From the NCBI RefSeq assembly GCF_044324785.1, contig NZ_CP172127.1: a stretch of DNA of 64,000 nucleotides; one strand, given 5' to 3'. The translations under genes and the position numbers were made by a program. The notes under the pieces are model-generated. The model worked only from the letters and a program-made list of their open reading frames with translations, had not been told where the DNA came from and did not search any database. Each line of letters begins with the position of its first letter. Position 1 is the first letter of the stretch. This stretch comes from Escherichia coli (lineage in GTDB: Bacteria > Pseudomonadota > Gammaproteobacteria > Enterobacterales > Enterobacteriaceae). This document shows positions 1 to 64,000 of the stretch, one piece after another.

Positions 1-1742
1 GCTTCGTCTTCTTTTGCCTGCACAACAGGGATAAAAAAAGCATGCCCCAGCATATGTTCTCTATCGTATAAAACCTGGATGCGATCGTTAAGCGTCTGCA
101 ATAGACGAGGCAGATCAATACCTTTAATGACAGTATCTTTCAGAACAGTAATATCTGGCAGCATCGCTTCAAAATCAAATCTGCGACGTAGTGCAGTATC
201 AAGTGCAGTAAGCGAATGATCGGCAGTGTTCATGGTACCAATTAAATAAAGGTTATTCGGTACACTAAATGGAGTGGAAGAGTATGGCAGCAATACGCTA
301 AGCGATTCTGGCTCACCAGCCCGTTTAGATGGCTCAATAAGAGTAATTAGTTCACCAAAAATTTTTGAAATATTACCCCGATTTATTTCATCAATAATGA
401 GAACATAGTTTTCCTTTTTTTCTGAAGCTACGCTCTGAGTATTCAGAGGCAGATAACGTTGATTAATTAAATAGTTAAGGATACTGCGTACATAAGATGG
501 ATTATGTACTTTTGCTCGTGGATCCTGATAAACTTGCCGAATATCCTTCAAATAGGCATTGTAACCCTGTCCTAAATCCTCTTTTTTCGATTGTGACGGG
601 AAAATTCCAAAGTTGGTTTGACTTTTATACGTCAGCTGGAAGGCCTTACCCTGTTGTGTTTCCAGCGTGATATTTTCACCTTCAGATAAACGTTCTTGTA
701 GGCGAGTAAGTGCGCTATCCAACATTTCCTGCGCACCAGCATGACCAAAGGCGGCATCCTCGCATATCTGTTTAAAAATACCTGCCTTTATTTCGTATTT
801 TACATTACCGTCATCAGTAGTCTCAGCTCTTAAACCTTCAATAAACTCTTCATAACCAAAGCTCTGATGAAAGGTGATAAAACGCACTCGATTATCTTTG
901 ATAAGCTGATCATAAATCTTTTTCAACTCGCGACGTTTTTCACTCTCATCCTTACCCTCCTGCAGGGAGTAAGCGATCGGATCACAAATTTGTACAGCAA
1001 GCTCAATAGTACGATATGTTTTACCTGTACCTGGCGGGCCATAGAGAATTGTGTTTTTAGGCAATGGCGAACTTATAATATCATCTTCTTGCTCATTTTC
1101 TTGTAAAGCACTTTCGCTTCCAACTAAACCGATAGCATTTTTATCCTGAATTTCATACGCATAGAGATGCCAAAGTGACATATTCAGCTCAATAGGGTCG
1201 ATATCATCACCCAGCGCACGATTTAGCGTTTCTTTAAGATCAACATTGCGAGCCAGCCACTCCCGTTCTCCGGAAAGACCTAGCTGGAAATGGTTGTTGC
1301 AATAATTGTAGCAACTAAAAAAATTATTAACATTCACGACACTGCTAATTTTTGATGGGTATATTGCTGCAAAAGCACGATTACAAAGAGCCCTATATAC
1401 CTTATTTAATACTCCGTCCGCTTTAAGTTTGATAAGGCGTTCAATGACCCGATTATAATTTTCTTGTGTACACTCTTCTGCTATCTGACGGGTGAGCGTT
1501 AGAAGGTCTTTTTGTGCATTTTCAAATTCAACCAATGACATCCCTCCTTGCATCAGGCTGGAGACACCATTGTCACGTTCATACCATACCTGCCGAATCG
1601 TGGCTTCAGAAAAGTTTGGTTTTTCGGCCTGAATCTGTTCTACAAGCTGGCGGTAGTGTTTGCCCCAAACTGAATTGTATTGATTATTTTTTTCAATTTG
1701 AGCACGAAAGAAGGGGGCTAATGCTGATGAATCCTGAACCAT
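1..1742 (-). CDS. McrB-family GTPase (AAA+ NTPase subunit of a McrBC-like modification-dependent restriction system); N-terminal ~580 aa present, 3' end runs off the window
   Basis: Minus-strand frame is open from the ATG at 1742 to position 1, with a stop 2 codons upstream of the ATG. Reverse translation gives Walker A GPPGTGKT, the McrB hallmark FHQSFGYEEFIEG and Walker B LIIDEINRGN. The ~440-aa region N-terminal to the NTPase does not resemble the K-12 McrB DNA-binding domain. Confidence 0.75.
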   Translation of the reverse strand, partial: MVQDSSALAPFFRAQIEKNNQYNSVWGKHYRQLVEQIQAEKPNFSEATIRQVWYERDNGVSSLMQGGMSLVEFENAQKDLLTLTRQIAEECTQENYNRVIERLIKLKADGVLNKVYRALCNRAFAAIYPSKISSVVNVNNFFSCYNYCNNHFQLGLSGEREWLARNVDLKETLNRALGDDIDPIELNMSLWHLYAYEIQDKNAIGLVGSESALQENEQEDDIISSPLPKNTILYGPPGTGKTYRTIELAVQICDPIAYSLQEGKDESEKRRELKKIYDQLIKDNRVRFITFHQSFGYEEFIEGLRAETTDDGNVKYEIKAGIFKQICEDAAFGHAGAQEMLDSALTRLQERLSEGENITLETQQGKAFQLTYKSQTNFGIFPSQSKKEDLGQGYNAYLKDIRQVYQDPRAKVHNPSYVRSILNYLINQRYLPLNTQSVASEKKENYVLIIDEINRGNISKIFGELITLIEPSKRAGEPESLSVLLPYSSTPFSVPNNLYLIGTMNTADHSLTALDTALRRRFDFEAMLPDITVLKDTVIKGIDLPRLLQTLNDRIQVLYDREHMLGHAFFIPVVQAKEDE

Positions 1743-2077
1743 CTCTTAATCCAATATGTAGGGGGGAGGGAAATTGGGATAGCCTTATCTTATCGGATTA
1801 ATCTCAAAAATGTTAAATTTTGTGATAAAAAAATAACTTTCATCCTGAAATTACCTTCTGCCCTGGAGCCACCACATTTATCTGATGACTTAACTGCAAA
1901 ACGCATGATGTTGATGGCTCTCAGAGAAGGCTATAGCATTCTTTCATACGTAAAATCGCTACTCGTTTTTCAACCTGTGTGAGGTTTCTAGTTGCATAGG
2001 GAATCAACTGTTTTTAGGTAAACATCGTTTCCAGTAAATGGATATGCCGAAATTCAGAGGGTTCCAGTAACGACATT

Positions 2078-2945
2078 ATTGAAAGCAAACATACGACATT
2101 CATTTTGCTGATAACGCTGACGGATAGTGCTTCGCCACAATGTCATTCATCTTATCCACCAGATCCAGTCGCTTGAATGTGATGTGTCCACTGCCTTTCT
2201 GAAAGTAGCGAATAGTGAACAACTCATCTTCGAAAATCTGCTGATGCGGATTATCGCGCACAAAATCCATAAACCGGATGGAGACATCATGCCGGTTATC
2301 GGGAATGGTCTTCCCATCCAGCAGGTAGAACATCCGTTCCAGATCGGCAAGCTGATCTCGCCGCCAGCCCCAGTTCAGGCTGTAGCCCCATCTGTCATGC
2401 TTCACCAGATTGTTAACGATAATCTTCTTACCGAAATAACAGGGATTATTGGTTTTGTAGTCCCAGCTTAACCCTTTAAATACATTGATAATCCCACGTT
2501 CGAAAACATCCCGTTTATTGTGGTGGAGTTGTTCAAAGGTACTCAGGATGTTGGCTTCGCTAATAGCCGGGAGATCGCCCTCCTCCAGGTTCTTTGCCCA
2601 CTGACTGCGGGCTTCGGCATCCATCAGGGTCAACATCCCGGACTTCAGCATGAGATCGCGCCAGATACCGCGGTCGATATTTCGGGTGATCACCGGCATC
2701 GCTTTGTCGGTTGGCTGCATCAGCCAGCAATCAAAGGCATATCCATTCCGCATTGCCCAGGTTCCAGCCACATTACCGCCAATACTGGATGTCAGGCTGG
2801 AGATATCATCCAGTTTTTGGATTAACGTCGCTATCTGGTTCAGTGCACTATCACGACCCGTCACGATACGCTCAATACTGGTCGAGCAAATTAGCTCGTT
2901 ATGATCGGTTAAGACTTCAGCTTCTGTTTGCATAATCTTTCATCC
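2078..2945. repeat. Copy A of an ~865-bp direct repeat (second copy at 11018..11885, ~95% identical)
   Basis: Manual alignment of the two regions shows near-identity across the whole 277/285-aa ORF and ~20 bp of flank; weaker similarity continues to ~3050 versus ~11975. Confidence 0.85.
2100..2933 (-). CDS. Conserved island-associated hypothetical protein (277 aa), paralog of 11025..11858
   Basis: Complete ORF with ATG start; protein is ~96% identical to the second copy. No family can be assigned from sequence alone. Confidence 0.6.
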   Translation of the reverse strand: MQTEAEVLTDHNELICSTSIERIVTGRDSALNQIATLIQKLDDISSLTSSIGGNVAGTWAMRNGYAFDCWLMQPTDKAMPVITRNIDRGIWRDLMLKSGMLTLMDAEARSQWAKNLEEGDLPAISEANILSTFEQLHHNKRDVFERGIINVFKGLSWDYKTNNPCYFGKKIIVNNLVKHDRWGYSLNWGWRRDQLADLERMFYLLDGKTIPDNRHDVSIRFMDFVRDNPHQQIFEDELFTIRYFQKGSGHITFKRLDLVDKMNDIVAKHYPSALSAK

Positions 2946-3239
2946 GTAAAAAAATACACTCGCCGTTAGTAGCAAACGGATTATCCACTGGTGAAAGATT
3001 GGGTAAATAATGAGATTGAAAATTGGGAAGATGACTCGCAATAAATTATCTGGTCGCCTACGGATGGGCGATGGGCATATAAAGTAGCCTCCTGACGCAA
3101 GCGGTGAATGCTGAGTAAGATGCACTAACAATCTGGTACTGAATCCCCTCCTCACCGTCATACAAATCTGAAAAACCAAACAACTTCCGGTAAAATCCCG
3201 GCAAAAGCCGACGTTAAAAACACATTCAAAGGATAAAAA

Positions 3240-4792
3240 ATGACCAGTCTTCAGCAGCGCGCGGAGCTTCATCGCCAAATCTGGCAAATTGCTAACGATG
3301 TCAGAGGTTCGGTCGATGGATGGGACTTTAAGCAATACGTTCTGGGCGCGCTTTTCTACCGTTTTATCAGCGAAAATTTTTCCAGCTATATTGAAGCCGG
3401 TGATGACAGCATCTGTTATGCGAAACTGGATGACAGCGTAATTACTGATGACATTAAAGACGATGCCATCAAAACCAAAGGCTACTTCATCTACCCAAGT
3501 CAGCTTTTCTGCAACGTAGCTGCGAAAGCAAATACCAATGACAGACTGAATGCAGATTTAAACAGCATCTTCGTTGCTATCGAAAGTTCTGCTTACGGTT
3601 ACCCTTCAGAAGCTGACATCAAAGGTTTGTTTGCTGATTTCGATACCACCAGTAACCGCCTGGGTAACACCGTTAAGGATAAAAATGCCCGCCTGGCCGC
3701 GGTTCTGAAAGGGGTTGAAGGATTAAAACTTGGTGACTTCAACGAACATCAGATTGACCTGTTCGGCGATGCCTATGAGTTCCTGATTTCTAACTATGCG
3801 GCGAATGCTGGTAAGTCAGGCGGCGAGTTCTTTACACCGCAGCACGTCTCTAAGCTGATTGCACAACTGGCTATGCACGGGCAGACCCACGTTAACAAAA
3901 TCTACGACCCGGCAGCAGGTTCCGGTTCGCTGTTGTTGCAGGCTAAAAAACAGTTCGATGACCACATCATCGAAGAAGGCTTTTTCGGTCAGGAAATCAA
4001 CCATACGACCTATAACCTGGCGCGTATGAACATGTTTTTGCACAACATCAACTACGACAAGTTTGATATCAAGCTGGGCAATACGCTGACTGAGCCGCAC
4101 TTCAGAGATGAAAAACCGTTTGATGCCATCGTTTCTAACCCACCGTATTCGGTGAAATGGATTGGCAGCGATGATCCGACGCTGATTAACGATGAGCGTT
4201 TTGCCCCAGCTGGCGTCCTGGCCCCCAAATCAAAAGCTGACTTCGCGTTTGTATTACATGCGCTGAACTATCTTTCTGCCAAAGGTCGTGCTGCGATTGT
4301 CTGCTTCCCGGGCATTTTTTACCGTGGCGGCGCGGAGCAGAAAATCCGTCAGTATCTGGTTGACAATAACTATGTCGAAACCGTGATTTCACTCGCACCG
4401 AACCTGTTCTTTGGCACCACCATTGCCGTAAATATTCTGGTGCTGTCTAAACATAAAACGGATACCAAAGTTCAGTTTATTGACGCCAGCGAACTGTTCA
4501 AAAAAGAGACTAACAACAACATCCTGACCGATGCCCATATAGAAAAAATTATGCAGGTATTTGCCAGCAAGGAAGATGTTGCTCATCTGGCGAAATCTGT
4601 TGCGTTTGAGACTGTTGTCGCGAATGACTATAACCTGTCGGTGAGCAGCTATGTGGAAGCGAAAGATAACCGCGAAATTATCGATATCGGTGAGCTGAAT
4701 GCTGAGCTGAAAACCACGGTCAGCAAAATCGACCAGTTGCGCAAAGATATTGATGCGATTGTGGCTGAAATTGAAGGCTGCGAGGTGCAGAA

Positions 4793-4796
<4 letters not shown>
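3240..4796 (+). CDS. hsdM: Type I restriction-modification system methyltransferase subunit HsdM (type IC-like, EcoR124/Ecoprr family)
   Basis: 518-aa ORF with AAGGA ribosome-binding site; N6-adenine methyltransferase motif NPPY ([11 protein letters not shown]) and AdoMet motif DPAAGSGSL. Gene order M-S-R with hsdS starting inside the hsdM stop (ATGA) matches type IC organisation. Confidence 0.9.
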
Positions 4797-5962
<1,166 letters not shown>

Positions 5963-6083
5963 TTGACCATTATTACAGACCGGACCATCTTAATATCCGG
6001 TCAGTATATAGACTATTTTTTACACGCCGGAAGTCACCATTAACCCCCTTCCGGCCCTTGCCAGACGGCACAAAGGATGCGCT

Positions 6084-9000
6084 ATGACTCATCAAACACA
6101 CACCATTGCTGAATCCAATAACTTTATCGTTCTTGATAAGTACATCAAAGCTGAGCAAACAGGCGACAGCTATCAGAGCGAATCGGACCTGGAACGTGAA
6201 CTGATTCAGGACCTGCGGAATCAGGGCTATGAATTTATATCCGTAAAATCACAGTCGGCGATGCTGGTCAATGTTCGACAACAGGTTCAGAACCTCAATG
6301 GTGTGGTGTTTAATGACAGCGAATGGCGACGTTTCACGGAGCAGTATCTGGACAACCCGAGCGATGGTATTCTGGATAAGACCCGTAAAATCCATATCGA
6401 CTATATTTGCGACTTTATTTTTGATGACGGGCGTCTTGAGAATATCTATCTGATAGATAAAAAGAATCTCATGCGCAACAAGGTGCAGATTATCCAGCAG
6501 TTTGAACAGGCAGGTTCTCACGCTAACCGTTATGACGTCACGATCCTGGTTAATGGCTTGCCGCTGGTGCAAATCGAACTGAAAAAGCGCGGCGTGGCGA
6601 TTCGTGAGGCTTTCAACCAGATACATCGTTACAGTAAAGAGAGTTTTAACAGCGAAAATTCTCTGTTTAAGTATCTGCAACTGTTTGTCATTTCTAACGG
6701 CACCGATACCCGTTACTTTGCCAACACCACAAAGCGTGATAAAAACAGTTTTGACTTCACAATGAACTGGGCGAAATCAGACAACACGCTGATTAAAGAC
6801 CTCAAAGATTTTACCGCTACCTTTTTCCAGAAACATACTCTGCTTAATGTTCTGGTGAACTACAGCGTGTTCGATATTAGCCAGACGCTACTGGTGATGC
6901 GACCGTACCAGATTGCCGCCACCGAACGAATCTTATGGAAAATCAACAGCTCCTATAAAGCGAAAAACTGGTCTAACCCCGAAAGTGGTGGCTTTATCTG
7001 GCACACTACCGGTTCTGGTAAAACACTGACCAGCTTTAAAGCCGCGCGTCTGGCAACAGAACTGGACTTTATTGATAAAGTCTTCTTCGTGGTCGACAGG
7101 AAAGATCTCGATTACCAGACCATGAAGGAATATCAGCGTTTTTCGCCAGATAGTGTTAATGGCTCGGAAAATACCGCAGGCCTTAAACGAAATCTGGATA
7201 AGGACGATAACAAAATTATCGTCACCACTATTCAGAAACTTAATAACCTGATGAAAGCAGAAAGCGACCTGCCTGTATACAATCAGCAAGTGGTGTTTAT
7301 ATTTGATGAATGCCACCGCAGCCAGTTTGGAGAAGCGCAGAAAAACCTGAAGAAGAAATTCAAACGCTATTATCAGTTTGGTTTTACCGGTACCCCTATT
7401 TTCCCGGAAAACGCTTTAGGTTCAGAAACGACCGCCAGCGTATTTGGTCGTGAATTGCATTCATATGTGATTACCGATGCGATTCGAGATGAAAAAGTGC
7501 TTAAATTCAAGGTGGACTATAACGATGTGCGGCCACAGTTTAAGTCTTTAGAGACAGAAACCGACGAGAAAAAACTGAGTGCGGCTGAAAATCAACTGGC
7601 GTTCCTTCATCCCATGCGTATTCAGGAAATCACGCAATATATCCTGAACAACTTCCGCCAGAAGACCCACCGTACTTACCCCGGCTCCAAAGGTTTTAAT
7701 GCCATGCTGGCAGTAAGCAGCGTGGATGCCGCGAAAGCCTATTACGCGACATTTAAACGGTTACAAGAAGAAGCCGCTAATAAATCTGCAACTTATAAAC
7801 CACTGCGTGTTGCAACAATCTTCTCCTTTGCCGCTAATGAAGAACAAAATGCCATTGGTGAAATTTTCGATGAAACTTTTGATACCAGCGCAATGGACAG
7901 CAGTGCTAAAGAGTTTCTTGACGCTGCAATTCGTGAGTATAACAGCTATTTTAAAACTAACTTCAGCACCGACAGTAACGGTTTTCAGAACTACTATCGT
8001 GATTTAGCCCAACGGGTTAAAAATCAGGATATCGATCTGTTAATTGTCGTGGGGATGTTTTTAACCGGCTTCGATGCTCCAACATTGAACACGCTATTCG
8101 TCGATAAAAACTTGCGTTTTCACGGTCTGATGCAGGCATTTTCCCGCACCAACCGCATTTATGACGCCACTAAAACCTTCGGTAACATTGTCACTTTTCG
8201 GGATCTGGAACGCTCAACCATTGATGCCATAACGCTGTTTGGTGATAAAAATACCAAAAATGTGGTGTTAGAAAAGAGTTATGCAGAGTATATGGAAGGT
8301 TTTACTGATGCTGCCACCGGTGAAGCCAAACGCGGCTTTATGGCAGTAGTTTCAGAACTGGAACAACGGTTCCCTGACCCTGCCAGTATTGAAAGTGAAA
8401 AAGAGAAGAAAGACTTCGTAAAACTGTTTGGTGAATACCTGCGTGCCGAGAACATTCTGCAAAACTATGATGAATTTGCCACGCTGAAAGCCCTGCAACA
8501 AATCGATCTTAGCGATCCTGTTGCGGTAGAAAAATTCAAAGAAGAACATTATGTGGATGATGAAAAGTTCGCTGAATTACAAACGATTCGTCTCCCTGCT
8601 GATCGCAAGATTCAGGATTACCGTTCAGCCTATAACGATATTCGTGACTGGCAGCGCCGTGAGAAAGAAGCTGACAAAAAAGAAAAATCAACCACCGACT
8701 GGGATGACGTGGTTTTTGAGGTCGATTTGCTGAAGTCTCAGGAAATAAACCTGGATTATATCCTTGGACTGATTTTCGAACACAACAGACAAAACAAAGG
8801 TAAGGGCGAAATGACCGAAGAGGTCAAACGCTTAATTCGTTCAAGCCTTGGGAACCGTGCCAAAGAAGGATTGGTGGTCGATTTTATTCAGCAAACGAAC
8901 CTGGATGATTTGCCGGATAAAGCCAGCATCATTGACGCGTTCTTTACCTTTGCTCAACGCGAACAGCAACGTGAAGCAGAAGCATTGATCAAAGAAGAAA

Positions 9001-9200
9001 ATCTCAATGAAGAGGCGGCGAAACGCTATATTCGCACGTCTTTAAAACGCGAATACGCCACCGAAAATGGCACGGAATTAAACGAGACATTGCCAAAACT
9101 CAGTCCGTTAAATCCGCAATATAAGACGAAAAAACAGACGGTTTTCCAGAAGATCGTCGCGTTTATTGAGAAGTTTAAAGGTGTAGGCGGGCAGATATAA
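6084..9200 (+). CDS. hsdR: Type I restriction enzyme endonuclease/translocase subunit HsdR (type IC-like)
   Basis: 1038 aa; superfamily-2 helicase motifs TGSGKT (Walker A) and DECHRSQ (DEAH box), N-terminal nuclease region; AAGGA ribosome-binding site; follows hsdMS as in type IC loci. Confidence 0.9.
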
Positions 9201-9214
9201 TGTATTAATCCGAA

Positions 9215-9244
9215 CCTGATCTGGCAGATAGCTGTCAGATCAGG
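9215..9244. terminator. 9-bp-stem inverted repeat between convergent hsdR and abiEii (possible bidirectional terminator)
   Basis: CCTGATCTG-12 nt-CAGATCAGG immediately after the hsdR stop; no strong U-tract, so efficiency is uncertain. Confidence 0.35.
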
Positions 9245-9619
9245 ACTGAGCTAATACAAATTAATATCGAACCGAAAATACCAACGCCTGTACCAACATT
9301 TTTCGTTTGCGATGGGTTGGAATTGGTTAGCCCTGAGAGAGTTAAAATAGCGAGAAAGATAGGTAACTAATGGATCACTGGTACAAAAAAAGCCGCTCTT
9401 GAGCGACTTGATTTGCATACGGTGTGGTGCGAAGGCCGGACCGCTCTTTCAAACATAATTCATTGAAATTAATGTGATTTATTAACCCAAAAATCATTTT
9501 GTATACTCACATGTATACTCAGCGCGATTCTCTGAGAAATCAACAACCTGAATAATCAGTCGGTACTTTAACGCTTCACAATGTTTATCGGAATTTCAAG
9601 TAAAGACAAATGCTGCATA

Positions 9620-10567
9620 TCAAGCATTCAGGATGGATAACGCTAAGCTCCTAAACCTGGAGTAAGCCTCATCCCATGTGATCTTTCGCTCTCCATACAC
9701 CATTGGCGAAACAAACTGCTGATAGCGCATCTGGTAGAGAGGATTGTTCGCCAGCTCATCCAGTCCCATTTTTAGCTCATCAACTGGAGACGCGCAAAAC
9801 TGCGGGTACTGGTTGCCGTAACGTTGAATGTCCTGCTCAATAGTTTGTTGAACAAAATCAACGAGCAGACTCATATCAACATGACTCGTCTCAACAATAC
9901 AGTTTGTATCGTAGATATGACGTACCAGCGATGCATCATCAAATCGCTCAACATCTCGCACAACTGCCGCAGTACGGCGTAACATCGCCACCAGCTTTTC
10001 AGCCTGTGTGCTAATGATAGTTGCGCATGGAAACGCTGAAACAATAGCCGCTTTTCCCGTGATCCCTGTTACCAGTGAATGAATATCCCGTAATTCAGAA
10101 GGCTCCAGTAACTTCGCTTCCATCAATTCCAGCCGGATAAAAGGACGCAAACAAGGTGCCTGCACCACTCGCTGTGGATAACGAACAGGTATGTCATTAT
10201 AACGATATTCATCCCGCGTCACTTTTGGGTAATCATCATCAAAATTGAACACACCCGATGAAGCTATTGCACTGGAAACTGCCTGAACAATTTCTTTACG
10301 GGTATTTTTTCGCTGAGTGCGGGAAAGTGCCTGAAATGCATCCTTAGGCACCAGTTTGATATCCACATCTTCCGACATGCGATTAAGTGCGACACCTGAT
10401 TTTGCCAGAGCGGTTCCTCCGGCAAACACCAATTGATGAGTATCGAACACCAGAGGTTTAAGCAATTGCAAAAGCTCAACGATATAGTGATCTTTTTCCA
10501 CAATTGCGACAGACTCAATACCAAGCGCGTCAGCCACTTCAGAAAAAAGAGTGGTTAAATCATCCAT
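9620..10567 (-). CDS. AbiEii/AbiGii-family nucleotidyltransferase toxin (type IV toxin-antitoxin / abortive infection)
   Basis: 315 aa; nucleotidyltransferase-fold motif LVFAGGTAL near the N-terminus; overlaps the upstream small wHTH gene by 8 bp, the typical AbiEi-AbiEii arrangement. Confidence 0.7.
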   Translation of the reverse strand: MDDLTTLFSEVADALGIESVAIVEKDHYIVELLQLLKPLVFDTHQLVFAGGTALAKSGVALNRMSEDVDIKLVPKDAFQALSRTQRKNTRKEIVQAVSSAIASSGVFNFDDDYPKVTRDEYRYNDIPVRYPQRVVQAPCLRPFIRLELMEAKLLEPSELRDIHSLVTGITGKAAIVSAFPCATIISTQAEKLVAMLRRTAAVVRDVERFDDASLVRHIYDTNCIVETSHVDMSLLVDFVQQTIEQDIQRYGNQYPQFCASPVDELKMGLDELANNPLYQMRYQQFVSPMVYGERKITWDEAYSRFRSLALSILNA

Positions 10568-10955
10568 TTAATCTGCTGTTCCCTACAGATAATACGCGTT
10601 TAAAACGCCGGGGGGTTTTTATCTCGGGTGAAGCTGGGATCTGCGTAGAAGTACCGCTATTGTATGCCTGCGTTGCGCCAGCAAAACGATAGCGTACTTT
10701 CAGGCGTTCCAGCGTTTCGACAATCACCGCTGAAGAGCCTCCGGGAGCCGCTGGCATTACCTTGCCTGTAATACCGTTCCGCCGTGCTTTGGTATACACG
10801 CCATAACCAACCTTCAACAGTTGCCCTTCCCTGACAAGATCGCGCAATACCCGACCAACCTGATCGTAGCCTGCAATATCTTTAAAGTCGTCACGAGTGA
10901 ATACGTAACGTTTAGAACGTTTCAGTCGTGACTGAATGCGTGCTTTTATCGTCAT
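10560..10955 (-). CDS. AbiEi-like antitoxin / winged-helix regulator (short form, ~131 aa)
   Basis: Start chosen at the ATG preceded by AGGAGG (MTIKARIQ...); the ORF-track start at 11024 abuts the upstream gene and lacks a ribosome-binding site. Basic N-terminus; translationally coupled to the toxin. Confidence 0.55.
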   Translation of the reverse strand: MTIKARIQSRLKRSKRYVFTRDDFKDIAGYDQVGRVLRDLVREGQLLKVGYGVYTKARRNGITGKVMPAAPGGSSAVIVETLERLKVRYRFAGATQAYNSGTSTQIPASPEIKTPRRFKRVLSVGNSRLNG

Positions 10956-11017
10956 ATTCGCCTCCTGAGTCATTGCATAAAGAGTAGCAAAAATACGACA
11001 TTTTAGATAGCAAACAT

Positions 11018-11885
11018 ACGACATTCATTTTGCTGATAACGCTGACGGAAAGTGCTTCGCCACGATATCATTCATCTTATCCACCAGATCCAGCCGCTTG
11101 AATGTGATATGCCCACTGCCCTTCTGAAAGTAGCGAATAGTGAACAACTCATCTTCGAAAATCTGCTGATGCGGATTATCGCGCACAAAATCCATAAACC
11201 GGATGGAGACATCATGCCGGTTATCGGGAATGGTCTTCCCATCCAGCAGGTAGAACATCCGTTCCAGATCGGCAAGCTGATCTCGCCGCCAGCCCCAGTT
11301 CAGGCTGTAGCCCCATCTGTCATGCTTCACCAGATTGTTAACGATAATCTTCTTACCGAAATAACAGGGATTATTGGTTTTGTAGTCCCAGCTCAATCCC
11401 TTAAATACATTGATAACCCCACGTTCGAAAACGTCCTGCTTATTGTGGTGGAGTTGTTCAAAGGTACTCAGGATGTTGGCTTCGCTAATCGCCGGGAGAT
11501 CGCCCTCCTCCAGGTTCTTTGCCCACTGACTGCGGGCTTCGGCATCCATCAGAGTCAACATCCCGGACTTCAGCATGAGATCGCGCCAGATGCTGCGATC
11601 GATATTGCGGGTGATCGCCGACATCGCTTTGTCGGTTGGTTGCATCAACCAGCAGTCAAAGGCATATCCATTACGCATTCCCCAGGTTCCAGCCACATCA
11701 CCGCCAATACTGGATGTCAGACTGGAGATATCATGAAGTTTTTGGATTAACGTCGCTATCTGGTTCAGTGCACTATCACGACCCGTCACGATACGTTCAA
11801 TGCTGGTCGAGCAAATTAGTTCGTTATGATCGGTTAAGACTTCAGCTTCTGTTTGCATAATCTTTTGTCCGTATAAAAGCAAATG
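11018..11885. repeat. Copy B of the ~865-bp direct repeat (see 2078..2945)
   Basis: Manual alignment, ~95% identity. Confidence 0.85.
11025..11858 (-). CDS. Conserved island-associated hypothetical protein (277 aa from MQTEAEV), paralog of 2100..2933
   Basis: Start set at the ATG corresponding to the start of copy A; the ORF track extends 8 codons further upstream. Confidence 0.6.
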   Translation of the reverse strand: MQTEAEVLTDHNELICSTSIERIVTGRDSALNQIATLIQKLHDISSLTSSIGGDVAGTWGMRNGYAFDCWLMQPTDKAMSAITRNIDRSIWRDLMLKSGMLTLMDAEARSQWAKNLEEGDLPAISEANILSTFEQLHHNKQDVFERGVINVFKGLSWDYKTNNPCYFGKKIIVNNLVKHDRWGYSLNWGWRRDQLADLERMFYLLDGKTIPDNRHDVSIRFMDFVRDNPHQQIFEDELFTIRYFQKGSGHITFKRLDLVDKMNDIVAKHFPSALSAK

Positions 11886-11972
11886 CGCCAGCCATGAACA
11901 GCAGGCGCATTATGCAGGGAGTTATGAGGGAAGTAATTTTGGCGATGTAAATCGGGAAGGAGACTCGCAGAT

Positions 11973-12314
11973 TCACCGTACCGTGGTGTTATGGCAGCGG
12001 CGCAGCAGACCTGTAGCCTGCCGCGCCCGTAAAATATCGACCGCACGAAGATAAGGCGTCTGTTCCTGCCAGCTAAATCCTTTCCTGTCGATACGGATCA
12101 ATTCGTACTTCTCCACCAAAAAATTGATGGCATCGACCAGAGTGATTCCGGCATCTATGTGTTCCTGAATCACCTTTTCATTGTTGAATGGTGTGTCATT
12201 AAGATTCAGCCCGTAGTGCTGCTCCAGCAGGCGGGCCAGTAATATTTGCCAGACCACGACGGGCGACAGATATGACGTCGTCGCCCGCAGCGTCGTTGCA
12301 GGAATAATTTTCAT
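11973..12314 (-). CDS. CbtA/YeeV/YkfI-family toxin (type IV toxin-antitoxin; cytoskeleton-targeting toxin family)
   Basis: 113 aa; strong recalled similarity to YeeV ([21 protein letters not shown]...IQEHIDAGI...VNFLVEKY...[11 protein letters not shown]). Confidence 0.8.
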
Positions 12315-12344
12315 AACGATGTTCCGTATTAAGGAGGTTAAAAC

Positions 12345-12680
12345 TCAGCGTTGAGTGGGATAAATAGCGATATAGACGTAACCACAGGAACCCAGCGTAT
12401 CGGCTTCGCAGGTTAGTCCTTTGGCGTATAGCGTGACGGTACGTTGTTGGCAGGGGGAGAGTTCACCGTCAGCCAGTTTCAGCTCCAGTTGTTTCATCAG
12501 CACCGGAAAAGCCTGGTCGATATGCAGCAGATCCGGGGAGCTGAATTTCCCGGTGATTGCGGCCCGATCAGCTAGGTAATGCAGGTTATGTCTTTCCTGT
12601 ACCAGTCGAGCAGTGAAGCGTGGTGTTACGGTACAGGGAAGCCCCCATTCTTGTTGCATGACCTTGTCCTTTTGCAGCAT
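12345..12680 (-). CDS. CbeA/YeeU/YafW-family antitoxin
   Basis: 111 aa; recalled similarity to YeeU (WGLPCTVTP-F-ARLVQE...LHYLADRA...LMKQLEL...TVTLYAKGLTC-ADTLGSCGYVY); directly upstream of the toxin. Confidence 0.8.
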   Translation of the reverse strand: MLQKDKVMQQEWGLPCTVTPRFTARLVQERHNLHYLADRAAITGKFSSPDLLHIDQAFPVLMKQLELKLADGELSPCQQRTVTLYAKGLTCEADTLGSCGYVYIAIYPTQR

Positions 12681-13153
12681 TACAGCCAGCCCCGTTCGGC
12701 AAAAGAGAGGACATCCCCCGCCCCAATAATGAAATGATCCAGCACCCTCACTTTCACCAAATCCAGTGTCTTAACAATATTCGTTGTAATAAGTCTGTCG
12801 GCCCGACTGGGTTTCGTCACGCCGGAGGGATGGTTATGCGCAAGGATCACTGCTGCGGCATTGTGCCGTAGCGCAGATTTCACAATCTCACGGGGATGTA
12901 CTTCTGTGCTGTTAATCGTGCCGAGAAATAGCGTTTCGTGTTCCAGCAGTCGGTTCTGGTTATCGAGGTAGAGCACAACAAACATTTCCCGCTCCTGTCG
13001 TGCCAGATGCAGTTGCAGCCAGGTTTTTGTGGAGTCAGAGGAAAGAAAAGATTCGCCAGGATTGCGTTGATATTTCTCCAGCAGACGCATCGCACGGCGG
13101 ATAGCGCGTTGTTCACTCACCGAAAATACCGGTGTTAGCATCAGTTCAGACAT
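12680..13153 (-). CDS. RadC-like JAB/MPN-domain protein (YeeS/YkfG/YfjY family)
   Basis: 157 aa with the JAMM-like motif HNHPSG; stop overlaps the antitoxin start by 1 nt, typical of CP4-like islands. Confidence 0.8.
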   Translation of the reverse strand: MSELMLTPVFSVSEQRAIRRAMRLLEKYQRNPGESFLSSDSTKTWLQLHLARQEREMFVVLYLDNQNRLLEHETLFLGTINSTEVHPREIVKSALRHNAAAVILAHNHPSGVTKPSRADRLITTNIVKTLDLVKVRVLDHFIIGAGDVLSFAERGWL

Positions 13154-13182
13154 CGTATTTCCTTTACTATTAATAGCGTTGT

Positions 13183-14001
13183 TTATGAGGCCAGTTGCAA
13201 CATGTTTTCAGCCATCACCCACAGGGCGCGGTTGAGCCTGACATCACCGTCGATGCCTTTAATGGCGCGGGTGTGCGTGCGACCACCTTTTGCCGTGCGC
13301 CCGTTTAAACCACCTTTGATCAGGTTCTCCTGAATACGCTGGTAGGTCGTCCACAGATCGCCGGATTCATCCTGCCAGCGGCGGGGAGCCAGCAACTGGG
13401 ATTCCGTCACTGGCTGGTGCTCTTCGCCAAAGCGGTACGTCAGCGCCGCCTTTGCCAGCGCCTGTTGCGCAGGGGGTGGCAGCATCAGCGACTGCATGGC
13501 ATCGCGTTTCTCTTCAACCTGGTCAAAAACACTGAGGACTTCATAAGCGCCTTCAATCACTTTCTCCACCACATTGCCTTTATGCGGTACCCGTACTTCA
13601 CCAAACGACTCGCCGCAGACCAGTCCGTTACAACAAACAGATCGGAACAGCCCTGGCAGCATCTGATATGAACTGGAACCGTCATGGCTGTTGAGAAGAA
13701 TAATTTCCGGCACCTGGTTGCGATTGATCTGGTCTTCCCGGCGCAGACGCAGCATGTGTTTTGTATGCTCACGTTTACCCACATCACGAACGCGGGTCTG
13801 GCAGGCAAAGAAAGGATGAAATCCTTCACGCTGGAGGTTATCGAGCAGAGTAATGGTGGGAATATAGGTATAGCGTTCGCTGCGTGATTCGTGCTTATTT
13901 TCCCCAAATACGCTGGGGACATACTGCATCAGTTCGTCATGAGTTAATGGGCGATCGCGACGGATTTGATTTACGTGACCAAAGCGGCTGGCTAATTTCA
14001 T
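13183..14001 (-). CDS. CP4-like island conserved protein (272 aa; tentatively DUF932/YfjQ-YafZ-like)
   Basis: Size and position in a CP4-57/CP4-6-like gene block; family assignment is from memory and unverified. Confidence 0.45.
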   Translation of the reverse strand: MKLASRFGHVNQIRRDRPLTHDELMQYVPSVFGENKHESRSERYTYIPTITLLDNLQREGFHPFFACQTRVRDVGKREHTKHMLRLRREDQINRNQVPEIILLNSHDGSSSYQMLPGLFRSVCCNGLVCGESFGEVRVPHKGNVVEKVIEGAYEVLSVFDQVEEKRDAMQSLMLPPPAQQALAKAALTYRFGEEHQPVTESQLLAPRRWQDESGDLWTTYQRIQENLIKGGLNGRTAKGGRTHTRAIKGIDGDVRLNRALWVMAENMLQLAS

Positions 14002-14187
14002 GGTGAATTCCTTAATAAAGAATATAAAAAACAGGCCGCATCTTCTGAAAAATTGCGGCTAATTTAATGCGTGATTAAAACGGACGGTAGTATAGGTGGG
14101 ATAAAATAACAGGTACGTGCAGATATTAAATTACATTCCGGCAGTGAATATATGAAAGTGATATAGTGCTGAAATAATACATATCTG

Positions 14188-14218
14188 AATTCTCCCGGTG
14201 ATAGTCACCGGGAGAATT
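14188..14218. terminator. Perfect 14-bp-arm palindrome (AATTCTCCCGGTGA-TAG-TCACCGGGAGAATT) downstream of the 284-aa gene
   Basis: Read directly; lies 19 bp after the stop of 14237..15091 on the minus strand; weak U-tract. Confidence 0.45.
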
Positions 14219-14236
14219 TAAGTTTGAAATGACACC

Positions 14237-15091
14237 TCAACCACGGGATAATCTTGTTTCTATTCCCTGAACTCTTTCGTCTATTAACCTTTCAATAACA
14301 GATATTTTATCTGACTTGTAAAATTTAACCAGAAAATCCAGACGCTCTTTATGCGTATCACTGATAGACTCCCTTTCCCGTTTTTCAGAAAGTTTACGTC
14401 TGAAGTTTTTTTGGTAAAACGCTTTATTTATTTTCTTTACCGCTTTCTGCTGGAGGTCATCATCCGCTGACCATAAATCCAGCATGGCATAAACGGCGTG
14501 ATAGGTTTCTACACTATTCAGTGGTTCCGGGATTTGAACGGGGTCTAAATGGTTTCCTGTATTACTACCGTGCTCTTTCTGGAATTTATTAATGTAATTA
14601 TAAGCCCATATACAGACTTCGTCATTATCCTCATTAAGCCAGCGTAATTTTATTCTCTGATGTTCATTTGCCCTCCAGAATACAAGCCTCTCATATAGCC
14701 ACTGTCTCATCAACGGTGCCTGATTAGTCTCAATATTAATATAGTCCAGTAATGCAACGATGATTGAGTATCTTTCGCTATGACTTGCAGGAGAATCTGT
14801 TATTCCGGCTTTCTGATACCAGTTAATGTTTAAATTTGTGCCCAGCTTTTCGTTAATTGACTCCATACAGCGGTAATCAAGACACATCACGCCCCATAGC
14901 CAGAACGTCGCTCTTTCATTTTCTTTTAACCAACTAAAATATTTCTCCGGCAGAAGCATCGTATTAATCGACAGCTCCAGTGAGCGAATAAAATTACTTC
15001 GCTGAATGGGATCGGGATACCCGACCTCGAGGGCTGTATTAATAATTCTCTCCGAAAGGAGATGTATCTGGATTGTTCCCGTCAAACGCAA
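14237..15091 (-). CDS. Hypothetical protein (284 aa), AT-rich, no recognisable motifs
   Basis: ORF-track start is TTG (GGGAG lies 11 nt upstream); the first in-frame ATG is at codon 45, so the true start is uncertain. Preceded by a ~690-bp ORF-free AT-rich region. Confidence 0.45.
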   Translation of the reverse strand: MRLTGTIQIHLLSERIINTALEVGYPDPIQRSNFIRSLELSINTMLLPEKYFSWLKENERATFWLWGVMCLDYRCMESINEKLGTNLNINWYQKAGITDSPASHSERYSIIVALLDYINIETNQAPLMRQWLYERLVFWRANEHQRIKLRWLNEDNDEVCIWAYNYINKFQKEHGSNTGNHLDPVQIPEPLNSVETYHAVYAMLDLWSADDDLQQKAVKKINKAFYQKNFRRKLSEKRERESISDTHKERLDFLVKFYKSDKISVIERLIDERVQGIETRLSRG

Positions 15092-15783
15092 ATTGATTTG
15101 CTCCCTGAATGTTTTTCCTGATGTACCAGAAAAGAAACCTGCTGGTTCGGATGTCCTTCACTGCTATTGATGAGCGCACATTAACGGCCATTGTTCTACC
15201 TCGTCATCCTTGTTAAATCAGCAAAAAGCAATAGCGTAATTATGACGTGTTTTTGAAGTAAAACCGTAGCAATAAATCAATAAAAGTGGGAAATGCGTAG
15301 TAATATCGTGTTATTCCATAGTAATAGAGTACCATTAACGTAGTTTTTTATTTATCACCATACTCACAGCTTCCGCCCGTAGAAAACGGCTGGATAGTCT
15401 TAAATTTTTCCACGTATAGCCCTGGTGGCTTTACGGGTGAAACCTCCCAGGATAACGAGTTGACATCTGGAAGATGTCATTCATGACCGCAACTCATAGA
15501 TTAGATCAATGTATTAATTATAACTTAAGAGTGAAATCCTTTATCTTCAGGAACAGATAATTAACTACGAACACCAGTAAATACCGGGCTTCTACTCTTT
15601 TTATCACCCTTTCTTTATGAATCAACATTGCCGGTATTAATATTATGTTTATCACTCATTCATTAGATTCAGCATATAGAGGGATGACACCAGAGACAGG
15701 GAAAAGTAATCCAGATCGGCATAGCTCAGTGAAAAGTTACTACAGCACTTATGGATATGTAACCAACCACAAGGAACTGAAGC

Positions 15784-16398
15784 ATGAAACTGAATGAACG
15801 ATATGGCAAGCCTAATGCACACTATATGAAACGTCTGGAAGAGATTACTCGCTATGCGATGGATGATTACGCCAGAATACTGGCTTTCAGAGTGGATTTA
15901 TTACTGCCAGTGGATAATAGCCATAAAGGGTATGACTCAGCGGTTATTACCCGTTTTATAGCCTCACTGAAAGCACAGATAGCCGCATATTTACAACGGC
16001 GCAGGAGAGACGGTAAACGTGTTTACCCCTGTAAGCTGCGATATGCATGGGTAAGAGAATTTGGTGAACTGAATGGCAACAAGCATTATCACATGCTGTT
16101 GTTGGTTAATCGGGAAGTATTCAGGAATACCATGCTGAATACGGAGAATTCAGCGCAACCTCGCGGATTGCTGGTGGGAATGGTAGCGCGAGCATGGGCT
16201 GTGGCGCTTAGACGTACCGAAGATATGGCAAATAAAGTCCCCTTTCATTTACCAGGCGTCTCTTATGAACTGGATCGCAGAAATGGCACAAATACGGACT
16301 TTTTCCGCAGCTACATATACCACATCAGTTATCTGGCGAAGGAGTACACCAAAAACCACGATGACGGTGAACGTAACTTTGGTTGTAGTCAGGGATAA
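15784..16398 (+). CDS. YagK/YfjJ-family protein (inovirus Gp2-like domain)
   Basis: 204 aa; recalled similarity to CP4-57 YfjJ / CP4-6 YagK; conserved HYHMLLL motif. Confidence 0.65.
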   Translation: MKLNERYGKPNAHYMKRLEEITRYAMDDYARILAFRVDLLLPVDNSHKGYDSAVITRFIASLKAQIAAYLQRRRRDGKRVYPCKLRYAWVREFGELNGNKHYHMLLLVNREVFRNTMLNTENSAQPRGLLVGMVARAWAVALRRTEDMANKVPFHLPGVSYELDRRNGTNTDFFRSYIYHISYLAKEYTKNHDDGERNFGCSQG

Positions 16399-16515
16399 GT
16401 AATTTATTACCGGAGAAGTGATTGTAATGGCGGAGTATGCAACATCATCTTAAATTAATGGGTTAGTGTTGCTGCTCCTGTCTTTTATCAACGTAAAGAC
16501 AGAAGGACAATCGTC

Positions 16516-16734
16516 ATGAAAAATCAACCGAATACCGATACTGACCTGATGAATGACAAACTGGTGACGATGGCATTTATTACCACGTTTACTGGCCTGA
16601 CTGACAAATGGTTTTATAAACTGATTAGTGAAGGCAAGTTTCCAAAGCCTGTCAAGCTGGGGCGTAGTTCCCGCTGGCGGGAAAGTGAAGTTAAACGCTG
16701 GCTGACGGAACGTATTGCAGAATCCCGCAATTAA
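16516..16734 (+). CDS. alpA: AlpA-family phage regulatory protein (small HTH DNA-binding protein)
   Basis: 72 aa; AGAAGGA ribosome-binding site; typical AlpA size and a C-terminal SRWRESEVKRWL motif. Confidence 0.7.
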   Translation: MKNQPNTDTDLMNDKLVTMAFITTFTGLTDKWFYKLISEGKFPKPVKLGRSSRWRESEVKRWLTERIAESRN

Positions 16735-16953
16735 TCTCCCTGACACTCTCTCTACACGCCTTCCCCGTAAGCATTAATCAGCACAAATGCTATATCAATA
16801 AGCGTCTGACAGGGCCGTTGCTGTGCATCTATCGACGCGTAACTTCATTATACCCGGATGAAATACGTTTCGTTTAACGTTGTCGAAAAATAATTAACCG
16901 GAGAATAGCCTGCTTATTTAGCAGGAATTCCCCGGATACAGCCACAGATAAAA

Positions 16954-17739
16954 TTAGGAATTAAATGTCCAGCTACCCGTATCGGTCACAATGTCAGCTT
17001 CAATGATACGGTCACACTTCATATATTTGAACGTAGCCACATCACCGAATTTATATTTAGCTGGCAGGGTTCTGTTACCGGCGCTCTCCATTTTACAGTT
17101 CCCTCTGTTTACCCGAATGGATTTCAGCACCACGTTGTCATCAGTGATAGTGAGCTGAATAACACCATATTTGGTATTCCAGCCTTCATTACTGACGGAG
17201 CTGCCGAACTGAACTTTAAATGGTGATGTCGTAGGTTGCTGTGCCTGCTGTTGTTGAGAGGGAGCAGGTTTATTTGCCTGCTGGCTACCAACGCTATTAA
17301 TGCCATTCTGAAGGAGGCTTCTGGAAACCTTAATGGTACCCGGCTTGCATGATACTGTGCTGGTTTCCTGCCCCATTGCATTCATGACAGTGTAATAAGC
17401 ATCACCTGTACCATCATATTCTGAGTAATTGACTGCAACCGCGCCTTCGATATCTTCATTTTCTCCACGTAATGTGAAAGAAGCGGTTCCTGCTCCCGGA
17501 TTAGCCGCCAGAGTCTGTTTCGCTTCGCCGGAAGGAATATCCAGTTTAATAACAGAGCCGCTCTCTTCGGAGTCACCGCCAGGATTTTCAAAACTGATAT
17601 AAACGGTATTGCTGACGTGGCTGAGTGTCATTTGCTCACCGTTATCAAGCAGACATTGCAGGTCATAGGCCCCGACAGCATAAGCAGGGTGGAATGCAAA
17701 TAAAGATACAAACAATACAGGTATAATGATTGGTTTCAT
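16954..17739 (-). CDS. Secreted/periplasmic hypothetical protein with signal peptide and Gln/Pro-rich linker
   Basis: N-terminus MKPIIIPVLFVSLFAFHPAYA-VGAY fits a Sec signal peptide with AYA cleavage site; two predicted domains separated by SQQANKPAPSQQQQAQQPTT; 12 bp downstream of the GTPase gene on the same strand. Confidence 0.6.
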   Translation of the reverse strand: MKPIIIPVLFVSLFAFHPAYAVGAYDLQCLLDNGEQMTLSHVSNTVYISFENPGGDSEESGSVIKLDIPSGEAKQTLAANPGAGTASFTLRGENEDIEGAVAVNYSEYDGTGDAYYTVMNAMGQETSTVSCKPGTIKVSRSLLQNGINSVGSQQANKPAPSQQQQAQQPTTSPFKVQFGSSVSNEGWNTKYGVIQLTITDDNVVLKSIRVNRGNCKMESAGNRTLPAKYKFGDVATFKYMKCDRIIEADIVTDTGSWTFNS

Positions 17740-17751
17740 TAAGCACTTTCC

Positions 17752-18765
17752 CTATCCAAAAAAATGGTCCCAGGCATTACCAGCCCACTCGATAAGTTTG
17801 TCTTTCCCCTTTCGGGTAAGCTCTTTGACAGGCTTTGGTAACGGAAAAGAATCAATAACGTCGTCGAGTATCCCGGAGATTACGCTGCCAAAGCCGTTTT
17901 TTGCTTCCGTCTTTACTTCGTCGGTTTTGAACTCATCCTTAACCTGCGAAGCCGTGCTACTTTTAGCCCGATCAGGCAAAGCCCGAATAATAGTCTCTAC
18001 CAGACGAAGAATGTTGTAGCCCTCATCGGCGGAGACAGGTGTCACCGGATAGTGCGTAAAACCAAATCGTTCAGTAATGTAGGCTTCTTTCTTTTCGATG
18101 TTGATGCGCTGTGCAGGAGATGGCTGATGCAGATGAGTATCCCACTCGCGGAATGGCTCAATTTTATCAACCTGGTTAAGGACGAATAAAACGCGCTCAC
18201 CCCCACCAGCAGGGAGCAGAACATTGTTGTAGAAATGCTCATCCGCAGAAAAGGCCCGATCGTCTCCTTTTATTACCCACAGGATGAGATCCAGGGAGGG
18301 AAGCAAATTACGGTATAAATCTTCATACTCCTTATCCCGCCGGGCATTCTCACCGACACCAGGTATATCAATGATCTTCAGCGAGTGTTTGCCGAAGCGT
18401 ATACGCAATTCCTGAACTTCACGAGTACATGCCTCAACGTCGCTAACTGCACAAACCTCCCCTTTAAACAACGCATTACATACACTACTTTTCCCCGCGC
18501 CTGTTTTTCCCATGACACCAATTACGGGTTCATAGTCGATGGCTTCACTGATTTTGTTCAACAGCTTTTCCCGCAGTGGCTGAGGGAAAATATCAAGAAT
18601 ATCCCTGATGTCAGGTATGTGCGGCTTGCTATCACCTTTTTGCTCGTTGCTACCATTACGTTCTGGAAATATATTGCTCCACATTCCCAAAATCCCGCCT
18701 TCCCTTCTGGTGACGCCACTGGCATCAGTAATCATCCGGCCTTCGCCCTTTACCGGGTCATCCAT
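17752..18765 (-). CDS. YeeP/YkfA/YfjP-family GTPase (50S ribosome-binding GTPase domain)
   Basis: 337 aa; P-loop GVMGKTGAGKSS, DxxG-type switch II IIDIPGVGE, and NQVD (NKxD) motif; AAGGAG ribosome-binding site 9 nt upstream of the ATG. Confidence 0.8.
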   Translation of the reverse strand: MDDPVKGEGRMITDASGVTRREGGILGMWSNIFPERNGSNEQKGDSKPHIPDIRDILDIFPQPLREKLLNKISEAIDYEPVIGVMGKTGAGKSSVCNALFKGEVCAVSDVEACTREVQELRIRFGKHSLKIIDIPGVGENARRDKEYEDLYRNLLPSLDLILWVIKGDDRAFSADEHFYNNVLLPAGGGERVLFVLNQVDKIEPFREWDTHLHQPSPAQRINIEKKEAYITERFGFTHYPVTPVSADEGYNILRLVETIIRALPDRAKSSTASQVKDEFKTDEVKTEAKNGFGSVISGILDDVIDSFPLPKPVKELTRKGKDKLIEWAGNAWDHFFG

Positions 18766-18803
18766 ACGATGTCTCCTTTTTAATTTGAAATGAACGTTGT
18801 CTG

Positions 18804-19520
18804 TTACTCTCTGAAGGTCTGAATTACGTCACTTATGAAACGAAAGTGAGGGAGGGCTGAAATGAACTCTTCACTGGCAGTCAGAGCATCAAGTTCAGGC
18901 TTTCTGCGAAAAGAGGTATCCAGAACGGTTACGGCATTAACGTCTTCCATCCGAAACACCTGTAAATTTCTGGTGCGGGTAGCAACAAGAAACCAGTTTT
19001 TGGATTGAAATATCAAACGGCGGGGAGCTACTGCTTCGTAGCTTTTACCGTTAACTAATAATGTAACGGCGCGGTAGTCGCGGATAGCTTCCGCCAGTTC
19101 CAGAAAACAGGCGGTTTGTGTAACTGGAGATGGCAGCCCTCCATGCCCTATAAGGCACGGCGAGCTTCCGGAGTTACTGGTAATCAGTCGAATTAACCTG
19201 CGATTCTGAGCCGGAATAATCCCTGAAATCCCGGAATTACGGATAAACGCAAAGGTGTTGGGTGAGTGCTCCCAGCCCGTTCGGCGGATAAGTCGGTAGC
19301 TTCCGCTGGAATGCTCGAGATCCAGATGGATCAGGCGTTGCTGAAAATCCCGCTGTAGGGTGCGTTCTGAGACACCAAATTCATCAGCTAATACTTTAAG
19401 CTCCAGAGATTCACCAGCCAGTAAGCGGCTGATAATGACTGATAGCCTGACAGACAGGCGGTCATGATGATCATGCTGTGTTTTCATGGTGGGGACAGTC
19501 CTGTTCTCCCAAAATATCAT
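18804..19520 (-). CDS. YfjR-like transcriptional regulator (HTH plus WYL-like domain)
   Basis: N-terminal HTH region (LKVLADEFGVSERTLQRDF); the ORF track begins at a TTG at 19574 and in-frame ATGs lie at 19520 and 19487, so the start is uncertain. Confidence 0.55.
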   Translation of the reverse strand: MIFWENRTVPTMKTQHDHHDRLSVRLSVIISRLLAGESLELKVLADEFGVSERTLQRDFQQRLIHLDLEHSSGSYRLIRRTGWEHSPNTFAFIRNSGISGIIPAQNRRLIRLITSNSGSSPCLIGHGGLPSPVTQTACFLELAEAIRDYRAVTLLVNGKSYEAVAPRRLIFQSKNWFLVATRTRNLQVFRMEDVNAVTVLDTSFRRKPELDALTASEEFISALPHFRFISDVIQTFRE

Positions 19521-20062
19521 GGTATTGATACGGGAGATTATGCCGTACAGGTACGACACGTTATGTCGTACCAAAGGGGAGTGGATAGAAAAAATGGCGA
19601 AGATGCGAAAAGTTTATTAATGCATTGAAAAAGATGAATTAATAATGAACTTGGGTAAAAGCGCCATCAAAATACGACACGACCTGTCGTATTTTGTGTT
19701 AGCCGGGAAAGGATATCTGCTACTTACTAAAATGATTTAGTGCTGAAAATATTTGTAAGCCAATAAATAGACCGGTATTACGGAGTAACGCCCAGGCTAT
19801 GTTAACGAGCCCGCTGTTTTATTGGCTCAAAAAACATATCCCAGAGATGATCAGCCATACCCTCGTTAGTGAGCAAGGTATCCCTTGAGTAGCCATGGCT
19901 GAAGACGCCCATTGATGGGCGAAAACCAAGGTTCTGGCCGTTAGAACAGTTATGTCGTTAAACACATCACCACCATATGCCATCCGGCTCACTTCGTCGG
20001 CCAAATTAGTGTGATATTCTTTTCAGAATTCCTGTTGTATCCACAACATAAGGCGATGATTG

Positions 20063-23000
20063 ATGGAACAGTCTCTCAATTTTGAAATGTTGCGCAGCCA
20101 GTGGCCGGAACTGGCTGAACTCGCGTGTATGGCGGAACGCTATGTTCACTCCGATCCGGAAAGCTGCCTGGTTAAGCTGCGCAACTACACCGAATTGATG
20201 GTGCGCTGGTTGTATCGTCAGGAGCGGTTGCCGGAAGGTATTAAGGCTAATCTTTACGATTTAATGAATGCTGATGTCTTTACCAGCATGATGCCGGAAG
20301 CCATCATCATGAAAATGGATGCGCTGCGTATCCATGGCAACCGTGCCGCGCACGGCGGACGTATCAAAGCTAAAGATACCTACTGGCTGCTCAAAGAAGC
20401 GTATTTGTTGGGAATTTGGCTGTATGTTCGCTACGCCCACGGTAATGTTGATGACTGCCCCAAATTTACACTCCCTCCATTAACACAATCTTCAGGTCGT
20501 GCAGATGAAAAACGTCTGGAAGATGCAATCAAGGCTCAGGATGAAAGCCGTGAGCGCGAACTGGCGCTACAACGCGCACTACAGCAAGAACAGGAAAAGG
20601 CCGAACACCTCACTCAACGCCTGAATGAAGCCAGAGCGCGTAACCAGCATGTTGCCGATATTCTCTCTATTGATGAAGCTGAAACCCGCCGTCGCCTGAT
20701 TGACTCTCGCCTGCTTGCTGCTGACTGGAATGTAGGCGAAGAACTTAAAAATACCGATCAGGTTACACAGGAACATCCAGTTAAAGAACAGCCTACCGCT
20801 ACCGGTGACGGTTATGCGGACTATGTCTTGTGGGATGAGGCACACAAACCGCTGGCGGTGGTGGAAGCAAAAAAAACCAGCGTCAATGCCGAGCAAGGAC
20901 GAATTCAGGCCCGGCTGTATGCAGACTGGCTGGAAAAAGAATACGGTCAGCGTCCGGTCATCTTCTACACCAACGGTTACGATATCTGGCTGTGGGATGA
21001 CCATAAAACTCATGGTTATCCCCCGCGTCGGGTGTTTGGCTTCTACAGCAAGGAAAGCCTGCAATATCTTATTCAGCAGCGTGAAACCCGTCTACCGCTG
21101 AACAGTGTGCCGCACGTAAAAGACAACGAAGGTAAGGCCGTTGCCGGACGTTTGTACCAGCTTGAAACCATTGCCCGCGTTAGCGAACGGTTTACCAATA
21201 AATATCGTCAGTCATTAATCGTTCAGGCCACCGGCACCGGTAAAACCCGTGTAGCGATTGCACTGAGCAAACTGATGATTGATGCCCGCTGGGTAAAACG
21301 AGTCCTGTTTCTTTGCGACCGCAAGGAACTACGTAAACAGGCGGCGAATGCCTTTAATCAATTCACCAATGAGCCGCTGTATGTGGTCGGGAAATCGAAG
21401 AAAGCAGACAGGCAGAATGCCAGGATCTACATCGCCACCTATCCTGGTATGATGAAAATCATGGACCATTTCGATGTCGGTTATTTCGATTTGATCATCG
21501 CCGATGAATCCCACCGCTCTATCTACAACGTCTACGGCGATCTGTTTAAGTATTTTGATGCCCTCCAGATTGGCCTGACGGCCACGCCGATTGACATGGT
21601 GAGTAAAACCACTTTCGGCCTTTTTGGTTGTGAAGGACGTATTCCTACCGCCAACTACAGCCTGGAAGATGCCATCGCCGATAACAATCTGGTTCCCTAT
21701 GAGGTTGTCACACACACCACAGAATTCCTGCGCGAAGGCATCAAACGGGAGAAATTAAGCGACGCACAAATCCGCGAGCTGGAAGAACAAGGTATAGATC
21801 CCAATACGCTGGAGTTTGATGGCAAGGCGCTGGATGAGGCGATCTACAACAAAGACACCAACCGCTATATCCTGCGTAACCTGATGGAAAATGGCCTGAA
21901 AGATCGGGACGGCCAGTTGCCAGGTAAAACCATCATTTTCGCCCGTAACCACAAACACGCGCTGCTGTTGAATGAATTGTTCGACGATATGTATCCGCAG
22001 TTTGCCGGACGCTTCTGCCAGGTCATCGACAACTACGATCCCCGCGCCGAGCAACTGATTGATGATTTTAAAGGGCTGGATGAAAGCACCAACAAAGAGC
22101 TGACCATCGCTATCTCTGTTGACATGCTCGATACCGGTATTGATGTCCCGGAGATTGTGAATCTGGTCTTTGCCAAACCGGTCAAATCAAAAGTGAAGTT
22201 CTGGCAGATGATTGGCCGTGGTACGCGCCTCTGTCCGGGGTTGTACGGTTACGACGATAACGGCAAACCGCTGGATAAACAGAAATTCCGCATTTTCGAT
22301 CACTGGGGCAATTTTGAGTATCACGAGCTGCATGCCGAAGAGGCCGAAGTCACAGCGACAAAATCGCTTGCACAAAAACGCTTCGAAGCGTGGGTTATGC
22401 TGGGGGCCGCTGCGCAACGTAAATTCGACAAACAGGCGGTGGATTTAGTTGCTCACCAGCTTCGCGAGCAAATCAACGCACTGGATGAAAAGTCGATTGC
22501 CGTACAGGAAAAGTGGCAGCAAAAAGCGCAGTACAGTGATGAAAAGGTGCTGCGCCAGCTTTCTCCGAAAACACAGCAGGATCTGCTATCTATTCTAGCC
22601 CCGCTGATGCAGTGGCTGGACGTGCGCGGGCAAAGCGATGCCATACGCTTTGATATGGATATTCTGGCGGCGCAAACTGCCCGTTATACCAACCCGGAAG
22701 AGCTGGATGTGCTCTGGCCGGCCATCGTCGAAAAAGTGGAGCGCCTGCCGCCGCATTTGGCGCAGGTGCAGCAACAGGGACAACGAATCAATCAGCTTCG
22801 TGATCTAGGCTGGTGGAAGCAGGCCAGTCTGGAAGAGCTGGAGGATATCCGCATTCATTTGCGCGGTATCATGCACCTGATGGAAAAAGACACGACGCCG
22901 AAATTTGGTTCGATACAGGTGGATATTACCGAAGATGCGAACCTGATCCAGACGGAGACCCGCAAAACCAACATCCGTTCGATTGATTTCAAACTCTATC

Positions 23001-23476
23001 GCCAGCAGGTTCAGGGGGCGCTGGAGCCGCTGTTCCAGCAAAATCCGGTGCTGAAGAAAATCCGCAACGGCGAGCCAGTCACGCAAAACGAGCTTGATGA
23101 ACTGGCGAAGCTGGTGCTGATCCAGAACCCCAACGTTGATATCCGGGCACTGAAAGAGTTCTATCCGCAGGCAACCGCCAGCCTGGATAAACTTTTGCGT
23201 ACCATCATCGGGATGGACAGCGACGCGGTGGAAGTGCGCTTTGCTCAGTTCGCCGCTGATAACAGTCTAACCAGCCAACAACTGCGCTTCCTGTCATTGC
23301 TGAAAAACCACATTCGCGATTACGGCACCATTGAAATGCGGCAGCTCTTTGAACAGCCTTTTACGCATATCCACAACGAAGGCGTTACCGGTGTGTTCCC
23401 TGATATAGAGCAGATCGCCCGCCTGCAAAAGATAGTCGAAGAGCTGGGTGTTGTGACCGACGCAGCGACGGTATAA
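20063..23476 (+). CDS. hsdR: Type I restriction enzyme HsdR subunit (second type I system; family not assigned)
   Basis: ~1137 aa; motifs GYADYVLW...LAVVEAKK, Walker A QATGTGKTR and DEAH-like IIADESHRS; first ATG at 20063 (ORF track begins at an upstream TTG). Confidence 0.9.
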   Translation: MEQSLNFEMLRSQWPELAELACMAERYVHSDPESCLVKLRNYTELMVRWLYRQERLPEGIKANLYDLMNADVFTSMMPEAIIMKMDALRIHGNRAAHGGRIKAKDTYWLLKEAYLLGIWLYVRYAHGNVDDCPKFTLPPLTQSSGRADEKRLEDAIKAQDESRERELALQRALQQEQEKAEHLTQRLNEARARNQHVADILSIDEAETRRRLIDSRLLAADWNVGEELKNTDQVTQEHPVKEQPTATGDGYADYVLWDEAHKPLAVVEAKKTSVNAEQGRIQARLYADWLEKEYGQRPVIFYTNGYDIWLWDDHKTHGYPPRRVFGFYSKESLQYLIQQRETRLPLNSVPHVKDNEGKAVAGRLYQLETIARVSERFTNKYRQSLIVQATGTGKTRVAIALSKLMIDARWVKRVLFLCDRKELRKQAANAFNQFTNEPLYVVGKSKKADRQNARIYIATYPGMMKIMDHFDVGYFDLIIADESHRSIYNVYGDLFKYFDALQIGLTATPIDMVSKTTFGLFGCEGRIPTANYSLEDAIADNNLVPYEVVTHTTEFLREGIKREKLSDAQIRELEEQGIDPNTLEFDGKALDEAIYNKDTNRYILRNLMENGLKDRDGQLPGKTIIFARNHKHALLLNELFDDMYPQFAGRFCQVIDNYDPRAEQLIDDFKGLDESTNKELTIAISVDMLDTGIDVPEIVNLVFAKPVKSKVKFWQMIGRGTRLCPGLYGYDDNGKPLDKQKFRIFDHWGNFEYHELHAEEAEVTATKSLAQKRFEAWVMLGAAAQRKFDKQAVDLVAHQLREQINALDEKSIAVQEKWQQKAQYSDEKVLRQLSPKTQQDLLSILAPLMQWLDVRGQSDAIRFDMDILAAQTARYTNPEELDVLWPAIVEKVERLPPHLAQVQQQGQRINQLRDLGWWKQASLEELEDIRIHLRGIMHLMEKDTTPKFGSIQVDITEDANLIQTETRKTNIRSIDFKLYRQQVQGALEPLFQQNPVLKKIRNGEPVTQNELDELAKLVLIQNPNVDIRALKEFYPQATASLDKLLRTIIGMDSDAVEVRFAQFAADNSLTSQQLRFLSLLKNHIRDYGTIEMRQLFEQPFTHIHNEGVTGVFPDIEQIARLQKIVEELGVVTDAATV

Positions 23477-23490
23477 TACGCACATGACAA

Positions 23491-23516
23491 GCCCCGGCAG
23501 CGGGGCTTTTGTATTT
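23491..23516 (+). terminator. Rho-independent terminator between hsdR and hsdM
   Basis: GC hairpin GCCCCG-GCAG-CGGGGC followed by TTTTGTATTT, 15 bp after the hsdR stop. Confidence 0.7.
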
Positions 23517-23539
23517 AAAACAGGATATAAAAGCTAACA

Positions 23540-25174
23540 ATGATCACTGGTGACTTAAAAAGTAAAATCGACGGCCTGTGGGAAGATTTCTGGGTGGGTG
23601 GTATCACCAACCCGCTGACCGTAATCGAACAGATCACCTACCTGATGTACTCCCGGATGCTGGATACCCAGGAACAACGCGACGAGAAGCGTAAACAAAT
23701 CGCGGGTATTGATTTTAAACCGCGTTTTGCGCCAGAACAGCAGGAGTTCCGTTTCAGTCACTATAGCAACCTTGGCTCGGATGAGATGATGGAAGTGGTG
23801 CGCGATGGCGTATTCCAGCATTTTCGTCAGCTCGGCCTGGCTGATACATCAAAGGTGACGCTGCTGGGCAACTTTATGAAAGATGCCCGTCTGGAGATTG
23901 TTAAGCCGTCATTGCTGACCAAAGCGGTTGAGGTGATCAAAAACCTGCCATTGGATCGCGGCGATACCAAAGGCGACCTTTACGAATACCTGTTAAGCAA
24001 GCTGACCACTGCCGGGATCAACGGCCAGTTCCGCACGCCACGCCACATTATCCGCACGATGGTTGAAATGATGGAGCCGAACCCGGCCCGCGGCGAGATG
24101 ATTTGCGATCCGGCCTGTGGCACCGGTGGTTTTCTGGCAACCAGCTATGAATATCTGCTGGAGAAGTACAGCTCGCTGGAATCCATTCATACTGAGATTG
24201 GCACCAACGAACGTGGCGAGCTGGAAGAGCAAAAAATCTTTACCGGCGATCTGCTGATACCGTGGCGTAACCATGTGGATAACAATATGTTCCACGGTTA
24301 CGACTTTGATACCACAATGCTGCGTATCGCCGCCATGAACCTGATTATGCACGGCGTGGAAGCGCCGGATATTCACTATCAGGACACCATGAGCCAGAGC
24401 TTCAGCACTAACTTCCCTCAGGCAAGTAAAAACGCTTTCAACCTGATTCTGGCGAACCCGCCGTTTACCGGTTCACTGGACGAGGAAGATATCGACTCCA
24501 CGCTGTCGGCAATGGTGAAAACCAAAAAAACTGAACTACTGTTCCTGGCGCGTATTCTGCAAATGCTGAAAGTGGGCGGGCGCAGTGCCACTATCGTGCC
24601 GCAGGGCGTGTTGTTTGGCTCCAGTAAGGCGCACCAGTCACTTCGCAAAACGCTGGTGGAAGATAACCAACTGGAAGCGGTGATCAACCTGCCTTCCGGT
24701 GTATTTAAGCCTTACGCTGGCGTGGCAACGGCTATCCTGATCTTTACCAAAGGCGGTCAGACGGACGAGGTCTGGTTCTACGATCTGCAAAATGATGGCT
24801 ACAGCCTGGATGACAAGCGTAACCCGATTAAAGACAACGACCTGCCGCATCTGCTGGCAAGCTGGAAGCATTACCGTACTTTGCGTGGTTTGCCGGTAGA
24901 TAACTTTATGGGTGAGAAGTTAGCCTCGTTGCTTAAACAGCAGTACCCGGAAGGGATTGATGCTGGCGTTGATTTTAAAGATCGCACTCAGTCGGCGTTC
25001 GTAGTTCCAAAAGAAGATATTGCTGCGCAGAAATACGATCTCTCTATTAATCGTTATAAAGAAGTGGTGTATCAGGCGGAGGAATATGAAGATCCGAAGG
25101 TGATACTGAAACGATTAAAAGATCTGGAAAAAGAGATTCTGGCGGATTTGGATGAGCTGGAGGGGATGCTGTGA
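23540..25174 (+). CDS. hsdM: Type I methyltransferase subunit HsdM (second system)
   Basis: 544 aa; FRTPRHI, AdoMet-binding DPACGTGGF and catalytic NPPF motifs. Confidence 0.9.
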
Positions 25175-26349
25175 GTTGGCCGATGGTGAAGTTAGGCGAA
25201 ATTTTTACTATATCTCGAGGGGGGTCTCCAAGACCTATTCAAGATTATATTACTGACTCCTGTCATGGAGTAAATTGGATAATGATTGGTGATACTGAGC
25301 CAAATTCAAAATACATTAGACATACAGCAAAAAAAATAAAGTTTGAAGGAGTGAAAAAATCCAGAAAGGTCTACCCTGGAGATTTATTACTTACAAACTC
25401 TATGAGTTTTGGGCGTCCATATATACTTGATGTTGAAGGATGTATACATGATGGATGGTTGGTTCTAAGTCCTAAAAATAATCAAATACATATTGATTAT
25501 TTTTATCATTATTTAAATTCTCCAGCTGCAAAAATCATCATATCAAACAAGGCTGCTGGTGCAGTTGTAAAAAATTTGAACTCAGATATCGTGAGAAACT
25601 TGGAAATTCCGTTCCCTCCATTTGCGGAACAGGTAAGGATAGCTTCAACTCTCGATAAAGTCGATGGCATACGTCAAAAACGCGACCAAGCCATCAAACT
25701 GGCTGATGATTTTTTGCGTGCTACGTTTTTAGCGATGTTTGGTGATCCTGTTGAAAACCCGAAGAGATGGGATGTTGCTTCTTTGTTAGAATATGGTTCA
25801 TTTAAAAATGGAATGAATTTTACGAAAGGTGAGTCAGGCTCTGTACTGAAGTGCCTGGGAGTTGGCAATTTCAAATCACTAGCAACGATTACCTGTATGG
25901 ACAATATCGGTGAAATTGAATTAAATACTCTCCCTTCAGATGATTATCTTTTGAAAGATGGTGATATCGTCTTTGTCCGTTCTAATGGTAATAAAGCCTT
26001 GGTCGGAAGATGTCTTACTATTTATCCAGGCAAAGAGAAAGTTACATTTAGTGGATTTTGTATCCGCTACAGAATAGAAAATACTGCAATCACCCCAGAA
26101 TATCTTAACTTTCTCTTCCGTACACCTTCAATGAAACAGCAAATGTTAAGCGGGGGGCAAGGAGCGAATATTCAGAATATTAGCCAAGGTACCTTATCCG
26201 CACTCAGGATACCAGTCCCTCCCTTAGAAAAACAACAGGCATTTTCTAAAGTAGTGAGTTTTCACTCGGCACTAATGGAAAAACTAGATATTAATACAGT
26301 TGAAATAGAAGATATGTTTGACTCAATCAGTCAACAATATTTTAATTAA
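25171..26349 (+). CDS. hsdS: Type I specificity subunit HsdS (second system)
   Basis: 392 aa; start overlaps the hsdM stop (GTG at 25171, or ATG at 25183); two AT-rich variable regions plus conserved HsdS helices. Confidence 0.85.
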   Translation: MSWPMVKLGEIFTISRGGSPRPIQDYITDSCHGVNWIMIGDTEPNSKYIRHTAKKIKFEGVKKSRKVYPGDLLLTNSMSFGRPYILDVEGCIHDGWLVLSPKNNQIHIDYFYHYLNSPAAKIIISNKAAGAVVKNLNSDIVRNLEIPFPPFAEQVRIASTLDKVDGIRQKRDQAIKLADDFLRATFLAMFGDPVENPKRWDVASLLEYGSFKNGMNFTKGESGSVLKCLGVGNFKSLATITCMDNIGEIELNTLPSDDYLLKDGDIVFVRSNGNKALVGRCLTIYPGKEKVTFSGFCIRYRIENTAITPEYLNFLFRTPSMKQQMLSGGQGANIQNISQGTLSALRIPVPPLEKQQAFSKVVSFHSALMEKLDINTVEIEDMFDSISQQYFN

Positions 26350-26370
26350 TCAGGATTATTATTAATAAAA

Positions 26371-27057
26371 ATGAAAAAAATTGATATGCGAATACTGGTC
26401 CTGTTTATACTGGCCGTAATGCCTTTGTTGCCCTATCTTTATATTTTTCATGAAGGTTTTTCCCATAAGTCTGATGATTGGGGTAATTTTGGTTCTTTTA
26501 TGGGAGGAGCCGTTGCTCCTTTCCTTTCGGTACTGAGTATAGTATTGGTTTTGAGAACAATTGAATTAACTCAAAAGAACCATGCCGAGCAACTATCACA
26601 AGTAACAAAAGAGCATAACTACAATAAATTCAATGATCTGTGCGATTTCCTTGAAAAATCTATATTAAAGAGTTGGTTGGTTAATGATAAAGAAAGACGA
26701 CAACAGGTTATCCAGTCTTTAACAATAACAACTATTGGTGATGTCGTTTTTCGTTCTAATGAAAATGCGACACCTGAAGAACAACGTCGGTATGCAGAAG
26801 AAAATGCACAAAGAGTATTGTCATTCATGTCAGATGATATCAGAGAAATAATAGTTTGCCTCGATTATTTTTGTGACTTTATCCTGGATGATAAAAATCA
26901 TGATACTGAATTCATGAAAAATATCGCAGAAATAAGGCTGGATAATCATGTTCGATTCATTATATCTCTATATGTTTACCTAAATAATAAAAATTTAAAT
27001 CTATTATTAAATAAAAAATGGAAGAGCTTTAGACCATCTATAGACGAGTTGGTATAA
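26371..27057 (+). CDS. Hypothetical 2-TM membrane protein (228 aa), same strand and 22 bp downstream of hsdS
   Basis: Two predicted N-terminal transmembrane helices (ILVLFILAVMPLLPYLYIF; FMGGAVAPFLSVLSIVLVL) followed by a ~165-aa soluble domain; very AT-rich. Confidence 0.6.
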   Translation: MKKIDMRILVLFILAVMPLLPYLYIFHEGFSHKSDDWGNFGSFMGGAVAPFLSVLSIVLVLRTIELTQKNHAEQLSQVTKEHNYNKFNDLCDFLEKSILKSWLVNDKERRQQVIQSLTITTIGDVVFRSNENATPEEQRRYAEENAQRVLSFMSDDIREIIVCLDYFCDFILDDKNHDTEFMKNIAEIRLDNHVRFIISLYVYLNNKNLNLLLNKKWKSFRPSIDELV

Positions 27058-27097
27058 CTATTGTCCCGCCAATTGTTTTATAATTGGCGGGATGTCA

Positions 27098-30000
27098 TTA
27101 TTTTTTGAACTCAACCAGTCTCTTATATTGGGGGGTATTAATTAACTTTTTCTTAGCTTTGATAATATCGACCAAACAGATTTCTATTTCCTCAGCACAT
27201 CCTCGTTGATTATCCATAATCAAACTGATAAGTTCTAATGTTTGAGATGGAAATTTATTTGGTATCTCTGACTCGTATAATTTTTTCAGTGTATAATGAG
27301 GCCATTCAAATGGAATGATCCACGGTTTTACAGTATCGAATATATCCTGAAACCTATCCTGGCCCGCAATACAGAGTTGCACTAAATTCTCTGAAATTCC
27401 CGGCGTCCTTAACTTTTGAGATTTTGGCCATATCTTCTTTAAAAATATTTTTATACAGTTATCCCAATATTCAGAATATTGTTCTCCTGAGCTTTCAATT
27501 GCATCTACAAGAGTATTAGTTGAGATTATCAGGCTCTCCGATGGAAGATTTCTAAACGCTTTTTGATAATCGTCAAGAACATAGTCTTTTGTCGGTTCAA
27601 GTGCAGCATATGTCAAAAAGATAGTATATTGTTTTTTAGCATCAGTATCTCCAAGATCTTGATAGTGTTCCGCTGTTTTCAAAAAAGCTTGTTTAAATGC
27701 AGCAAGCAATGGGGCATAAAGACGAGGGGTCCATAAGAAACCAGGCCATACTGATTTTGCTTCAAGAAAATTACTATCCCAAATAAATAATGGTAGAAGG
27801 TACTTTTTCGCCCAATTTGTGTCAACTCTGAATAATGGGATCAAATTTGAGGCTAAAATAACTCTGGAATTTCTGAAAGAGATATTATGGGTGTCACATA
27901 GCTTTGTGAAAAAGACTTTCAATTTATCTGGTATGCCCTCATTATCATGCGGCTTACCATTGAGCCATATATTTATTAATGCTTGTGTAATATTTCCTAC
28001 AGGATGATTTATAGCTTGTATTATTGATTTATAATCATCTGTTTCATCGTAACTAAAATCTATAATACGCTGACAATATGTAGTATAAACATCATTCAAC
28101 TCACTCATTCCTGTGGAAATTTTCGCTAACCATTGAGCGAGGCTGTGCTGAATCTCAGGGAATAAATCATCTGGAATATTTAATAATAATGGTCCTATTT
28201 CTTGCCAGGACTCCTGAATCAGGTCTTTATCACACCAAGTCTGTAAACCTGAACGCCAATATTTGCATGGCCAAATATCCTCCATGGCTAATTCGCGAAG
28301 CACACAAACAATCATCGGTAAGTTTTGTTTACATATTTCGATCCAGTTATCACGTTCAAACGGAGATGATTTCTTATTATCAGCCCTTTCTCTTAACCAG
28401 TTGATGATGCCGTCCTTTGTATCTGGGACCATTTCTGTAATTATTTCCTCTTCAAAATCGGGATCTCCTGTTCCACTCATCCAATGCGAAAATTCGTCTC
28501 TTTCATTTGTGGTCAATTTCCAGTAAGGATGTTTTTCTGATAAAAAATCCAATTTGTTCTGTGCATTTATATTGAGCTTTACACCTGAAAATTGTAGTTT
28601 TGATAAGAACAACCATATATTTCTTTCGACTATATTTTCCCATTCATTCTCATTAATAGAAATATTGAATAATTCCTGTGAATATCCTAGTGTTATTGCA
28701 TTTTCAAGCTTTCGTTGTTCAATGGCAGTTAGTGTTTTACCTTGCAAAACGAAGAGTCGGCAAACTTCACGATGAGTATCAATAGCCCACAACCAATAGC
28801 CATTTTGTTCCAGTAATAGATTCACCCATTCTTTAGCATCAATGCATTCATTATAACTGGCAGAAAAAATGACCAAACGCTTAAATACTGGATATGGAAA
28901 TGACCACCAATTTAAAGCAAGTTTTTTAGCTTTGTTTTTATCTATTTCATAGATTTGCAACCAAGAATCTCTCAAAAGTTCAATTAGTTTCACCCAATTA
29001 CGATAACCTCTATTTTGCCAATGAGGCGTAATTGATGGTAAGTCCCAAAAAGATCGATCACTTGCACTTATGGAATTATCATTCAGTTCAAATTGTAAAT
29101 CCATCGCATCAAGAAGTAATTGTTGAAGATCATCAAACAAGGATGGCAAGATTTCCTTCCATATTGATTTATTTTCTAAATCTTGTAGCCAATAAAGATC
29201 TGTTGATATATTTAATTCATGCCTTACAGATTGTGAAATATTTTTTTCATTTTGGGATGATTTATTAAAATTTAGTTGAAAAGGTTGTTGCAGGATAAGG
29301 GTAGGCGCTAAAATTTTTCTTAGCGCTAACCGGCAAGCCATATTGAAATTGCCATGTTGAAATTGATCTATCCAATAATTATTTTCATATACAGATGAAT
29401 TGGTCCCTATTCTTCCTGCTAAGAATAAACGCCAAATAGCTCGTAAATTCTGAGATGGGATCGCATGTAGTCCTTCTTGCTTGATACGTTTGAGAGACTG
29501 CTCCTCATTGTTTCTTTCTAATCGTTCAATCTCACTCAACCTATTACTTATTAAATTTGATAACTGGGGATGCAGTTTTCCCCCTTGCTTTGCTAACCAA
29601 ATGATTAAGTCAACGTTACCAATATGTTTTATCAGCCATAAACAAATATATACCATAACAGAATCCCACTGACAAAATTCGCCACCAAAAGAAGCTAAAC
29701 TCATTCGTGGTGAAAGTTTGTATGAGGAAGGGCGATTAATCAGGCTAAATTGAAGATTAGGATCAAATTCAGAATGGGCCGGGGTATTAAAGCGAGGTAG
29801 ATCTGGATATCTATAAGATTTTTTTTCAAATTCCCATAACCAACTTAGTGTGGGAGCAGGATTCATTTCTGCCAGGCGTTTTGCGGGCTTACCGGAATTA
29901 TCACTTAATGCCCATAAAACCCTTCCAACAAAATTATCCTCTTGAGTACTTGTCGAAGGATGGGCAATTACATATTGGGCTACAATTCTTTCTTTACCCA

Positions 30001-30889
30001 TACTTCCATTGTTATATATTTCTCCCCATATTTTTAATGTCTCATGAAGTAATTCATGCTTCTTAGTCGTTTTGTACAAAACAGGAATGACCCCTTTGGC
30101 TTCCCAAATTTCAGCCGTTGTAGATTCTTCATTTGGTTTATAATCTGCAAAGGCATATGCTTGAGGGGTATATTCGCCTAACATCCTATCTGCTGCTAAA
30201 GCATCCATCATATAGCGTAATACAGGATCATTAATACTATATCCTATAAAACAAACAACATAGTTTCTAAATAGTTCACTTACAAATCTGGCAGCCCATC
30301 TTTCTGTTAAATAAGCACATCCGAAATCACCACTGGTAACTACCAGACGGTTCAACTCTGTATGATTTTTTTTATCATGAGGTAATATTCCGTGCAAGTA
30401 AACCACTCCATTCCATCTACTATTTTTTGGAACAGGTAACATAGGTGCCAAATATGATGTTAGTTTCTTCTCCATATTTTTCGCAGCTATGTCAAAAAGA
30501 TGATCAAAATTTGTGGTGACAAGTCGTATGCGCCCACCTTGATCTTGAGATAATTGTAAGAGAGCATTATGAGTTGTTAGGGCATTTTTTCTTCGAACCT
30601 TTGGTTTCAATATCTGAGACAATGCATAGCGTACAGTTTGTTTATTTCCTACTATTCTTCTCTCAAGAAGTTCTAATGTTGTATCATATTGGTAAGCTTT
30701 ATAGGCGGCTTCTTCGAGAGCATTCCGTGTTTCACCGATTCTTTGATATATGTTGTCAACCAAATCTCCAAACCCCGGTAATCCAGCAGGATATGAAATT
30801 CCCGCTCCGCAGAAGAATACAACTTTCCCCTCTTCGTGTGCTTGTAGTAATGAATCGGGAATATCTGGACCATTAGTAATAAACTGCAT
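27098..30889 (-). CDS. Large SIR2-domain protein (1263 aa): N-terminal sirtuin-like NADase domain plus ~1000-aa helical C-terminal region; candidate defence-associated sirtuin (DSR-like) single-gene defence protein
   Basis: N-terminal Rossmann motif VVFFCGAGISYPAGLPGFGDL (GAGIS), TTNFDHLF (TTN-D motif) and a conserved His in VYLHGIL, as in SIR2/DSR/ThsA NADases; no similarity to housekeeping CobB is evident; monocistronic on the minus strand. Confidence 0.7.
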   Translation of the reverse strand: MQFITNGPDIPDSLLQAHEEGKVVFFCGAGISYPAGLPGFGDLVDNIYQRIGETRNALEEAAYKAYQYDTTLELLERRIVGNKQTVRYALSQILKPKVRRKNALTTHNALLQLSQDQGGRIRLVTTNFDHLFDIAAKNMEKKLTSYLAPMLPVPKNSRWNGVVYLHGILPHDKKNHTELNRLVVTSGDFGCAYLTERWAARFVSELFRNYVVCFIGYSINDPVLRYMMDALAADRMLGEYTPQAYAFADYKPNEESTTAEIWEAKGVIPVLYKTTKKHELLHETLKIWGEIYNNGSMGKERIVAQYVIAHPSTSTQEDNFVGRVLWALSDNSGKPAKRLAEMNPAPTLSWLWEFEKKSYRYPDLPRFNTPAHSEFDPNLQFSLINRPSSYKLSPRMSLASFGGEFCQWDSVMVYICLWLIKHIGNVDLIIWLAKQGGKLHPQLSNLISNRLSEIERLERNNEEQSLKRIKQEGLHAIPSQNLRAIWRLFLAGRIGTNSSVYENNYWIDQFQHGNFNMACRLALRKILAPTLILQQPFQLNFNKSSQNEKNISQSVRHELNISTDLYWLQDLENKSIWKEILPSLFDDLQQLLLDAMDLQFELNDNSISASDRSFWDLPSITPHWQNRGYRNWVKLIELLRDSWLQIYEIDKNKAKKLALNWWSFPYPVFKRLVIFSASYNECIDAKEWVNLLLEQNGYWLWAIDTHREVCRLFVLQGKTLTAIEQRKLENAITLGYSQELFNISINENEWENIVERNIWLFLSKLQFSGVKLNINAQNKLDFLSEKHPYWKLTTNERDEFSHWMSGTGDPDFEEEIITEMVPDTKDGIINWLRERADNKKSSPFERDNWIEICKQNLPMIVCVLRELAMEDIWPCKYWRSGLQTWCDKDLIQESWQEIGPLLLNIPDDLFPEIQHSLAQWLAKISTGMSELNDVYTTYCQRIIDFSYDETDDYKSIIQAINHPVGNITQALINIWLNGKPHDNEGIPDKLKVFFTKLCDTHNISFRNSRVILASNLIPLFRVDTNWAKKYLLPLFIWDSNFLEAKSVWPGFLWTPRLYAPLLAAFKQAFLKTAEHYQDLGDTDAKKQYTIFLTYAALEPTKDYVLDDYQKAFRNLPSESLIISTNTLVDAIESSGEQYSEYWDNCIKIFLKKIWPKSQKLRTPGISENLVQLCIAGQDRFQDIFDTVKPWIIPFEWPHYTLKKLYESEIPNKFPSQTLELISLIMDNQRGCAEEIEICLVDIIKAKKKLINTPQYKRLVEFKK

Positions 30890-31038
30890 CTCGTTGCCTG
30901 GTTAGTTTGTGAAATGAATTTTGATTATAAATCTTCTTTATTGGTTCATGTAAGAAATCGGCACTGCCTTTTGACCGATAGCTGATATAGTATGTCTAAG
31001 TTATGATGATATAACATTTCTTACCTTGGATAGTAACA

Positions 31039-32004
31039 ATGCCTTTAGATTTAAGTAAAACTTTAGTTATTGGCATCAGCGCGACTGCGCTTTTTGATAT
31101 GAGTGAATCAGATCACATGTTTCGCGAAACCTTTGTGACTGATCCTGATAGCGCCATTGAAAAATACCGCGCTTATATGCTAGAACACGAAAACCAACCT
31201 TTACAGCCCGGAACAGGCTACCCCTTAGTCAAAGCGTTGCTGGGTCTGAACCAGTACCGTCAACCGGATGATAAATCGCCGTTGGTTGAGGTTGTTGTGA
31301 TGTCACGTAACAGCCCTGATACCGGTATCCGTGTTCTGAATACTATTCGCCATGACAGGCTCGATATCACTCGATCGGCCTTTACGGCAGGCGAAACCGT
31401 TGCCGATTACCTTGATGCCTTTGATGTGGATCTGTTTTTAACGACCAACGTCGAGGATGCGCAAAAGGTGATTGATTCCCGATTCTGCGCCGCTGCAATC
31501 CTGAAAGATCCTCCTTCCGACGCATCTGATATCCCGGAAGGGCAAGTGCGCATTGCTTTTGACGGCGACGCGGTACTTTTTTCCGATCAAAGCGAACTGG
31601 TTTATAAGACCCAAGGAATGGCTGCCTTTCATGCTCAGGAAGACGCGCAGCAGGATATCCCTATGGAAGAGGGGCCTTATGCCACTTTGCTAAAAAAAAT
31701 AGCCAAGCTTCAGGAACGATTGCCGACCCGCGTTGAGTATTCTCCTGTTCGTATTGCGCTGGTGACAGCCCGAAATAGCCCTTCGGAAATGCGCGTTATT
31801 AAAACGCTAAGAAGCTGGGGGGTATATGTCGATGAAGCTTTTTTTCTTGGCGGTGTAGAGAAAACAAAAGTTCTGAAGGCGTTTAAGCCACACATTTTCT
31901 TTGACGATCAGGATGTACATTTGATCGCGGCTGCAAAGGTAGTACCTTCTGGTAAAGTACCTTATGCCAGTAACTCCGAACTGGCAGAACGTGAAGCATC
32001 GTGA
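31039..32004 (+). CDS. HAD-superfamily 5'-nucleotidase-like protein (321 aa)
   Basis: HAD motif I-like FDGDAVLF (DxDxV); overall resemblance to the bacterial/eukaryotic cytosolic 5'-nucleotidase family from memory; divergent from the SIR2 gene with a 149-bp intergenic region. Confidence 0.55.
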   Translation: MPLDLSKTLVIGISATALFDMSESDHMFRETFVTDPDSAIEKYRAYMLEHENQPLQPGTGYPLVKALLGLNQYRQPDDKSPLVEVVVMSRNSPDTGIRVLNTIRHDRLDITRSAFTAGETVADYLDAFDVDLFLTTNVEDAQKVIDSRFCAAAILKDPPSDASDIPEGQVRIAFDGDAVLFSDQSELVYKTQGMAAFHAQEDAQQDIPMEEGPYATLLKKIAKLQERLPTRVEYSPVRIALVTARNSPSEMRVIKTLRSWGVYVDEAFFLGGVEKTKVLKAFKPHIFFDDQDVHLIAAAKVVPSGKVPYASNSELAEREAS

Positions 32005-32013
32005 TTATCGCTG

Positions 32014-32048
32014 ACAAACCATTTAGTCATTAAGGCTGGATGGTTTGT
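32014..32048. terminator. Inverted repeat (9-bp stem ACAAACCAT / ATGGTTTGT) between the convergent nucleotidase and HNH genes
   Basis: Read directly, 10 bp after the nucleotidase stop. Confidence 0.4.
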
Positions 32049-32081
32049 ATACCACACGCAAAATAACTGCCCTACCCCAGA

Positions 32082-32957
32082 TCAATGCTCTCCTCTGAAC
32101 ACCTCTTTTCTGTGCCATTCAACAAACTGCTCGCCCGGATAATTTTCTTTAACCGGTGGCAACGCAATCGCCTTTCCCGCAAAATCCCAGAACAGTCGCT
32201 GTACCACTCCACCACCATTTACCGCGCCGGAAACCACCACACGCATATTTTCATCCAAGCCAATCGAACCGCGATCAAACGCTTTATGATGGATTGCGCA
32301 CAATGCCAGGCCATTAGGTACTTCACAAGGGCCATGGTGCTGCTTCCATCTGATATGAGCGGCTTCCAGAGCAATCGGCGCATTGTCGTGGCGCATGTTA
32401 AAGCCGCAGATAGCGCACTGATAATTGTAAGCACGTAGCACCATCTGGCGAAACTTCGGATCGCGTTGACGGAGAGAGGTGCGAATATCAAAACCCATCT
32501 CGTCAGCGATCTCTTCCTGAATACTGGCCGGGAAATGCGCCTCCAGGAGCTGCTGCGCCAGCGTATCAATTAACCTGTGATTTTTTGCCACCAACGCAAA
32601 ATTATCGGCATCAAATCCACCAGCAACATTATATTCAATGAGTTCTCGTCGGGGCGGCTGGCGGCTACCACTGGTTGAGCACAGTTCCGCGTTATGTAGT
32701 TCCCAGAAGCCATCGCCCTTCAGACGCCAGAACGGCATGTCCGGGCGCTGGTCACGGCGCTGCGGTCCATAACGTTCCAGGAGATCCAACAGGGGCTCGT
32801 AGATTTCAGAACCATAGTTAAACAGGCGACCATGACCCTGCCGATAGTGTGAGAGAACGTACAGCAGCAATAATGGCTTATGTGGCGCACGTTGTTCGCC
32901 TTTGCGCCAGATGGTGATATTTGATATCGCTTGCTTTAGGGTTTTGTCAGAGGTCAT
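32082..32957 (-). CDS. HNH-motif nuclease with uncharacterised N-terminal domain (candidate modification-dependent type IV restriction endonuclease)
   Basis: C-terminal HNH-like motif YNYQCAICGF...AAHI...LCAIHHKAFD; start set at the first in-frame ATG (the ORF track begins at a TTG at 33002); monocistronic. Confidence 0.55.
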   Translation of the reverse strand: MTSDKTLKQAISNITIWRKGEQRAPHKPLLLLYVLSHYRQGHGRLFNYGSEIYEPLLDLLERYGPQRRDQRPDMPFWRLKGDGFWELHNAELCSTSGSRQPPRRELIEYNVAGGFDADNFALVAKNHRLIDTLAQQLLEAHFPASIQEEIADEMGFDIRTSLRQRDPKFRQMVLRAYNYQCAICGFNMRHDNAPIALEAAHIRWKQHHGPCEVPNGLALCAIHHKAFDRGSIGLDENMRVVVSGAVNGGGVVQRLFWDFAGKAIALPPVKENYPGEQFVEWHRKEVFRGEH

Positions 32958-33172
32958 TGCGTTGGAGAATCCATGAGCACATATTTGCGATGATGCTCGC
33001 AACTATATGTACATTCAAGGCATTATTGCAGACATCCTTTTTCTCTGGCGGTTCTGTACCTGGCAGATAGAATTCTGATAACAACGGTAAAAAATACAGC
33101 GACCAACCAGTCCTAAGCGGGCTGGTTGGTCTTTTAAATTTAAACATCAGCCGAGGAATAACGGCATTCAAC

Positions 33173-34441
33173 TCACTCGCCATTACCCCGATTGATCTTC
33201 GCATAGTCAAACGGCGTAATCGCTCTCTCCCGATTCGCATCCAGAAAATCGGCCCACCACTGCAACATCAGCTTGCGCTCATCCAGATGTTCCGCTTTAT
33301 GGATATACGCCGCTCGCACCGAATTGCGCTCCATATGACTCATCTGTCGTTCCACCGCATCCTTCGACCATAACCCGGACTCAATTAACGAGCTACAGGC
33401 CATTGTGCGGAAGCCGTGGCCGCAAACTTCAACCTTAGTGTCATAACCCATCACCCGTAGCGCACTGTTCACCGTGTTTTCACTCATGGGCTTACGCGGA
33501 TCGTGATCGCCAATAAAAATCAGCTCATGCTCACCACAGAACTGCTTTATCTGCTTCAGGATCGCCAGCGCCTGCTTTGAAAGCGGCACCAGATGCGGTG
33601 TGCGCATCTTTGTTCCTCGCTGAGAATGTTTCACGCCGGGAATCGGTTCTCGCTCAGGAGGGATGGTCCACATTGATGTTTCAAAATCGATCTCTGACCA
33701 ACGAGCAAAACGCAGCTCACTGGACCGAATAAAGATAAGCAGAGTGAGTTCTGTCGCCCAGCGGGTTAGCGGCCTGCCGGTATAGCCGTCTATTTTCTCA
33801 AGCAACTCAGGGATGCGCTTTAACTCCAGCGCCGGACGATGCTGTCGATTACTGGAAGCAACCGCCCCCGCCATCTCTTGCGCCGGATTGTAATCAATTA
33901 ACCCGCTTTGCACTGCATAACGCATGATGGCCGTGGTGCGCTGTTGAAGGCGGGAAGCCACTTCAAGGCGTCCGGATTTCTCCACGGCTTTAATAGGAAT
34001 TAACAGATCGCGGGTGCCTAGTTCAGCAATATTGCGAGTACCAATTGCCGGGAAGATATTGTCCTCCAGGCTCTTTTTTACACGATTAGCATGATCTTCC
34101 GACCATTTTTGGTTGGTTACGAACCACTCTCTGGCAACCTTCTCGAAAGTAATAATCTCTTTCGCCTGCTCTTCTTTCACAGCACGCTTATGCTCACGAG
34201 GATCGATACCAGCAGCTACCAGCTTTCTGGCCTCTTCCCTTTTCTTCCGCGCATCCGCCAGTGAAACATCCGGGTAAACGCCGAACGCCATCAAATGTTG
34301 TTTACCGCCAAAACGGAAACGAAATCGCCAATACTTTGAACCGCCAGGTTTTACAAGTAAGGACATGCCGTCGCCGTCAACAAGTGAATACTCTTTCTCC
34401 TCTGGTTTCGCAGAACGAACTTTAGTATCCGTTAGGGCCAT
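33173..34441 (-). CDS. intB: P4-family tyrosine integrase (IntB-like), adjacent to the tRNA-Leu 3' end
   Basis: 422 aa from MALTDTKVRSAKP...; catalytic-domain motifs of phage integrases (HGFRTMA..., HxxR region); followed by a hairpin plus U-tract terminator at ~33088..33131 on the minus strand. Confidence 0.9.
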   Translation of the reverse strand: MALTDTKVRSAKPEEKEYSLVDGDGMSLLVKPGGSKYWRFRFRFGGKQHLMAFGVYPDVSLADARKKREEARKLVAAGIDPREHKRAVKEEQAKEIITFEKVAREWFVTNQKWSEDHANRVKKSLEDNIFPAIGTRNIAELGTRDLLIPIKAVEKSGRLEVASRLQQRTTAIMRYAVQSGLIDYNPAQEMAGAVASSNRQHRPALELKRIPELLEKIDGYTGRPLTRWATELTLLIFIRSSELRFARWSEIDFETSMWTIPPEREPIPGVKHSQRGTKMRTPHLVPLSKQALAILKQIKQFCGEHELIFIGDHDPRKPMSENTVNSALRVMGYDTKVEVCGHGFRTMACSSLIESGLWSKDAVERQMSHMERNSVRAAYIHKAEHLDERKLMLQWWADFLDANRERAITPFDYAKINRGNGE

Positions 34442-34640
34442 AGTGGTCTTCCTTCCATTGGTATCTCGTGAGTATACAAGCAATATCGAATCGGCAAATA
34501 TACTCATTAGTATACTCACAAGCCTGTTGATGTGGGTTGAGTCAGGTTGACTTCAGTTGAGGAGAAAAGCTGGAAAAGCCTTGTGTAGCGCGGATTTCAG
34601 GCATAAAAAAAGACCTCAGTTGAGGTCTATTTACATACTT

Positions 34641-34725
34641 TTGGTGCCGAAGGCCGGACTCGAACCGGCACGTATTTCTACGGTTGATTTTGAATCAACT
34701 GCGTCTACCGATTTCGCCACTTCGG
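34641..34725 (-). tRNA. leuX: tRNA-Leu (anticodon CAA), leuX
   Basis: Reverse complement reads GCCGAAGTGGCGAAATCGGTAGACGCAGTTGATTCAAAATCAACCGTAGAAATACGTGCCGGTTCGAGTCCGGCCTTCGGCACCA, an 85-nt type II tRNA with CAA anticodon and CCA end. Confidence 0.97.
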
Positions 34726-34921
34726 CACTGAAGAGGTATGCGGAAAACGTTGTGGATTATACCTGTCGCACGCCACCATGCAAGCGCCAGCTTGCTCGCA
34801 CCTCGCTAAGTGCTGAAATTTTCAGCATTGCATACAGCGATGTGTAACCTTTGTCACACTCCAGGCACCCCGCCCTGCCATGCTCTACACTTCCCAGACA
34901 ACACCAGAGAAGGACCAAAAA

Positions 34922-35941
34922 ATGTCGATGATAAAAAGCTACGCCGCAAAAGAGGCTGGCGGCGAACTGGAACTTTATGAGTACGATCCCGGTGAACTGA
35001 AGCCACAAGATGTTGAAGTGCAGGTGGATTACTGCGGGATCTGCCATTCCGATCTGTCGATGATCGACAACGAATGGGGATTTTCACAGTATCCGCTGGT
35101 TGCCGGGCATGAGGTGATTGGTCGCGTGGTGGCGCTCGGGAGTGCCGCACAGGATAAAGGTTTGCAGGTCGGTCAGCGTGTCGGGATTGGCTGGACGGCA
35201 CGCAGCTGCGGGCATTGCGATGCCTGTATTAGCGGTAATCAGATCAACTGCGAGCAAGGCGCGGTGCCGACGATTATGAATCGCGGCGGCTTTGCTGAGA
35301 AGCTGCGTGCGGACTGGCAATGGGTGATCCCACTGCCAGAAAATATCGACATTGAATCTGCTGGGCCGCTGTTGTGCGGCGGTATCACGGTCTTTAAACC
35401 ACTGTTGATGCACCATATCACTGCCACCAGCCGCGTCGGCGTAATTGGTATTGGCGGGCTGGGGCATATCGCTATAAAACTTCTGCACGCAATGGGATGC
35501 GAGGTGACAGCCTTTAGTTCGAATCCGGCGAAAGAGCAGGAAGTGCTGGCGATGGGTGCCGATAAAGTGGTGAATAGCCGCGATCCGCAGGCACTCAAAG
35601 CACTGGCGGGGCAGTTTGATCTCATTATCAACACCGTCAACGTCAGCCTCGACTGGCAGCCTTATTTTGAGGCGCTGACGTATGGCGGTAATTTCCATAC
35701 GGTCGGTGCGGTTCTCACGCCGCTGTCTGTTCCGGCCTTTACGTTAATTGCGGGCGATCGCAGTGTCTCAGGTTCGGCAACCGGTACGCCTTATGAGCTG
35801 CGTAAGCTGATGCGCTTTGCCACCCGCAGCAAGGTTGCGCCGACCACCGAACTGTTCCCGATGTCGAAAATAAACGACGCCATCCAGCATGTGCGCAACG
35901 GTAAGGCGCGTTACCGCGTGGTTCTGAAAGCCGATTTTTGA
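34922..35941 (+). CDS. ahr: NADPH-dependent aldehyde reductase Ahr (YjgB), zinc-dependent alcohol dehydrogenase family
   Basis: 339 aa from [11 protein letters not shown]...; zinc-ADH motifs GHEVIGRV and C-x-x-C-x-x-C; K-12 synteny next to leuX. Confidence 0.92.
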
Positions 35942-35944
35942 AAA

Positions 35945-36508
35945 TCATTCGCAGCGCTGATCTGAGGCGCTGCCCCCTTTCGCACATATTCTGTCTTGTC
36001 GTATCGCCAGCACGGCCTGCCGACATTGTTCGGTGACATTGGCAATATCATGGTTGATATCAATGCGCACAATATCCTGTTCATCTGCTTGTGGACGCTC
36101 CAGCGCCTCAAACTGACTTTTTAGTAACGCTACCGGCATAAAATGCCCAGCCCGCCGCTGCATTCGCGCGAGAATAGTTTCATAGTCGCCATCTAACCAG
36201 AGGAAATGAACATGGGGGCTACCCTTGCGTAAAATATCACGATACTGTTTTTTTAATGATGAACAGACAATAAATCCTGTTTCATTCTTTTTATAAAGAC
36301 TGTATGAAGCATCATTTAAGCGTTCCAGCCAGGGAAGTCGATCTTCATCAGATAATGGAATACCCTGCGACATTTTATCTATATTTTTGGCTGGATGAAG
36401 ATCGTCACCATCAATAAATTTAGCAGATAATAACGCGGCAACCTTGCTACCAATTAATGTTTTACCACTCCCTGAAACGCCCATCAAAATAAAGCTTTCA
36501 CCCGCCAT
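35945..36508 (-). CDS. idnK: Gluconokinase (thermosensitive), IdnK
   Basis: 187 aa; P-loop GVSGSGKT; K-12 synteny, divergent from idnD. Confidence 0.92.
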   Translation of the reverse strand: MAGESFILMGVSGSGKTLIGSKVAALLSAKFIDGDDLHPAKNIDKMSQGIPLSDEDRLPWLERLNDASYSLYKKNETGFIVCSSLKKQYRDILRKGSPHVHFLWLDGDYETILARMQRRAGHFMPVALLKSQFEALERPQADEQDIVRIDINHDIANVTEQCRQAVLAIRQDRICAKGGSASDQRCE

Positions 36509-36610
36509 TTAAAATCTCCTGAATCATCTTACCTGCTGCGATACTACGCCTAGTGGCATAATAATTTCACGTTTTTTTATTTCTGCTGATAAGAATTACA
36601 AGGCACATCA

Positions 36611-36640
36611 CGTTATGCGTAACATAGTAATGTAACAATT
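36611..36640. promoter_or_regulatory. Putative IdnR/GntR-type operator(s) in the idnK-idnD divergent promoter region
   Basis: Palindromic CGTTATGCGTAACAT followed by ATGTTAC-like half-site, resembling the recalled gnt operator consensus ATGTTACCGGTAACAT. Confidence 0.35.
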
Positions 36641-36724
36641 TTCTGACGTGATCTTCATCACAAATAATGACAATTAAAACCGCTTAAATGCTTCCGAGGT
36701 GTCTACCTGACCAGTGAGGAATTT

Positions 36725-37756
36725 ATGCAAGTGAAAACACAGTCCTGCGTTGTTGCGGGCAAGAAAACTGTTGCCGTTACCGAGCAGACGATAGATTGGA
36801 ATAATAATGGAACATTAGTACAAATAACCCGAGGTGGAATTTGCGGTTCCGATTTACATTATTATCAGGAAGGAAAAGTAGGTAATTTCATGATAAAGGC
36901 ACCGATGGTGTTAGGTCATGAAGTTATCGGTAAAGTTATTCATAGCGACTCATCAGAATTACATGAAGGGCAAACGGTAGCCATTAATCCGTCTAAACCG
37001 TGCGGTCACTGCAAATACTGCATTGAACATAACGAGAATCAGTGTACAGATATGCGTTTTTTTGGCAGTGCCATGTATTTCCCTCATGTTGATGGTGGTT
37101 TTACCCGTTATAAAATGGTCGAAACGTCGCAATGTGTCCCTTATCCGGCCAAAGCTGACGAAAAGGTTATGGCTTTTGCCGAACCTTTAGCCGTCGCGAT
37201 TCATGCCGCACATCAGGCCGGCGAGTTACAGGGCAAGCGAGTATTTGTTTCCGGTGTTGGGCCCATTGGCTGCCTGATTGTCAGTGCTGTGAAAACACTG
37301 GGGGCCGCGGAAATTGTCTGTGCCGATGTGAGTCCCCGTTCCCTTTCGCTGGCCAAAGAGATGGGTGCGGATGTGCTCGTAAACCCACAAAACGACGACA
37401 TGGATCACTGGAAAGCGGAAAAAGGCCATTTCGATGTCAGCTTTGAAGTGTCCGGTCATCCTTCATCAGTGAATACCTGTCTGGAGGTCACTCGTGCACG
37501 CGGCGTAATGGTGCAGGTAGGGATGGGAGGCGCGATGGCAGAATTCCCAATGATGACGTTGATTGGTAAGGAGATTTCACTCAGAGGCTCTTTCCGTTTT
37601 ACCAGCGAATTTAATACCGCAGTGTCATGGCTGGCGAATGGCGTTATCAGTCCACTGCCTTTACTGAGTGCTGAATATCCCTTCACTGACCTGGAAGAGG
37701 CGCTACGTTTCGCCGGTGATAAAACCCAGGCAGCAAAAGTCCAGCTTGTTTTCTAA
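36725..37756 (+). CDS. idnD: L-idonate 5-dehydrogenase IdnD
   Basis: 343 aa zinc-dependent alcohol dehydrogenase-family protein; K-12 idn operon synteny. Confidence 0.92.
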   Translation: MQVKTQSCVVAGKKTVAVTEQTIDWNNNGTLVQITRGGICGSDLHYYQEGKVGNFMIKAPMVLGHEVIGKVIHSDSSELHEGQTVAINPSKPCGHCKYCIEHNENQCTDMRFFGSAMYFPHVDGGFTRYKMVETSQCVPYPAKADEKVMAFAEPLAVAIHAAHQAGELQGKRVFVSGVGPIGCLIVSAVKTLGAAEIVCADVSPRSLSLAKEMGADVLVNPQNDDMDHWKAEKGHFDVSFEVSGHPSSVNTCLEVTRARGVMVQVGMGGAMAEFPMMTLIGKEISLRGSFRFTSEFNTAVSWLANGVISPLPLLSAEYPFTDLEEALRFAGDKTQAAKVQLVF

Positions 37757-37779
37757 GAGATAAATAAAGGAATAATACA

Positions 37780-38544
37780 ATGAACGATCTATTTTCACTG
37801 GCAGGAAAAAATATCTTGATTACCGGTTCAGCACAGGGCATTGGCTTTTTACTGGCAACCGGCCTGGGTAAATATGGCGCACAAATAATTATTAATGATA
37901 TTACTGCCGAACGCGCAGAACTTGCTGTAGAAAAACTCCACCAGGAGGGTATTCAGGCCGTTGCCGCACCTTTTAATGTTACTCATAAACATGAAATTGA
38001 TGCCGCCGTTGAACATATCGAAAAGGACATCGGCCCCATTGATGTGCTGGTGAATAACGCCGGTATCCAGCGCCGTCATCCTTTTACTGAGTTCCCTGAA
38101 CAAGAGTGGAATGATGTGATCGCAGTAAACCAGACCGCCGTGTTCCTGGTATCGCAAGCGGTAACTCGTCACATGGTTGAACGCAAGGCAGGTAAAGTTA
38201 TTAATATTTGCTCGATGCAAAGCGAACTGGGACGTGACACCATCACCCCTTATGCCGCATCGAAAGGGGCGGTAAAAATGCTCACCCGCGGCATGTGCGT
38301 CGAGCTGGCGCGCCACAATATTCAGGTCAACGGTATTGCGCCGGGCTATTTCAAAACAGAAATGACTAAAGCACTGGTTGAGGACGAAGCCTTCACCGCC
38401 TGGTTGTGCAAACGGACCCCCGCCGCACGCTGGGGAGATCCGCAGGAACTGATTGGTGCTGCGGTGTTCCTTTCTTCAAAAGCCTCTGATTTCGTAAACG
38501 GCCACCTGTTGTTTGTTGATGGCGGCATGTTAGTGGCTGTTTAA
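37780..38544 (+). CDS. idnO: 5-keto-D-gluconate 5-reductase IdnO (short-chain dehydrogenase/reductase)
   Basis: 254 aa; cofactor motif ITGSAQGIG and catalytic YAASK. Confidence 0.92.
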   Translation: MNDLFSLAGKNILITGSAQGIGFLLATGLGKYGAQIIINDITAERAELAVEKLHQEGIQAVAAPFNVTHKHEIDAAVEHIEKDIGPIDVLVNNAGIQRRHPFTEFPEQEWNDVIAVNQTAVFLVSQAVTRHMVERKAGKVINICSMQSELGRDTITPYAASKGAVKMLTRGMCVELARHNIQVNGIAPGYFKTEMTKALVEDEAFTAWLCKRTPAARWGDPQELIGAAVFLSSKASDFVNGHLLFVDGGMLVAV

Positions 38545-38608
38545 CAGCCACCACCCTACGTGCAGCGCGAAAGCGCTGCTTTTCTGGCACTAATAAGAGA
38601 TAAAGACT

Positions 38609-39928
38609 ATGCCATTAATCATTATTGCGGCAGGCGTCGCGCTGCTTCTTATCCTGATGATCGGCTTTAAAGTTAACGGCTTTATTGCCCTCGTTCTGGT
38701 AGCTGCCGTCGTCGGATTTGCCGAAGGGATGGATGCACAGGCCGTCCTGCACTCTATACAAAATGGTATCGGCAGCACGCTCGGCGGGCTGGCAATGATC
38801 CTCGGTTTCGGGGCCATGTTAGGCAAGCTGATTTCTGATACGGGTGCGGCACAACGTATCGCCACTACGCTGATTGCTACTTTTGGTAAAAAACGCGTGC
38901 AATGGGCGCTAGTGATCACCGGTCTGGTTGTGGGCCTCGCCATGTTTTTTGAAGTGGGTTTTGTCCTGCTGTTGCCGTTGGTATTTACCATCGTAGCATC
39001 ATCAGGATTACCCCTGTTGTATGTTGGCGTACCAATGGTAGCAGCGCTCTCTGTAACCCACTGTTTTCTGCCGCCACATCCAGGGCCTACTGCCATCGCG
39101 ACTATCTTTGAGGCTAATCTCGGAACGACTTTACTGTATGGATTTATCATTACCATTCCGACAGTTATTGTCGCAGGACCGCTGTTTTCTAAACTGCTAA
39201 CTCGCTTTGAGAAAGCACCACCGGAAGGCTTATTTAATCCTCATCTGTTTAGCGAAGAGGAGATGCCCTCTTTCTGGAACAGTATTTTCGCTGCCGTGAT
39301 CCCGGTCATCCTGATGGCTATCGCCGCCGTTTGTGAAATTACGTTACCGAAAACTAACACCGTGCGCCTCTTCTTTGAATTTGTCGGTAACCCTGCCGTT
39401 GCGCTGTTTATTGCCATTGTTATTGCGATTTTCACACTGGGCCGACGTAATGGACGCACCATCGAGCAAATCATGGATATCATTGGGGATTCTATAGGCG
39501 CTATCGCGATGATTGTGTTTATTATCGCTGGCGGCGGCGCGTTTAAGCAGGTATTAGTAGATAGCGGTGTCGGGCACTATATTTCACACTTAATGACAGG
39601 AACTACGCTTTCGCCGTTATTGATGTGCTGGACTGTTGCGGCGCTGTTGCGTATCGCTCTGGGCTCTGCCACCGTCGCGGCCATTACCACCGCGGGTGTG
39701 GTGTTGCCGATTATCAACGTTACCCATGCCGATCCCGCTTTAATGGTACTGGCAACCGGTGCGGGCAGCGTGATCGCGTCACACGTAAACGACCCTGGCT
39801 TCTGGCTATTTAAAGGGTATTTTAATCTGACGGTTGGTGAAACGTTGCGTACCTGGACGGTGATGGAAACCCTTATTTCTATTATGGGTTTGCTGGGCGT
39901 GTTAGCCATTAACGCCGTATTGCACTGA
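38609..39928 (+). CDS. idnT: Gnt-family L-idonate/5-ketogluconate/gluconate transporter IdnT
   Basis: 439-aa polytopic membrane protein; synteny. Confidence 0.92.
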   Translation: MPLIIIAAGVALLLILMIGFKVNGFIALVLVAAVVGFAEGMDAQAVLHSIQNGIGSTLGGLAMILGFGAMLGKLISDTGAAQRIATTLIATFGKKRVQWALVITGLVVGLAMFFEVGFVLLLPLVFTIVASSGLPLLYVGVPMVAALSVTHCFLPPHPGPTAIATIFEANLGTTLLYGFIITIPTVIVAGPLFSKLLTRFEKAPPEGLFNPHLFSEEEMPSFWNSIFAAVIPVILMAIAAVCEITLPKTNTVRLFFEFVGNPAVALFIAIVIAIFTLGRRNGRTIEQIMDIIGDSIGAIAMIVFIIAGGGAFKQVLVDSGVGHYISHLMTGTTLSPLLMCWTVAALLRIALGSATVAAITTAGVVLPIINVTHADPALMVLATGAGSVIASHVNDPGFWLFKGYFNLTVGETLRTWTVMETLISIMGLLGVLAINAVLH

Positions 39929-39994
39929 AAGAATAAAATATTGTGATGTAGTTTCGGGGGAAGATTGAAGATTCCCCCGACGTTGGGAGAAGTT

Positions 39995-40993
39995 ATGCGC
40001 AATCACAGAATTTCTTTACAGGATATCGCTACGCTGGCTGGCGTAACAAAAATGACCGTGAGTCGTTATATCCGCTCGCCGAAAAAGGTGGCAAAGGAAA
40101 CAGGCGAGCGCATCGCCAAAATTATGGAAGAGATCAATTATATCCCTAATCGCGCTCCCGGCATGTTGTTGAATGCACAAAGTTATACCCTCGGTATCTT
40201 GATTCCGTCATTTCAAAATCAACTCTTCGCTGACATTCTCGCGGGAATAGAATCCGTCACCTCTGAGCATAATTATCAGACCCTTATTGCTAATTACAAT
40301 TACGATCGCGATTCCGAAGAAGAGTCGGTGATTAACCTGCTCTCTTATAACATTGACGGGATTATACTTTCGGAAAAATATCACACCATCAGGACGGTGA
40401 AATTTCTGCGTTCAGCCACCATTCCGGTCGTGGAATTGATGGATGTACAGGGAGAACGGCTGGATATGGAGGTCGGTTTTGATAATCGGCAGGCCGCTTT
40501 TGACATGGTGTGTACCATGCTGGAGAAGCGAGTCAGGCACAAAATTCTGTATCTCGGTTCCAAAGATGACACCCGCGATGAACAGCGTTATCAGGGGTAT
40601 TGCGATGCGATGATGCTGCATAATCTTTCCCCATTACGCATGAATCCACGCGCCATCTCATCCATTCATTTAGGAATGCAGTTAATGCGTGATGCCCTTA
40701 GCGCAAACCCGGATTTAGACGGTGTATTTTGCACCAATGACGATATTGCGATGGGTGCGCTTCTGCTGTGCCGCGAGCGAAACCTCGCCGTGCCAGAACA
40801 AATTTCCATTGCGGGTTTTCATGGGCTGGAGATTGGCAGGCAAATGATCCCAAGCCTCGCCAGCGTAATTACTCCCCGTTTTGATATTGGTCGGATGGCC
40901 GCCCAAATGTTGCTGAGCAAAATTAAAAATAACGATCACAACCACAACACTGTTGACCTCGGGTATCAGATTTATCACGGCAACACGCTTTAG
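39995..40993 (+). CDS. idnR: LacI-family transcriptional regulator IdnR
   Basis: 332 aa from [26 protein letters not shown] (HTH); the ORF track starts 10 codons upstream. Confidence 0.9.
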
Positions 40994-41070
40994 GTTATTT
41001 TCTCTTCATTACACGTATTCTCTTTGCCGGACGTTGCCTATACTCCAGGCAGGAAACTGGAGGATATCTC

Positions 41071-42573
41071 ATGAGCGAACCCCTGTTAATTGCCCGCACG
41101 TCGGACACAGAACTGTTTTTACTGCCGGGAATGGCGAATCGTCACGGGCTGATTACTGGCGCAACGGGGACGGGTAAAACCGTTACGCTGCAAAAGCTGG
41201 CGGAGTCATTGTCGGAAATCGGTGTTCCGGTGTTTATGGCCGATGTGAAAGGTGATTTAACGGGAGTTGCGGAGGGAGGTACATCTTCGGAAAAACTGCT
41301 CGCAAGGCTTAAAAATATCGGCGTAAATGACTGGCAACCTCATGCTAATCCGGTGGTGGTGTGGGATATCTTTGGCGAGAAAGGCCATCCGGTGCGGGCG
41401 ACGGTTTCGGATCTGGGGCCGCTGTTGCTGGCGCGACTGTTGAATCTCAACGATGTGCAATCTGGCGTGCTGAATATTATCTTTCGTATTGCTGATGATC
41501 AGGGGCTGTTACTGCTCGACTTTAAAGATTTGCGGGCGATTACCCAGTACATCGGCGATAACGCCAAATCCTTCCAGAATCAGTACGGTAATATCAGTAG
41601 CGCATCGGTTGGTGCCATCCAGCGCGGGCTGTTATCGCTGGAACAGCAAGGCGCGGCGCACTTTTTTGGTGAGCCGATGCTGGATATCAAAGACTGGATG
41701 CGTACCGATACCAACGGTAAAGGCGTTATCAATATCCTCAGCGCCGAGAAGCTTTATCAGATGCCGAAACTGTACGCCGCCAGCCTGCTGTGGATGCTTT
41801 CAGAGTTGTATGAACAATTGCCGGAAGCGGGCGATCTGGAGAAACCAAAACTGGTGTTTTTCTTCGACGAGGCGCATCTGCTGTTTAATGACGCACCGCA
41901 GGTACTGCTGGATAAGATTGAGCAGGTGATAAGGCTTATCCGCTCGAAAGGCGTGGGCGTCTGGTTCGTTTCGCAAAACCCGTCAGATATTCCGGATAAC
42001 GTGCTCGGGCAGCTCGGTAATCGCGTTCAGCACGCTTTGCGGGCTTTTACGCCAAAAGATCAGAAAGCAGTGAAGGCAGCGGCGCAAACCATGCGGGCCA
42101 ATCCGGCATTTGATACCGAAAAGGCAATCCAGGAACTGGGGACCGGCGAGGCGTTGATCTCGTTTCTCGATGCGAAAGGAAGCCCTTCAGTGGTGGAACG
42201 GGCGATGGTGATTGCCCCCTGTTCACGAATGGGGCCGGTGACGGAAGATGAGCGTAATGGCTTGATTAATCACTCTCCGGTGTATGGCAAGTACGAGGAT
42301 GACGTGAACCGGGAATCCGCCTATGAGATGTTGCAAAAAGGCTTTCAGGCCAGTACCGAGCAGCAAAATAATCCTCCCGCGAAAGGGAAAGAGGTGGCGG
42401 TGGATGACGGTATTCTTGGTGGATTGAAGGATATTTTGTTTGGCACTACCGGACCACGCGGCGGGAAGAAAGATGGTGTGGTGCAAACAATGGCGAAAAG
42501 CGCCGCCCGCCAGGTGACGAATCAGATTGTGCGTGGGATGTTGGGGAGTTTGCTGGGGGGGAGAAAAAGATAA
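41071..42573 (+). CDS. yjgR: YjgR (DUF853-family P-loop ATPase, HerA/FtsK-like)
   Basis: 500 aa; Walker A GATGTGKT; synteny. Confidence 0.9.
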
Positions 42574-42691
42574 GTCAGACGTGATCTGTGCCCCTCACCC
42601 TAACCCTCTCCCCAAAGGGGCAAGGGGACCGTTCGAACTCGTATTTGACTTTGTCAACAATAATAAAGGGAGCTTTCGCTCCCTTGTTAGA

Positions 42692-43774
42692 TTACGATTT
42701 TCTCATTAACAGCCACAGGCTGATTAAGAAGAAGCTGGCGCTTGGCAACAGTGCGCCGATGATCGGCGGGATGCCATAAACCAACGTCAGCGGGCCGAAG
42801 ATCTGGTCCAGTACGTAGAAGACAAAACCGAAGCTGATACCGGTGACCACACGCACGCCCATCGGTACGCTACGCAGTGGGCCAAAGATGAACGACAGCG
42901 CCATCAACATCATCACCGCCACGGATAGCGGCTGGAAGATTTTGCTCCACATGTTGAGCTGATAACGTCCGGCATCCTGACCGCTCGACTTCAGATACTT
43001 CACATAGTTGTGCAAACCGCTGATAGAGAGTGCATCCGGGTCCAGCGCCACCACGCCCAGTTTGTCCGGCGTGAGGTTGGTTTTCCAGGTGCCGCTCACC
43101 GTCTGCGAACCGGTAATCTGTTTCGGATTGGTCAAATCAGATTCATCAACCTGCGACAGACGCCAGACTTTATGTTCCGGGTCAAACTTCGCGGTAGCGG
43201 CATAGCGTACGGATTGCAGACGACGATTCTCGTTAAAGGCATAAATGCTGATGCCACCTAACTCTTCGTCACCTTTAACCCGCTCAATGTAGACGAAGTT
43301 GTTGCCATCTTTCGCCCATAAGCCTTGCTGGGTAGAGAGCAACGAGCCGCCGTACATCGCCTGCGCACGGTAGTTACGCGCCATCTGTTCGCCCTGCGGC
43401 GCGACCCATTCGCCAATCGCCATCGTCAGCAAGACCAGCGGAATGGCGGTTTTCATCACCGACAGCGCAACCTGCATACGGGTAAAACCAGAAGCCTGCA
43501 TCACCACCAGTTCGCTGCGCTGCGCCAGCATCCCAAGACCAAGCAACGCCCCAAGCAGAGCCGCCATCGGGAAGAAGATTTGCACATCTTTCGGCACGCT
43601 CAGCAAGGTATACATTCCTGCGCCTAACGCGTCGTAACTCCCCTGCCCGGCTTTTTTCAGCTGATCGACAAACTTGATAATGCCCGACAGTGACACCAGC
43701 ATGAACAGCGTCATCATGATGGTGGTGAAAATAGTTTTACCGATATAGCGGTCAAGTACGCCAAAAGGTTGCAT
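42692..43774 (-). CDS. lptG: LPS export ABC transporter permease LptG
   Basis: 360 aa from MQPFGVLDRYIGK; start shares 1 nt with the lptF stop. Confidence 0.92.
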   Translation of the reverse strand: MQPFGVLDRYIGKTIFTTIMMTLFMLVSLSGIIKFVDQLKKAGQGSYDALGAGMYTLLSVPKDVQIFFPMAALLGALLGLGMLAQRSELVVMQASGFTRMQVALSVMKTAIPLVLLTMAIGEWVAPQGEQMARNYRAQAMYGGSLLSTQQGLWAKDGNNFVYIERVKGDEELGGISIYAFNENRRLQSVRYAATAKFDPEHKVWRLSQVDESDLTNPKQITGSQTVSGTWKTNLTPDKLGVVALDPDALSISGLHNYVKYLKSSGQDAGRYQLNMWSKIFQPLSVAVMMLMALSFIFGPLRSVPMGVRVVTGISFGFVFYVLDQIFGPLTLVYGIPPIIGALLPSASFFLISLWLLMRKS

Positions 43775-44874
43775 CACACCGCTCCTTTACGCGAAAAACT
43801 GGCGCGCAGGCGGCGGACCGGCACGGTGTCCCAAAGGTTGAGAACAATCGCCAAAGCCAGATAAATCAGGTTAACGGTCCACATCCACAGCGTCGGGTCC
43901 AGCTTACCTTTACCGCCGTTCGATTTCAGGGAGGTCTGGATCAGGAAGAAAAGTAGATACAGCAGCATGGCTGGCAGCATCGACAGTACGCGTCCCTGAC
44001 GCGGGTTAACCACACTCAACGGTACAACCATAAGTGCCATCATAAACACGGTGAATACCAACGTGATACGCCAGTTCAGTTCTGCGCGGGCACGATCGGT
44101 GTCAGTCTTCCACAATGTGCGCATGTCCATCTGGTCGGTATCGTTCGGGTCGAGCGCCACCGCCTGGTGACCAATGATCGCCTGATAATCCTGGAAGTCC
44201 GTAATGCGGAAATCACGTAACAGTGCAGTGCCTTCGAAGCGCGTTCCCTGGTTGAGAGTGACGACCTGGGAGCCGTCGCGCAGCTGGGTTAAATGTCCGG
44301 AATCGGCCACCACCACAGAAGGACGTGCATTACCTTTTGGTCGAATTTGCGCGAGGAACACATCTTTAAAATCACTGCCGTCAACGCTTTCGATGAACAG
44401 CACCGAGCTGCCATTAGTCGCTTGCTGGAATTGCCCTTGCGCCAGCGCCGCCATGCCAGGGTTCGCTTTCGCTTCTGCTAACACTTCATCCTGATGACGC
44501 GATGACCACGGTCCCGCCCACATCACGTTAACCGCCGCGACGATTGCCGTGAATACCGCAAGGATCATTGCCGCTTTCACCAGAACCGCTTTGCTCAGGC
44601 CGCAGGCATGCATTACCGTAATTTCACTTTCGGTATACAGTTTGCCCAGCGTCATCAGCAGCCCGAGGAACAGGCTTAATGGCAGGATAAGCTGCGCCAT
44701 TTCCGGCACGCCCAACCCGAGAAGGGAGAGCACCAGATTCGCCGGAATATCGCCGTCAACCGCTGCGCCGAGGATCCTCACTAACTTTTGACAGAAGAAG
44801 ATCAAAAGCAAGATGAAGAGTATCGCCAGCTGGCTTTTGAGCGTCTCCCGCACCAGATATCTTATGATTATCAC
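43774..44874 (-). CDS. lptF: LPS export ABC transporter permease LptF
   Basis: 366 aa (MIIIRYLVRETLK), GTG start; synteny with pepA. Confidence 0.92.
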   Translation of the reverse strand: MIIIRYLVRETLKSQLAILFILLLIFFCQKLVRILGAAVDGDIPANLVLSLLGLGVPEMAQLILPLSLFLGLLMTLGKLYTESEITVMHACGLSKAVLVKAAMILAVFTAIVAAVNVMWAGPWSSRHQDEVLAEAKANPGMAALAQGQFQQATNGSSVLFIESVDGSDFKDVFLAQIRPKGNARPSVVVADSGHLTQLRDGSQVVTLNQGTRFEGTALLRDFRITDFQDYQAIIGHQAVALDPNDTDQMDMRTLWKTDTDRARAELNWRITLVFTVFMMALMVVPLSVVNPRQGRVLSMLPAMLLYLLFFLIQTSLKSNGGKGKLDPTLWMWTVNLIYLALAIVLNLWDTVPVRRLRASFSRKGAV

Positions 44875-45137
44875 TTTAAATACGCCCGTAAAAACTCGTC
44901 TTTTGCAGGATTTTAGCTTGTTTCATGGCTTAAACGTCATTTATTCTCTTGAGTCGTCGAAATCGTCGCTAAGATAATTATACTCAACGGATTCACCTCT
45001 CAGATTTTGTTCTGACGTGCCAATGCCGTAATAACGTTAAGATTAACACGAAGTCATCGCAACAGCGGACATGAGTTACGAAAGCTTGCAATTCTATCTG
45101 TAGCCACCGCCGTTGTCTTTAAGATTCAGGAGCGTAG

Positions 45138-46652
<1,515 letters not shown>

Positions 46653-46654
46653 TT

Positions 46655-46800
<146 letters not shown>

Positions 46801-46813
46801 AGAAGCCCCATAT

Positions 46814-47257
46814 ATGAAAAACGCAACGTTCTATCTTCTGGACAATGACACCACCGTCGATGGCTTAAGCGCCGTTGAGCAGTTGGTGTGTGAAATTGCC
46901 GCAGAACGTTGGCGCAGCGGTAAGCGCGTACTCATCGCCTGTGAAGATGAAAAGCAGGCTTACCGGCTGGATGAAGCCCTGTGGGCGCGTCCGGCAGAAA
47001 GCTTTGTTCCGCATAATTTAGCGGGAGAAGGACCGCGCGGCGGTGCGCCGGTGGAGATCGCCTGGCCGCAAAAGCGTAGCAGCAGCCCGCGCGATATATT
47101 GATTAGTCTGCGAACAAGCTTTGCAGATTTTGCCACCGCTTTCACAGAAGTGGTAGACTTCGTTCCTTATGAAGATTCTCTGAAACAACTGGCGCGCGAA
47201 CGCTATAAAGCCTACCGCGTGGCTGGTTTCAACCTGAATACGGCAACCTGGAAATAA
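46814..47257 (+). CDS. holC: DNA polymerase III chi subunit HolC
   Basis: 147 aa from [11 protein letters not shown]...; stop overlaps the valS start. Confidence 0.92.
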
Positions 47258-50112
47258 TGGAAAAGACATATAACCCACAAGATATCGAACAGCCGCTTTA
47301 CGAGCACTGGGAAAAGCAGGGCTACTTTAAGCCTAATGGCGATGAAAGCCAGGAAAGTTTCTGCATCATGATCCCGCCGCCGAACGTCACCGGCAGTTTG
47401 CATATGGGTCACGCCTTCCAGCAAACCATCATGGATACCATGATCCGCTATCAGCGCATGCAGGGCAAAAACACCCTGTGGCAGGTCGGTACTGACCACG
47501 CCGGGATCGCTACCCAGATGGTCGTTGAGCGCAAGATTGCCGCAGAAGAAGGTAAAACCCGTCACGACTACGGCCGCGAAGCTTTCATCGACAAAATCTG
47601 GGAATGGAAAGCGGAATCTGGCGGCACCATTACCCGTCAGATGCGCCGTCTCGGCAACTCCGTAGACTGGGAGCGTGAACGCTTCACTATGGACGAAGGC
47701 CTGTCCAATGCGGTGAAAGAAGTTTTCGTTCGTCTGTATAAAGAAGACCTGATTTACCGTGGCAAGCGCCTGGTAAACTGGGACCCGAAACTGCGTACCG
47801 CTATCTCTGACCTGGAAGTGGAAAATCGCGAATCGAAAGGTTCGATGTGGCACATCCGCTATCCGCTGGCTGACGGCGCGAAAACCGCAGACGGTAAAGA
47901 TTATCTGGTGGTTGCGACCACTCGCCCGGAAACCCTACTGGGCGATACCGGCGTAGCCGTTAACCCGGAAGATCCGCGTTACAAAGATCTGATTGGCAAA
48001 TATGTCATTCTGCCGCTGGTTAACCGTCGTATTCCGATCGTTGGCGACGAACACGCCGACATGGAAAAAGGCACCGGCTGCGTGAAAATCACTCCGGCGC
48101 ACGACTTTAACGACTATGAAGTCGGTAAACGTCATCAACTTCCGATGATCAACATCCTGACCTTTGACGGTGATATCCGTGAAAGCGCCCAGGTGTTCGA
48201 TACCAAAGGTAACGAATCTGACGTTTATTCCAGCGAAATCCCGGCAGAGTTCCAGAAACTCGAGCGTTTTGCTGCACGTAAAGCAGTCGTTGCTGCGGTT
48301 GATGCACTCGGCCTGCTGGAAGAAATTAAACCGCACGACCTGACCGTTCCTTACGGCGACCGTGGCGGCGTGGTTATCGAACCGATGCTGACCGACCAGT
48401 GGTACGTGCGTGCCGATGTACTGGCGAAACCGGCAGTTGAAGCGGTTGAGAACGGCGACATTCAGTTCGTACCGAAGCAGTACGAAAACATGTACTTCTC
48501 CTGGATGCGCGATATTCAGGACTGGTGTATCTCTCGTCAGCTGTGGTGGGGTCACCGTATCCCGGCATGGTACGACGAAGCGGGTAACGTTTATGTTGGC
48601 CGCAACGAAGACGAAGTGCGTAAAGAAAATAACCTCGGTGCCGACGTTGCCCTGCGTCAGGACGAAGACGTTCTCGACACCTGGTTCTCCTCCGCGCTGT
48701 GGACCTTCTCCACCCTCGGTTGGCCGGAAAATACCGACGCCCTGCGTCAGTTCCACCCAACCAGCGTGATGGTATCCGGTTTCGACATCATCTTCTTCTG
48801 GATTGCCCGCATGATCATGATGACCATGCACTTCATCAAAGATGAAAATGGCAAACCGCAGGTGCCGTTCCACACTGTTTACATGACCGGCCTGATTCGT
48901 GATGACGAAGGCCAGAAGATGTCCAAATCCAAGGGTAACGTGATTGACCCGCTGGATATGGTTGACGGTATTTCGCTGCCGGAACTGCTGGAAAAACGTA
49001 CCGGTAATATGATGCAGCCGCAGCTGGCGGACAAAATCCGTAAGCGCACCGAGAAGCAGTTCCCGAACGGCATTGAGCCGCACGGTACTGACGCGCTGCG
49101 CTTCACCCTGGCGGCGCTGGCTTCTACCGGTCGTGACATCAACTGGGATATGAAGCGTCTGGAAGGCTACCGTAACTTCTGTAACAAGCTGTGGAACGCC
49201 AGCCGCTTTGTGCTGATGAACACAGAAGGTCAGGATTGCGGCTTCAACGGTGGTGAAATGACGCTGTCGCTGGCGGATCGCTGGATTCTGGCAGAGTTCA
49301 ACCAGACCATCAAAGCGTACCGCGAAGCGCTGGACAGCTTCCGCTTCGATATCGCTGCAGGCATTCTGTATGAATTCACCTGGAACCAGTTCTGTGACTG
49401 GTATCTGGAGCTGACTAAGCCGGTAATGAATGGTGGAACAGAAGCCGAACTGCGTGGTACTCGCCATACGCTGGTGACTGTACTGGAAGGTCTGCTGCGC
49501 CTCGCGCATCCGATCATTCCATTCATCACCGAAACCATCTGGCAGCGTGTGAAAGTACTTTGCGGTATCACTGCCGACACCATCATGCTGCAACCGTTCC
49601 CGCAGTACGATGCGTCTCAGGTGGATGAAGCGGCACTGGCCGACACCGAGTGGCTGAAACAGGCGATCGTTGCTGTACGTAACATCCGTGCAGAAATGAA
49701 CATCGCGCCGGGCAAACCGCTGGAACTGCTGCTGCGTGGTTGCAGCGCGGATGCAGAACGTCGAGTGAACGAAAACCGTGGCTTCCTGCAAACGCTGGCG
49801 CGTCTGGAAAGCATCACCGTGCTGCCTGCCGATGACAAAGGTCCGGTTTCCGTTACCAAGATCATCGACGGCGCAGAGCTGCTGATCCCGATGGCTGGCC
49901 TCATCAACAAAGAAGATGAGCTGGCGCGTCTGGCGAAAGAAGTGGCGAAGATTGAAGGTGAAATCAGCCGTATCGAGAACAAACTGGCGAACGAAGGCTT
50001 TGTCGCCCGTGCACCGGAAGCGGTCATCGCGAAAGAGCGTGAGAAGCTGGAAGGTTATGCAGAAGCGAAGGCCAAGCTGATTGAGCAGCAGGCTATTATC
50101 GCCGCACTGTAA
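47257..50112 (+). CDS. valS: Valyl-tRNA synthetase ValS
   Basis: 951 aa; class I aaRS HIGH motif ([12 protein letters not shown]) and KMSKS. Confidence 0.97.
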
Positions 50113-50132
50113 TCAACACAGTGATGAAAACG

Positions 50133-50161
50133 AAGGCCGGCGCATGCGCCGGCCTTTTTTA
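50133..50161 (+). terminator. Rho-independent terminator after valS
   Basis: AAGGCCGGCGCATGCGCCGGCC hairpin followed by TTTTTTT. Confidence 0.8.
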
Positions 50162-50165
50162 TCTC

Positions 50166-51362
50166 TTACAGAAATGGTAAAGAAGGCATAACTCCCCGAG
50201 AAATACTGGCTAAGAAACCTTTATCTGGTTGTTCTTCTTTATTGATTAAAGGAAGGTCATCCAAATCGCCCAGCAAATACGTATTTTTTGCCTGCCAGTC
50301 AATCATCCATATTTTCAGCAGTGGGTAAGCCAGACCACCCGTAATCCCGGATATCACCACCAACGCACACATGCGATAAAGCATACCGTGGTACGTTAAA
50401 GTTGAGCGAAAACGAATACGCCCATCATTCAGTGACAGGTTGCTCATAAAATGATTTCGCAACGACACCGTTAAATAACTGGTGCTAACAGCAATCCCAA
50501 AATAATAAATTAACTGCGCGATTATCATTTTACGTTGCATTTCCATAAATTGCTGTAAATTCTCAATGTCATCATTTGCATATACAGAACTATCATACGC
50601 ATTTAATATTTGATCGAAGATAATATAACCAGCAACAGCGAGAAAAGGCAATAAAGCTAAAAATGCGAGAATGGCATATTTTATACAATACGTAGTATCT
50701 AATTTCACCTTGAAACGATGTATACCGAAACTGGTATTGCTCCAGAGAAAACTCATTACCAGACTATATAAAGTACCATTAAAAATACCAATGGAAACAA
50801 TACCAACTATTGCCATCAGAACCATGGATATAATAACACTACTTGAACTATTGGCAGGTAGCATCTTTGTCGAGATAAAGAAAACAGTCCCCATCCCAAT
50901 GGCCATTAAAATCGGCAAGAAAAAGGTCACCCACCAGAACCCTTTCATAGAGCAATTAAAACTAAATCTTACGCCGTTGAGACTGGTCATTAAGGCCTGA
51001 TGACGCAGTCCTTTTGCTGCCATAAATATAAGCAAAGCCAACAGTAACAAAGTCAAAACACAACCAACAAGCGGCATATCTGCTGACACTGTCATTAAGA
51101 TTGCGAAATAGAAAAAAACAAAAACAAGACAACTAACAAAAACATTCCCACCGGTAATTCCATAAGAAAATCGTTGTCCGTTAACTTCCATATTAGCATA
51201 AAGATAACGCTTACATTTCATTAATGCCCATGGTAAATAGATACCTAGCGTTATAATCGTTAACAACACATTCACCACACAAATAAGAAAATATCTCTCA
51301 CCTGTACCATGAAAAACAAACGAATGGGACGGAACATCCATTTCATTAATAACTTGAGCCAT
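50166..51362 (-). CDS. yjgN: Inner-membrane protein YjgN (DUF898)
   Basis: 398 aa from MAQVINEMDV...; multiple transmembrane helices; synteny. Confidence 0.88.
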   Translation of the reverse strand: MAQVINEMDVPSHSFVFHGTGERYFLICVVNVLLTIITLGIYLPWALMKCKRYLYANMEVNGQRFSYGITGGNVFVSCLVFVFFYFAILMTVSADMPLVGCVLTLLLLALLIFMAAKGLRHQALMTSLNGVRFSFNCSMKGFWWVTFFLPILMAIGMGTVFFISTKMLPANSSSSVIISMVLMAIVGIVSIGIFNGTLYSLVMSFLWSNTSFGIHRFKVKLDTTYCIKYAILAFLALLPFLAVAGYIIFDQILNAYDSSVYANDDIENLQQFMEMQRKMIIAQLIYYFGIAVSTSYLTVSLRNHFMSNLSLNDGRIRFRSTLTYHGMLYRMCALVVISGITGGLAYPLLKIWMIDWQAKNTYLLGDLDDLPLINKEEQPDKGFLASISRGVMPSLPFL

Positions 51363-51554
51363 AAAAATTCCCTGAATTAAAAAATCCATTGATATAACTT
51401 ATATATACAGACAGTAAAATGTTCTGCCACGTTACAATACTCTTATCAGTAATAGGCTGGCAAAAACTTTATTACTTTATAAGTCGCTTGCGTACGTAAG
51501 AAGAGAGTGGTATTAAACAAATGTATAATTACTTTATTTTTATTGGGTTAAACT

Positions 51555-52058
51555 ATGAATAACATTGCGCCGCAATCACCTGTAATGCGTCGCCTGACGC
51601 TGCAGGATAATCCTGCTATCGCCCGCGTCATTCGTCAGGTATCCGCCGAATACGGTCTTACCGCTGATAAAGGCTACACCGTCGCCGATCCGAATCTTGA
51701 CGAGCTGTATCAAGTATATAGTCAGCCTGGCCATGCATATTGGGTGGTTGAGTACGAGGGTGAAGTGGTCGGCGGCGGTGGGATAGCGCCATTAACCGGG
51801 AGTGAGTCGGACATTTGCGAACTGCAAAAGATGTATTTTCTTCCGGCTATCCGCGGCAAAGGGCTGGCAAAAAAACTGGCCTTAATGGCGATGGAGCAGG
51901 CGCGAGAGATGGGTTTCAAACGCTGCTATCTGGAAACGACCGCTTTTTTAAAGGAAGCCATTGCGCTTTATGATCATTTGGGCTTTGAGCATATCGACTA
52001 TGCGCTTGGCTGCACGGGCCATGTCGATTGTGAAGTGCGGATGTTGCGCGAACTCTAA
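51555..52058 (+). CDS. yjgM: GNAT-family N-acetyltransferase YjgM
   Basis: 167 aa; followed by hairpin terminator ATGCCCGCG...CGCGGGCAT at 52062..52088. Confidence 0.88.
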
Positions 52059-52201
52059 AAAATGCCCGCGTGTTCAACTCGCGGGCATTCGAACATTAAC
52101 AACGTACGTTTTGTTTATGCCGGATGTGACATGAATGCCTTATCCGGGCTACAAATTCACCAGGTTGCAGGAACTACCTGAGCCTGATGCGCTACGCTTA
52201 A

Positions 52202-52618
52202 TTAGTGACGAACTCCGTCATCGTCTTCATCGACAAAATCTTCATCGTCGCCATCTTCGCCGTTAGGATCTTCAAAGTAAGTGCCCCAACCGTCGTACTC
52301 AACGTCAAATTTCTCTGCCAGCGTCATCAGTTGTTCAACCTGGGCATCGATCAGATCGGCATTCAATGCGCACTCGCTGAGGATGTCGCAGCAAATCACG
52401 ATGTCACCATCTTCAACTTCCAGCTCCTCTGGATCGGTCACTTCGTAACCGAGTTTAAACGCTTCAACTGCTGCTTTTTCCAGGGTTTCCAGATCGTCTG
52501 CAGAAAGATGGTGTTCGATGGTGTACAACGCGTCCGGATCGCTGCCATCTTCCAGTAATTCTTCAATAATCAAACGTGTTTCTTCACGCTGTTCTTCCAG
52601 TTGTTCCGGGTTTGCCAT
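52202..52618 (-). CDS. rraB: Regulator of RNase E activity RraB
   Basis: 138 aa, highly acidic C-terminus; synteny. Confidence 0.9.
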
Positions 52619-52711
52619 GGCTCATTCCTCTTAATGTCCTGCCGATACTCTTATTGTCACACACCACTGACATTGCCTCCACCTTTGTGACAAAGATTTA
52701 TGCTTTAGACT

Positions 52712-52758
52712 TGCAAATGAATAATCATCCATATAAATTGAATTTTAATTCATTGAGG
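52712..52758. promoter_or_regulatory. Putative ArgR operator (ARG boxes) upstream of argI
   Basis: AATGAATAATCATCCATAT and AAATTGAATTTTAATTCATTGA resemble the TNTGAATWWWWATTCANW ARG-box consensus. Confidence 0.45.
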
Positions 52759-52779
52759 CGTTAGCCACAGGAGGGATCT

Positions 52780-53784
52780 ATGTCCGGGTTTTATCATAAG
52801 CATTTCCTGAAATTACTCGATTTCACGCCAGCTGAACTCAACAGCCTGCTGCAGTTAGCCGCGAAGCTGAAAGCCGATAAGAAAAGCGGTAAAGAAGAAG
52901 CCAAACTCACTGGTAAAAACATCGCGCTCATCTTCGAAAAAGACTCGACTCGTACCCGATGCTCTTTCGAAGTTGCCGCATATGACCAGGGTGCTCGCGT
53001 TACTTATCTCGGCCCAAGCGGCAGCCAGATTGGTCATAAAGAGTCGATTAAAGACACTGCCCGCGTGCTTGGTCGCATGTATGACGGTATTCAGTATCGC
53101 GGCTATGGTCAGGAGATTGTCGAAACACTGGCGGAATACGCTGGCGTGCCGGTATGGAACGGCCTGACCAATGAGTTCCATCCCACGCAGCTGCTGGCGG
53201 ATCTTCTCACCATGCAGGAGCATTTGCCCGGCCAAGCGTTCAACGAAATGACGCTGGTTTATGCAGGTGACGCGCGTAACAACATGGGAAACTCGATGCT
53301 CGAAGCTGCGGCGCTTACCGGTCTGGATTTGCGTCTGGTCGCGCCGCAGGCATGCTGGCCGGAAGCTGCGCTGGTTACGGAATGCCGCGCCCTGGCACAG
53401 CAAAATGGTGGGAATATTACGCTGACAGAAGATGTCGCGAAGGGAGTTGAAGGTGCTGACTTTATCTATACCGATGTGTGGGTGTCGATGGGGGAAGCAA
53501 AAGAGAAATGGGCGGAACGGATTGCATTGCTGCGTGAATATCAGGTGAACAGCAAGATGATGCAGTTGACCGGTAACCCGGAGGTCAAATTCCTCCACTG
53601 CCTGCCCGCGTTTCATGACGACCAAACGACGCTTGGCAAGAAAATGGCGGAAGAATTTGGCCTACATGGCGGTATGGAAGTCACTGATGAGGTCTTCGAA
53701 TCTGCCGCCAGCATTGTTTTTGATCAGGCGGAAAACCGTATGCATACTATCAAAGCGGTGATGGTCGCGACGCTCAGTAAATAA
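52780..53784 (+). CDS. argI: Ornithine carbamoyltransferase ArgI
   Basis: 334 aa; carbamoyl-phosphate motif STRTR and ornithine-binding HCLP. Confidence 0.93.
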
Positions 53785-53839
53785 TTGCTATCGCTATAAA
53801 GATGCCGGGAAATACAAACCATCCCGGCATCACATTATT

Positions 53840-55681
53840 TTATGCAGTGATAGGTTTATTATTCCAGCCAAATTTTTCTATTGCTACACGTAAATTTTCC
53901 GGTGGATTTAGTTTATTTAAACGCTGTTCATTAATATATGGTAATACATTAACTCTCGATTGCAAGATAGTTTGCATCATTCTAAATCTAAGTTTGTATT
54001 CATTATTCAGTTTTTCTTTGATAACATTATCTGGTTGACTCCTCAAAATTTCCTTATTAGATGCCTCATTATTAAAATCATATTTTAAATTATCAAAATA
54101 AATCTTTTCACCCTCATAACCCTTAAGTAACTGAGGGAAGTACCAATTAATCATCTCAGGATTTTTCATAAAGAAATCATTCATAAAAATATCATTCACT
54201 AAAATGCTGACAGGTACTTTATTAAATATAGATTCAACATTATCAAATAGCCTTTGTATTAAATTTGTTTTTTCTCGATTACTTAAGTTAAATTCATTGA
54301 CATATACAACCAACTTATTCCAAATCAACCCCTGTAATTCAGGGCTATTTTTATAGGGTTCTTTATCGAGATTGAAAAATAATGTCTCAGCTATTTTAGA
54401 CTGATCGCTGCGAAGATTAATATGATTTATTACGGAGCATGCATGCTTTATCTTTTTAGTATCATCAAAATATTGCATGCTTTTATTAAAACACCACTCC
54501 AGTATTCTTACATCATAAATATATGGAAATTTTAAAAAAGTCTCCAGCATCGAATCGATGACCGGTGTAAGGTTAACCTTTGCATCATCTAAGGAATCAA
54601 TAAGAATATGAGACAGGTTAATCATGATGTCATTAATTTCATTGTTACCTTTTTTGTCATTATCAATTCCGTGATCATATTCGTAGAGCTTATCTATTTC
54701 ATCAAGTATACCATTTTCGCCCAGTAAGTATGAAATCGATTCATCACATACATGAGGCATTAATAGCAGATGTTCGTTCCTTATTGCTAATAATGCATTA
54801 TTTAATGGTTTTTCTAATAAATCCGCAATCGTAGAATCAACTGAACCTTTACAACTCACCTGCGAGTTATTTAAGTCCTGAGAATTATTTAACTCCTGCG
54901 GATCATTTAACTCCTGTGGACTATTTAACTCCTGCGAGTTATTTAACTCCTGAGAATCATTTAAATTCTGCGGATTATTTAACTCCTGAGGATTATTTAA
55001 CCCCTGTATATTATTTAACCCCTGTATATTATTTAACTTCTGTAGATTATTTAATTTCTGTAAATTATTTAACTTCTGTAGAGCATTTAACTTTTGACGA
55101 TTATTTAACTTCTGATGATTGTTTAATAGACGCGCTATTTCCTTGTTAGCTTCGCTTTGGTAACACGCCAGAACCTTGTTAGTAATCAGGTGTAATGAAC
55201 TCTCATCTTTTCTTTCAAAGGACTTCCCTTCATAACGATTAGTCGAACCATCAGATTGTTTAAATATAATGACTATATGTCCTTCACGAATCCCTTTAGT
55301 ACAAGCTGAGGCAAGTGTAATTTCTATCTTCACCTTAGATAAATCCGCTCGCTCCCTTTCAGGATTATTCATGTAAAACTTCATTTTTTCATTGCCATCA
55401 GTATCTTTAGAATAAGATGAGGACTTAATATGAGCCATCATATTTCTACCCGCTTCGTTGGAGCGTTTGCTAAAATCCACATAACCCAGGGTAAATATCT
55501 TTGCCAAAAACTCCAAAAATGCTCCAGGAGAAAGAATATTCCTTCTGCTATCCTGCCCCCCGGCAATACGGGCAAAATCATTCATTCCAACACGCCAGGT
55601 ATTTAAAACTTCACTTTTTTGTTTAAAATTGTCGGCTAATGTAATGTGTTGAGAATAATTTAAATCTGATATTTTGCTCAT
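53840..55681 (-). CDS. yjgL: YjgL (repeat-containing protein of unknown function)
   Basis: ~613 aa from MSKISDLNYSQ; contains a run of hexapeptide repeats (QKLNNL/QELNNS...). Confidence 0.8.
   Translation of the reverse strand: MSKISDLNYSQHITLADNFKQKSEVLNTWRVGMNDFARIAGGQDSRRNILSPGAFLEFLAKIFTLGYVDFSKRSNEAGRNMMAHIKSSSYSKDTDGNEKMKFYMNNPERERADLSKVKIEITLASACTKGIREGHIVIIFKQSDGSTNRYEGKSFERKDESSLHLITNKVLACYQSEANKEIARLLNNHQKLNNRQKLNALQKLNNLQKLNNLQKLNNIQGLNNIQGLNNPQELNNPQNLNDSQELNNSQELNSPQELNDPQELNNSQDLNNSQVSCKGSVDSTIADLLEKPLNNALLAIRNEHLLLMPHVCDESISYLLGENGILDEIDKLYEYDHGIDNDKKGNNEINDIMINLSHILIDSLDDAKVNLTPVIDSMLETFLKFPYIYDVRILEWCFNKSMQYFDDTKKIKHACSVINHINLRSDQSKIAETLFFNLDKEPYKNSPELQGLIWNKLVVYVNEFNLSNREKTNLIQRLFDNVESIFNKVPVSILVNDIFMNDFFMKNPEMINWYFPQLLKGYEGEKIYFDNLKYDFNNEASNKEILRSQPDNVIKEKLNNEYKLRFRMMQTILQSRVNVLPYINEQRLNKLNPPENLRVAIEKFGWNNKPITA
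54859..55126. repeat. About 15 tandem degenerate 18-bp repeats inside yjgL, encoding hexapeptide Q-x-L-N-N-x units
   Basis: Read directly: repeated TTATTTAACTCCTG-like units, in frame. Confidence 0.85.
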
Positions 55682-55803
55682 GACGAACTCCTTGAGTGAA
55701 TAAGAACGTCTAAGCATTACAAATTTTACTCACAAAAAAATATCAAAAAACGCTCTTTTCACAAACTCGCCGTAAACCTTGAGTTATTTACGGCGAAAAG
55801 TCA

Positions 55804-56268
<465 letters not shown>

Positions 56269-56400
56269 TTAATTAAAACAATGTTTCATTTCTATCGTTA
56301 TACGAAAAGATGATCAATTCCGCTAGCCTTAACGTGTGAATTATTGTCTTATCACAACTTATCGGCAGACGCGTTCCCGCCTTTCGGGTCAAGGCCCGCA

Positions 56401-56994
56401 TCACTCCTCGAGAATAGTTTTTATCGCTTCCCCCGCCATTGCAGCTGTTGCACAGAGTTGTTCTATAGAGTGCCCCTCTCGTGCCTTCGCAGAAAGCCCA
56501 GACATCACGGTACTCATAAAATCAGTCACACATTGTGCGCGTTGTGGATGCCGCCTGGCGATGTAGTCATAAATGGTCGTTTCTGCTGCGTGATAATATT
56601 GAACGGCAATATCACGCGCTTGTGGATCATGACTATGAATACCTTCAAGAACCATACAGCCAGCGCAGCCGCCGTTTTGGCTATATCTGCACGCCGCTTC
56701 TTTTAATACCTCAACCAGGCACTCGCCTACCGGACGATCATCACGAAGAATATCGGCAAGCGGAATAGCTTCCGTACCGACATATTCATTGAGTACATGG
56801 CTAAATAACCCAGCCTTACTGCCAAAAGCCGCGTAGAGGCTCGGGGGGTTAATACCAAGATAATCAGTAACTTCAGCAACACTGACAGCATCGAAACCTT
56901 TTTGATGAAAAAGCACTTTTGCCGCAGAGACTGCCTGCTCAGGAGCGAAACGTCTGGGGCGACCTGGAACACGAGATTGTTTTTTAGTGACCAT
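56401..56994 (-). CDS. bdcR: TetR-family regulator BdcR (YjgJ)
   Basis: 197 aa; N-terminal TetR HTH; divergent from bdcA. Confidence 0.88.
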   Translation of the reverse strand: MVTKKQSRVPGRPRRFAPEQAVSAAKVLFHQKGFDAVSVAEVTDYLGINPPSLYAAFGSKAGLFSHVLNEYVGTEAIPLADILRDDRPVGECLVEVLKEAACRYSQNGGCAGCMVLEGIHSHDPQARDIAVQYYHAAETTIYDYIARRHPQRAQCVTDFMSTVMSGLSAKAREGHSIEQLCATAAMAGEAIKTILEE

Positions 56995-57064
56995 TACAAA
57001 ACTTGTTGACAGAAAGTTAAAACAGTTTTGTAATGCATGTTACATAATAAATCAAGGAGTCCTT

Positions 57065-57778
57065 ATGGGCGCTTTTACCGGTAAGACAGTTCTCATCCTC
57101 GGTGGCAGCCGTGGAATCGGTGCCGCTATCGTACGTCGTTTCGTCACCGATGGGGCCAATGTACGATTCACCTATGCGGGGTCGAAAGATGCCGCTGAAC
57201 GCCTGGCACAAGTGACTGGAGCGACAGCAGTATTCACAGATAGTGCTGACAGAGACGCTGTCATTGATGTCGTTCGTAAGAGCGGCGCATTGGATATCCT
57301 GGTGGTAAATGCAGGTATTGGCGTCTTTGGCGATGCCCTGGAATTAAATGCCGACGATATTGATCGCCTTTTCAAAATCAATATTCATGCCCCTTACCAT
57401 GCCTCTGTTGAAGCCGCCCGGCAGATGCCCGAAGGCGGGCGCATCTTAATCATCGGCTCCGTGAATGGCGATCGTATGCCTGTTGCAGGCATGGCTGCTT
57501 ATGCCGCCAGTAAATCTGCCCTGCAAGGCATGGCGCGCGGGCTGGCCCGTGATTTTGGACCGCGTGGGATCACCATCAACGTCGTCCAGCCAGGGCCAAT
57601 AGATACCGACGCTAATCCCGCCAACGGGCCAATGCGCGATATGTTGCATGGTTTTATGGCTATTAAAAGACATGGGCAACCGGAAGAGGTCGCTGGTATG
57701 GTCGCATGGTTAGCAGGGCCAGAAGCCAGTTTTGTTACCGGCGCGATGCATACCATTGATGGCGCGTTTGGCGCATAA
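57065..57778 (+). CDS. bdcA: Short-chain dehydrogenase/reductase BdcA (YjgI), c-di-GMP-binding biofilm dispersal protein
   Basis: 237 aa from MGAFTGKTVLILGGSRGIG (cofactor motif); catalytic YAASK. Confidence 0.88.
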   Translation: MGAFTGKTVLILGGSRGIGAAIVRRFVTDGANVRFTYAGSKDAAERLAQVTGATAVFTDSADRDAVIDVVRKSGALDILVVNAGIGVFGDALELNADDIDRLFKINIHAPYHASVEAARQMPEGGRILIIGSVNGDRMPVAGMAAYAASKSALQGMARGLARDFGPRGITINVVQPGPIDTDANPANGPMRDMLHGFMAIKRHGQPEEVAGMVAWLAGPEASFVTGAMHTIDGAFGA

Positions 57779-57910
57779 CCGACTACGCTCAATTAAGCCC
57801 AGCCATTATCCATGATGTCTGGGTTTTGTTTACTAACGTCGTCCCCCCTAAAAGCGGCTCCCGGTAAATATAAATCTTCTGTTCATGTCGTAAATCTTGA
57901 GGATAACCAA

Positions 57911-58306
57911 ATGGTAGAAAGAACCGCTGTTTTCCCTGCTGGCCGACATTCACTGTATGCTGAGCATCGTTATTCTGCGGCTATTCGTTCCGGCGATTTG
58001 CTGTTTGTTTCCGGGCAAGTAGGAAGTCGAGAGGACGGAACACCAGAACCCGATTTTCAGCAGCAAGTCAGACTGGCATTTGATAATTTGCATGCGACCC
58101 TGGCAGCTGCGGGATGCACTTTTGACGATATCATTGATGTTACGAGCTTTCATACCGATCCGGAAAAACAATTTGAAGACATCATGACGGTCAAAAATGA
58201 AATATTTAGCGCCCCACCTTATCCAAACTGGACGGCGGTGGGTGTTACCTGGCTGGCAGGCTTTGATTTTGAAATTAAAGTGATAGCGCGCATCCCTGAG
58301 CTATAA
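57911..58306 (+). CDS. yjgH: RidA/YjgF-family protein YjgH
   Basis: 131 aa from MVERTAVFPAG... Confidence 0.85.
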   Translation: MVERTAVFPAGRHSLYAEHRYSAAIRSGDLLFVSGQVGSREDGTPEPDFQQQVRLAFDNLHATLAAAGCTFDDIIDVTSFHTDPEKQFEDIMTVKNEIFSAPPYPNWTAVGVTWLAGFDFEIKVIARIPEL

Positions 58307-58586
58307 GCAATAGTGTTAGCCGTTCGTTTTCACCCTCCGCCCTATAAGTCGGATGAATGGAATAAAATGCATATCTGATTGCGTGAAAATGAAAAAGAAA
58401 AAAGCAGGAAATGTCTGCAATTATTGATACCGAACGACACTTCCCCCCCAGAATCATAGAAAATAAAAATGCATATAGTTTGACTTTTAATTCAAATAAA
58501 CCGTTTGCGCCGACAAAATATTGCATCAAATGCTTGCGCCGCTTCTGACGATGAGTATAATGCCGGACAATTTGCCGGGAGGATGT

Positions 58587-58721
58587 ATGGTTCAGTGTGT
58601 TCGACATTTTGTCTTACCGCGTCTGAAAAAAGACGCTGGCCTGCCGTTTTTCTTCCCGTTGATCACCCATTCCCAGCCCCTCAATCGAGGGGCTTTTTTT
58701 TGCCCAGGCGTCAGGAGATAA
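58587..58721 (+). CDS. pyrL: pyrBI operon leader peptide PyrL
   Basis: 44 aa MVQCVRHFVLPRLKKDAGLPFFFPLITHSQPLNRGAFFCPGVRR, ending just before pyrB. Confidence 0.9.
   Translation: MVQCVRHFVLPRLKKDAGLPFFFPLITHSQPLNRGAFFCPGVRR
58676..58701 (+). terminator. pyrBI attenuator (rho-independent terminator within the leader)
   Basis: GCCCCTCAATCGAGGGGC hairpin followed by T8. Confidence 0.85.
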
Positions 58722-58724
58722 AAA

Positions 58725-59660
58725 ATGGCTAATCCGCTATATCAAAAACATATCATTTCCATAAACGACCTTAGTCGAGATGAACTTAATCTGGTACTGG
58801 CGACAGCGGCGAAACTGAAAGCAAACCCGCAACCAGAGTTGTTGAAGCATAAAGTGATTGCCAGCTGCTTCTTCGAAGCCTCAACCCGTACCCGTCTCTC
58901 TTTTGAAACCTCAATGCACCGCCTGGGCGCCAGCGTGGTGGGCTTCTCTGACAGCGCGAATACCTCGCTTGGCAAAAAGGGCGAAACGCTGGCAGATACC
59001 ATTTCGGTAATTAGTACCTACGTTGATGCGATTGTTATGCGCCATCCGCAGGAAGGGGCGGCACGCCTTGCGACCGAGTTCTCCGGTAATGTACCCGTAC
59101 TGAATGCTGGCGATGGTTCCAACCAACATCCGACACAAACCTTGCTGGACTTATTCACCATTCAGGAAACCCAGGGGCGTCTGGACAATCTCCACGTCGC
59201 AATGGTTGGTGACCTGAAATATGGCCGCACCGTTCACTCCCTGACTCAGGCGTTAGCGAAGTTCGACGGCAACCGTTTTTACTTCATCGCGCCGGACGCG
59301 CTGGCAATGCCGCAATACATCCTTGATATGCTCGATGAAAAAGGGATCGCCTGGAGTCTGCACAGCTCTATTGAAGAAGTGATGGCGGAAGTAGACATCC
59401 TGTACATGACTCGCGTGCAAAAAGAGCGTCTGGACCCGTCCGAGTACGCCAACGTGAAAGCGCAGTTTGTTCTTCGCGCCAGCGATCTCCACAACGCCAA
59501 AGCCAATATGAAAGTGCTGCATCCGCTGCCTCGCGTTGATGAGATTGCGACGGATGTTGATAAAACGCCACACGCCTGGTACTTCCAGCAGGCAGGCAAC
59601 GGGATTTTCGCTCGCCAGGCGTTACTGGCACTGGTTCTGAATCGCGATCTGGTACTGTAA
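58725..59660 (+). CDS. pyrB: Aspartate carbamoyltransferase catalytic subunit PyrB
   Basis: 311 aa; STRTR and HPLP motifs. Confidence 0.96.
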
Positions 59661-59672
59661 GGGGAAATAGAG

Positions 59673-60134
59673 ATGACACACGATAATAAATTGCAGGTTG
59701 AAGCTATTAAACGCGGCACGGTAATTGACCATATCCCCGCCCAGATCGGTTTTAAGCTGTTGAGTTTGTTCAAGCTGACCGAAACGGATCAGCGCATCAC
59801 CATTGGTCTGAACCTGCCTTCTGGCGAGATGGGCCGCAAAGATCTGATCAAAATCGAAAATACCTTTTTGAGTGAAGATCAAGTAGACCAACTGGCATTG
59901 TATGCACCGCAAGCCACGGTTAACCGTATCGACAACTATGAAGTGGTTGGCAAATCGCGCCCCAGTCTGCCGGAGCGCATCGACAATGTGCTGGTCTGCC
60001 CGAACAGCAACTGTATCAGCCATGCCGAACCGGTTTCTTCCAGCTTTGCCGTGCGAAAACGCGCCAATGACATCGCGCTCAAATGCAAATACTGTGAAAA
60101 AGAGTTTTCCCATAATGTGGTGCTGGCCAATTAA
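59673..60134 (+). CDS. pyrI: Aspartate carbamoyltransferase regulatory subunit PyrI
   Basis: 153 aa; C-terminal zinc cysteines (CPNSNC...CKYC). Confidence 0.96.
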
Positions 60135-60206
60135 TTGCGGTTGGTAATAAAAGTCTGGCTCCCTATAATGAGCCAGACTTTTTACCGCTGTAATAAAGGA
60201 GAAATC

Positions 60207-60593
60207 ATGAGCAAAACTATCGCGACGGAAAATGCACCGGCAGCTATCGGTCCTTACGTACAGGGCGTTGATCTGGGCAATATGATCATCACCTCCGGTC
60301 AGATCCCGGTAAATCCGAAAACGGGCGAAGTACCGGCAGACGTCGCTGCACAGGCTCGTCAGTCGCTGGATAACGTAAAAGCGATCGTCGAAGCCGCAGG
60401 CCTGAAAGTGGGCGACATCGTTAAAACCACCGTGTTTGTGAAAGATCTGAACGACTTCGCAACCGTAAACGCCACTTACGAAGCGTTCTTCACCGAGCAC
60501 AATGCCACCTTCCCGGCACGTTCTTGCGTTGAAGTTGCCCGTCTGCCGAAAGACGTGAAGATTGAGATCGAAGCGATCGCTGTTCGTCGCTAA
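60207..60593 (+). CDS. ridA: Enamine/imine deaminase RidA (YjgF)
   Basis: 128 aa from MSKTIATENAPAAIGPYVQG. Confidence 0.93.
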   Translation: MSKTIATENAPAAIGPYVQGVDLGNMIITSGQIPVNPKTGEVPADVAAQARQSLDNVKAIVEAAGLKVGDIVKTTVFVKDLNDFATVNATYEAFFTEHNATFPARSCVEVARLPKDVKIEIEAIAVRR

Positions 60594-60599
60594 TCTTGA

Positions 60600-60760
60600 T
60601 GGAAATCCGGGCTATCATGCCCGGATTAAGTCTGATGACAAACGCAAAATCGCCTGATGCGCTACGCTTATCAGGCCTACGTGATTCCTGCAATTTATTG
60701 AATTTGTAGGCCGGATAAGGCATTTACGCCGCATCCGGCATGAACAAAGCTTACTTTGTC
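60600..60760. repeat. REP/BIME palindromic elements between ridA and mgtA
   Basis: GCCTGATGCGCTACGCTTATCAGGCCTAC and GTAGGCCGGATAAGGCATTTACGCCGCATCCGGC units; approximate bounds. Confidence 0.7.
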
Positions 60761-60798
60761 TGCAATCTGAATCCGGGCCACCATGCCCAGTTTATTCT

Positions 60799-63495
60799 TT
60801 ATTGCCAGCCGTAACGACGGCTATAGAACCCTTTCACCAACTGGGTTAATGTCATATACCCTGCCAGAATCGCAACCAGCCACGGGAAATAGCTTAACGG
60901 CAGCGCCTGCAGCTGCAGATAACTGGCCAGCGGTGAAAACGGCAATGCGATCCCGACAATCATCACGATCACGGTCATGATCATTAACGGCCACGATGCA
61001 CAGCTCTGAATAAACGGTACACGACGGGTGCGGATCATATGCACAATCAGCGTTTGCGACAATAAGCCCACCACAAACCAGCCCGACTGGAACAGCGTTT
61101 GCGTTTCCGGCGTGTTGGCATGGAATACCCACCACATCAGGCAAAACGTCAGAATATCGAAGATCGAGCTGATCGGTCCGAAGAAGATCATAAAGCGCCC
61201 CAGATCCGCCGGATTCCAACGCTGCGGCTTTTGAATTTGCTCGTCGTCGACGTTATCAAACGGGATCGCCACCTGTGACACATCGTACAGCAGGTTCTGA
61301 ATAAGCAAGTGTAACGGCAACATCGGCAGGAAGGGCAAGAAAGCACTCGCCACCAGCACGCTGAACACATTACCGAAGTTAGAACTCGCCGTCATTTTGA
61401 TGTATTTCAGCATGTTGGCGAAAGTGCGACGTCCCTCAATAACCCCCTCTTCCAGCACCATCAGGCTTTTTTCCAGCAGGATGATATCAGCCGCTTCACG
61501 GGCAATATCTACCGCGCCGTCCACAGAAATGCCGATATCCGCAGCACGTAAGGCGGGCGCATCATTAATACCATCGCCCATAAAGCCAACCACATGCCCT
61601 TCGCGCTTCAGTAAGGTCACAATGCGTTCTTTATGCATCGGCGTCAGGCGAGCAAACAGCGTGGTGCGCTGTGCGAGATTTGCCAGTTCGTCGTCAGATA
61701 GCGTTTCAATATCACTACCAATGACCACCTCTCCCGCGTCCAGCCCCACTTCATGGCACACTTTTGCTGCAACTAACTCACTGTCGCCAGTAAGGATTTT
61801 TACGGTAATTCCACTCGCTTTTAATGCCTTCAGTGCCGGAGCGGTTGTCTCTTTTGGCGGATCAAGGAAAGCAATATATCCTTCGAGGATCAGGTCGGAT
61901 TCATCCGCCCGCTGGTAATCTCCTTCACGCGCTGGCAGGTATTTTGTCGCCACCGCAACCACGCGCAGCCCCTGACGATTCAGCGTATCAGTAACCCGCT
62001 TAATCTTACGCAGCATGGTGTCATCGAGCGGTACAATCTCGCCATTGTGACGCACCTGCGAACACACATTGAGGATTTCCTGCAATGCACCTTTGCAAAC
62101 CAGCTGATGGTGCTCGGTATTTTCTGCCACTACCACCGACATCCGGCGACGCTCGAAATCAAACGGAATCTCATCGATTTTTTGCCAACGGCTGGCCAGC
62201 GAGCGCGCTGACTCTTCATCCGTACCTTCGAGCACCGCTGTATCGAGCAGGTTTTTAAGTCCGGTCTGATAATGACTGTTCAACCACGCGCTATGCAGCA
62301 CGCGTTCGCTGGTTTTACCGGAGATATCGGTATGATTCTCCAGCACAATTTTATCCTGCGTCAGGGTGCCGGTTTTATCAGTGCACAGAATATCCATTGC
62401 GCCAAAGTTCTGAATGGCATCCAGATGCTTGACGATCACTTTCTGTTTCGACAGCTTTACTGCGCCGCGCGCCAGCGTCGAGGTAACAATCATCGGCAAC
62501 ATTTCTGGCGTTAAGCCTACCGCGACCGAAAGCGCAAACAGTGCCGCTTCCCACCAGTCGCCTTTGGTGTAACCGTTGATAAGCAACACCACCGGAGCCA
62601 TCACCAGCATAAAGCGAATCAGCAGCATACTGACGCGGCTGATCCCTTGCTGAAAGGCATTCGGCTCGCTTTCCTGCTCACTAACACGCCCCGCCAGTTG
62701 ACCAAACCAGGTGTTGGCTCCTGTAGCAATCACCATTGCTTGTGCCGTGCCGCTCACCACGGTGGTGCCCATAAAACACAGGGTGTCGCACTCCAGCGGA
62801 TTGCTGTGCTCCGGCTGGCGAGTGGTAGCGGCTTTTTCCACGGGCAGAGACTCACCGGTTAACGACGCCTGAGCGACGAACAGATCCCGCGCCTGCAAGA
62901 TACGTAAATCTGCCGGGATCATATCCCCCGCCGCCAGTTTTATAATATCGCCGGGCACCAGCTGGTCGATCGGGATCTCCAGCCAGCCATTTTCGCCTTT
63001 GTCGTTAATTACGCGCAGCACCGTCGCGGTATTGCTGACCATCGCTTTCAGGGCATCTGCCGCTTTAGTGGAACGTGCTTCCTGAATAAAGTTCAGCAAC
63101 GTAGAAATAGCGACCATTAGCGCGATAACACCCGCGGCAAATAAATCTTCCGTGGCGTAAGAAATAGCGCCGAGAATGGTGAGTAAAATATTAAAGGGGT
63201 TGCGATAGCAGACCCATAAATGTACCCACCACGGCGACGGTTGTTGTGCGGGTAATTTATTATCACCATGTTGTTCGCGGGCAGATTCCACTTCCGCCTG
63301 ATTTAATCCTTCCGGATGGGTGTCGAACGTTTTCCATAATTCTTCTTCGGGCATCACCGCCATTTTCAGGCAATGCGCACTTAAGGACGGCGGGACCGCC
63401 GTATTCACTGTCTGCTGCGCGCCAGGTAATGGATCGCGATGAACCAGACGGGAAGGTAAATGGCGAATGAACCGAGTAAAAATTTCTTTAAACAT
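60799..63495 (-). CDS. mgtA: Mg2+-importing P-type ATPase MgtA
   Basis: 898 aa; P-type ATPase phosphorylation motif DKTGTLT and hinge motif GDGINDAPAL. Confidence 0.96.
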   Translation of the reverse strand: MFKEIFTRFIRHLPSRLVHRDPLPGAQQTVNTAVPPSLSAHCLKMAVMPEEELWKTFDTHPEGLNQAEVESAREQHGDNKLPAQQPSPWWVHLWVCYRNPFNILLTILGAISYATEDLFAAGVIALMVAISTLLNFIQEARSTKAADALKAMVSNTATVLRVINDKGENGWLEIPIDQLVPGDIIKLAAGDMIPADLRILQARDLFVAQASLTGESLPVEKAATTRQPEHSNPLECDTLCFMGTTVVSGTAQAMVIATGANTWFGQLAGRVSEQESEPNAFQQGISRVSMLLIRFMLVMAPVVLLINGYTKGDWWEAALFALSVAVGLTPEMLPMIVTSTLARGAVKLSKQKVIVKHLDAIQNFGAMDILCTDKTGTLTQDKIVLENHTDISGKTSERVLHSAWLNSHYQTGLKNLLDTAVLEGTDEESARSLASRWQKIDEIPFDFERRRMSVVVAENTEHHQLVCKGALQEILNVCSQVRHNGEIVPLDDTMLRKIKRVTDTLNRQGLRVVAVATKYLPAREGDYQRADESDLILEGYIAFLDPPKETTAPALKALKASGITVKILTGDSELVAAKVCHEVGLDAGEVVIGSDIETLSDDELANLAQRTTLFARLTPMHKERIVTLLKREGHVVGFMGDGINDAPALRAADIGISVDGAVDIAREAADIILLEKSLMVLEEGVIEGRRTFANMLKYIKMTASSNFGNVFSVLVASAFLPFLPMLPLHLLIQNLLYDVSQVAIPFDNVDDEQIQKPQRWNPADLGRFMIFFGPISSIFDILTFCLMWWVFHANTPETQTLFQSGWFVVGLLSQTLIVHMIRTRRVPFIQSCASWPLMIMTVIVMIVGIALPFSPLASYLQLQALPLSYFPWLVAILAGYMTLTQLVKGFYSRRYGWQ

Positions 63496-63759
63496 AAGGA
63501 GTCCCTCCGCACTGTCTGAAACAGTACAGAAATGTCTTCAGGCGTGGCGAAGCCTTACCTGAAGGTAATAAAGCTGAGCAGGGACGTTAAAACGTCACGG
63601 CCTTACGCATCCGGTAACGCCGTGAAAAGACGGGCTTACCGGAAAAGTTTTAATCTCCGTCGAGGGAGAGGCGTGGGATCAGGTTCCATATAACCTCCGG
63701 TAAGTGAAAAAAGCGCCGCAAATAATAAGGAGAATCCAATAATATTCGTAGCATCTATG
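63496..63759 (-). promoter_or_regulatory. mgtA 5' leader (Mg2+- and proline-responsive regulatory leader containing mgtL)
   Basis: Leader ORF mgtL present; extent approximated from the recalled ~264-nt K-12 leader. Confidence 0.6.
63636..63689 (-). CDS. mgtL: mgtA leader peptide MgtL
   Basis: 17 codons [17 protein letters not shown], proline-rich. Confidence 0.85.
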
Positions 63760-63873
63760 GCGATATAATACCTGCTGGCAACTAAACCAACGATAAACCA
63801 GACTTTACCCATTGCTGAATGCACGGGTAAAGTTAGGCTCAAATAATTAAACAACACGTTACGGGACAACAGG

Positions 63874-64000
63874 ATGCAAAATCGGCTGACCATCAAAGAC
63901 ATCGCGCGCTTAAGCGGCGTGGGGAAATCTACGGTTTCCCGGGTGCTGAATAACGAAAGCGGCGTGAGCCAGCGCACGCGCGAGCGTGTTGAAGCAGTGA
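63874..64000 (+). CDS. treR: Trehalose operon repressor TreR (N-terminal fragment; continues beyond the window)
   Basis: MQNRLTIKDIARLSGVGKSTVSRVLNNESGVSQRTRERVEAV, a LacI-family HTH. Confidence 0.88.
   Translation, partial: MQNRLTIKDIARLSGVGKSTVSRVLNNESGVSQRTRERVEAV

Follow-up and report, generated by a model that had tools for sequence, protein, structure and literature searches.

Which function does a minus-strand block of a WYL-type regulator, a GTPase and a secreted protein serve in the island that carries it? The block lies in a 64,000-nucleotide stretch of the Escherichia coli contig NZ_CP172127.1 (assembly GCF_044324785.1), here called the window. A preliminary description had recognised a YfjR-like HTH/WYL regulator, a YeeP-like GTPase and a signal-peptide protein, separated by gaps of 38 and 12 bp, and had proposed that the third product could be a surface-exclusion or envelope-acting factor. 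Profiles, BLASTP searches and motifs upheld the three identities, and the ORF table (18804..19574, 17752..18765 and 16954..17739, all on the minus strand) upheld the spacing (gaps at 18766-18803 and 17740-17751). The exported protein is called SEC261 in what follows, and the features are collected in Table 1.

The start of the regulator, in contrast, had to be moved. Its reading frame is open up to a TTG at 19574, and of 8 orthologous loci, 5 have CTGG in place of the ATG at 19520 that had been chosen as the start, whereas the ATG at 19487 is invariant in the orthologous loci and is the start used by PGAP. Thus, the coding block spans 16954..19487, and regulatory DNA extends to approximately 19694. 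Note that PGAP names the regulator orthologue 'WYL domain-containing protein'.

Table 1. Features of the regulator-GTPase-SEC261 block (positions in the window; a dot marks elements without strand)
Feature	Position	Strand	Basis
YfjR-family HTH/WYL regulator gene, 227 aa	18804..19487	-	homology, profiles, conserved start
YfjP/YeeP/YkfA-family island GTPase gene, 337 aa	17752..18765	-	profiles, motifs, homology
Ribosome-binding site AGGAG	18773..18777	-	read from sequence
SEC261 gene (exported two-domain protein, 261 aa; export predicted)	16954..17739	-	ORF table, alignment, model
Signal peptide, residues 1-21, MKPIIIPVLFVSLFAFHPAYA	17677..17739	-	alignment and heuristic scan
N-terminal beta domain, residues 22-150, invariant C29 and C131	17290..17676	-	alignment, model
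Disordered Q/P-rich linker, residues 151-172	17224..17289	-	pLDDT <50 for residues 152-169
C-terminal Ig-like beta-sandwich domain, residues 173-261, motif VNRGNC, invariant C215 and C242	16957..17223	-	
Distal operator-like palindrome AAATACGACA-GGTCG-TGTCGTATTT	19670..19694	.	~200 bp upstream of ATG
Proximal operator-like palindrome GGTACGACA-TAACG-TGTCGTACC	19550..19572	.	present in 22/22 loci
Candidate -10 hexamer CATAAT	19537..19542	-	invariant in 8 orthologous upstream regions; promoter role inferred
Terminator-like element: 15-bp stem-loop (16898-16935), then U-rich tract	16885..16935	-	folding

The block is more than a chance arrangement. The same three genes, with 11-12 bp between the GTPase and the third gene, were present in all 22 loci with a complete regulator and upstream DNA, and a syntenic block was found in 208 of 5426 E. 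coli genomes, Nissle 1917 among them, as well as in five other enterobacterial species and in metagenomes. Moreover, the 4-kb segment from yfjJ to the promoter of the WYL gene is kept as a unit across genera. Purifying selection acts on all three genes: dN/dS was 0.05 for the regulator, 0.10 for the GTPase and 0.13 for SEC261 in the 7 orthologues analysed, none of which carried stop codons. An Rfam search returned no RNA family within or beside the block, and the viral contigs scanned with the GTPase yielded one partial locus only. The carriers include commensal, uropathogenic and probiotic lineages, the last exemplified by Nissle 1917.

An island of the CP4-57/CP4-44 type, integrated at leuX, houses the block as part of its conserved backbone. 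The tRNA-Leu(CAA) gene leuX is at 34642-34726, adjoined by a tyrosine integrase gene (33173-34519), and the backbone genes are those for AlpA, YagK_YfjJ_C, DUF932, RadC, CbeA, CbtA and DUF4942; E. coli MB07011 and Nissle have the same island layout. The recognisable defence genes are not in the block but in the variable region on the far side of the regulator, where they comprise type I R-M and SIR2 here, TIR and R-M in MB07011 and ABC-3C in Nissle. The idea that the block itself is a defence operon, raised earlier from the class of its regulator, was not borne out, with SEC261 fitting no PADLOC, Pfam or NCBIfam family and the GTPase matching Eleos in its G domain only. The searched text of Zhao et al. 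(2025, PMC12595487) describes islands with IntY, AlpA, an 'inovirus Gp2-like' gene and RadC that carry defence systems and are transduced by jumbo phages in Pseudomonas, and that of PMC12458937 describes such elements in related terms, with 'moron' modules. Our island resembles the former in its tyrosine integrase at a tRNA/tmRNA gene, its alpA, Gp2-like (YfjJ) and RadC genes and its defence cargo; in the searched text of both papers the GTPase, the WYL regulator and the exported-protein slot go unmentioned. No functional study turned up in literature searches for YeeP, YkfA, YfjP, YfjS, YfjT or YafY, nor in searches by Nissle locus tag or protein accession.

Two K-12 islands offer the closest comparison. 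It had been noted that in CP4-44 the gene after the GTPase encodes the Ag43 autotransporter, and the K-12 record confirms the order yeeP-isrC-flu. In yeeP-isrC-flu(Ag43)-yeeR, as here, genes for exported or membrane proteins come after that of a GTPase of this family, and the island is of the same kind. However, Ag43 is a 1039-aa phase-variable autotransporter with the sRNA gene isrC in between, whereas here a 261-aa soluble, predicted periplasmic protein is encoded 12 bp behind the GTPase; in addition, no WYL gene is annotated beside yeeP in K-12. CP4-57 (yfjP-yfjQ-yfjR-ypjK-yfjS-yfjT) has both a homologous GTPase (YfjP, 42% identity by BLASTP) and a homologous regulator (YfjR, 43% identity over 228 residues in a full-length BLASTP match, E=1.6e-56), and after its regulator the same strand encodes small proteins of the envelope, namely one membrane peptide, one lipoprotein and one periplasmic protein. 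It also shares a GACA-N5-TGTC-type palindrome upstream of the regulator and the backbone genes DUF932, RadC, CbeA/CbtA, AlpA and YfjJ. The gene order differs, being regulator, GTPase and exported protein here but GTPase, DUF932, regulator and exported genes in CP4-57. Homology of SEC261 to YpjK, YfjS or YfjT was ruled out by BLASTP and hhalign (probability <5%).

WYL-domain regulators that control defence or stress operons include BrxR, CapW, PafBC and DriD. Our regulator shares with them a probable HTH plus WYL architecture, a location on a defence-laden mobile element and probable autorepression through inverted repeats near the promoter. It differs in that its apparent regulon is its own operon, which comprises the GTPase and the exported protein and no recognised defence system, and, unlike typical HTH-WYL-WCX regulators, it has only 227 residues, with no WCX domain detected by Pfam. 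Both of its Pfam matches are slightly sub-gathering (HTH_11, 19.9 bits with a cut-off of 25; WYL, 20.0 bits with a cut-off of 21.8), and the PADLOC WYL profile PDLC01457 matches residues 40-230 with E=1.3e-16.

Two copies of a palindrome with the consensus CGACA-N5-TGTCG, about 120 bp apart, precede the regulator gene at approximately -81 and -200 in 22 of 22 orthologous loci, with variable spacers. Perfect TACGACA-N5-TGTCGTA sites were found twice, compared to 0.08 expected by chance. The 15-nt core of the proximal copy begins 81 bp upstream of the regulator ATG and overlaps the -35 position of the candidate promoter. The half-sites of the distal copy are kept, with a single mismatch in a few loci, even where the flanks have diverged. 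Moreover, 21 of 36 loci with distant yfjR-like genes have GACA-N5-TGTC at a constant -184/-186 ahead of the gene, where 0.025 occurrences per 250 bp would be expected, and CGGACA-N5-TGTCCG is found upstream of K-12 yfjR. At the level of sequence, these palindromes suggest that the regulator acts on its own operon and not on the cargo. For YfjR, gSELEX gave the yfjR operon as the single target (PMC8249747); at odds with this, ChIP-exo found K-12 YfjR without DNA binding (PMC8464067).

A consensus promoter and terminator scan of the minus strand gave nothing convincing and did not call the hairpin; the promoter and terminator proposed here are based on conservation and folding. The CATAAT candidate has no good -35 hexamer. 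An alternative promoter, TTGATG-N17-CATTAT (19670-19642), was ranked below it because it lies in poorly conserved DNA. At the other end, the terminator-like hairpin (-23.7 kcal/mol, z=-3.4) begins 19 nt past the stop codon of the third gene, and folding revealed no structure in the 38-bp gap between regulator and GTPase. The three genes, framed by the CATAAT site and this hairpin, probably form one autoregulated operon.

What is the protein at the end of this putative operon? SEC261 begins with an n/h/c signal peptide (MK, PIIIPVLFVSLFAF and HPAYA), with cleavage predicted by the AXA rule after A-Y-A and before V. In the family alignment at least 90% of the sequences have Ala at position -1, and the residue at -3 is small; our heuristic scan was also positive, and the features, which include no lipobox, are those of a type I signal peptide, for which export is predicted. 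The predicted model agrees with the two domains described earlier, consisting of two small soluble beta domains joined by a disordered linker (GSQQANKPAPSQQQQAQQPTTS), with an AlphaFold2 pLDDT of 91.9 for the C domain. SEC261 has exactly four Cys, two invariant ones per domain, and C215 and C242 are invariant in a 65-member C-domain alignment; each beta domain is probably held by one disulfide. No SEC261 family was found in Pfam (E<=0.01), NCBIfam or PADLOC, a profile search of PDB sequences (E<=10) gave no match, and SEC261 shows no catalytic signature. A periplasmic lysozyme inhibitor of the MliC/PliC, Ivy or PliG type was considered and rejected, with neither a family profile nor a solved structure matching.

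The only PHROGs match was phrog_36014, of unknown function, to the C domain (residues 169-259, E=5.1e-20). Its members, RisingSun gp79 for example, have about 115 aa and a signal peptide, and the C domain matches nearly the entire profile (positions 26-114 of 115). Homologues of the C domain with signal peptides were found in 10 phage records, of which 9 belong to jumbo phages. Unlike these proteins, SEC261 is island-encoded and carries the C domain fused behind an unrelated N-terminal domain.

Could SEC261 be a surface or colonisation factor that alters the surface, aggregation or biofilm formation for the benefit of host and island, with no role against phages or competitors? Ag43 and YeeR occupy the homologous slot, the yfjR operon has been labelled 'biofilm formation' (PMC8249747), and the block occurs in commensal, uropathogenic and probiotic lineages, all of which would suit this proposal. 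However, SEC261 is no Ag43-like autotransporter, having 261 aa, no Pfam family and two soluble beta domains in the model; it has neither adhesin nor anchor features and resembles a soluble protein of the periplasm that lacks a way to the cell surface. For YfjR, the link to biofilms was not validated (PMC8464067), and colonisation hardly accounts for the homologues in lytic jumbo phages. We consider a surface or colonisation factor of this kind unlikely.

The preliminary description had pointed out that a small periplasmic protein takes the slot that Ag43 has in CP4-44, and this observation generalises. In 90 related loci, signal-peptide proteins made up 116 of 141 unique slot cases (82%) versus 23 of 338 neighbouring genes (7%), as called for the 141 slot proteins by our own heuristic scan rather than SignalP. 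This is an enrichment of about twelve times, with a Fisher p of ~1e-61 that overstates independence because the loci are phylogenetically related. The slot proteins are spread over 16 sequence families and represent at least 10 unrelated families, with no profile similarity between the families, and the genes for GTPase and exported protein remain neighbours over a 43-99% range of GTPase identity. Judged from these comparisons, SEC261 is one of many interchangeable exported-protein cassettes in this slot, which holds Ag43 plus YeeR in CP4-44 and YpjK/YfjS/YfjT in CP4-57.

Its two domains also occur apart. The N domain is found elsewhere as a stand-alone protein of about 150 aa, which in Serratia follows the GTPase; the C domain is found alone, or fused to another N domain, behind GTPases of only 43-61% identity, and is appended after low-complexity linkers to many N-terminal domains. 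By this distribution of its relatives, SEC261 is a fusion of two slot modules. In C. koseri the C domain is preceded by a 139-aa family, which showed no profile similarity to the N domain by hhalign. The C domain has relatives in 412 representative clusters at E<=1e-3; the more distant ones lie on short contigs with mixed neighbours, in uninformative contexts. Pfam scans of multidomain C- or N-domain relatives gave no informative partner, only a sub-threshold VasI motif.

Another possibility is that the SEC261 gene is a mere passenger, an unrelated moron at the 3' end of the operon with no functional tie to it and possibly little current function. In line with this, SEC261 homologues exist without the regulator in E. 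albertii, without the regulator and GTPase in an otherwise near-identical island, and alone in Pseudomonas; thus, SEC261 does not need its neighbours. The highly variable content of the slot would fit as well. Against it stand the purifying selection on SEC261, the 11-12 bp junction strictly kept in every one of the 22 loci, the recurrence of the C domain after divergent GTPases and the conservation of the 4-kb segment across genera, and we regard a passenger as quite unlikely. We find it rather improbable, too, that the slot is an array of acquired immunity genes whose beta domains neutralise T6SS or CDI effectors, colicins or lysozymes in the periplasm. In its favour, the proteins are small, without catalytic motifs and predicted to be periplasmic and disulfide-bonded, and, as in polyimmunity loci, combinatorial domain fusion accompanies the turnover of many unrelated families at a single locus.

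The GTPase itself is intact. Pfam MMR_HSR1 scored 59.4 bits (cut-off 21.9), and the G1-G5 motifs are present (G1 GKTGAGKS, G3 DIPG, G4 NQVD, G5 SA); the Era/EngA-like G domain, whose nearest solved relatives in the PDB are the G domains of Der/EngA and Era, is followed by a conserved C-terminal tail ending in WDxFFG. Homologues form more than 1700 clusters. The ribosome-binding site claimed for this gene is indeed there, 7 nt before its ATG. The G domain resembles that of Eleos (PADLOC LeoBC 8e-12, LeoA 1e-7; Pfam Dynamin_N). Unlike Eleos, however, the GTPase is a single short polypeptide that matches a 560-600-position profile over no more than about 150 residues. Membership in Eleos was rejected: the PADLOC LeoA/LeoBC matches are limited to profile positions 46-197 (of 601) and 43-176 (of 559), within the G domain, NCBIfam DLP_LeoA_gen reaches 15.1 bits with a cut-off of 325, and no second Leo gene lies nearby.

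In ETEC, Leo proteins have been linked to the release of a periplasmic toxin. A GTPase acting likewise at the inner membrane, to promote vesiculation or release of the co-encoded periplasmic proteins, would accord with the Dynamin_N and Leo profile matches, with the persistent adjacency of GTPase and exported genes and with an invariant W..FF tail, a possible motif for docking or for the membrane, but it is highly improbable given that the similarity stops at the G domain and falls far below the LeoA cut-off, that the protein has half the dynamin-like length with no paddle or stalk detected and its nearest solved relatives elsewhere, that SEC261 homologues exist without any GTPase, and that the putative operator separates the GTPase from the exported genes in YfjR-type islands.

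The explanation that we favour, although we would put it a little short of an even chance, is that the block is an autoregulated transcription unit of the island backbone, in which SEC261 serves as an envelope factor for exclusion or protection. The regulator would probably bind the CGACA-N5-TGTCG palindromes and repress its own operon until its WYL domain receives a signal. One transcript would then carry the regulator, the GTPase and, lastly, the Sec-exported SEC261, and would end at the hairpin and U-tract. Two small beta domains with a flexible Q/P linker suggest the architecture of a periplasmic binding or blocking protein. Most likely, SEC261 would bind a periplasmic or outer-membrane target and so change what enters or attacks the cell, and the outcome would be superinfection exclusion or envelope-level protection.

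Envelope-acting superinfection-exclusion 'morons' are known from phages and prophages, namely T4 Sp/Imm, T5 Llp, Cor and P22 SieA. SEC261 is like them a small signal-peptide protein on a mobile element, with phage relatives and a fixed locus of fast-changing content, although we found no sequence or fold relationship to any of them. The envelope-acting or surface-exclusion role proposed earlier is plausible, and the turnover of the cassettes and the jumbo-phage homologues indirectly favour it. In a bolder version, which we consider unlikely as a whole, the GTPase/WYL pair would mark a hypervariable exported-protein locus, an envelope arm of the island's conflict functions so far overlooked next to the cytoplasmic defence cargo. 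Since the C domain is found among phages almost only as a secreted protein of jumbo phages, and jumbo phages transduce such islands in Pseudomonas, it may have a periplasmic role in phage entry or in how island and jumbo helper interact, and an infection-sensing WYL regulator would switch it on. Such a role might consist, for example, in excluding competitors or modulating adsorption.

Islands of this kind are widespread in E. coli and related bacteria and have come to be recognised as vehicles of anti-phage systems. What is new here is a conserved operator-like motif, a slot enriched in exported proteins and an exported domain shared with jumbo phages, which together make a testable system; Nissle 1917, a tractable strain, carries it. 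Should the cassettes be inert, the block is ordinary island backbone. Should they serve exclusion or protection at the envelope, the defence repertoire of these islands would gain a periplasmic layer, and the position of Ag43 would be explained.

The profile matches, the identity to K-12 YfjR and YfjP, the G motifs and the signal peptide with its linker bore out what the preliminary description had said of the three minus-strand genes of the block: a YfjR-like HTH/WYL regulator, a YfjP/YeeP-like GTPase and SEC261, a 261-aa exported protein of two domains. The regulator matches the Pfam HTH_11 and WYL models, both slightly below their gathering scores, and the PADLOC WYL profile strongly (E=1.3e-16); YfjR aligns with it over the whole length at 43% identity (E=1.6e-56). 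The GTPase, preceded by an AGGAG 7 nt 5' of its ATG, matches MMR_HSR1 (Pfam, 59 bits), carries the motifs G1 GKTGAGKS, G3 DIPG, G4 NQVD and G5 SA, and is 42% identical to YfjP; among solved structures, the EngA/Der and Era G domains come nearest to it. Both proteins are new members of known, uncharacterised K-12 families, and SEC261 belongs to unnamed families. The ORF table also returned the expected gaps of 38 bp (regulator/GTPase) and 12 bp (GTPase/SEC261). Note that the end of the block, previously placed at 19520, had to be moved: the ATG there is replaced by CTGG in 5 of 8 orthologous regions, and the regulator starts at the invariant ATG 19487, which is the RefSeq annotated start.

In E. 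coli, Photorhabdus, Xenorhabdus, Citrobacter, Huaxiibacter and one further enterobacterium the orthologues of each of the three genes were free of stop codons, and the median pairwise dN/dS was 0.05 for the regulator, 0.10 for the GTPase and 0.13 for the secreted protein, with dS up to ~1. All three genes are under purifying selection. Of the 5426 complete E. coli genomes, 208 carry the block with 95-99% identical DNA. Nissle 1917 is one of them; its block spans ECOLIN_RS20995-RS21005, and the third gene there is annotated merely as 'hypothetical protein'. Of the genome and metagenome loci with a complete regulator gene and the DNA upstream of it, 22/22 had these three genes in succession, with 11-12 bp separating the GTPase gene from the third.

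Positions of the features considered here
Feature	Sequence	Position	Strand	Remark
Regulator ORF	window	18804..19574	-	ORF table
GTPase ORF	window	17752..18765	-	ORF table
SEC261 ORF	window	16954..17739	-	ORF table
Proximal palindrome TACGACA-N5-TGTCGTA	window	19552-19570		perfect
Distal palindrome TACGACA-N5-TGTCGTA	window	19673-19691		perfect
CATAAT	window	19542-19537
Region scanned for GACA-N5-TGTC	window	19488-19760
Region scanned for GACA-N5-TGTC	locus L019	16488-16703
Conserved backbone	window	9588 to 19943
284-aa ORF	window	14237-15091	-
DUF4942 gene	window	2100-2933
DUF4942 gene	window	11025-11882
Left-hand type I R-M system	window	3240-9200
AbiEii/DUF6088 pair	window	9620-11024
Type I R-M system beside the block	window	20060-26349
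Low-GC stretch	window	25000-31000
228-aa ORF	window	26371-27057		without family
SIR2_2-domain protein	window	27098-30889	-	1263 aa
5'-nucleotidase	window	31039-32004
tRNA-Leu(CAA)	window	34642-34726
Chromosomal flank (ahr, idn genes)	window	35000-39000
Ysr276	window	45699-45893	-	192.6 bits
Magnesium riboswitch	window	63589-63704	-	125.8 bits
N-domain and 241-aa genes	Serratia locus L010	8001-9224
96-aa gene	locus L008	4022-4312
96-aa gene	locus L027	3368-3658
Phage C-domain gene (others exist)	MF459646.1 (locus L020)	2920-3267
Phage C-domain gene (others exist)	LR881104.1 (locus L021)	2833-3258

Upstream of the regulator lie two perfect palindromes, compared to 0.08 expected by chance. Both were present in all 22 loci, their cores beginning ~81 and ~200 bp 5' of the ATG; the half-sites are kept (one mismatch in a few loci), the spacers vary, and in Nissle the distal palindrome is retained although the DNA around it has diverged. 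Directly past the proximal palindrome, a CATAAT and the next 50 bp are invariant in eight taxa. This hexamer may be a -10 element whose -35 position is covered by the operator, and no good -35 hexamer was found for this candidate promoter. We found no RNA structure between the regulator and GTPase genes, and just 3' of the third gene there is a hairpin of 15 bp (-23.7 kcal/mol, z=-3.4) with a U-rich tract behind it. The most economical reading of this anatomy would be a single autorepressed operon.

In 21 of 36 metagenomic loci the shorter motif GACA-N5-TGTC lies at a fixed -184/-186 upstream of a distant yfjR-like gene (background 0.025 per 250 bp); besides these 36, the scan took in the upstream regions in the window and in locus L019. 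K-12 yfjR itself is preceded by CGGACA-N5-TGTCCG. The inverted repeat appears to be a family-wide hallmark 5' of genes for YfjR-like WYL regulators, and is a candidate YfjR operator. By gSELEX, the sole YfjR target is the yfjR operon (PMC8249747), whereas ChIP-exo, at odds with that report, did not see YfjR binding (PMC8464067). The candidate operator could square these conflicting reports.

SEC261 had no family match in Pfam, NCBIfam or PADLOC, and its close family is small: a search of 5.8 billion proteins gave 42 clusters from Enterobacterales and Pseudomonas, none of them named. The signal-peptide and structure prediction that had been proposed for this ORF returned an n/h/c signal sequence of classical type (MK, then PIIIPVLFVSLFAF, then HPAYA with cleavage before V) and, by AlphaFold2, two all-beta domains on either side of a disordered Q/P-rich linker. 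With a deeper alignment, AlphaFold2 gave the C domain as a confident eight-strand Ig-like sandwich (pLDDT 91.9). Since the protein has exactly four cysteines, one invariant pair in the N domain (C29 and C131) and one in the C domain (C215 and C242), the sequence would fit one disulfide per domain in the periplasm.

The N and C domains are separable modules. The N domain also exists as stand-alone proteins of ~150 aa, and in Serratia such a gene lies 3 bp behind a 65%-identical GTPase and is followed by the gene for a 241-aa exported protein. Homologues of the latter are fused N-terminally to the N domain in proteins P0168 and P0170, and this fusion is a second 'Rosetta-stone' link among the modules of the slot, the gene position behind the GTPase/WYL pair in related islands. 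In some stand-alone homologues (proteins P0037, P0039 and P0040 in alignment A1) an LLAC lipobox-like sequence replaces the AXA site, so hosts may differ in having the N domain as a lipoprotein or as a soluble protein. The C domain, with its motif VNRGNC, matches phrog_36014. An exhaustive profile search found it in 412 representative clusters, mostly of 110-125 aa, which is a signal peptide plus the domain; the remainder have tandem copies or carry it C-terminally, behind Q/P/S/T linkers, on various N-terminal domains.

We surveyed the slot in 80 metagenomic loci with the GTPase alignment and in added genome loci. In the commonest class, with GTPases 46-51% identical, the GTPase is followed by a YfjR-like regulator, one to three small proteins and DUF932, an order that mirrors K-12. 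Other classes have, directly behind the GTPase, C-domain proteins of 124-154 aa or, alternatively, a 286-aa protein in which another N domain is fused to the C domain; a DUF4234 membrane protein comes next after some C-domain slot proteins. Counting unique proteins of at least 100 aa, signal peptides were predicted in 116/141 slot proteins but in only 23/338 of the remaining genes at these loci (Fisher p about 1e-61, which overstates independence because the loci are related; the custom heuristic is crude and some ORFs are spurious). Despite these caveats the pattern is clear, and the slot is enriched in exported proteins. The slot proteins form 16 sequence families, mostly exported or membrane, and by hhalign neither SEC261 domain resembled any of the other families. 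As had been stated for CP4-44, Ag43 lies behind the GTPase: the K-12 record gives yeeP, isrC, flu/Ag43 and yeeR. The slot would put Ag43/YeeR (CP4-44), YpjK/YfjS/YfjT (CP4-57) and SEC261 in one frame, and the arrangement of the block is a variant of the CP4-57 module.

SEC261 homologues also occur in other settings: the E. albertii locus has no regulator; an island that is 95% identical elsewhere lacks both regulator and GTPase and has a 96-aa gene of zinc-ribbon/glycine-zipper type upstream of the homologue; and in Pseudomonas mobile regions the homologues stand alone. The conserved 96-aa protein has CxxC...CxxC ends and a glycine-rich hydrophobic core; its gene takes the position of the WYL regulator, 5' of the GTPase in C. 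koseri and 5' of a 47%-identical SEC261 allele in the E. coli-type island lacking regulator and GTPase. In YfjR-type islands an operator-like palindrome lies between the GTPase and regulator genes. What stays fixed there is the regulator with the exported genes; the GTPase is always close by, as a neighbour and at most a putative partner.

A tyrosine integrase adjoins the tRNA-Leu(CAA) gene, followed by variable cargo (HNH endonuclease, 5'-nucleotidase, 1263-aa SIR2-domain protein, type I R-M system). The backbone aligns at 97.8% with another E. coli island and holds the block, a convergent alpA, a YfjJ/'inovirus Gp2' gene, a 284-aa gene, DUF932, RadC, CbeA/CbtA, DUF4942 and an AbiE pair. The cargo beside the regulator is a TIR protein with another type I R-M system in strain MB07011 and an ABC-three-component system in Nissle. 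Because the conserved stretch holds the block and the cargo next to it varies among strains, the block belongs to the backbone of a CP4-57/CP4-44-type island and not to its cargo. A recent paper describes such elements as islands that carry defence systems and have 'moron' modules (PMC12458937).

Several other features of the window were recorded. The SIR2_2 gene, in a segment of 34-37% GC and flanked by the 228-aa ORF and the 5'-nucleotidase, is probably a further defence gene of the cargo region. The two type I R-M systems differ: the left-hand one is an EcoR124-like hsdM-hsdS-hsdR, and the one beside the block is an hsdR-hsdM-hsdS with an EcoEI_R_C domain, its R subunit having an N-terminal DUF4145. 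Since each of the two DUF4942 genes marks the end of a CP4-type backbone, they point to a tandem of two islands or island remnants; the AbiEii/DUF6088 toxin-antitoxin pair separates the backbone from the left-hand R-M system. The 284-aa ORF (317 aa in related records) had no match in Pfam, NCBIfam, PHROG or PADLOC; every E. coli-type island examined has this conserved gene between yfjJ and DUF932. Among 5426 complete E. coli genomes, the best identity was about 97-99% for the island and 98.8% for the chromosomal flank. The DNA probably comes from an Escherichia lineage that has diverged somewhat. Two Rfam matches above gathering score, the antisense sRNA family Ysr276 and a magnesium riboswitch, fall in the chromosomal part and bear no relation to the block.

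The C domain was found in 10 of 50,697 phage records, nine of them jumbo phages of 235-270 kb with Erwinia, Klebsiella/Serratia or Aeromonas as hosts, and a predicted-structure search added Pseudomonas phage EL and others. The phage proteins are small and have signal peptides. A 2025 study in Pseudomonas reported that jumbo phages transduce islands of this general class (PMC12595487), and a connection is possible. In open-access text we found no literature on the operator motif, the exported-protein slot or the jumbo-phage link.

Gene identities, the operon-like anatomy, conserved operator-like sites and phage homologues are matters of observation. We propose that the regulator would keep its own promoter repressed as long as no signal reaches the WYL domain; the derepressed operon would then yield the GTPase together with a disulfide-bonded binding protein exported by Sec, which would act on an envelope component in the periplasm and so alter entry or attack by phages or other invaders. 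The operon and export part is likely, and a periplasmic, envelope-acting role no more than plausible; taken whole, the autorepressed operon with an exported envelope-acting protein is a tentative explanation that falls a little short of probable. SEC261 could instead be a surface or colonisation factor or a periplasmic immunity protein, there could be release driven by the GTPase, or the gene could be a mere passenger. The block gives a sound lead, open to experiment, on a type of element that is common.

Follow-up and report, generated by a model that had tools for sequence, protein, structure and literature searches.

The window, by which we mean the whole 64,000-nucleotide stretch of Escherichia coli DNA that was analysed, holds a leuX-type island. 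The island ends at an integrase gene (33173..34519, minus strand) and a tRNA-Leu(CAA) gene (34642..34726, minus strand), with idn genes beyond the tRNA end. The gene of interest, ORF228, follows the type I restriction-modification (R-M) genes hsdR (20060..23476), hsdM (23540..25174) and hsdS (25171..26349), all on the plus strand. On its other side are dsr1 (27098..30889, minus strand), a SIR2 defence gene matching the PADLOC Dsr1 model at E=0, and a 5'-nucleotidase gene (5'-NT; 31039..32004, plus strand) of the PF06189 family, which is also the PADLOC candidate PDC-S08. The type I genes make up the conserved left frame of a cargo slot, the 5'-NT is its conserved right frame, and dsr1 is an optional second cargo in it. 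Elsewhere in the island are a second type I system (3240-9200), AbiEii (9620-10567), a LeoA-like GTPase and a WYL regulator that are divergent from hsdR, and a phosphorothioate-binding HNH endonuclease. The recognised defence genes of the island around ORF228 number at least seven.

ORF228 itself occupies 26371..27057 on the plus strand. It begins with an ATG 22 nt past the hsdS stop codon, which ends at 26349, and encodes a predicted inner-membrane protein of 228 aa that we place in an AbiC/AbiP-like superfamily. The original prediction had given this frame, strand and start and had called the gene extremely AT-rich, and all of this is confirmed: the GC content is 32.6%, whereas the window as a whole has 46.7% and hsdR/hsdM have 51%. 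ORF228 is a real, constrained gene. The chance of a 228-codon stop-free frame at its composition, calculated from the base frequencies, is about 2e-8. Pairwise dN/dS among five to six lineages is 0.13-0.20, indicating purifying selection, although the neighbouring genes are under stronger constraint at 0.02-0.05. An antisense 69-aa frame at 26619-26828 was rejected. An antisense promoter-like site was rejected as well, promoter-like sites being rarer than in shuffled sequence. An Rfam scan around the gene gave only sub-threshold chance matches.

The spacer between hsdS and ORF228 (26350..26370, plus strand) is 21 nt long. We looked for terminator-like and promoter-like sites in this spacer of the window allele and found none. 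The junction folds at -0.7 kcal/mol (z +0.8), which amounts to no fold, and a weak Shine-Dalgarno-like AGGA lies 15 nt 5' of the ATG, which is far. Directly 3' of the ORF228 stop codon is a hairpin terminator (27062..27094; -21.8 kcal/mol, z -4.4) with a 15-pair stem and a T-run, common to ORF228 on the plus strand and the convergent dsr1 on the minus strand. Read-through is the simplest reading of this arrangement, and in the window allele ORF228 is probably co-transcribed with hsdMS. There is a second allele class, found in the E. coli lineage L001, Klebsiella and the Salmonella lineages L008 and L011. There the spacer is 61 bp long and folds stably, at -19.5 kcal/mol with a z of -4.6, into a hairpin that may attenuate read-through. 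The earlier statement that no terminator separates the two genes is therefore borne out for the window allele specifically, and the co-transcription proposed along with it is plausible for that allele. On the 3' side, a terminator hairpin follows ORF228 in the Dsr1-bearing alleles and in the Klebsiella allele L004, which has no Dsr1 and an unrelated hairpin in the same place; those of the window and L004 were folded, and the others are read from sequence. The 5'-NT is thus transcribed separately from ORF228.

Hydropathy and the AF2 model (mean pLDDT 87.7, all-alpha) agree with the topology proposed at the outset, in which two N-terminal transmembrane (TM) helices precede a cytoplasmic domain of ~165 aa. 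TM helix 1 spans residues ~8-26 (26392..26448, plus strand), represented in the AF2 model by helices 2-16 and 19-25, and TM helix 2 spans residues ~42-62 (26494..26556, plus strand). In the model, TM2 is continuous with a long helix, 34-99, that runs into the cytoplasm and leads to a helical bundle. The protein has K/R-rich flanks at its N-terminus and after TM2, and a predicted N-in/C-in orientation fits, with the ~165-aa domain in the cytoplasm. That predicted all-alpha domain (residues 63-228; 26557..27054, plus strand; pI 5.4) carries the family-conserved elements TQxNHxEQ (67-74), E81, R195, W217 and F220. The signature of the wider superfamily, which emerges from the alignments and from hhalign, is S31..D36-W37-G-N-F40-G41-S..G46...P50 (26461..26520, plus strand). 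It runs through the periplasmic loop into the outer half of TM2. Across 46 diverse sequences, three of its residues (W37, G41 and G46) are invariant and two more (S31 and F40) nearly so, and the most conserved residues of the superfamily face the periplasm or the outer leaflet. Comparing the model with the PDB and a viral structure library gave nothing informative. We rejected a holin, which would be a small protein (about 70-150 aa) of 1-3 TM helices encoded beside an endolysin in a lysis cassette, given the 228-aa length with a 165-aa cytoplasmic domain and a context with defence genes as neighbours and no lysis gene nearby. A toxin-antitoxin pair was rejected for want of a small partner gene at ORF228.

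Annotation by standard models is silent on this protein. Pfam, NCBIfam and PADLOC scans gave no match (for PADLOC, 0 families at E<=0.1), and no Pfam family, putAbiC (PF16872) included, matched the ORF228 protein or its Salmonella ortholog even at E<=10. The UniProt label of that ortholog, 'DUF4760', was not reproduced by a Pfam scan and was set aside. PHROGs yielded two families of unknown function only, both on the N-terminal part. A profile search of 1.84 billion representatives with a cut-off of E<=1e-3 was far more productive. It returned 3,519 cluster representatives, mostly 200-350 aa in length, and most of them match over residues ~1-80 only. These were clustered at 50% identity. Among 46 diverse members of the resulting superfamily, seven match Pfam putAbiC, a model of 80 positions that describes a C-terminal extra-membrane core rather than the TM module; in the member P0173, it maps to residues 252-320. 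The member P0059 matches the PADLOC models of AbiP (7.5e-9) and AbiC (1.1e-5), the latter match starting at TM2, and the bridging members P0049 and P0125 match PADLOC AbiP weakly.

ORF228 was compared with these proteins in sequence and in predicted structure. With hhalign, ORF228's own family alignment was compared with 11 putAbiC-type proteins and gave, over the full length, a probability of 99.7% at E 7.8e-26. The N-terminal modules alone gave 99.8% at E 1.6e-29, and the C-terminal domains alone gave E 0.022 at a probability of 2%, which is to say that putAbiC is not detectable there by sequence. On these profile alignments, the 2-TM module of ORF228 is clearly homologous to that of putAbiC/AbiC/AbiP-type proteins. 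At the level of predicted structure, Foldseek against AFDB50 placed the Salmonella ortholog first, and nearly all the top matches after it are named 'phage abortive infection protein'. They align over the full length with TMq 0.61-0.75 and E 1.5e-5 to 1e-4. As far as predicted models can tell, the whole architecture of the ORF228 protein is the same as that of AbiC-type proteins. Because the domain that defines putAbiC is not detectable by sequence, though module and architecture are shared, the protein is by its sequence a divergent variant of putAbiC and not a member. The resemblance to abortive-infection proteins that had been suggested for ORF228 is upheld by both the module homology and the predicted fold matches. 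A tblastn search of plasmids with P0173, a putAbiC-type protein, brought up no lactococcal AbiC, and a literature search on 'putAbiC' and 'P2-EC45' gave no match. A bioRxiv match for 'AbiC' concerns the unrelated Abi_C/AbiJ domain and was set aside.

The likeness to AbiC and AbiP extends to gross properties. ORF228 encodes, like them, a small single-gene membrane protein whose N-terminal part has TM helices, of which AbiC has two, and whose extra-membrane domain is helical, and like them it is carried on mobile elements. AbiC is ~344 aa long, and the PADLOC AbiC profile has 306 positions, so that ORF228 is shorter at 228 aa. ORF228 also differs in lacking a detectable putAbiC domain and a PADLOC AbiC or AbiP match, in its family-specific motifs TQxNHxEQ, R195, W217 and F220, and, from the lactococcal proteins, in having a Gram-negative host. 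In a 2026 review, AbiC is said to consist of two TM helices and an extra-membrane domain that can be superimposed on AbiP, and the pair is treated together as 'AbiC/P' (PMC13064643). According to the same source, both take effect once the phage DNA has entered, acting on capsid protein production, replication and the transcription switch by mechanisms not yet clear, and membrane disruption is not a known behaviour of either (PMC13064643). The mildly acidic pI of the ORF228 cytoplasmic domain argues weakly against AbiP-like nucleic-acid binding.

The more distant relatives were examined for their neighbours in diverse reference genomes. At 42 such loci, the relatives are solitary, with a phage integrase directly upstream (4/42) as the sole recurring neighbour and tandem paralogs at 3/42. 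Four relatives align over the full length, at 23-34% identity. Of these, P0033 and P0036 are found in P2/186-like prophages, within the CI/int lysogeny operon, P0032 is at a P2-like attachment site, and P0034 lies among hypothetical genes and transposase remnants. In the Z region of P2-EC45, ORF1, annotated as 'lysogenic conversion', is a further relative. P2 itself has a T5-exclusion gene, fun(Z), in its Z region. Defence hotspots of P2, P4 and integrative islands have been described in which constant flanking genes enclose many alternative defence cargos, and putAbiC genes are among the cargos of the P2 hotspot (Rousset et al. 2022, PMC9122126, Table S5). The arrangement around ORF228 is of this kind, and the P2 hotspots have in common with it that relatives of ORF228 occur in P2-like prophages. 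Unlike the cos-proximal P2/P4 locus, however, the slot at ORF228 is framed by hsdS and the 5'-nucleotidase, and it is found in tRNA-Leu, tRNA-Sec and other islands.

These positions bring up superinfection exclusion of the Sie type, whereby the ORF228 protein would block phage genome entry at the inner membrane, with the conserved periplasmic loop and outer TM2 motif contacting either a host channel or the ejection machinery of the phage. Relatives located after CI/int in P2/186-like prophages, after integrases and in the P2-EC45 Z region are where lysogenic-conversion genes are expected, and the concentration of conserved residues toward the periplasm or outer leaflet would also suit an entry block. 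However, AbiC and AbiP, the characterised relatives, act after DNA entry (PMC13064643), and a simple entry block needs no large conserved cytoplasmic domain. We regard exclusion at entry as unlikely, although of the alternatives it deserves some weight.

Close homologs of ORF228 occur only in Salmonella, E. coli and Klebsiella grimontii. Every close ortholog locus has the order hsdR(1137)-hsdM(544)-hsdS(370-392)-ORF, then either an opposite-strand Dsr1 gene or nothing, and then the 5'-nucleotidase; the ORF is always on the hsdS strand, and the outer flanks vary. Between lineages, hsdR, hsdM and the 5'-NT have 97-99% protein identity (92% for the 5'-NT in Salmonella L008), hsdS is 28-68% identical, and ORF228 is 72-86% identical, with a dS above that of its neighbours. 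The first 66 codons of ORF228 fall into two deep allele classes with saturated dS, and these classes of its 5' third co-vary with the type of junction and with the 3' end of hsdS. It follows that the recombination tracts through which hsdS changes specificity have one end within ORF228. The close orthologs are one recombining island lineage, and their linkage to hsdS is therefore a single evolutionary observation. Conservation of the hsdS linkage in other genomes, the check suggested at the outset, was found within this one enterobacterial island lineage, and not beyond it.

In the reverse direction, we surveyed 5,426 complete E. coli genomes for the hsdM family at 95-98.5% nucleotide identity. 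The hsdM of the ORF228 locus is present in 424 of them. Only 14 of the 424 have ORF228, sensitive blastn included, and ~97% of genomes with the same hsdRMS are without it. The commonest alternative directly 3' of hsdS, in 274 genomes, is an AAA ATPase (PDC-M55A/NsnB/AriA-like) with a 298-aa partner, and this ATPase matches several PADLOC defence models. Sixteen genomes have a 1093-aa helicase with a ~420-aa protein; a 529-aa SIR2 protein and a pair of 582 aa and 88 aa are also found. Altogether, there are at least five alternative cargos in the slot. ORF228 is thus one of several cargos that can replace each other in a defence hotspot, with hsdS and the 5'-nucleotidase as its frame.

Defence genes within or appended to type I R-M loci include PrrC and the Rlo genes. 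The original prediction had seen in ORF228 a likeness to accessory genes of R-M systems, had suggested that it could couple restriction to a membrane-disrupting backup, and had reasoned that hsdS is normally the last gene of a type I operon. That premise is too strong, since DarTG2 lies within a type I locus, in the RRDM island of EPEC, at a site described as a defence recombination hotspot (PMC12255303). ORF228 resembles DarTG2 there as an Abi-type gene beside hsdS, probably on one transcript and in a defence hotspot; unlike DarTG2, it belongs to another protein family and comes after hsdS at the end of the R-M-S operon, not between hsdS and hsdR. A backup function, in which ORF228 would sense the failure or inhibition of restriction and then kill or arrest the cell, has several things to recommend it. 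All close orthologs directly follow hsdS on the same strand, the window spacer of 21 nt has no terminator, and the 5' third of the gene co-varies with the hsdS allele. Precedents are PARIS, which senses the anti-restriction protein Ocr (PMC9122126), and DarTG2 within its type I locus (PMC12255303), and the commonest occupant of the slot besides ORF228 is an AriA-like ATPase pair. However, the gene is absent from all but 14 of the 424 genomes with the hsdRMS, and HsdM/HsdS matches were found within 7 kb of none of the 42 distant loci, nor an hsd gene near any of the four full-length relatives. The close orthologs count only once, and the co-variation with hsdS is explained by the recombination tracts. 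An accessory role is thus very unlikely, and the coupling to a membrane backup is not supported, the slot being variable and the relatives having no hsd linkage. Nothing in the analysis speaks for membrane disruption by ORF228. As all close orthologs follow hsdS, there may nonetheless be a functional tie to hsdS specific to this lineage. More generally, adjacency to hsdS is no proof of functional coupling.

The other frame of the slot raises the matter of whether ORF228 could be half of a two-gene system, with either Dsr1 or the 5'-nucleotidase. A validated anti-T7 system from the P4 hotspot consists of 'HAD hydrolase + 4TM' (Rousset et al. 2022, PMC9122126), and ORF228 is likewise a membrane protein near a HAD-type phosphatase/nucleotidase, PF06189 being HAD-like as judged by HHpred cross-hits in Table S3 of that study (PMC9122126). 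The 5'-NT is present at every close ortholog locus, and Dsr1 occurs together with ORF228 in all 14 ORF228-bearing E. coli genomes. But the 5'-NT is no obligate partner. It is found in 71 E. coli genomes versus 14 for ORF228 and adjoins several other cargos, and therefore it is not ORF228's partner. Nor do the two form one operon: either a terminator and a gap of 108-211 bp or the whole of dsr1 lies between them. Dsr1 for its part is missing from Klebsiella and two Salmonella lineages that retain ORF228. By eye, the 4-TM protein of the P4 system does not have the ORF228 signature motif. With the co-occurrence counts against it, we rejected partnership with Dsr1 or the 5'-NT as exceedingly improbable.

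It should also be asked whether ORF228 has a defence role at all. It could serve an envelope or stress function, or be a selfish 'moron' hitch-hiking in mobile elements; the lack of a PADLOC defence-model match and the constraint that is weaker than that of the neighbours would be as expected. Speaking for defence instead are the at least seven recognised defence genes among which ORF228 sits, the alternative occupants of its slot, which include SIR2/Dsr1 and the ATPase with several PADLOC defence matches, and its homology to AbiC/AbiP-type proteins. We consider a function outside defence quite unlikely.

On balance, and with moderate confidence, we favour ORF228 as an autonomous inner-membrane protein of the AbiC/AbiP-like kind, with an inferred role in phage exclusion. 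It would be a single-gene determinant that needs no partner, carried as cargo in integrase-borne tRNA islands of Enterobacteriaceae. The protein would have its N-terminus in the cytoplasm, two TM helices with a short periplasmic loop between them, and a helical cytoplasmic domain of ~165 aa. In the window allele, it would be expressed at a low constitutive level through read-through from hsdMS, on a transcript ending at the hairpin past ORF228. By analogy with AbiC and AbiP, it would stall phage development from its place in the membrane once the cell has been infected. The conserved W-G-x-F-G...G...P module of the loop and TM2 could be a shared anchor, oligomerisation or sensing unit, and the fast-evolving cytoplasmic domain could be the part that provides specificity or acts as the effector.

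A larger scheme would join two propositions, that the 2-TM module is a widespread membrane 'chassis' and that the cargos after hsdS, ORF228 included, guard the type I enzyme. Taken jointly, we find this very doubtful. If the chassis proposition were true, AbiC-like proteins would join interchangeable cytoplasmic domains to a common anchor, making them modular membrane-anchored phage sensors or effectors. If the guard proposition were true, the cargos after hsdS would have been selected for this protection and would fire against phages that neutralise restriction, much as PARIS responds to Ocr.

The favoured reading, of ORF228 as an autonomous AbiC/AbiP-like exclusion protein, offers a likely function for what would otherwise be a 'hypothetical protein', missed by the current Pfam, NCBIfam and PADLOC models. 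The AbiC/AbiP superfamily is far larger than the Pfam model implies, its conserved unit being the N-terminal 2-TM module, which has so far not been modelled. ORF228 would be a tractable E. coli member with which to approach the mechanism of AbiC-type proteins, discovered more than 30 years ago. Between hsdS and the 5'-nucleotidase lies a compact hotspot with a clear frame, which could be mined for new defence genes of the Enterobacteriaceae.

The first approximately 66 codons of ORF228, the 2-TM AbiC/AbiP-like gene directly after hsdS, fall into two deep allele classes. When window 26371-26568 is compared with the second class (locus L001 of E. coli, L004 of Klebsiella, and L008 and L011 of Salmonella), dS is saturated and dN is about 0.27. 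The classes co-segregate with the hsdS allele and with the type of junction between the two genes. The recombination tracts exchanging hsdS specificity therefore have their ends within the ORF, near its nt 196.

The junction of the second class is a 61-bp spacer (L001 8745-8804; L004, L008 and L011 9940-10000). It contains a hairpin with a perfect 12-bp stem, with arms TTTATTTGGAGG and CCTCCAAATAAA, a folding energy of -19.5 kcal/mol and a z of -4.6, and the motif GGAGG lies within the 5' arm. The window allele lacks this hairpin, which may act as an attenuator or serve to stabilise the transcript.

The interval from hsdS to a 5'-nucleotidase gene, or to the end of the island, is a variable cargo slot (window 26350-31038). 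Its contents were compared among the window and loci L058-L063 and L070-L072, from E. coli genomes that share this hsdRMS. The cargo is ORF228, with or without the SIR2 defence gene Dsr1; an AAA-ATPase (PDC-M55A/NsnB/AriA-like) with a 298-aa partner, present in 274 E. coli genomes; a 1093-aa helicase with a protein of about 420 aa, present in 16; a 529-aa SIR2 protein; or a pair of 582 and 88 aa. Several of these cargos have neither an annotation nor a PADLOC match. The right frame of the slot, the PF06189 5'-nucleotidase (31039-32004), is a PADLOC single-gene candidate (PDC-S08) carried by 71 E. coli genomes. It is very strongly conserved (dN/dS 0.01-0.05) and is reminiscent of the HAD-type hydrolase in the validated "hydrolase + 4TM" system.

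Divergent from hsdR on the minus strand are genes for a WYL-domain regulator (18804-19574), a LeoA/LeoBC-like GTPase (17752-18765) and a 261-aa unknown protein (16954-17739). This trio is kept across the E. coli islands, with the WYL protein as a possible regulator of hsdR or of the island. HsdR itself (20060-23476) is of unusual length, 1138 aa, with an N-terminal DUF4145 region, a weak Pfam match, and a C-terminal EcoEI_R_C domain. A complete second type I R-M system, in M-S-R order (518, 389 and 1038 aa), lies in the 3240-10567 region of this island; after it comes an AbiEii gene, convergent with it on the minus strand (9620-10567; PADLOC 8.4e-128). In strain TUM18781, the whole island is recorded on a 94-kb "plasmid" (NZ_AP023207.1), which also includes tRNA-Leu and flanking chromosomal genes (yjgR). 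That record could be a plasmid-captured chromosomal segment or a misassembly.

UniProt names the Salmonella Havana ortholog of ORF228, A0A3V3U0X5, a "DUF4760 domain-containing protein". The label was not reproduced, as a Pfam-A scan of that protein gave no match even at E<=10. Among distant members of the superfamily sharing the 2-TM module, some are found as pairs of tandem paralogs, the two 2-TM AbiC-like genes lying no more than about 1.5 kb from each other (L013 8650-9453, L022 8616-9377 and L044 7898-8725).

Follow-up and report, generated by a model that had tools for sequence, protein, structure and literature searches.

An intact dsr1 gene of a less common Dsr1 lineage in a leuX tRNA-associated defence island of Escherichia coli

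Dsr1 proteins have been studied against several phages, and the published outcomes of their activation differ. DSR1 depletes NAD+ upon phi29 infection and is protective, and the NAD+ loss is transient, without collapse of the culture (bioRxiv 10.1101/2021.12.14.472415). The dsr1 gene of E. coli ECOR17 guards MG1655 against T4 lacking nrdC.5, and T4 nrdC.5 is a phage counter-measure to Dsr1 (PMC9391042); DSR1 is also overcome by NARP1, an NAD+ reconstitution pathway (10.1101/2024.02.11.579819). For EcDsr1 (WP_029488749.1), a 2026 preprint gives the major capsid protein of phage ZL19 as the unique activator, and the legend to its Extended Data Fig. 2h states that disruption of the NADase domain abolishes the cell death that accompanies capsid-protein co-expression (10.64898/2026.01.04.697583). 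Transient NAD+ loss without collapse in one report thus stands against death on capsid co-expression in another. Two further systems are close to Dsr1. DSR2 of Bacillus subtilis (PDB 8k98, 8wyb and others) works in a similar way: one polypeptide combines a SIR2 NADase at its N terminus with an alpha-solenoid sensor at its C terminus, and the sensor binds a phage structural protein, the tail tube protein, and so brings about NAD+ depletion. Avs7, a STAND NTPase receptor represented by SeAvs7 of Salmonella, has a sensor homologous to that of Dsr1, and both are activated by capsid protein (10.64898/2026.01.04.697583); a role of EF-Tu has been described for SeAvs7.

In the window analysed here, a 64,000-nucleotide stretch of E. 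coli DNA, the open reading frame list and the translation confirm a gene on the minus strand that starts with ATG and encodes a protein of 1263 aa (Table 1). The original prediction, made from the letters alone, described it as a candidate DSR-like single-gene defence that depletes NAD+, with SIR2 at the N terminus and a sensor at the C terminus, and could not place it in DSR1, DSR2 or an unnamed clade. Profile searches support the description and settle the placement. The NCBIfam equivalog model NF041818.1 ('anti-phage defense-associated sirtuin Dsr1'), which has a cut-off of 1400 bits, matches at 1670.4 bits, with protein residues 1–1262 on model positions 1–1262 of 1263, and the PADLOC Dsr1 model PDLC02183 matches at E = 0 and 1606.7 bits, with residues 1–1262 on model positions 1–1270 of 1275. 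PADLOC model PDLC04167 also matches (654 bits), and there is no Dsr2 model among the PADLOC matches. Full-length HMM matches at E = 0, combined with the length of the open reading frame, exclude chance by far. Judged by its sequence, the protein is Dsr1, and not DSR2, ThsA or a member of an unnamed clade.

An identical protein, present on 185 contigs, is named Dsr1 in NCBI, and RefSeq annotates as dsr1 a gene of 97.8% nucleotide identity in 14 complete E. coli genomes. Annotation of the identical protein in public E. coli genomes thus predates this analysis, and the locus is ordinary and already known. We are highly confident that the gene is dsr1, an already named single-gene anti-phage defence of a leuX tRNA-associated island, and that confidence extends jointly to the mechanism proposed below; beyond its correct annotation, the finding has little significance. 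The gene is AT-rich, as had been noted, with 35.5% GC against 46.7% for the window.

Table 1. Position of dsr1, its parts and its neighbours in the 64,000-nucleotide window
Feature	Coordinates	Strand	Basis or remark
dsr1 coding sequence	27098..30889	-	1263 aa + stop; ORF list, translation, NF041818.1, PADLOC
N-terminal SIR2 domain (predicted NADase effector), residues 1–270	30080..30889	-	Pfam, KomC alignment; Rossmann motif VVFFCGAGIS
Codon of predicted catalytic Asn127 (TTNFD)	30509..30511	-	Position verified; homologue conservation
Codon of predicted catalytic His166 (YLHG)	30392..30394	-	Position verified; KomC His146 alignment
C-terminal sensor region, residues 271–1263 (~990 aa), all-alpha HEAT/ARM-like solenoid	27101..30079	-	AlphaFold2 model, homologues
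Divergent intergenic region, 149 bp, presumed dsr1 promoter and RBS	30890..31038	.	Shared with PDC-S08 gene; arrangement only
Hairpin, 15-bp stem, between convergent hyp228 and dsr1	27062..27094	.	Terminator-like scan
PDC-S08 5'-nucleotidase-family gene	31039-32004	divergent from dsr1	PF06189, E 8.5e-119; PADLOC candidate model
Integrase	33173-34519	-	
tRNA-Leu(CAA)	34642-34726	-	
hsdR/M/S type I R-M operon	20060-26349	+	

The effector end of the protein belongs to the SIR2_2 type. Pfam SIR2_2 (PF13289) covers residues 123–268 (E 2.5e-21), and the SIR2 NADase of KomC (PDB 8zsf) aligns over residues 13–262 (E 1e-5). All of the sirtuin signatures that had been read from the translation are in place, with VVFFCGAGIS at residues 23–32, TTNFD at 125–129 and YLHG, which contains His166, at 164–167. 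In 43 homologues, the alignment columns of Asn127 (column 174) and His166 (column 217) are each at least 90% conserved; Asn127 is also kept in CB9615-type Dsr1 and in P0016, and His166 aligns with KomC His146, the residue that is mutated in PDB 9xvc ('KomC(H146N)'). This copy of dsr1 is therefore intact, in that the Asn and the His are both present and the protein spans the model almost from end to end. The classical SIR2 family PF02146 gave a partial match only (E 0.34, 11.3 bits), and a classical sirtuin deacylase was rejected; human SIRT2/3 and yeast Hst2 match the Rossmann motif only (E 0.003–0.02).

Beyond this domain, no enzymatic motif had been recognised, and the searches agree: residues 301–1263 match no Pfam family (best E 0.18), and DUF4020 is absent from the sensor, although some of its structural neighbours bear that label. 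The AlphaFold2 model of the region is nearly all helix (pLDDT 86.7, pTM 0.78) and superimposes on AlphaFold Database (AFDB) models of Dsr1 homologues with TM scores of 0.89–0.94. Fold searches of the PDB with the sensor returned generic solenoid matches only, and the PDB sequence and fold search results contained no Dsr1 structure. With the sensor alone as the query, 1464 matches were obtained, the best 120 of which show 41–51% identity at 98–100% coverage; SIR2_2 fusion proteins of around 1270 aa make up nearly all of them, and four are shorter proteins without a Pfam domain. The sensor is homologous from end to end to more than 1400 Dsr1 proteins. Among representative clusters, 2323 match it at E ≤ 0.001, and in the best 150 of these the sensor starts at around residue 300 in proteins of around 1250 aa. 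The original prediction had allowed that the sensor may be novel, which is not supported by these matches or by the publication of a trigger for an E. coli Dsr1: on the evidence of homology, the region is the canonical Dsr1 sensor. The AFDB search also found the same fold in proteins without a SIR2 label, for example in DUF4020 proteins and in an 'ATP-binding protein' fragment (TM 0.84).

The protein resembles described Dsr1 proteins in its N-terminal SIR2_2 domain with Asn and His, its helical sensor of around 1000 aa, its single-gene organisation and its location on a mobile element. It differs in belonging to a rarer 1263-aa lineage, found on the leuX island in 14 of 5426 complete E. coli genomes, whereas the commoner E. 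coli lineage, of 1275 aa, is prophage-borne and present in 75 genomes. Membership of DSR2 was rejected: in addition to the missing PADLOC match, PDB chains of DSR2 match the Rossmann motif only (E 0.06), and no homology to the middle and C-terminal domains that bind the tail tube protein was found. The likeness to ThsA of Thoeris is limited to SIR2 (PADLOC ThsA on residues 14–260, E 8.9e-9); the matches are confined to residues 12–260, there is no SLOG/STALD domain, and no ThsB is present among the scanned neighbours. Unlike Avs7, the gene encodes neither a STAND NTPase domain nor a nuclease effector, its effector being SIR2; Pfam detects no NTPase family in residues 1–400 or 301–1263, and the sensor follows directly after SIR2. 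KomC, SIR2-HerA, SIR2-APAZ/pAgo and Avs5 have a SIR2-type NADase effector in common with it, and the likeness stops there. A partnership of the SIR2-HerA or pAgo kind was rejected, as the scanned genes include no HerA or Argonaute neighbour.

By analogy with published homologues, from which NAD+ depletion, phage protection, the capsid trigger and phage counter-measures are all taken, we propose that the helical-repeat C-terminal region of around 990 aa is the receptor and that its ligand is a protein which the phage produces while it infects the cell; for the tested E. coli Dsr1, this ligand is the major capsid protein of T1-like phages (Drexlerviridae). Once bound, the phage protein would free the N-terminal SIR2 domain, which would then hydrolyse NAD+ to ADP-ribose and nicotinamide by means of Asn127 and His166. 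The resulting drop in NAD+ would block phage replication and, depending on the phage and the conditions, the outcome may be either a transient fall in NAD+ with survival or the death of the cell. We infer that this allele is active, and likewise infer its phages and its phage trigger.

The arrangement of the locus is that of a single gene. The original prediction called it monocistronic, and both flanks agree: the upstream neighbour is divergent and the downstream neighbour, hyp228, is convergent at a distance of 40 bp, with a hairpin in between. This hairpin sits 4 bp past the dsr1 stop codon, has 15 pairs (6 of them G-C), a loop of 3 and a T-rich tail on the plus strand, and is likely to be a bidirectional terminator. 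The 149-bp region upstream of dsr1 contains no consensus sigma-70 match, so the dsr1 promoter is placed there from gene arrangement only, and expression is assumed. Proximity to an integrase and to a type I R-M operon, both pointed out beforehand, was confirmed, and the surrounding island also includes AbiE, PDC-S08, a PT-dependent HNH endonuclease and a second type I R-M system. The same leuX tRNA island occurs in the 14 E. coli genomes, where the order is integrase, PT-DNA HNH endonuclease, PDC-S08 5'-nucleotidase, dsr1, small membrane protein and type I R-M. The leuX 3' end has no second (att) copy within the window, and the island therefore extends beyond the left end of the window. Other Dsr1 lineages stand by themselves, either next to a prophage integrase or within an ICE-like contig; the neighbours vary between lineages, and no obligatory partner gene is seen at the locus. 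With dsr1, a leuX island that already stacks several systems would gain a further defence, one that depletes NAD+; knowing this helps to predict the phage susceptibility of the strain.

Sequence divergence in the sensor bears on what this lineage recognises. The 1263-aa and 1275-aa lineages are 47% identical overall, with 67% identity in the SIR2 domain against 42.7% in the sensor; the closest sensor outside the 1263-aa cluster is 51% identical and the others around 42%. The NF041818.1 score is also lower than that of the common lineage (1670 versus 2056 bits), which makes the 1263-aa lineage a peripheral member of Dsr1. Together with the published action of Dsr1 homologues on phages as unrelated as phi29, T4 lacking nrdC.5 and T1-like phages, these differences give some room to the idea, possible but rather unlikely, that the diverged sensor recognises a phage component other than the Drexlerviridae major capsid protein while the effector mechanism stays the same. 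Against it, the fold is conserved (TM around 0.9 to models of Dsr1 homologues), capsid sensing is common to the far more divergent sensors of the Avs7 type (10.64898/2026.01.04.697583), and the tested EcDsr1 could itself be of the 1263-aa lineage; its accession was not found in the cluster listings or among six dsr1 loci with accessions. Should the tested proteins (WP_029488749.1 and ECOR17 Dsr1) be of the 1275-aa lineage instead, the present sensor would share just 42.7% identity with theirs, and its trigger or phage range might differ. That the trigger specificity or the phage range of the 1263-aa lineage differs from that of the tested Dsr1 proteins is, on this balance, a tentative suggestion that we doubt; if true, the lineage would represent natural variation in the specificity of an immune receptor that senses capsid protein.

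Two further readings were considered. Because dsr1 shares its divergent intergenic region with the PDC-S08 gene, which encodes a PF06189 5'-nucleotidase that matches a candidate defence model, and because the pair is kept in the 14 E. coli genomes with the 1263-aa lineage, the two could form a unit in which the nucleotidase processes, for example, nucleotides or NAD+ breakdown products. We regard this as very improbable: the pair is kept only because the entire island is common to those genomes, the PDC-S08 neighbour is absent from the prophage Dsr1 loci and from the ICE-like contig of the closest outside relative, PADLOC treats PDC-S08 as a separate candidate system, and Dsr1 by itself confers defence once cloned, as homologues demonstrate (bioRxiv 10.1101/2021.12.14.472415, PMC9391042). 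Hardly credible is a reading of the gene as a defunct relic, or as a sirtuin with a housekeeping role and protein deacylase activity, instead of an active defence gene. It can draw on the weak classical SIR2 match and on the 90% cluster, which holds many truncated members, such as a 554-aa form on 70 contigs, so that dsr1 is disrupted in some strains. The open reading frame here, however, is full length relative to the model with both catalytic residues intact, the identical full-length protein recurs on 185 contigs, the SIR2_2 type of domain is the one found in NADase effectors, unlike the classical deacetylase family, and the gene is located in a mobile defence island.

The 1263-aa lineage occurs in both E. 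coli and Salmonella; WP_053264524.1 and WP_001159679.1 are examples of E. coli Dsr1. Comparison of the window allele with that of E. coli 1500 gave 44 synonymous versus 36 non-synonymous codon differences. Diversifying selection specific to the sensor was rejected as an explanation, because the 3'-end enrichment in differences runs on into the next two genes; this pattern looks like a recombination tract.

On profile evidence from two independent curated libraries, the 1263-aa SIR2-domain protein is Dsr1 from end to end. Its residues 1–1262 aligned with positions 1–1262 of the 1263 in NCBIfam NF041818.1 ('anti-phage defense-associated sirtuin Dsr1'), an equivalog model with a curated cut-off of 1400 bits, at 1670.4 bits, and with positions 1–1270 of the 1275 in the PADLOC Dsr1 model PDLC02183 (E = 0, 1606.7 bits). 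A second PADLOC Dsr1 model matched at 654 bits, and the remaining PADLOC matches (LmuA, ThsA and generic SIR2) extended over no more than the N-terminal ~260 residues, with E = 1e-10 at best. The original prediction of a DSR-like, NAD+-depleting SIR2 defence gene was thus correct in family, and the full-length matches settle the choice that it had left between DSR1, DSR2 and an unnamed SIR2 clade in favour of DSR1. The expected SIR2-family match at the N-terminus is Pfam SIR2_2 (PF13289; residues 123–268, E = 2.5e-21), and a Pfam search of residues 301–1263 found no family, in keeping with a C-terminal region described as having no recognisable enzymatic motif. The sirtuin signatures noted earlier all lie in the translated ORF: the Rossmann-type motif VVFFCGAGIS (residues 23–32), TTNFD (125–129, including Asn127) and, for the conserved histidine, YLHG (164–167, including His166). 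The predicted catalytic residues, Asn127 and His166, are both intact and show family-wide conservation; His166 lines up with His146 of KomC, which is mutated in PDB 9xvc. This is a known gene that existing annotation lists by this name, with the exact sequence present in NCBI as 'anti-phage defense-associated sirtuin Dsr1 [Escherichia coli]' (EFL9677805.1 and others).

The genomic setting is as originally described. dsr1 is AT-rich (35.5% GC versus 46.7% across the window) and, because its upstream neighbour is divergent (across a 149-bp intergenic region) and its downstream neighbour convergent (40 bp away, with a hairpin between), it is monocistronic. The integrase and tRNA-Leu(CAA) lie about 2.3 kb upstream, and the type I restriction–modification (R–M) operon flanks dsr1 on its opposite side. 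The insertion site of the island is the leuX tRNA gene; the flanking ahr, idnK, idnD and idnO genes share 98.6% identity with E. coli and are found in nearly all E. coli genomes, which places the window on an E. coli chromosome. The leuX 3′ end is not duplicated anywhere within the window, so the island continues beyond its left end.

Features of the leuX island and flanking chromosome (positions within the window)
Feature	Coordinates	Strand	Details
Second complete type I R–M	3240-9200	+	hsdM 518 aa, hsdS 389 aa, hsdR 1038 aa
AbiEii/AbiEi toxin–antitoxin abortive-infection pair	9620-11024	-	PADLOC E 8.4e-128 and 5.3e-53
Type I R–M operon hsdR, hsdM, hsdS	20060-26349	+	opposite side of dsr1 from integrase
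Mosaic tract	25171-28045		hsdS, 228-aa gene, 3′ end of dsr1; divergence from E. coli 1500 island
228-aa ORF	26371-27057	+	22 bp after hsdS, same strand; GC 32.6%
Hairpin	27062-27094		15-bp stem; between dsr1 and convergent downstream gene
dsr1 ORF	27098-30889	-	ATG start, 1263 codons
5′-nucleotidase family protein	31039-32004	+	PF06189 E 8.5e-119; PADLOC PDC-S08 E 6.7e-134
Phosphorothioated-DNA-binding HNH restriction endonuclease	32082-33002	-	NF045808.1, 444.7 bits vs cut-off 180; adjoins integrase
Integrase	33173-34519	-	~2.3 kb upstream of dsr1
tRNA-Leu(CAA), leuX	34642-34726	-	
ahr, idnK, idnD, idnO	34880-38544		all intact
yjgL	53840-55717	-	625-aa ORF; 34% GC; strong negative GC skew; amid otherwise core chromosome

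Among 5426 complete E. coli genomes, 14 carry a 97.8% nucleotide-identical gene annotated dsr1, which is plasmid-borne in one of them. The same 14 share the whole module at ~96.7% nucleotide identity: integrase, phosphorothioated (PT)-DNA HNH endonuclease, PF06189 5′-nucleotidase, dsr1, 228-aa protein, hsdS, hsdM and hsdR. The HNH enzyme belongs to the modification-dependent nucleases, with PT-modified DNA as its target, and the gene matching PDC-S08, a PADLOC candidate defence model, is transcribed divergently from dsr1. The 228-aa protein has two N-terminal hydrophobic segments (about residues 6–26 and 42–64) and no match in Pfam, NCBIfam or PADLOC, although two PHROGs whose function is unknown match it weakly. 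Its gene may encode an accessory membrane protein belonging to the R–M operon or be a separate abortive-infection-type gene. Further left, the second type I R–M (hsdR matching PADLOC REase_I at 1600 bits) is missing from otherwise similar islands, the best-matching genomes covering only 57% of window positions 1–20000, and so probably arose by insertion or exchange inside the island. The AbiE pair is adjoined by CbtA/YeeU, RadC and DUF932 genes, for which the related leuX island of E. coli JNE141411 likewise has annotations, and this part of the island also encodes a GTPase and a WYL protein.

The window Dsr1 differs from the E. coli 1500 allele at 36 amino acids, of which only 3 lie within SIR2. 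Selection acting specifically on the sensor, the helical region that follows SIR2, was considered as the cause and rejected, because the divergence at the 3′ end of dsr1 (4–6% of nucleotides at gene positions 2845–3792, against about 1% at 1–2528) runs on into the 228-aa gene (18% nucleotide divergence, 83% identical) and hsdS (35% amino-acid identity; the target recognition domains differ). Genes beyond this stretch are 97.4–99.7% identical at the protein level between the two islands. The pattern is that of recombination rather than sensor-specific selection, and looks like a single tract that exchanges R–M specificity and extends into the sensor part of dsr1.

The identical Dsr1 sequence occurs on 185 contigs, and its 90% cluster has 271 members, among them a Salmonella enterica protein. 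Truncated proteins are frequent in this cluster (a 554-aa form on 70 contigs; others of 852, 694 and 680 aa), which indicates that in some E. coli strains dsr1 has repeatedly been disrupted or split.

At least two Dsr1 lineages exist in E. coli. The commoner, with a 1275-aa protein (for example, WP_001159679.1 in O55:H7 CB9615), gave short 60–80% nucleotide matches in 75 genomes. Its gene directly adjoins a prophage integrase near yjjG in the loci inspected (L002 8566-12393 and L003 9001-12828) and lies unannotated in a Stx2c-converting phage record (LC727881.1 2049-5861), and is therefore a prophage-carried defence gene. The window protein is 47% identical to this lineage overall (SIR2 67%, sensor 42.7%). 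A sensor-only search of 5.8 billion proteins returned a single relative at 51% identity, whose ICE-like contig also encodes TraC_F_IV and DUF3438, and all others at about 41–44%. Against NF041818.1, the window lineage scored 1670 bits, this relative 1808 and the common lineage 2056; having the lowest score, still above the cut-off, the window lineage properly belongs to the family, but at its periphery. When HMMER was run with the sensor against 1.84 billion representative proteins, 2323 clusters matched at E ≤ 0.001 (677 at E ≤ 1e-30); in the best 150 of the 2323, the sensor mostly begins near residue 300 in proteins of ~1250 aa or lies in shorter fragments.

The mechanism most likely to apply is drawn from what has been published on homologues rather than from the window allele. 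DSR1 protects against phage phi29 with a transient fall in NAD+ and without culture collapse (Garb et al., bioRxiv 10.1101/2021.12.14.472415), and NARP1, a phage NAD+ reconstitution pathway, defeats it (10.1101/2024.02.11.579819). ECOR17 dsr1 with 300 bp upstream, on a pBR322 plasmid, shields MG1655 from a T4 clone lacking nrdC.5, and nrdC.5 expression restores infection (Srikant et al., eLife, PMC9391042). A 2026 preprint (10.64898/2026.01.04.697583) reports that E. coli Dsr1 WP_029488749.1 (EcDsr1) protects against a few Drexlerviridae phages, that a 73-gene co-expression screen singled out the ZL19 major capsid protein as its only activator and that the Dsr1 sensor is homologous to that of Avs7; according to the legend to its Extended Data Fig. 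2h, toxicity was abrogated when the NADase domain was disrupted. Together with the intact Asn127 and His166, these data suggest that the helical sensor would bind a phage protein, probably a major capsid protein, activating the SIR2 NADase, and that NAD+ loss would halt phage replication. That the window allele is active, and which phages it may sense, is inferred. In AFDB50, the sensor model matched models of Dsr1 homologues (TM 0.89–0.94), DUF4020-labelled proteins and an 'ATP-binding protein' fragment (TM 0.84), which fits the published claim of a sensor shared with STAND ATPases. WP_029488749.1 was absent from the Dsr1 cluster listings and from six dsr1 loci checked for accessions. A trigger range different from that of the tested Dsr1 proteins, the sole reading of this gene with some novelty, is conceivable for this peripheral lineage but rather doubtful.

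On the chromosomal side, yjgL, whose product matched no NCBIfam model, is annotated only as 'protein YjgL' and is present in most E. coli genomes, mostly at only 80–95% identity. All that E. coli 1500 retains of the ahr and idn genes next to leuX is an alcohol dehydrogenase pseudogene fragment (L001 10743-10978), whereas these genes are intact here; this side of the leuX junction thus varies among strains with the same island.

Follow-up and report, generated by a model that had tools for sequence, protein, structure and literature searches.

The nt5 gene of Escherichia coli is a real, intact gene which, as read from its sequence, encodes an enzyme that dephosphorylates nucleotides, the counterpart in bacteria of human cN-IA, and it marks one edge of a slot in which anti-phage genes are swapped. 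The lineage to which it belongs (relatives of at least ~72 % identity) is mobile, and its usual place is that of the last gene in the order hsdR-hsdM-hsdS-nt5. The short junction between hsdS and nt5 is a hotspot at which other defence genes insert. Both the linkage of nt5 to type I restriction-modification (R-M) and the predicted phosphatase chemistry of its product are well supported, and only the context of the gene suggests a role in defence. The window, i.e., the whole stretch of 64,000 nucleotides that was analysed (contig NZ_CP172127.1 of RefSeq assembly GCF_044324785.1), carries the following features around nt5, with the strand, where there is one, in brackets:

20060..23476 (+), hsdR, 1138 aa, PADLOC REase_I, E 4.5e-274
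23540..25174 (+), hsdM, 544 aa, 56-65 % identical to nt5-linked HsdM of other genera
25171..26349 (+), hsdS, 392 aa, left flank of the variable defence slot
26371..27057 (+), inserted cargo, predicted membrane protein of 228 aa without a match in PADLOC or NCBIfam
27098..30889 (-), dsr1, 1263 aa, cargo in the hsdS-nt5 slot, NCBIfam NF041818 with 1670 bits (cut-off 1400)
30890..31038, divergent dsr1-nt5 intergenic region of 149 bp, common only to Dsr1-carrying islands
31039..32004 (+), nt5, ATG start, 321 aa, cN-IA-type (PF06189) HAD 5'-nucleotidase, PADLOC candidate PDC-S08
32014..32048, hairpin with a 15-bp stem between the convergent nt5 and PT-REase genes, without T-tract
32082..33002 (-), phosphorothioated-DNA-binding HNH restriction endonuclease, NF045808, 445 bits; RefSeq homologues start at ~32957
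33173..34519 (-), tyrosine integrase of the island, ORF limits given; later start in RefSeq homologues
34642..34726 (-), tRNA-Leu(CAA) gene leuX, attachment site of the island

The open reading frame for 321 aa on the + strand is present as an earlier note on this DNA had described it, and the HAD-type, cytosolic 5'-nucleotidase-like character proposed there is backed by the family match, the invariant HAD motifs and the fold. Residues 1-312 match positions 1-300 of the 302 of the Pfam model PF06189 ('5-nucleotidase') with an E value of 8.5e-119, a full-length match that lies above the family threshold and far beyond chance. Human NT5C1A/cN-IA is a member of the same family (PMC5098729, Table 1). 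The PADLOC model PDC-S08 (PDLC04900) matches residues 1-316 (E 6.7e-134), and the supposition that the gene is not a named defence system has to be dropped, as it is already a candidate in that collection. PDC-S08 is a computational, guilt-by-association defence candidate that is handled as a single gene; in the sole mention of it found in the literature, it was split 50/50 between phage-resistant and phage-susceptible strains of P. aeruginosa. The hsdRMS linkage and the tandem-domain anatomy described below are apparently not part of the PDC-S08 entry. NCBIfam contained no model matching nt5, and a sequence search of the PDB gave no match at E ≤ 1. Literature searches on PDC-S08, on PF06189, on nucleotidases in combination with anti-phage activity or R-M, and on NT5C1A in combination with bacteria or phages returned no functional study of the PF06189 family. 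As a 2021 review of characterised microbial nucleotidases lists no bacterial PF06189 enzyme, the substrate range of nt5 is extrapolated from the family name. No tie to PF06189 was established for the 'HAD 5'-nucleotidase' of the ARG-centred anti-ADP-ribosylation systems.

The protein is an internal tandem of a degenerate pseudo-HAD domain followed by a catalytic HAD domain. The two domains and the catalytic motifs, whose codons were read from the sequence, are located as follows:

31039..31533 (+), N-terminal pseudo-HAD domain, residues 1-165, catalytic positions replaced by S14, T16, V121, T135 and T136
31534..32001 (+), C-terminal catalytic HAD domain, residues 166-321, with invariant motif columns and HAD fold matches
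31561-31575 (+), motif I, D175-x-D177-x-V179
31765-31767 (+), motif II, T243
31861-31863 (+), motif III, K275
31903-31908 (+), motif IV, D289-D290

A conserved pseudo-site in the N-terminal half comprises S14/T16, S89, N91 and R98. Self-alignment of the protein gave a z-score of 6.6, and comparison of the profiles of the N-terminal and C-terminal halves with hhalign gave a probability of 99.0 % and an E value of 7e-18 over 144 columns. The DxDxV motif reported earlier, FDGDAVLF, was found at residues 174-181. An alignment of 83 sequences shows no variation at D175, D177, T243, K275 and D289, and conservation of at least 90 % at D290. With all four HAD motifs in place (I, DxDx[TV]; II, S/T; III, K; IV, DD), the predicted product has the full catalytic set of a HAD phosphatase of the Mg-dependent type and belongs to the cN-IA (PF06189) 5'-nucleotidase family. 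It has the HAD Rossmannoid fold: the AF2 model reached a pLDDT of 94.4 and a pTM of 0.91, and its full-length fold is common to models of bacterial '5'-nucleotidases' (TM 0.85-0.97). No CARF, PUA or other Pfam domain that could serve as a sensor or regulatory domain was detected in the protein, the only extra part being the pseudo-HAD duplicate.

In the window, nt5 lies between a SIR2 gene and an HNH nuclease gene, as had been stated; these are dsr1 and the gene of the phosphorothioate (PT)-dependent HNH nuclease. The downstream hairpin mentioned in the earlier note is also real: an 86-nt region at the 3' side of nt5 folds with -23 kcal/mol (z = -3.4). No T-run follows it on either strand, and the missing T-tract led to its rejection as an intrinsic terminator. 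A promoter region of its own, which had likewise been ascribed to nt5, could not be substantiated, as a sigma-70 consensus scan of the 149-bp intergenic region yielded no match. A sigma-54 promoter like that of the marine modules was not found in the window either. Co-transcription of nt5 with hsdRMS was not borne out in the window, where 4689 bp and the divergent dsr1 gene separate the end of hsdS (26349) from the start of nt5 (31039).

Among 5426 complete E. coli genomes, 99 gave a match to the nt5 region, and 47 of these 99 cover at least 80 % of the query; the reported absence of nt5 from the leuX neighbourhood of K-12 was confirmed. The 228-aa membrane protein and Dsr1 genes together form a cargo of 4.7 kb in the window, and it is because they occupy the junction that nt5 stands apart from hsdRMS and beside the integrase. 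An integrase-proximal position of nt5 is seen in E. coli islands. The hsdS-nt5 gap in E. coli and Shewanella measures 1.9-6.5 kb, with defence cargo inside. In E. coli islands with different cargo, homology breaks exactly at the start of nt5 and at the end of hsdS, and alignments with islands carrying other cargo end 0-11 bp before the nt5 ATG (query coverage 139/150-1192). Unrelated cargo occupies the slot in E. coli W, A12, G3/10 and ET358 and in Shewanella, a different SIR2 protein (PDC-S25) fills it in another E. coli island, and it is empty in at least six genera. Among the contexts inspected, Dsr1 adjoins nt5 in one island type only, that of E6, TUM18781 and the window. The PT-dependent HNH nuclease occurs in leuX islands but not in the nt5-carrying selC islands of E. 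coli, which are without a type IV enzyme. An obligatory partnership of nt5 with this nuclease was rejected because the latter is missing from the selC islands and from other genera. Frameshifted or truncated copies of nt5 were observed in E. coli FLI21, Ps. endophytica L052 and Marinobacterium. The arrangement in the window resembles that of the GmrSD-like TgvAB on VPI-2 of Vibrio cholerae, an integrative island whose type I R-M operon is also the scaffold for inserted defence genes, but in the window one border of the slot is formed by a conserved gene for an enzyme of metabolic type that itself stems from the ancestral operon.

The earlier note had called nt5 a stand-alone gene. It has a conserved partner, the type I R-M operon that spans 20060-26349 in the window: in ten lineages belonging to nine genera, nt5 comes after an hsdS gene of one and the same type I R-M family, so that it is not evolutionarily stand-alone. 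The linkage frequencies rest on ~25 lineages. In Pseudoalteromonas tetraodonis, P. luteoviolacea, Photobacterium, Alteromonas and Neiella (five lineages, four genera), nt5 is co-oriented with hsdS and starts 21-35 bp past it, and the gap amounts to 97-381 bp in Pseudomonas endophytica, Azotobacter and Marinomonas. The linked HsdM and HsdR proteins (56-65 % and 43-53 % identity, respectively) form one family across genera, to which HsdR of the window is related with the same 43-53 % identity; the C-terminal domain EcoEI_R_C (PF08463) was recorded on the homologous HsdR proteins of other genera. With 73-82 % identity across genera, nt5 is more conserved than the linked HsdM or HsdR. In most cases outside E. 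coli, a gene for an RtcR-like CARF/AAA+ activator and a sigma-54 promoter lie ahead of the operon, and in a prospective test on five genera not inspected before, the order rtcR-like-hsdRMS-nt5 was encountered in four. Other restriction systems are neighbours as well: nt5 lies 27-126 bp after a type III res gene in Desulfomicrobium and Alicyclobacillus, GmrSD/DUF262 follows 31-65 bp downstream of nt5 in Azotobacter, in P. putida pKF715A and in Desulfomicrobium, and the Pseudidiomarina copy is surrounded by type II R-M, SLATT and GmrSD. The gene is also present on some conjugative plasmids.

The relatives of nt5 with at least ~72 % identity reside overwhelmingly in defence or R-M islands, and the island copies cluster in a neighbour-joining (NJ) tree. 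Relatives with 65-70 % identity were found in housekeeping loci of Kangiella, Methylophilaceae, Budvicia and Campylobacterota, as was a clade with 43-50 % identity (Lachnospiraceae and others). The co-occurrence with defence islands that had been proposed as a check is thus seen for the close relatives and does not extend to the 43-50 % clade and several of the 65-70 % relatives; a mainly housekeeping distribution, named beforehand as the outcome that would speak against a defence gene, was found for these latter relatives and is half of the picture. A comparison of 15 island copies with 9 housekeeping copies revealed no position that is fixed in the former and absent from the latter, and the idea that nt5 is a neofunctionalised island paralogue was discarded for want of such an island-diagnostic substitution. 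A distant PF06189 gene was seen beside a KomABC-like gene set and a SIR2 gene on pZMOB01 of Zymomonas.

With a confidence that falls just short of even, nt5 is taken here to specify a predicted R-M-linked (d)NMP phosphatase that clears the monophosphates arising from DNA breakdown. The enzyme would hydrolyse (deoxy)nucleoside 5'-monophosphates to nucleosides via a phospho-enzyme intermediate at Asp175, with the pseudo-HAD half possibly acting as a regulatory or oligomerisation module. The R-M or defence module would benefit from the removal of (d)NMPs derived from degraded DNA, be it restricted phage DNA or host DNA degraded by the phage. The likeliest pay-off would be that lytic phages are denied salvaged dNMPs that they could re-phosphorylate for genome replication; variants of the same chemistry might sanitise modified dNMPs (m6-dAMP, hm-dCMP) or quench dNMP-derived alarm signals. 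There are two precedents for (d)NMP-level chemistry in defence: m6-dAMP from chromosome degradation triggers PUA-Cal-HAD, and Dmp of phage T5 blocks Kongming via dAMP hydrolysis. Against this reading speak the very slow evolution of the protein, unlike that of typical phage-sensing immunity proteins, and the lack of a recognisable infection sensor in it. The housekeeping relatives, the want of residues that set island copies apart, the pseudogenised copies, the even split of PDC-S08, and the missing co-transcription and promoter in the window count against it as well.

Several known systems offer points of comparison. Vertebrate cN-IA, which ADP activates, removes the phosphate from AMP and from pyrimidine dNMPs. 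It shares with nt5 the PF06189 domain over its full length and the same HAD catalytic motifs, but nt5 is devoid of the eukaryotic extensions and is encoded in a mobile R-M/defence island. The T5 5'-deoxyribonucleotidase Dmp is comparable in activity: hydrolysis of dNMPs from DNA breakdown, which for nt5 is presumed, with a bearing on immunity. However, Dmp is phage-encoded and acts in anti-defence, whereas nt5 is encoded by the host or its island and is essentially absent from phages. PUA-Cal-HAD and the CARF-HAD protein Chp of type III CRISPR systems are, as is predicted for nt5, HAD-fold phosphatases acting on nucleotides in anti-phage systems or islands. The PUA sensor of the former binds m6-dAMP and the CARF domain of the latter binds cA4, whereas nt5 has only its pseudo-HAD domain and no sensor. 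Moreover, the HAD domain of PUA-Cal-HAD acts on dNTPs (dATP to dADP), whereas nt5 belongs to a 5'-monophosphatase family and is R-M-linked. A 2022 study by Tal and co-workers is said to have described dCTP deaminase and dGTPase as infection-triggered, nucleotide-depleting defences that act on dNTPs. The proposed logic, starving phage DNA synthesis of precursors, would be the same for nt5, which would however act on monophosphates and salvage and gives no sign of being triggered.

It is possible, though on balance doubtful, that nt5 has no part in phage defence and is a housekeeping-type nucleotidase (for nucleoside salvage, or phosphate or nucleotide-pool homeostasis) that was caught once beside a type I R-M system and persists as a homology arm for cargo exchange. 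Its nearest non-island relatives are indeed housekeeping genes, its conservation is extreme, it lacks island-specific substitutions, and the breaks in inter-island homology at the start of nt5 and the end of hsdS are the behaviour of recombination flanks; in addition, PDC-S08 is not enriched in resistant P. aeruginosa, and pseudogenised copies occur. A neutral flank would, however, be expected to decay or be replaced, whereas nt5 has stayed intact and more conserved than HsdM and HsdR over at least nine genera of horizontally moving modules. It also recurs beside restriction types I, III and IV in unrelated phyla, including a co-clustering Firmicute/Desulfobacterota pair.

A more specific role, for which the probability is small, is the preferential destruction by nt5 of modified or signalling dNMPs (m6-dAMP, hm-dCMP, dAMP/dIMP) from degraded DNA. 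This would block the re-incorporation of modified bases, which would otherwise shield phage DNA from restriction or expose host DNA to the adjacent modification-dependent nucleases, and it would also prevent abortive-infection systems that respond to these products from being set off needlessly where restriction has succeeded. In keeping with this, nt5 lies between R-M systems that modification blocks (m6A for types I and III, m5C for type II) and nucleases that require modification (the PT-dependent HNH enzyme here, GmrSD/DUF262 or McrBC elsewhere), although large defence islands juxtapose many systems by chance, and the selC islands do without a type IV enzyme. It is further favoured by m6-dAMP being a proven danger signal, by the silencing of Kongming by Dmp, by the KomABC-like neighbours of the Zymomonas gene, and by the authors of the Kongming study naming a '5'-nucleotidase' among the KomBC-associated genes. 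On the other hand, all of this support is contextual, and no specificity determinant was identified in nt5.

Very improbable is a two-gene system in which nt5 processes NAD-related mononucleotides (NMN) and so reinforces NAD+ depletion by Dsr1 or blocks NAD+ reconstitution by the phage: nt5 divergently adjoins dsr1 in the window, and SIR2 genes recur with PDC-S25 and in Zymomonas, but NCBIfam defines Dsr1 as a system of one gene (equivalog), the constant partner of nt5 is hsdRMS, and a Dsr1/SIR2 partnership was rejected because the slot neighbour varies or is absent instead of co-occurring consistently. There is equally little to recommend an anti-defence or anti-restriction factor that, like Dmp, would aid establishment of the island in new hosts: anti-defence activity has been proven for a phage dNMP nucleotidase, and nt5 is integrase-proximal in E. 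coli and found on conjugative plasmids, but it is operonic with hsdS in most genera rather than located in a leading or early region, its housekeeping relatives have near-identical key residues, and a phage-encoded form of the anti-defence role suggested earlier was rejected, only three unannotated fragments having turned up among 50,697 phage records.

The preferred reading, an R-M-linked (d)NMP phosphatase, has a stronger form that appears rather unlikely at present: nt5 as the fourth component of a widespread, inducible module (RtcR-like CARF activator, sigma-54 promoter, hsdR-hsdM-hsdS-nt5) that couples restriction to the destruction of (d)NMPs. If so, this would be the first defence activity at the level of nucleoside monophosphates and their salvage, and nt5 the first enzymatic accessory of type I R-M. 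Phages that rebuild their genomes from degraded DNA would be starved; alternatively, m6-dAMP and dAMP/dIMP would be erased, so that restriction would not lead to escape, self-restriction or needless abortive infection.

In conclusion, the findings have a bearing beyond nt5 itself. As PF06189 includes human cN-IA and a search by sequence turned up no solved structure for any of its members (PMC12195718 describes that of native cN-1A as unsolved), the pseudo-HAD/HAD tandem bears on the allosteric regulation of the human enzyme. That an RtcR-like activator and sigma-54 control the ancestral operon suggests that a signal sensed by a CARF domain can induce some type I restriction systems. Whatever the function of nt5, it forms with hsdS the conserved arms of a cargo slot that is a handle for mining new defence genes, because several occupants have no match in PADLOC. 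If nt5 does support restriction or defence, nucleotide-based immunity would include, besides the depletion of triphosphates and signalling by cyclic nucleotides, the salvage pool of monophosphates, which is needed by T4- and T7-like phages and is the source of the recently described danger signals m6-dAMP and dITP.

The nt5 gene was found where the earlier note had placed it, and its neighbours, also placed correctly, can now be named. Their arrangement in the window is as follows.

20060-26349 (+), type I restriction-modification (R-M) operon hsdR-hsdM-hsdS
27098-30889 (-), Dsr1, the SIR2 gene
31039-32004 (+), nt5, ATG start, 321 aa, PF06189
32082-33002 (-), phosphorothioated-DNA-binding HNH restriction endonuclease
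between the HNH endonuclease and tRNA-Leu(CAA), island integrase
34642-34726, tRNA-Leu(CAA)

As had been claimed, nt5 is missing from the K-12 leuX neighbourhood on inspection; its region was matched in 99 of 5426 complete E. coli genomes, 47 of the 99 with at least 80 % query coverage. The downstream hairpin exists (15-bp stem, 32014-32048, z = -3.4) but lacks a T-tract, and the proposed promoter of its own was not borne out: no sigma-70 consensus was detected in the 149-bp divergent spacer. Upstream of hsdR, the annotation of strain E6 places three minus-strand genes (16954-19700), for a WYL-domain regulator, a GTPase-family protein, and a hypothetical protein, and two palindromes ACGACA..TGTCGT (19551-19571 and 19672-19693) look like putative operator sites for the WYL regulator. 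By comparison with E6, the distal part of the island (11973-15091) is a CP4-57-like backbone (DUF932, RadC, a YeeU/CbtA toxin-antitoxin pair, DUF4942), so the island is a classical integrative element with its defence cargo at the end nearest the integrase.

The nt5 product matched PF06189 ('5-nucleotidase') along its whole length (E 8.5e-119), in agreement with the 5'-nucleotidase-like character first ascribed to it; human cytosolic 5'-nucleotidase IA belongs to the same family (PMC5098729, Table 1). The FDGDAVLF segment, rightly read as a HAD motif, is motif I. Across 83 aligned homologues, the most distant at 34 % identity, D175, D177, T243, K275, and D289 never vary and D290 hardly does; together these residues are the complete HAD catalytic set of motifs I-IV. 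All catalytic motifs lie within residues 166-321, and the N-terminal 165 residues are, on the alignment scores, a diverged copy of the catalytic domain: Smith-Waterman self-alignment scored 75 versus 33.7 +/- 6.3 for shuffles, and profile-profile alignment of the two halves gave 99.0 % probability (E 7e-18, 144 columns). This copy carries S14, T16, V121, T135, and T136 at the catalytic positions and is still well conserved in the 83-homologue alignment, with A17, L18, F19, S89, N91, and R98 each at 90 % or more. By sequence, the product is a catalytically complete HAD phosphatase of a 5'-nucleotidase family.

In every E. coli genome inspected, nt5 forms the integrase-proximal end of an island located at leuX, selC, or beside pheU, and the same hsdR-hsdM-hsdS operon lies on the opposite side of a slot with varying content. 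The phosphorothioate-dependent nuclease is limited to leuX-type islands. The slot holds a 228-aa membrane protein and Dsr1 in the window, E6, and TUM18781; a 529-aa SIR2 protein (PDC-S25) in S43; a Septu-like AAA+HNH pair (PDC-M01) in ET358; and unknown proteins in E. coli W (582 and 88 aa), A12 (1093 and 421 aa), and G3/10 (580 aa). Between islands with different cargo, nucleotide homology ends 0-11 bp upstream of the nt5 ATG, which marks hsdS and nt5 as the conserved arms of the slot. nt5 therefore flanks a defence hotspot (window 26350-31038; in comparison loci from other genomes, denoted by L-numbers with their own coordinates, L002:6658-9000, L005:2794-8011, L006:6167-8011, and L004:7279-7890). 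The proteins of E. coli W, the 421-aa protein of A12, the 580-aa protein of G3/10, a 203-aa protein of FLI21, and the membrane protein of the window (26371-27057) were unmatched in PADLOC and are candidates for new defence genes. The main rival to a defence function, that nt5 is a passenger or a recombination flank without a defence role, is possible but rather unlikely; a partnership with Dsr1, one of the varying occupants, is poorly supported.

Conservation within the family is unusually high: the top 120 clusters in the database are 72-91 % identical and cover Shewanella, Pseudoalteromonas, Alteromonas, Photobacterium, Azotobacter, Desulfomicrobium, and others. The gene is not stand-alone, as had been thought: across genera its conserved partner is the type I R-M operon. 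It follows hsdS after 21-35 bp, on the same strand, in Pseudoalteromonas tetraodonis, P. luteoviolacea, Photobacterium, Alteromonas, and Neiella. The gap is 97-381 bp in Pseudomonas endophytica, Azotobacter, and Marinomonas; in Shewanella, defence cargo that varies (AAA_15 set, McrBC, Zorya, ArdC-like) takes up 3.2-6.5 kb between the two genes. The linked Hsd proteins are one family, with 56-65 % (HsdM) and 43-53 % (HsdR) identity to the window copies; nt5 identity across the linked lineages is higher than both (73-82 %). The hsdRMS-nt5 module was found in four of five genera chosen before their nt5 contexts were seen, the Desulfuromonas copy being solitary between transposases. Other restriction genes also adjoin nt5: a type III res gene precedes it in Desulfomicrobium and the Firmicute Alicyclobacillus, whose copies cluster together; GmrSD/DUF262 lies 31-65 bp downstream in Azotobacter, P. 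putida pKF715A, and Desulfomicrobium; type II R-M, SLATT, and GmrSD surround it in Pseudidiomarina; and a Vibrio tubiashii plasmid carries it inside a defence island. Among 17 lineages of known context at about 72 % identity or more, 10 are tied to this type I R-M system and 13 to any restriction system. The physical linkage between nt5 and restriction systems is conserved.

Several further gene sets were observed around nt5. A block of GmrSD_N/DUF262, VWA, PP2C phosphatase, and Ser/Thr kinase genes (then an AAA_11 helicase) recurs after it in Azotobacter and P. putida pKF715A, and the VWA-PP2C-kinase portion is found on one Shewanella contig (block or part: L016:11009-19181, L108:10007-14760, L013:16840-19633). 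In Shewanella loci L009-L012, three dynamin-like/LeoA-like GTPases and a CxxCxxCC protein are encoded in a conserved cluster after nt5 (11152-16343), and a conserved 55-aa ORF lies upstream (9661-9828). In Desulfomicrobium, about 4.6 kb downstream (L014:15607-18723), an ADP-ribosylglycohydrolase fused to rhodanese-type phosphatase domains is accompanied by a PnuC-like NMN transporter and a NadR-like gene, an arrangement similar to the ARG-centred anti-ADP-ribosylation systems that PMC9503650 predicts.

An RtcR-like CARF-AAA+-HTH enhancer-binding protein is encoded upstream of the nt5-linked operon in eight genera (L112:2118-3676, L113:931-2496, L114:1862-3387, L116:2223-3770, L016:2135-3639, L022:2205-3764, L011:1-473, L052:26-1540). 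The Photobacterium copy was identified with PADLOC (RtcR_PspF2, E 9e-183), the others by Sigma54_activat Pfam matches or position. Seven of eight short gaps upstream of hsdR contain a clear sigma-54 promoter, TGGCA(C/T)-N5-T(T/C)GC; in the sigma-54-like site of Neiella, TTGA replaces TTGC. This combination points to induction of hsdR by a CARF-sensed signal, perhaps together with the rest of the operon, nt5 included. In the window, both the activator and the motif are absent.

Relatives at 65-70 % identity occupy housekeeping neighbourhoods: beside an rsmB-like gene and purM in Methylophilaceae, after tol-pal and queEC in Kangiella, beside alaS-lysC-csrA in a MAG, and likewise in Budvicia and two Campylobacterota. 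In the clade at 43-50 %, which dominates in Lachnospiraceae and Clostridia, the gene belongs to a conserved DUF1653-nt5-sfsA/mutY block in the vicinity of comEC, holA, and glyA (gene identities read by eye from translations). In a neighbour-joining tree the island copies cluster, nested inside housekeeping lineages, and the alignment has no position that is fixed in the island copies yet absent from the housekeeping ones. A 40 %-identical gene on E. coli IncI plasmid NZ_CP133855.1 (L110:1830-2759), beside fosA10 and an IS4-like element, is most simply explained as a piece of chromosome that was mobilised along with the fosfomycin-resistance gene; it shows that plasmids can also acquire housekeeping-clade PF06189 genes. 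The family is essentially missing from phage genomes, and a role of nt5 as an anti-defence factor is poorly supported.

The earlier note knew of no named defence system with this gene, but nt5 is already flagged as a candidate: it matches PADLOC PDC-S08, a computational 'phage defence candidate' (E 6.7e-134). In its one literature mention, on 100 P. aeruginosa strains, PDC-S08 was divided 50/50 between phage-resistant and phage-susceptible strains. In the searchable literature, neither a functional study of any bacterial PF06189 protein nor a description of the conserved nucleotidase arm or the hsdRMS-nt5 module was found. Added here are the type I R-M operon as the true conserved partner, often under RtcR-like/sigma-54 control, the hotspot architecture, the tandem pseudo-enzyme anatomy, and the close kinship with housekeeping copies. 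By HMM, nt5 is a member of both PF06189 and PDC-S08; it does not belong to the sensor-coupled HAD systems (PUA-Cal-HAD, CARF-HAD). If nt5 is defensive, its mode of action would be that of the nucleotide-pool defences, applied to monophosphates and without a sensor domain. TgvAB of V. cholerae VPI-2 is a known case of defence genes embedded in a type I R-M operon. On Zymomonas mobilis plasmid pZMOB01 (L111:6899-10462), an unannotated distant PF06189 homologue (42 % identity) adjoins genes for a SIR2 protein, a HAM1-type NTP pyrophosphatase, and an adenosine deaminase, which make up the Kongming (KomABC) gene set; among the genes associated with KomBC, the Kongming preprint names a '5'-nucleotidase'.

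The earlier interpretation as a whole is partly supported, and any defence function of nt5 is an inference from its context. Its product would hydrolyse (d)NMPs via an Asp175 acyl-phosphate, and the module would benefit from disposal of monophosphates arising from DNA degradation. Three pay-offs are compatible with the evidence. Salvage of dNMPs could be blocked; it is well established that much T4 and T7 DNA is rebuilt from dNMPs of the host. Modified dNMPs could be sanitised, so that neither phage DNA is protected nor host DNA targeted by adjacent modification-dependent nucleases. Finally, dNMP-derived danger signals could be quenched: m6-dAMP triggers PUA-Cal-HAD, and Kongming is silenced when phage T5 Dmp removes dAMP. 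Blocked salvage is ranked first only because an enzyme without special substrate specificity would suffice for it, in keeping with the lack of island-specific residues. In the simplest history, an R-M operon captured an ordinary nucleotidase under strong constraint, which has travelled with the operon since, biochemically unchanged.

Follow-up and report, generated by a model that had tools for sequence, protein, structure and literature searches.

The locus examined here raised the question of what a solitary HNH nuclease, encoded directly beside an integrase gene in Escherichia coli, recognizes in DNA. A preliminary description, made from the letters of a 64-kb stretch of E. coli DNA (hereafter the window, meaning the whole stretch analysed), had presented the ORF at 32082..33002 on the minus strand as such a nuclease with an unknown N-terminal domain of no obvious known fold, and had filed it as a candidate type IV restriction enzyme. 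We conclude with high confidence that the gene product is an EcoWI-type SBD-HNH endonuclease, i.e., a restriction enzyme with a sulfur-binding domain (SBD) and an HNH domain that depends on phosphorothioate (PT) in DNA.

Gene model and family assignment

The ORF is present in the window, and its translation contains every string quoted for it (PHKPLLLLYVLSHYRQGHG, FWRLKGDGFWEL, CAICGF, AAHI and CAIHHKAFD); the gene also adjoins an integrase, as had been said, with the integrase ORF (33173..34519) directly upstream and beside a tRNA-Leu(CAA) gene. The 306-residue form of the protein that was given, however, is the maximal ORF read from the first TTG, and we prefer the ATG at 32957 as the start. 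Because RefSeq gene models in E. coli strains W, LY180 and JNE141411 are 876 nt long, the NF045808 profile match begins at residue 6 of the resulting 291-residue form, and full-length homologues have 289-291 residues, this ATG is most likely the functional start codon. The nuclease CDS (32082..32957, minus strand, 291 codons plus stop), supported by the ORF, NF045808 and the match to WP_000199891.1, encodes a protein with a computed mass of 33.43 kDa and a pI of 8.3. By the same RefSeq models, profile and homologue lengths, the 15 extra codons of the TTG ORF (32958..33002, minus strand) are most likely a non-coding 5' untranslated leader.

Our search matched the 291-residue protein over its full length to NF045808 (family name "phosphorothioated DNA-binding restriction endonuclease"); the score was 445 bits, the cut-off being 180, with E = 9e-134 and with residues 6-288 aligned to positions 2-284 of the 284 in the profile. 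A Pfam-A scan found HNH_2 alone (residues 181-235, E = 1e-9), and PADLOC returned only generic HNH and mREase_IV matches to the nuclease. The copy of Pfam-A that we used evidently lacked the newer PF26340 or else missed it, and since such a copy sees only HNH_2, this may be why the N-terminus had looked unknown. Precomputed Pfam annotation of homologues with 68-100% identity gave PF26340 (DNA-SBD_ScoMcrA) together with PF13391 (HNH_2). Searches of PDB sequences with phmmer agreed with this layout, as residues 4-142 aligned to the SBD of ScoMcrA (5ZMO, E = 2e-6), with the SprMcrA SBD (7CC9) also matched, and residues 174-248 aligned to the HNH domain of TagI (6GHS).

An AlphaFold2 model, for which 131 diverse relatives with 33-58% identity were aligned, had a mean pLDDT of 95.8 and a pTM of 0.91. 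A fold comparison of the N-terminus, which had been suggested in the preliminary description, was made by running Foldseek on this model, and complexes of SBDs with PT-DNA came out on top; the best PDB match was 5ZMO (TM 0.81 normalised to the target, rmsd 2.7 Å over 156 columns), followed by the SprMcrA SBDs 7CC9, 7CCD and 7CCJ (target-normalised TM 0.68-0.77, with 0.77 for 7CCJ) and the Hga SBD 8H0L (0.68-0.71). All matches of the N-terminal domain in the PDB were to SBDs, while the C-terminal half matched the modification-dependent HNH enzymes TagI, VcaM4I and EcoKMcrA. Neither Pfam nor the model, which shows two domains with helices between them, gave any SRA or other extra reader domain in addition to the SBD and HNH_2. 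The N-terminal domain said to have no obvious known fold is thus an SBD, as identified by PF26340, by structures 5ZMO, 7CC9 and 8H0L, and by the NCBIfam name. The broader idea of a solitary HNH nuclease with a modification-reading N-terminus fits, and among the readers proposed for it the "sulfur-binding-like" option was the right one by NF045808, phmmer and Foldseek alike. We place the SBD at residues 1-170 (32448..32957, minus strand) on the evidence of phmmer, Foldseek, conservation and PF26340 on homologues, using as its boundary the construct of Liu et al. (2018; PMC6224610), and the end of the linker plus the HNH (beta-beta-alpha-Me) domain at residues 171-291 (32082..32447, minus strand) by Pfam HNH_2, phmmer and Foldseek.

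Comparison with characterized enzymes shows which parts of this architecture are shared. ScoMcrA of Streptomyces coelicolor (5ZMM, 5ZMN and 5ZMO) shares with the window protein a homologous SBD and its sulfur pocket (H-R/K ... Y/M-P) as well as a C-terminal HNH domain, and it shows PT-dependent restriction; however, at 561 residues it has in addition a head domain at the N-terminus and an SRA domain, neither of which is found in the window protein, and the two SBDs have only about 24% identity. ScoMcrA prefers GpsGCC, also cuts DNA with 5mC or 5hmC, requires Mn2+ and has no fixed cutting distance (PMC7461809). SprMcrA of Streptomyces pristinaespiralis (7CC9, 7CCD and 7CCJ) has the same SBD-HNH layout without an SRA, though its SBD and that of Hga (8H0L) are about 18-19% identical to the window SBD, and SprMcrA is a Mn2+-dependent enzyme with a weak H-N-R catalytic variant and variable cuts at N(11-13)/N(10-12) (PMC7461809). 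EcoKMcrA, TagI and VcaM4I share with the window protein a related HNH_2-type nuclease domain and the logic of a reader joined to an HNH cutter, but their readers are not SBDs and recognize modified cytosines rather than backbone sulfur.

Residues of the sulfur cavity and the nuclease site

Pairwise alignment to 5ZMO paired H26, K27, M74, P75 and R78 of the nuclease with H116, R117, Y164, P165 and A168 of ScoMcrA, and these five residues form its predicted sulfur cavity. The pocket motifs were both found, the H and R/K within 'HKP' and the proline within '(Y/M)PFW'. Conservation among the 131 relatives was high at H26 (120/131), K27 (129/131) and P75 (130/131), with F76 kept in at least 90%. 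Position 74 is more variable, having Y in 74 relatives and M in 6, so that the nuclease carries the minority M at the "lid" of the cavity. Mutants of ScoMcrA bear on each of the three differences: R117 is replaced by lysine in most homologues and R117K is neutral, Y164M binds more strongly, and A168R is tolerated (Liu et al. 2018, PMC6224610). In the C-terminal half, the predicted zinc ligands C181, C184, C220 and H223 (CxxC...CxxH) and the predicted HNH catalytic residues H201, N215 and H224 are all present, and across the 131 diverse homologues these positions are invariant or at least 96% conserved.

A near-identical protein from E. coli W and LY180

E. coli LY180 is a derivative of E. coli W, and the two strains have identical proteins at the leuX locus. 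The nuclease matched this 291-residue protein, WP_000199891.1, which bears the NF045808 family name in the annotation of E. coli W, at 290 of 291 residues, the sole change being L37H (H37 in the window protein and L37 in the W/LY180 protein). The two proteins have the same length, mass and SBD-HNH architecture, and they occupy the same leuX slot, where tRNA-Leu, integrase, nuclease and 5'-nucleotidase are shared between E. coli W and the window. Between the window gene and that of E. coli W, 10 nucleotides differ yet just one amino acid does, a sign of purifying selection. The family varies at position 37 (R in 72, K in 16, Q in 14 and H in 6 of the 131 relatives) and H37 is likewise found in E. 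coli JNE141411, so a functional effect of H37 versus L37 appears unlikely. The family, the fold, the intact key residues and the orthology to a protein that has been tested are shown by the present analysis.

The W/LY180 protein is the one named "the E. coli ScoMcrA homolog" by Liu et al. (2018, Nat Commun, PMC6224610), who had the LY180 gene synthesised with its promoter from CP006584.1 4690337-4691716 (PMC6224610). In NC_022364.1, the RefSeq twin of CP006584.1, the gene lies at 4690841-4691716, and from these coordinates the synthesised fragment comprised the gene plus 504 bp upstream; the 504 bp upstream of the window gene are 98% identical to the cloned LY180 fragment. The purified SBD (residues 1-170) bound Rp-PT DNA and not the Sp form, binding was diminished by mutation of the cavity proline, and in DH10B the WP_000199891 gene restricted transformation when the incoming plasmid bore the dnd cluster of Salmonella (Liu et al. 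2018, PMC6224610).

The published use of this near-identical LY180 fragment is also our reason for presuming a promoter upstream of the nuclease gene. Between the integrase stop and the nuclease ORF there are 170 bp (33003..33172, minus strand), which we regard as the presumed native promoter region and which contain a terminator-like hairpin at 33101-33131. A sigma-70 consensus scan of this 170-bp spacer found zero promoters.

EcoWI, its specificity and the proposed mechanism

Lutz et al. (2020, Front Microbiol, PMC7461809) described EcoWI, from E. coli, as an SBD-HNH enzyme of 33.4 kDa (predicted mass) that depends on Mg2+ and is a dimer in solution. Its specificity is for GpsAAC/GpsTTC, with cuts at N7/N6 that leave a 1-nt 3' overhang; it is stimulated by two sites, and cuts hemi- and fully modified sites alike; dnd+ plasmids were completely restricted by it and transformation was abolished (PMC7461809). 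EcoWI has since served as the tool in EcoWI-seq (PMC9521924). Neither the main text and supplement of Lutz et al. (2020) nor the EcoWI-seq paper gives an accession or sequence for the enzyme. Going by the name (E. coli W, first enzyme), the matching mass and the architecture, EcoWI is very probably WP_000199891.1. Liu et al. (2018, PMC6224610) found about the same binding of the E. coli SBD, taken by itself, to GpsGCC, GpsAAC and GpsATC, whereas full EcoWI had a strong preference for GpsAAC/GpsTTC (Lutz et al. 2020, PMC7461809), and due to this difference the specificity given here is provisional.

The filing of the nuclease as type IV holds as far as modification dependence is concerned, but the fixed N7/N6 cut of EcoWI at a specific 4-bp modified site does not sit well with that label, which goes with loose specificity and a variable cut position. 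Lutz et al. placed EcoWI-like enzymes as Type IIM/IIS-like, since the cut falls at a constant distance from a defined modified site (PMC7461809). The choice between the two labels is a naming matter and not a mechanistic one.

What we say of PT binding, sequence preference, cut geometry and restriction in vivo by the window protein comes from published work on the protein with 99.7% identity, and the mechanism that we propose draws on this protein and on the solved homologues. The N-terminal SBD would dock on duplex DNA containing an Rp phosphorothioate, with the sulfur entering a small hydrophobic pocket that would have P75 as its floor and the methylene groups of H26, K27, M74 and R78 as its walls, and with K27 forming a salt bridge to the phosphorothioate. 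The enzyme, presumably a dimer, would prefer GpsAAC/GpsTTC, the mark of Salmonella-type and E. coli B7A-type Dnd systems, and its zinc-stabilised C-terminal HNH domain would, with Mg2+, cut both strands at a fixed distance downstream (N7/N6, 1-nt 3' overhang). Host DNA, presumably unmodified at GAAC/GTTC, would be largely spared, and plasmids coming from dnd+ donors, or phages propagated on dnd+ hosts, would be destroyed on entry. The gene, the first cargo behind the integrase in a leuX defence island, would be expressed from its own promoter.

Setting in the leuX island

The integrase gene of this island (33173..34441, minus strand) encodes a tyrosine integrase of 422 residues from MALTDTKV, its maximal ORF extending to 34519, and has four differences from WP_001219046.1 of E. 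coli W, with an offset of 26 codons. An orthologue in Salmonella has the domains Arm-DNA-bind_3, Phage_int_M and Phage_integrase, a P4-type layout. ARAGORN placed the tRNA-Leu(CAA) gene, leuX, which is the integration site of the island, at 34642..34726 (minus strand), and the same leuX arrangement is found in E. coli W, LY180 and JNE141411 and in Salmonella. Past the tRNA, the order and lengths of the ORFs correspond to ahr, idnK, idnD, idnO, idnT onward, as at leuX in annotated Escherichia; this match to the surroundings of leuX places the nuclease gene, 170 bp downstream of the integrase, first among the cargo of an island integrated at leuX. A search of the window for a second copy of the leuX 3' end (the far att repeat), allowing up to three mismatches, found none, so the other end of the island lies outside the window or its repeat is degenerate.

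Further into the island are a 5'-nucleotidase-like gene that is convergent with the nuclease gene (31039..32004; PADLOC candidate PDC-S08, 444 bits), Dsr1 (27098..30889; PADLOC, 1,607 bits), then a 228-residue protein that had no family match, and beyond it two type I R-M systems (20060..26349 and 3240..9200). The statement that the nuclease has no methyltransferase partner is thus true of its immediate neighbours, but the two type I systems stand elsewhere in the same island. An island of E. coli JNE141411 matches with 95% coverage and 97% identity, and its annotation lists the same genes together with WYL, GTPase, CbtA/YeeU, RadC, DUF932, DUF4942 and AbiEii; DUF932, RadC, CbtA/YeeU and DUF4942 are CP4-type modules, and no P4 satellite genes are listed in the annotation of this homologous island. 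The preliminary description had spoken of a P4-like element with defence cargo in the first position, and the P4-type domain layout of the integrase, the first-cargo position and the defence island agree with this in part, but judged by the annotated modules of the JNE141411 island "P4-like" is probably apt for the integrase only. The ORFs that we scanned in the 64-kb window gave no dnd or ssp gene, nor did the annotated JNE141411 island, and the HsdR proteins of the window type I systems had weak, sub-threshold helicase-domain similarity to dnd_restrict_1.

The adjacent 5'-nucleotidase-like gene invites two related proposals about what the nuclease does. We think it very improbable that natural alleles such as H37 versus L37 shift PT specificity, or that the nuclease and the PDC-S08 gene cooperate as a two-gene defence unit. 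The basis of these readings is a single variable residue or adjacency. It is likewise very improbable that the convergent pair forms a two-gene module in which cleavage products are fed to the nucleotidase or the two genes regulate each other. In favour of a module, the two genes lie side by side with a 77-bp gap in the window as well as in E. coli W, LY180 and JNE141411, and the cargo that follows is not the same (e.g., E. coli W has two hypothetical proteins where the window island has Dsr1); however, the nuclease gene alone restricts dnd+ DNA (PMC6224610, PMC7461809), the two genes are convergent and are thus not co-transcribed, and leuX orthologues in Salmonella with 96% identity have no nucleotidase beside them, as is likewise so for orthologues with 88%, 81%, 76% and 72% identity.

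The neighbourhoods of these orthologues are varied. In Salmonella leuX islands the integrase and SBD-HNH gene are followed by DUF5677, FRG and a type I HsdR subunit; in Buttiauxella the neighbours are a TIR protein and a type I system; a 76%-identical orthologue in a second E. coli lineage adjoins McrBC; and the neighbourhoods in S. Typhi and Klebsiella differ again. We considered the 5'-nucleotidase as a general partner and rejected it, as it is absent beside orthologues in Salmonella, Buttiauxella, Klebsiella, the second E. coli lineage and a metagenomic contig. These varied neighbours indicate that the PT-dependent nuclease is a stand-alone unit.

Other readings of the nuclease

A further possibility is that the target is a base modification (5mC, 5hmC or glucosyl-hmC) and not the DNA backbone, as for EcoKMcrA, TagI and the SRA-HNH enzymes. 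The resemblance of the HNH half to TagI, VcaM4I and EcoKMcrA points this way, as does the ability of ScoMcrA to cut 5mC and 5hmC DNA (PMC7461809); but that activity of ScoMcrA sits in its SRA domain, and in the window nuclease, which has no SRA, the SBD runs straight into the HNH domain. In addition, the N-terminal domain matched SBDs only in the PDB, and on Dcm+ pBR322 the activity of EcoWI was limited to non-specific cutting or nicking (PMC7461809). We therefore find a base-modification target scarcely credible next to PT recognition. Equally hard to credit is that the gene is an inactive relic, decaying in its island or encoding a DNA binder that does not cut: type IV-like genes are often lost or inactivated and SprMcrA has a naturally weakened H-N-R catalytic triad (PMC7461809), but here the 291-codon frame is intact, the zinc and catalytic residues are all kept, the 10 nucleotide changes relative to E. 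coli W yield one amino-acid change, and the sequence upstream has 98% identity to a fragment whose promoter activity is proven.

Distribution and meaning

DNA matching the PT-dependent nuclease gene was present in 241 of 5,426 complete E. coli genomes, and among the matches listed all 15 of the best-matching E. coli records carried the RefSeq name "phosphorothioated DNA-binding restriction endonuclease". There were 3,103 homologues with E-values of 1e-10 or less in a collection clustered at 90%, and 526 with E-values of 1e-30 or less among 50%-identity representatives, nearly all of them two-domain proteins of ~290-310 residues. Published work already covers the family, its fold, the mechanism of sulfur recognition and the activity of a protein with a single residue changed. 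The value of the present assignment is one of annotation, in that the leuX island can be described as a stacked defence island with a PT-dependent nuclease, Dsr1, two type I R-M systems and a PADLOC candidate, and it leads to the prediction that this strain would reject incoming DNA of dnd+ Salmonella or E. coli origin.

Neighbours of the SBD-HNH gene

Convergent with the nuclease gene and separated from it by 77 bp is a gene for a 321-residue 5'-nucleotidase-like protein (31039-32004, + strand). No NCBIfam model matched this protein, and in PADLOC it matched the phage-defence candidate PDC-S08 with 444 bits. The two genes are also adjacent in E. coli W, LY180, and JNE141411, where the cargo that follows varies, and no 5'-nucleotidase-like gene was found beside SBD-HNH orthologues of other genera. 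On the other side, the spacer separating the nuclease gene from the stop codon of the integrase gene contains a terminator-like hairpin (33101-33131). Two of its positions differ from LY180: a loop substitution, and a stem substitution that changes a C-G pair to a wobble or mismatch.

Distant SBD-HNH orthologues (72-76% identity) were paired divergently with a ~215-residue PF26345 ScoMcrA_N protein, found (in the coordinates of each locus) at 5214-5864 in E. coli loci L004-L007 and at 5183-5821 in Klebsiella loci L010-L012, the Klebsiella protein having an additional weak HNH match. It looks as if the head domain of the Streptomyces coelicolor homologue ScoMcrA were encoded there as a gene of its own. 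This partner is absent from the window, where the integrase is the upstream neighbour of the SBD-HNH gene.

Other defence genes and extent of the island

A full-length PADLOC match (1,607 bits) identified a 1,263-residue SIR2-domain protein as Dsr1 (27098-30889, - strand), its gene having a very low G+C content of 35.5% compared with 46.7% for the window. Two hypothetical proteins occupy the Dsr1 slot in E. coli W, so the cargo at this position can be swapped. A 228-residue ORF (26371-27057, + strand), flanked by the genes for the type I S subunit and Dsr1, has no match in NCBIfam or PADLOC; its counterpart in the homologous island is annotated as a hypothetical protein.

The window also holds two separate type I restriction-modification systems, at 3240-9200 and 20060-26349 (both + strand). 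One has the order hsdM-S-R and strong matches to TIGR00497/TIGR00348. The other has the order R-M-S; its R subunit is EcoAI-like, and its M subunit shows weak similarity to MADS2.

The leuX 3' end was not found a second time in 1-34641, even with up to three mismatches allowed, which indicates that the far island boundary is outside the window or degenerate; the island is therefore at least ~34.6 kb long.

Host lineage

Comparison with annotated genomes showed that the core-genome flank at 40000-50000 runs roughly from idnR to valS, with annotated matches to yjgR, lptF/G, pepA, and valS. Among 5,426 complete E. coli genomes, none is more than 97.9% identical to this region, so the host may represent a divergent Escherichia lineage and not a mainstream E. 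coli phylogroup.
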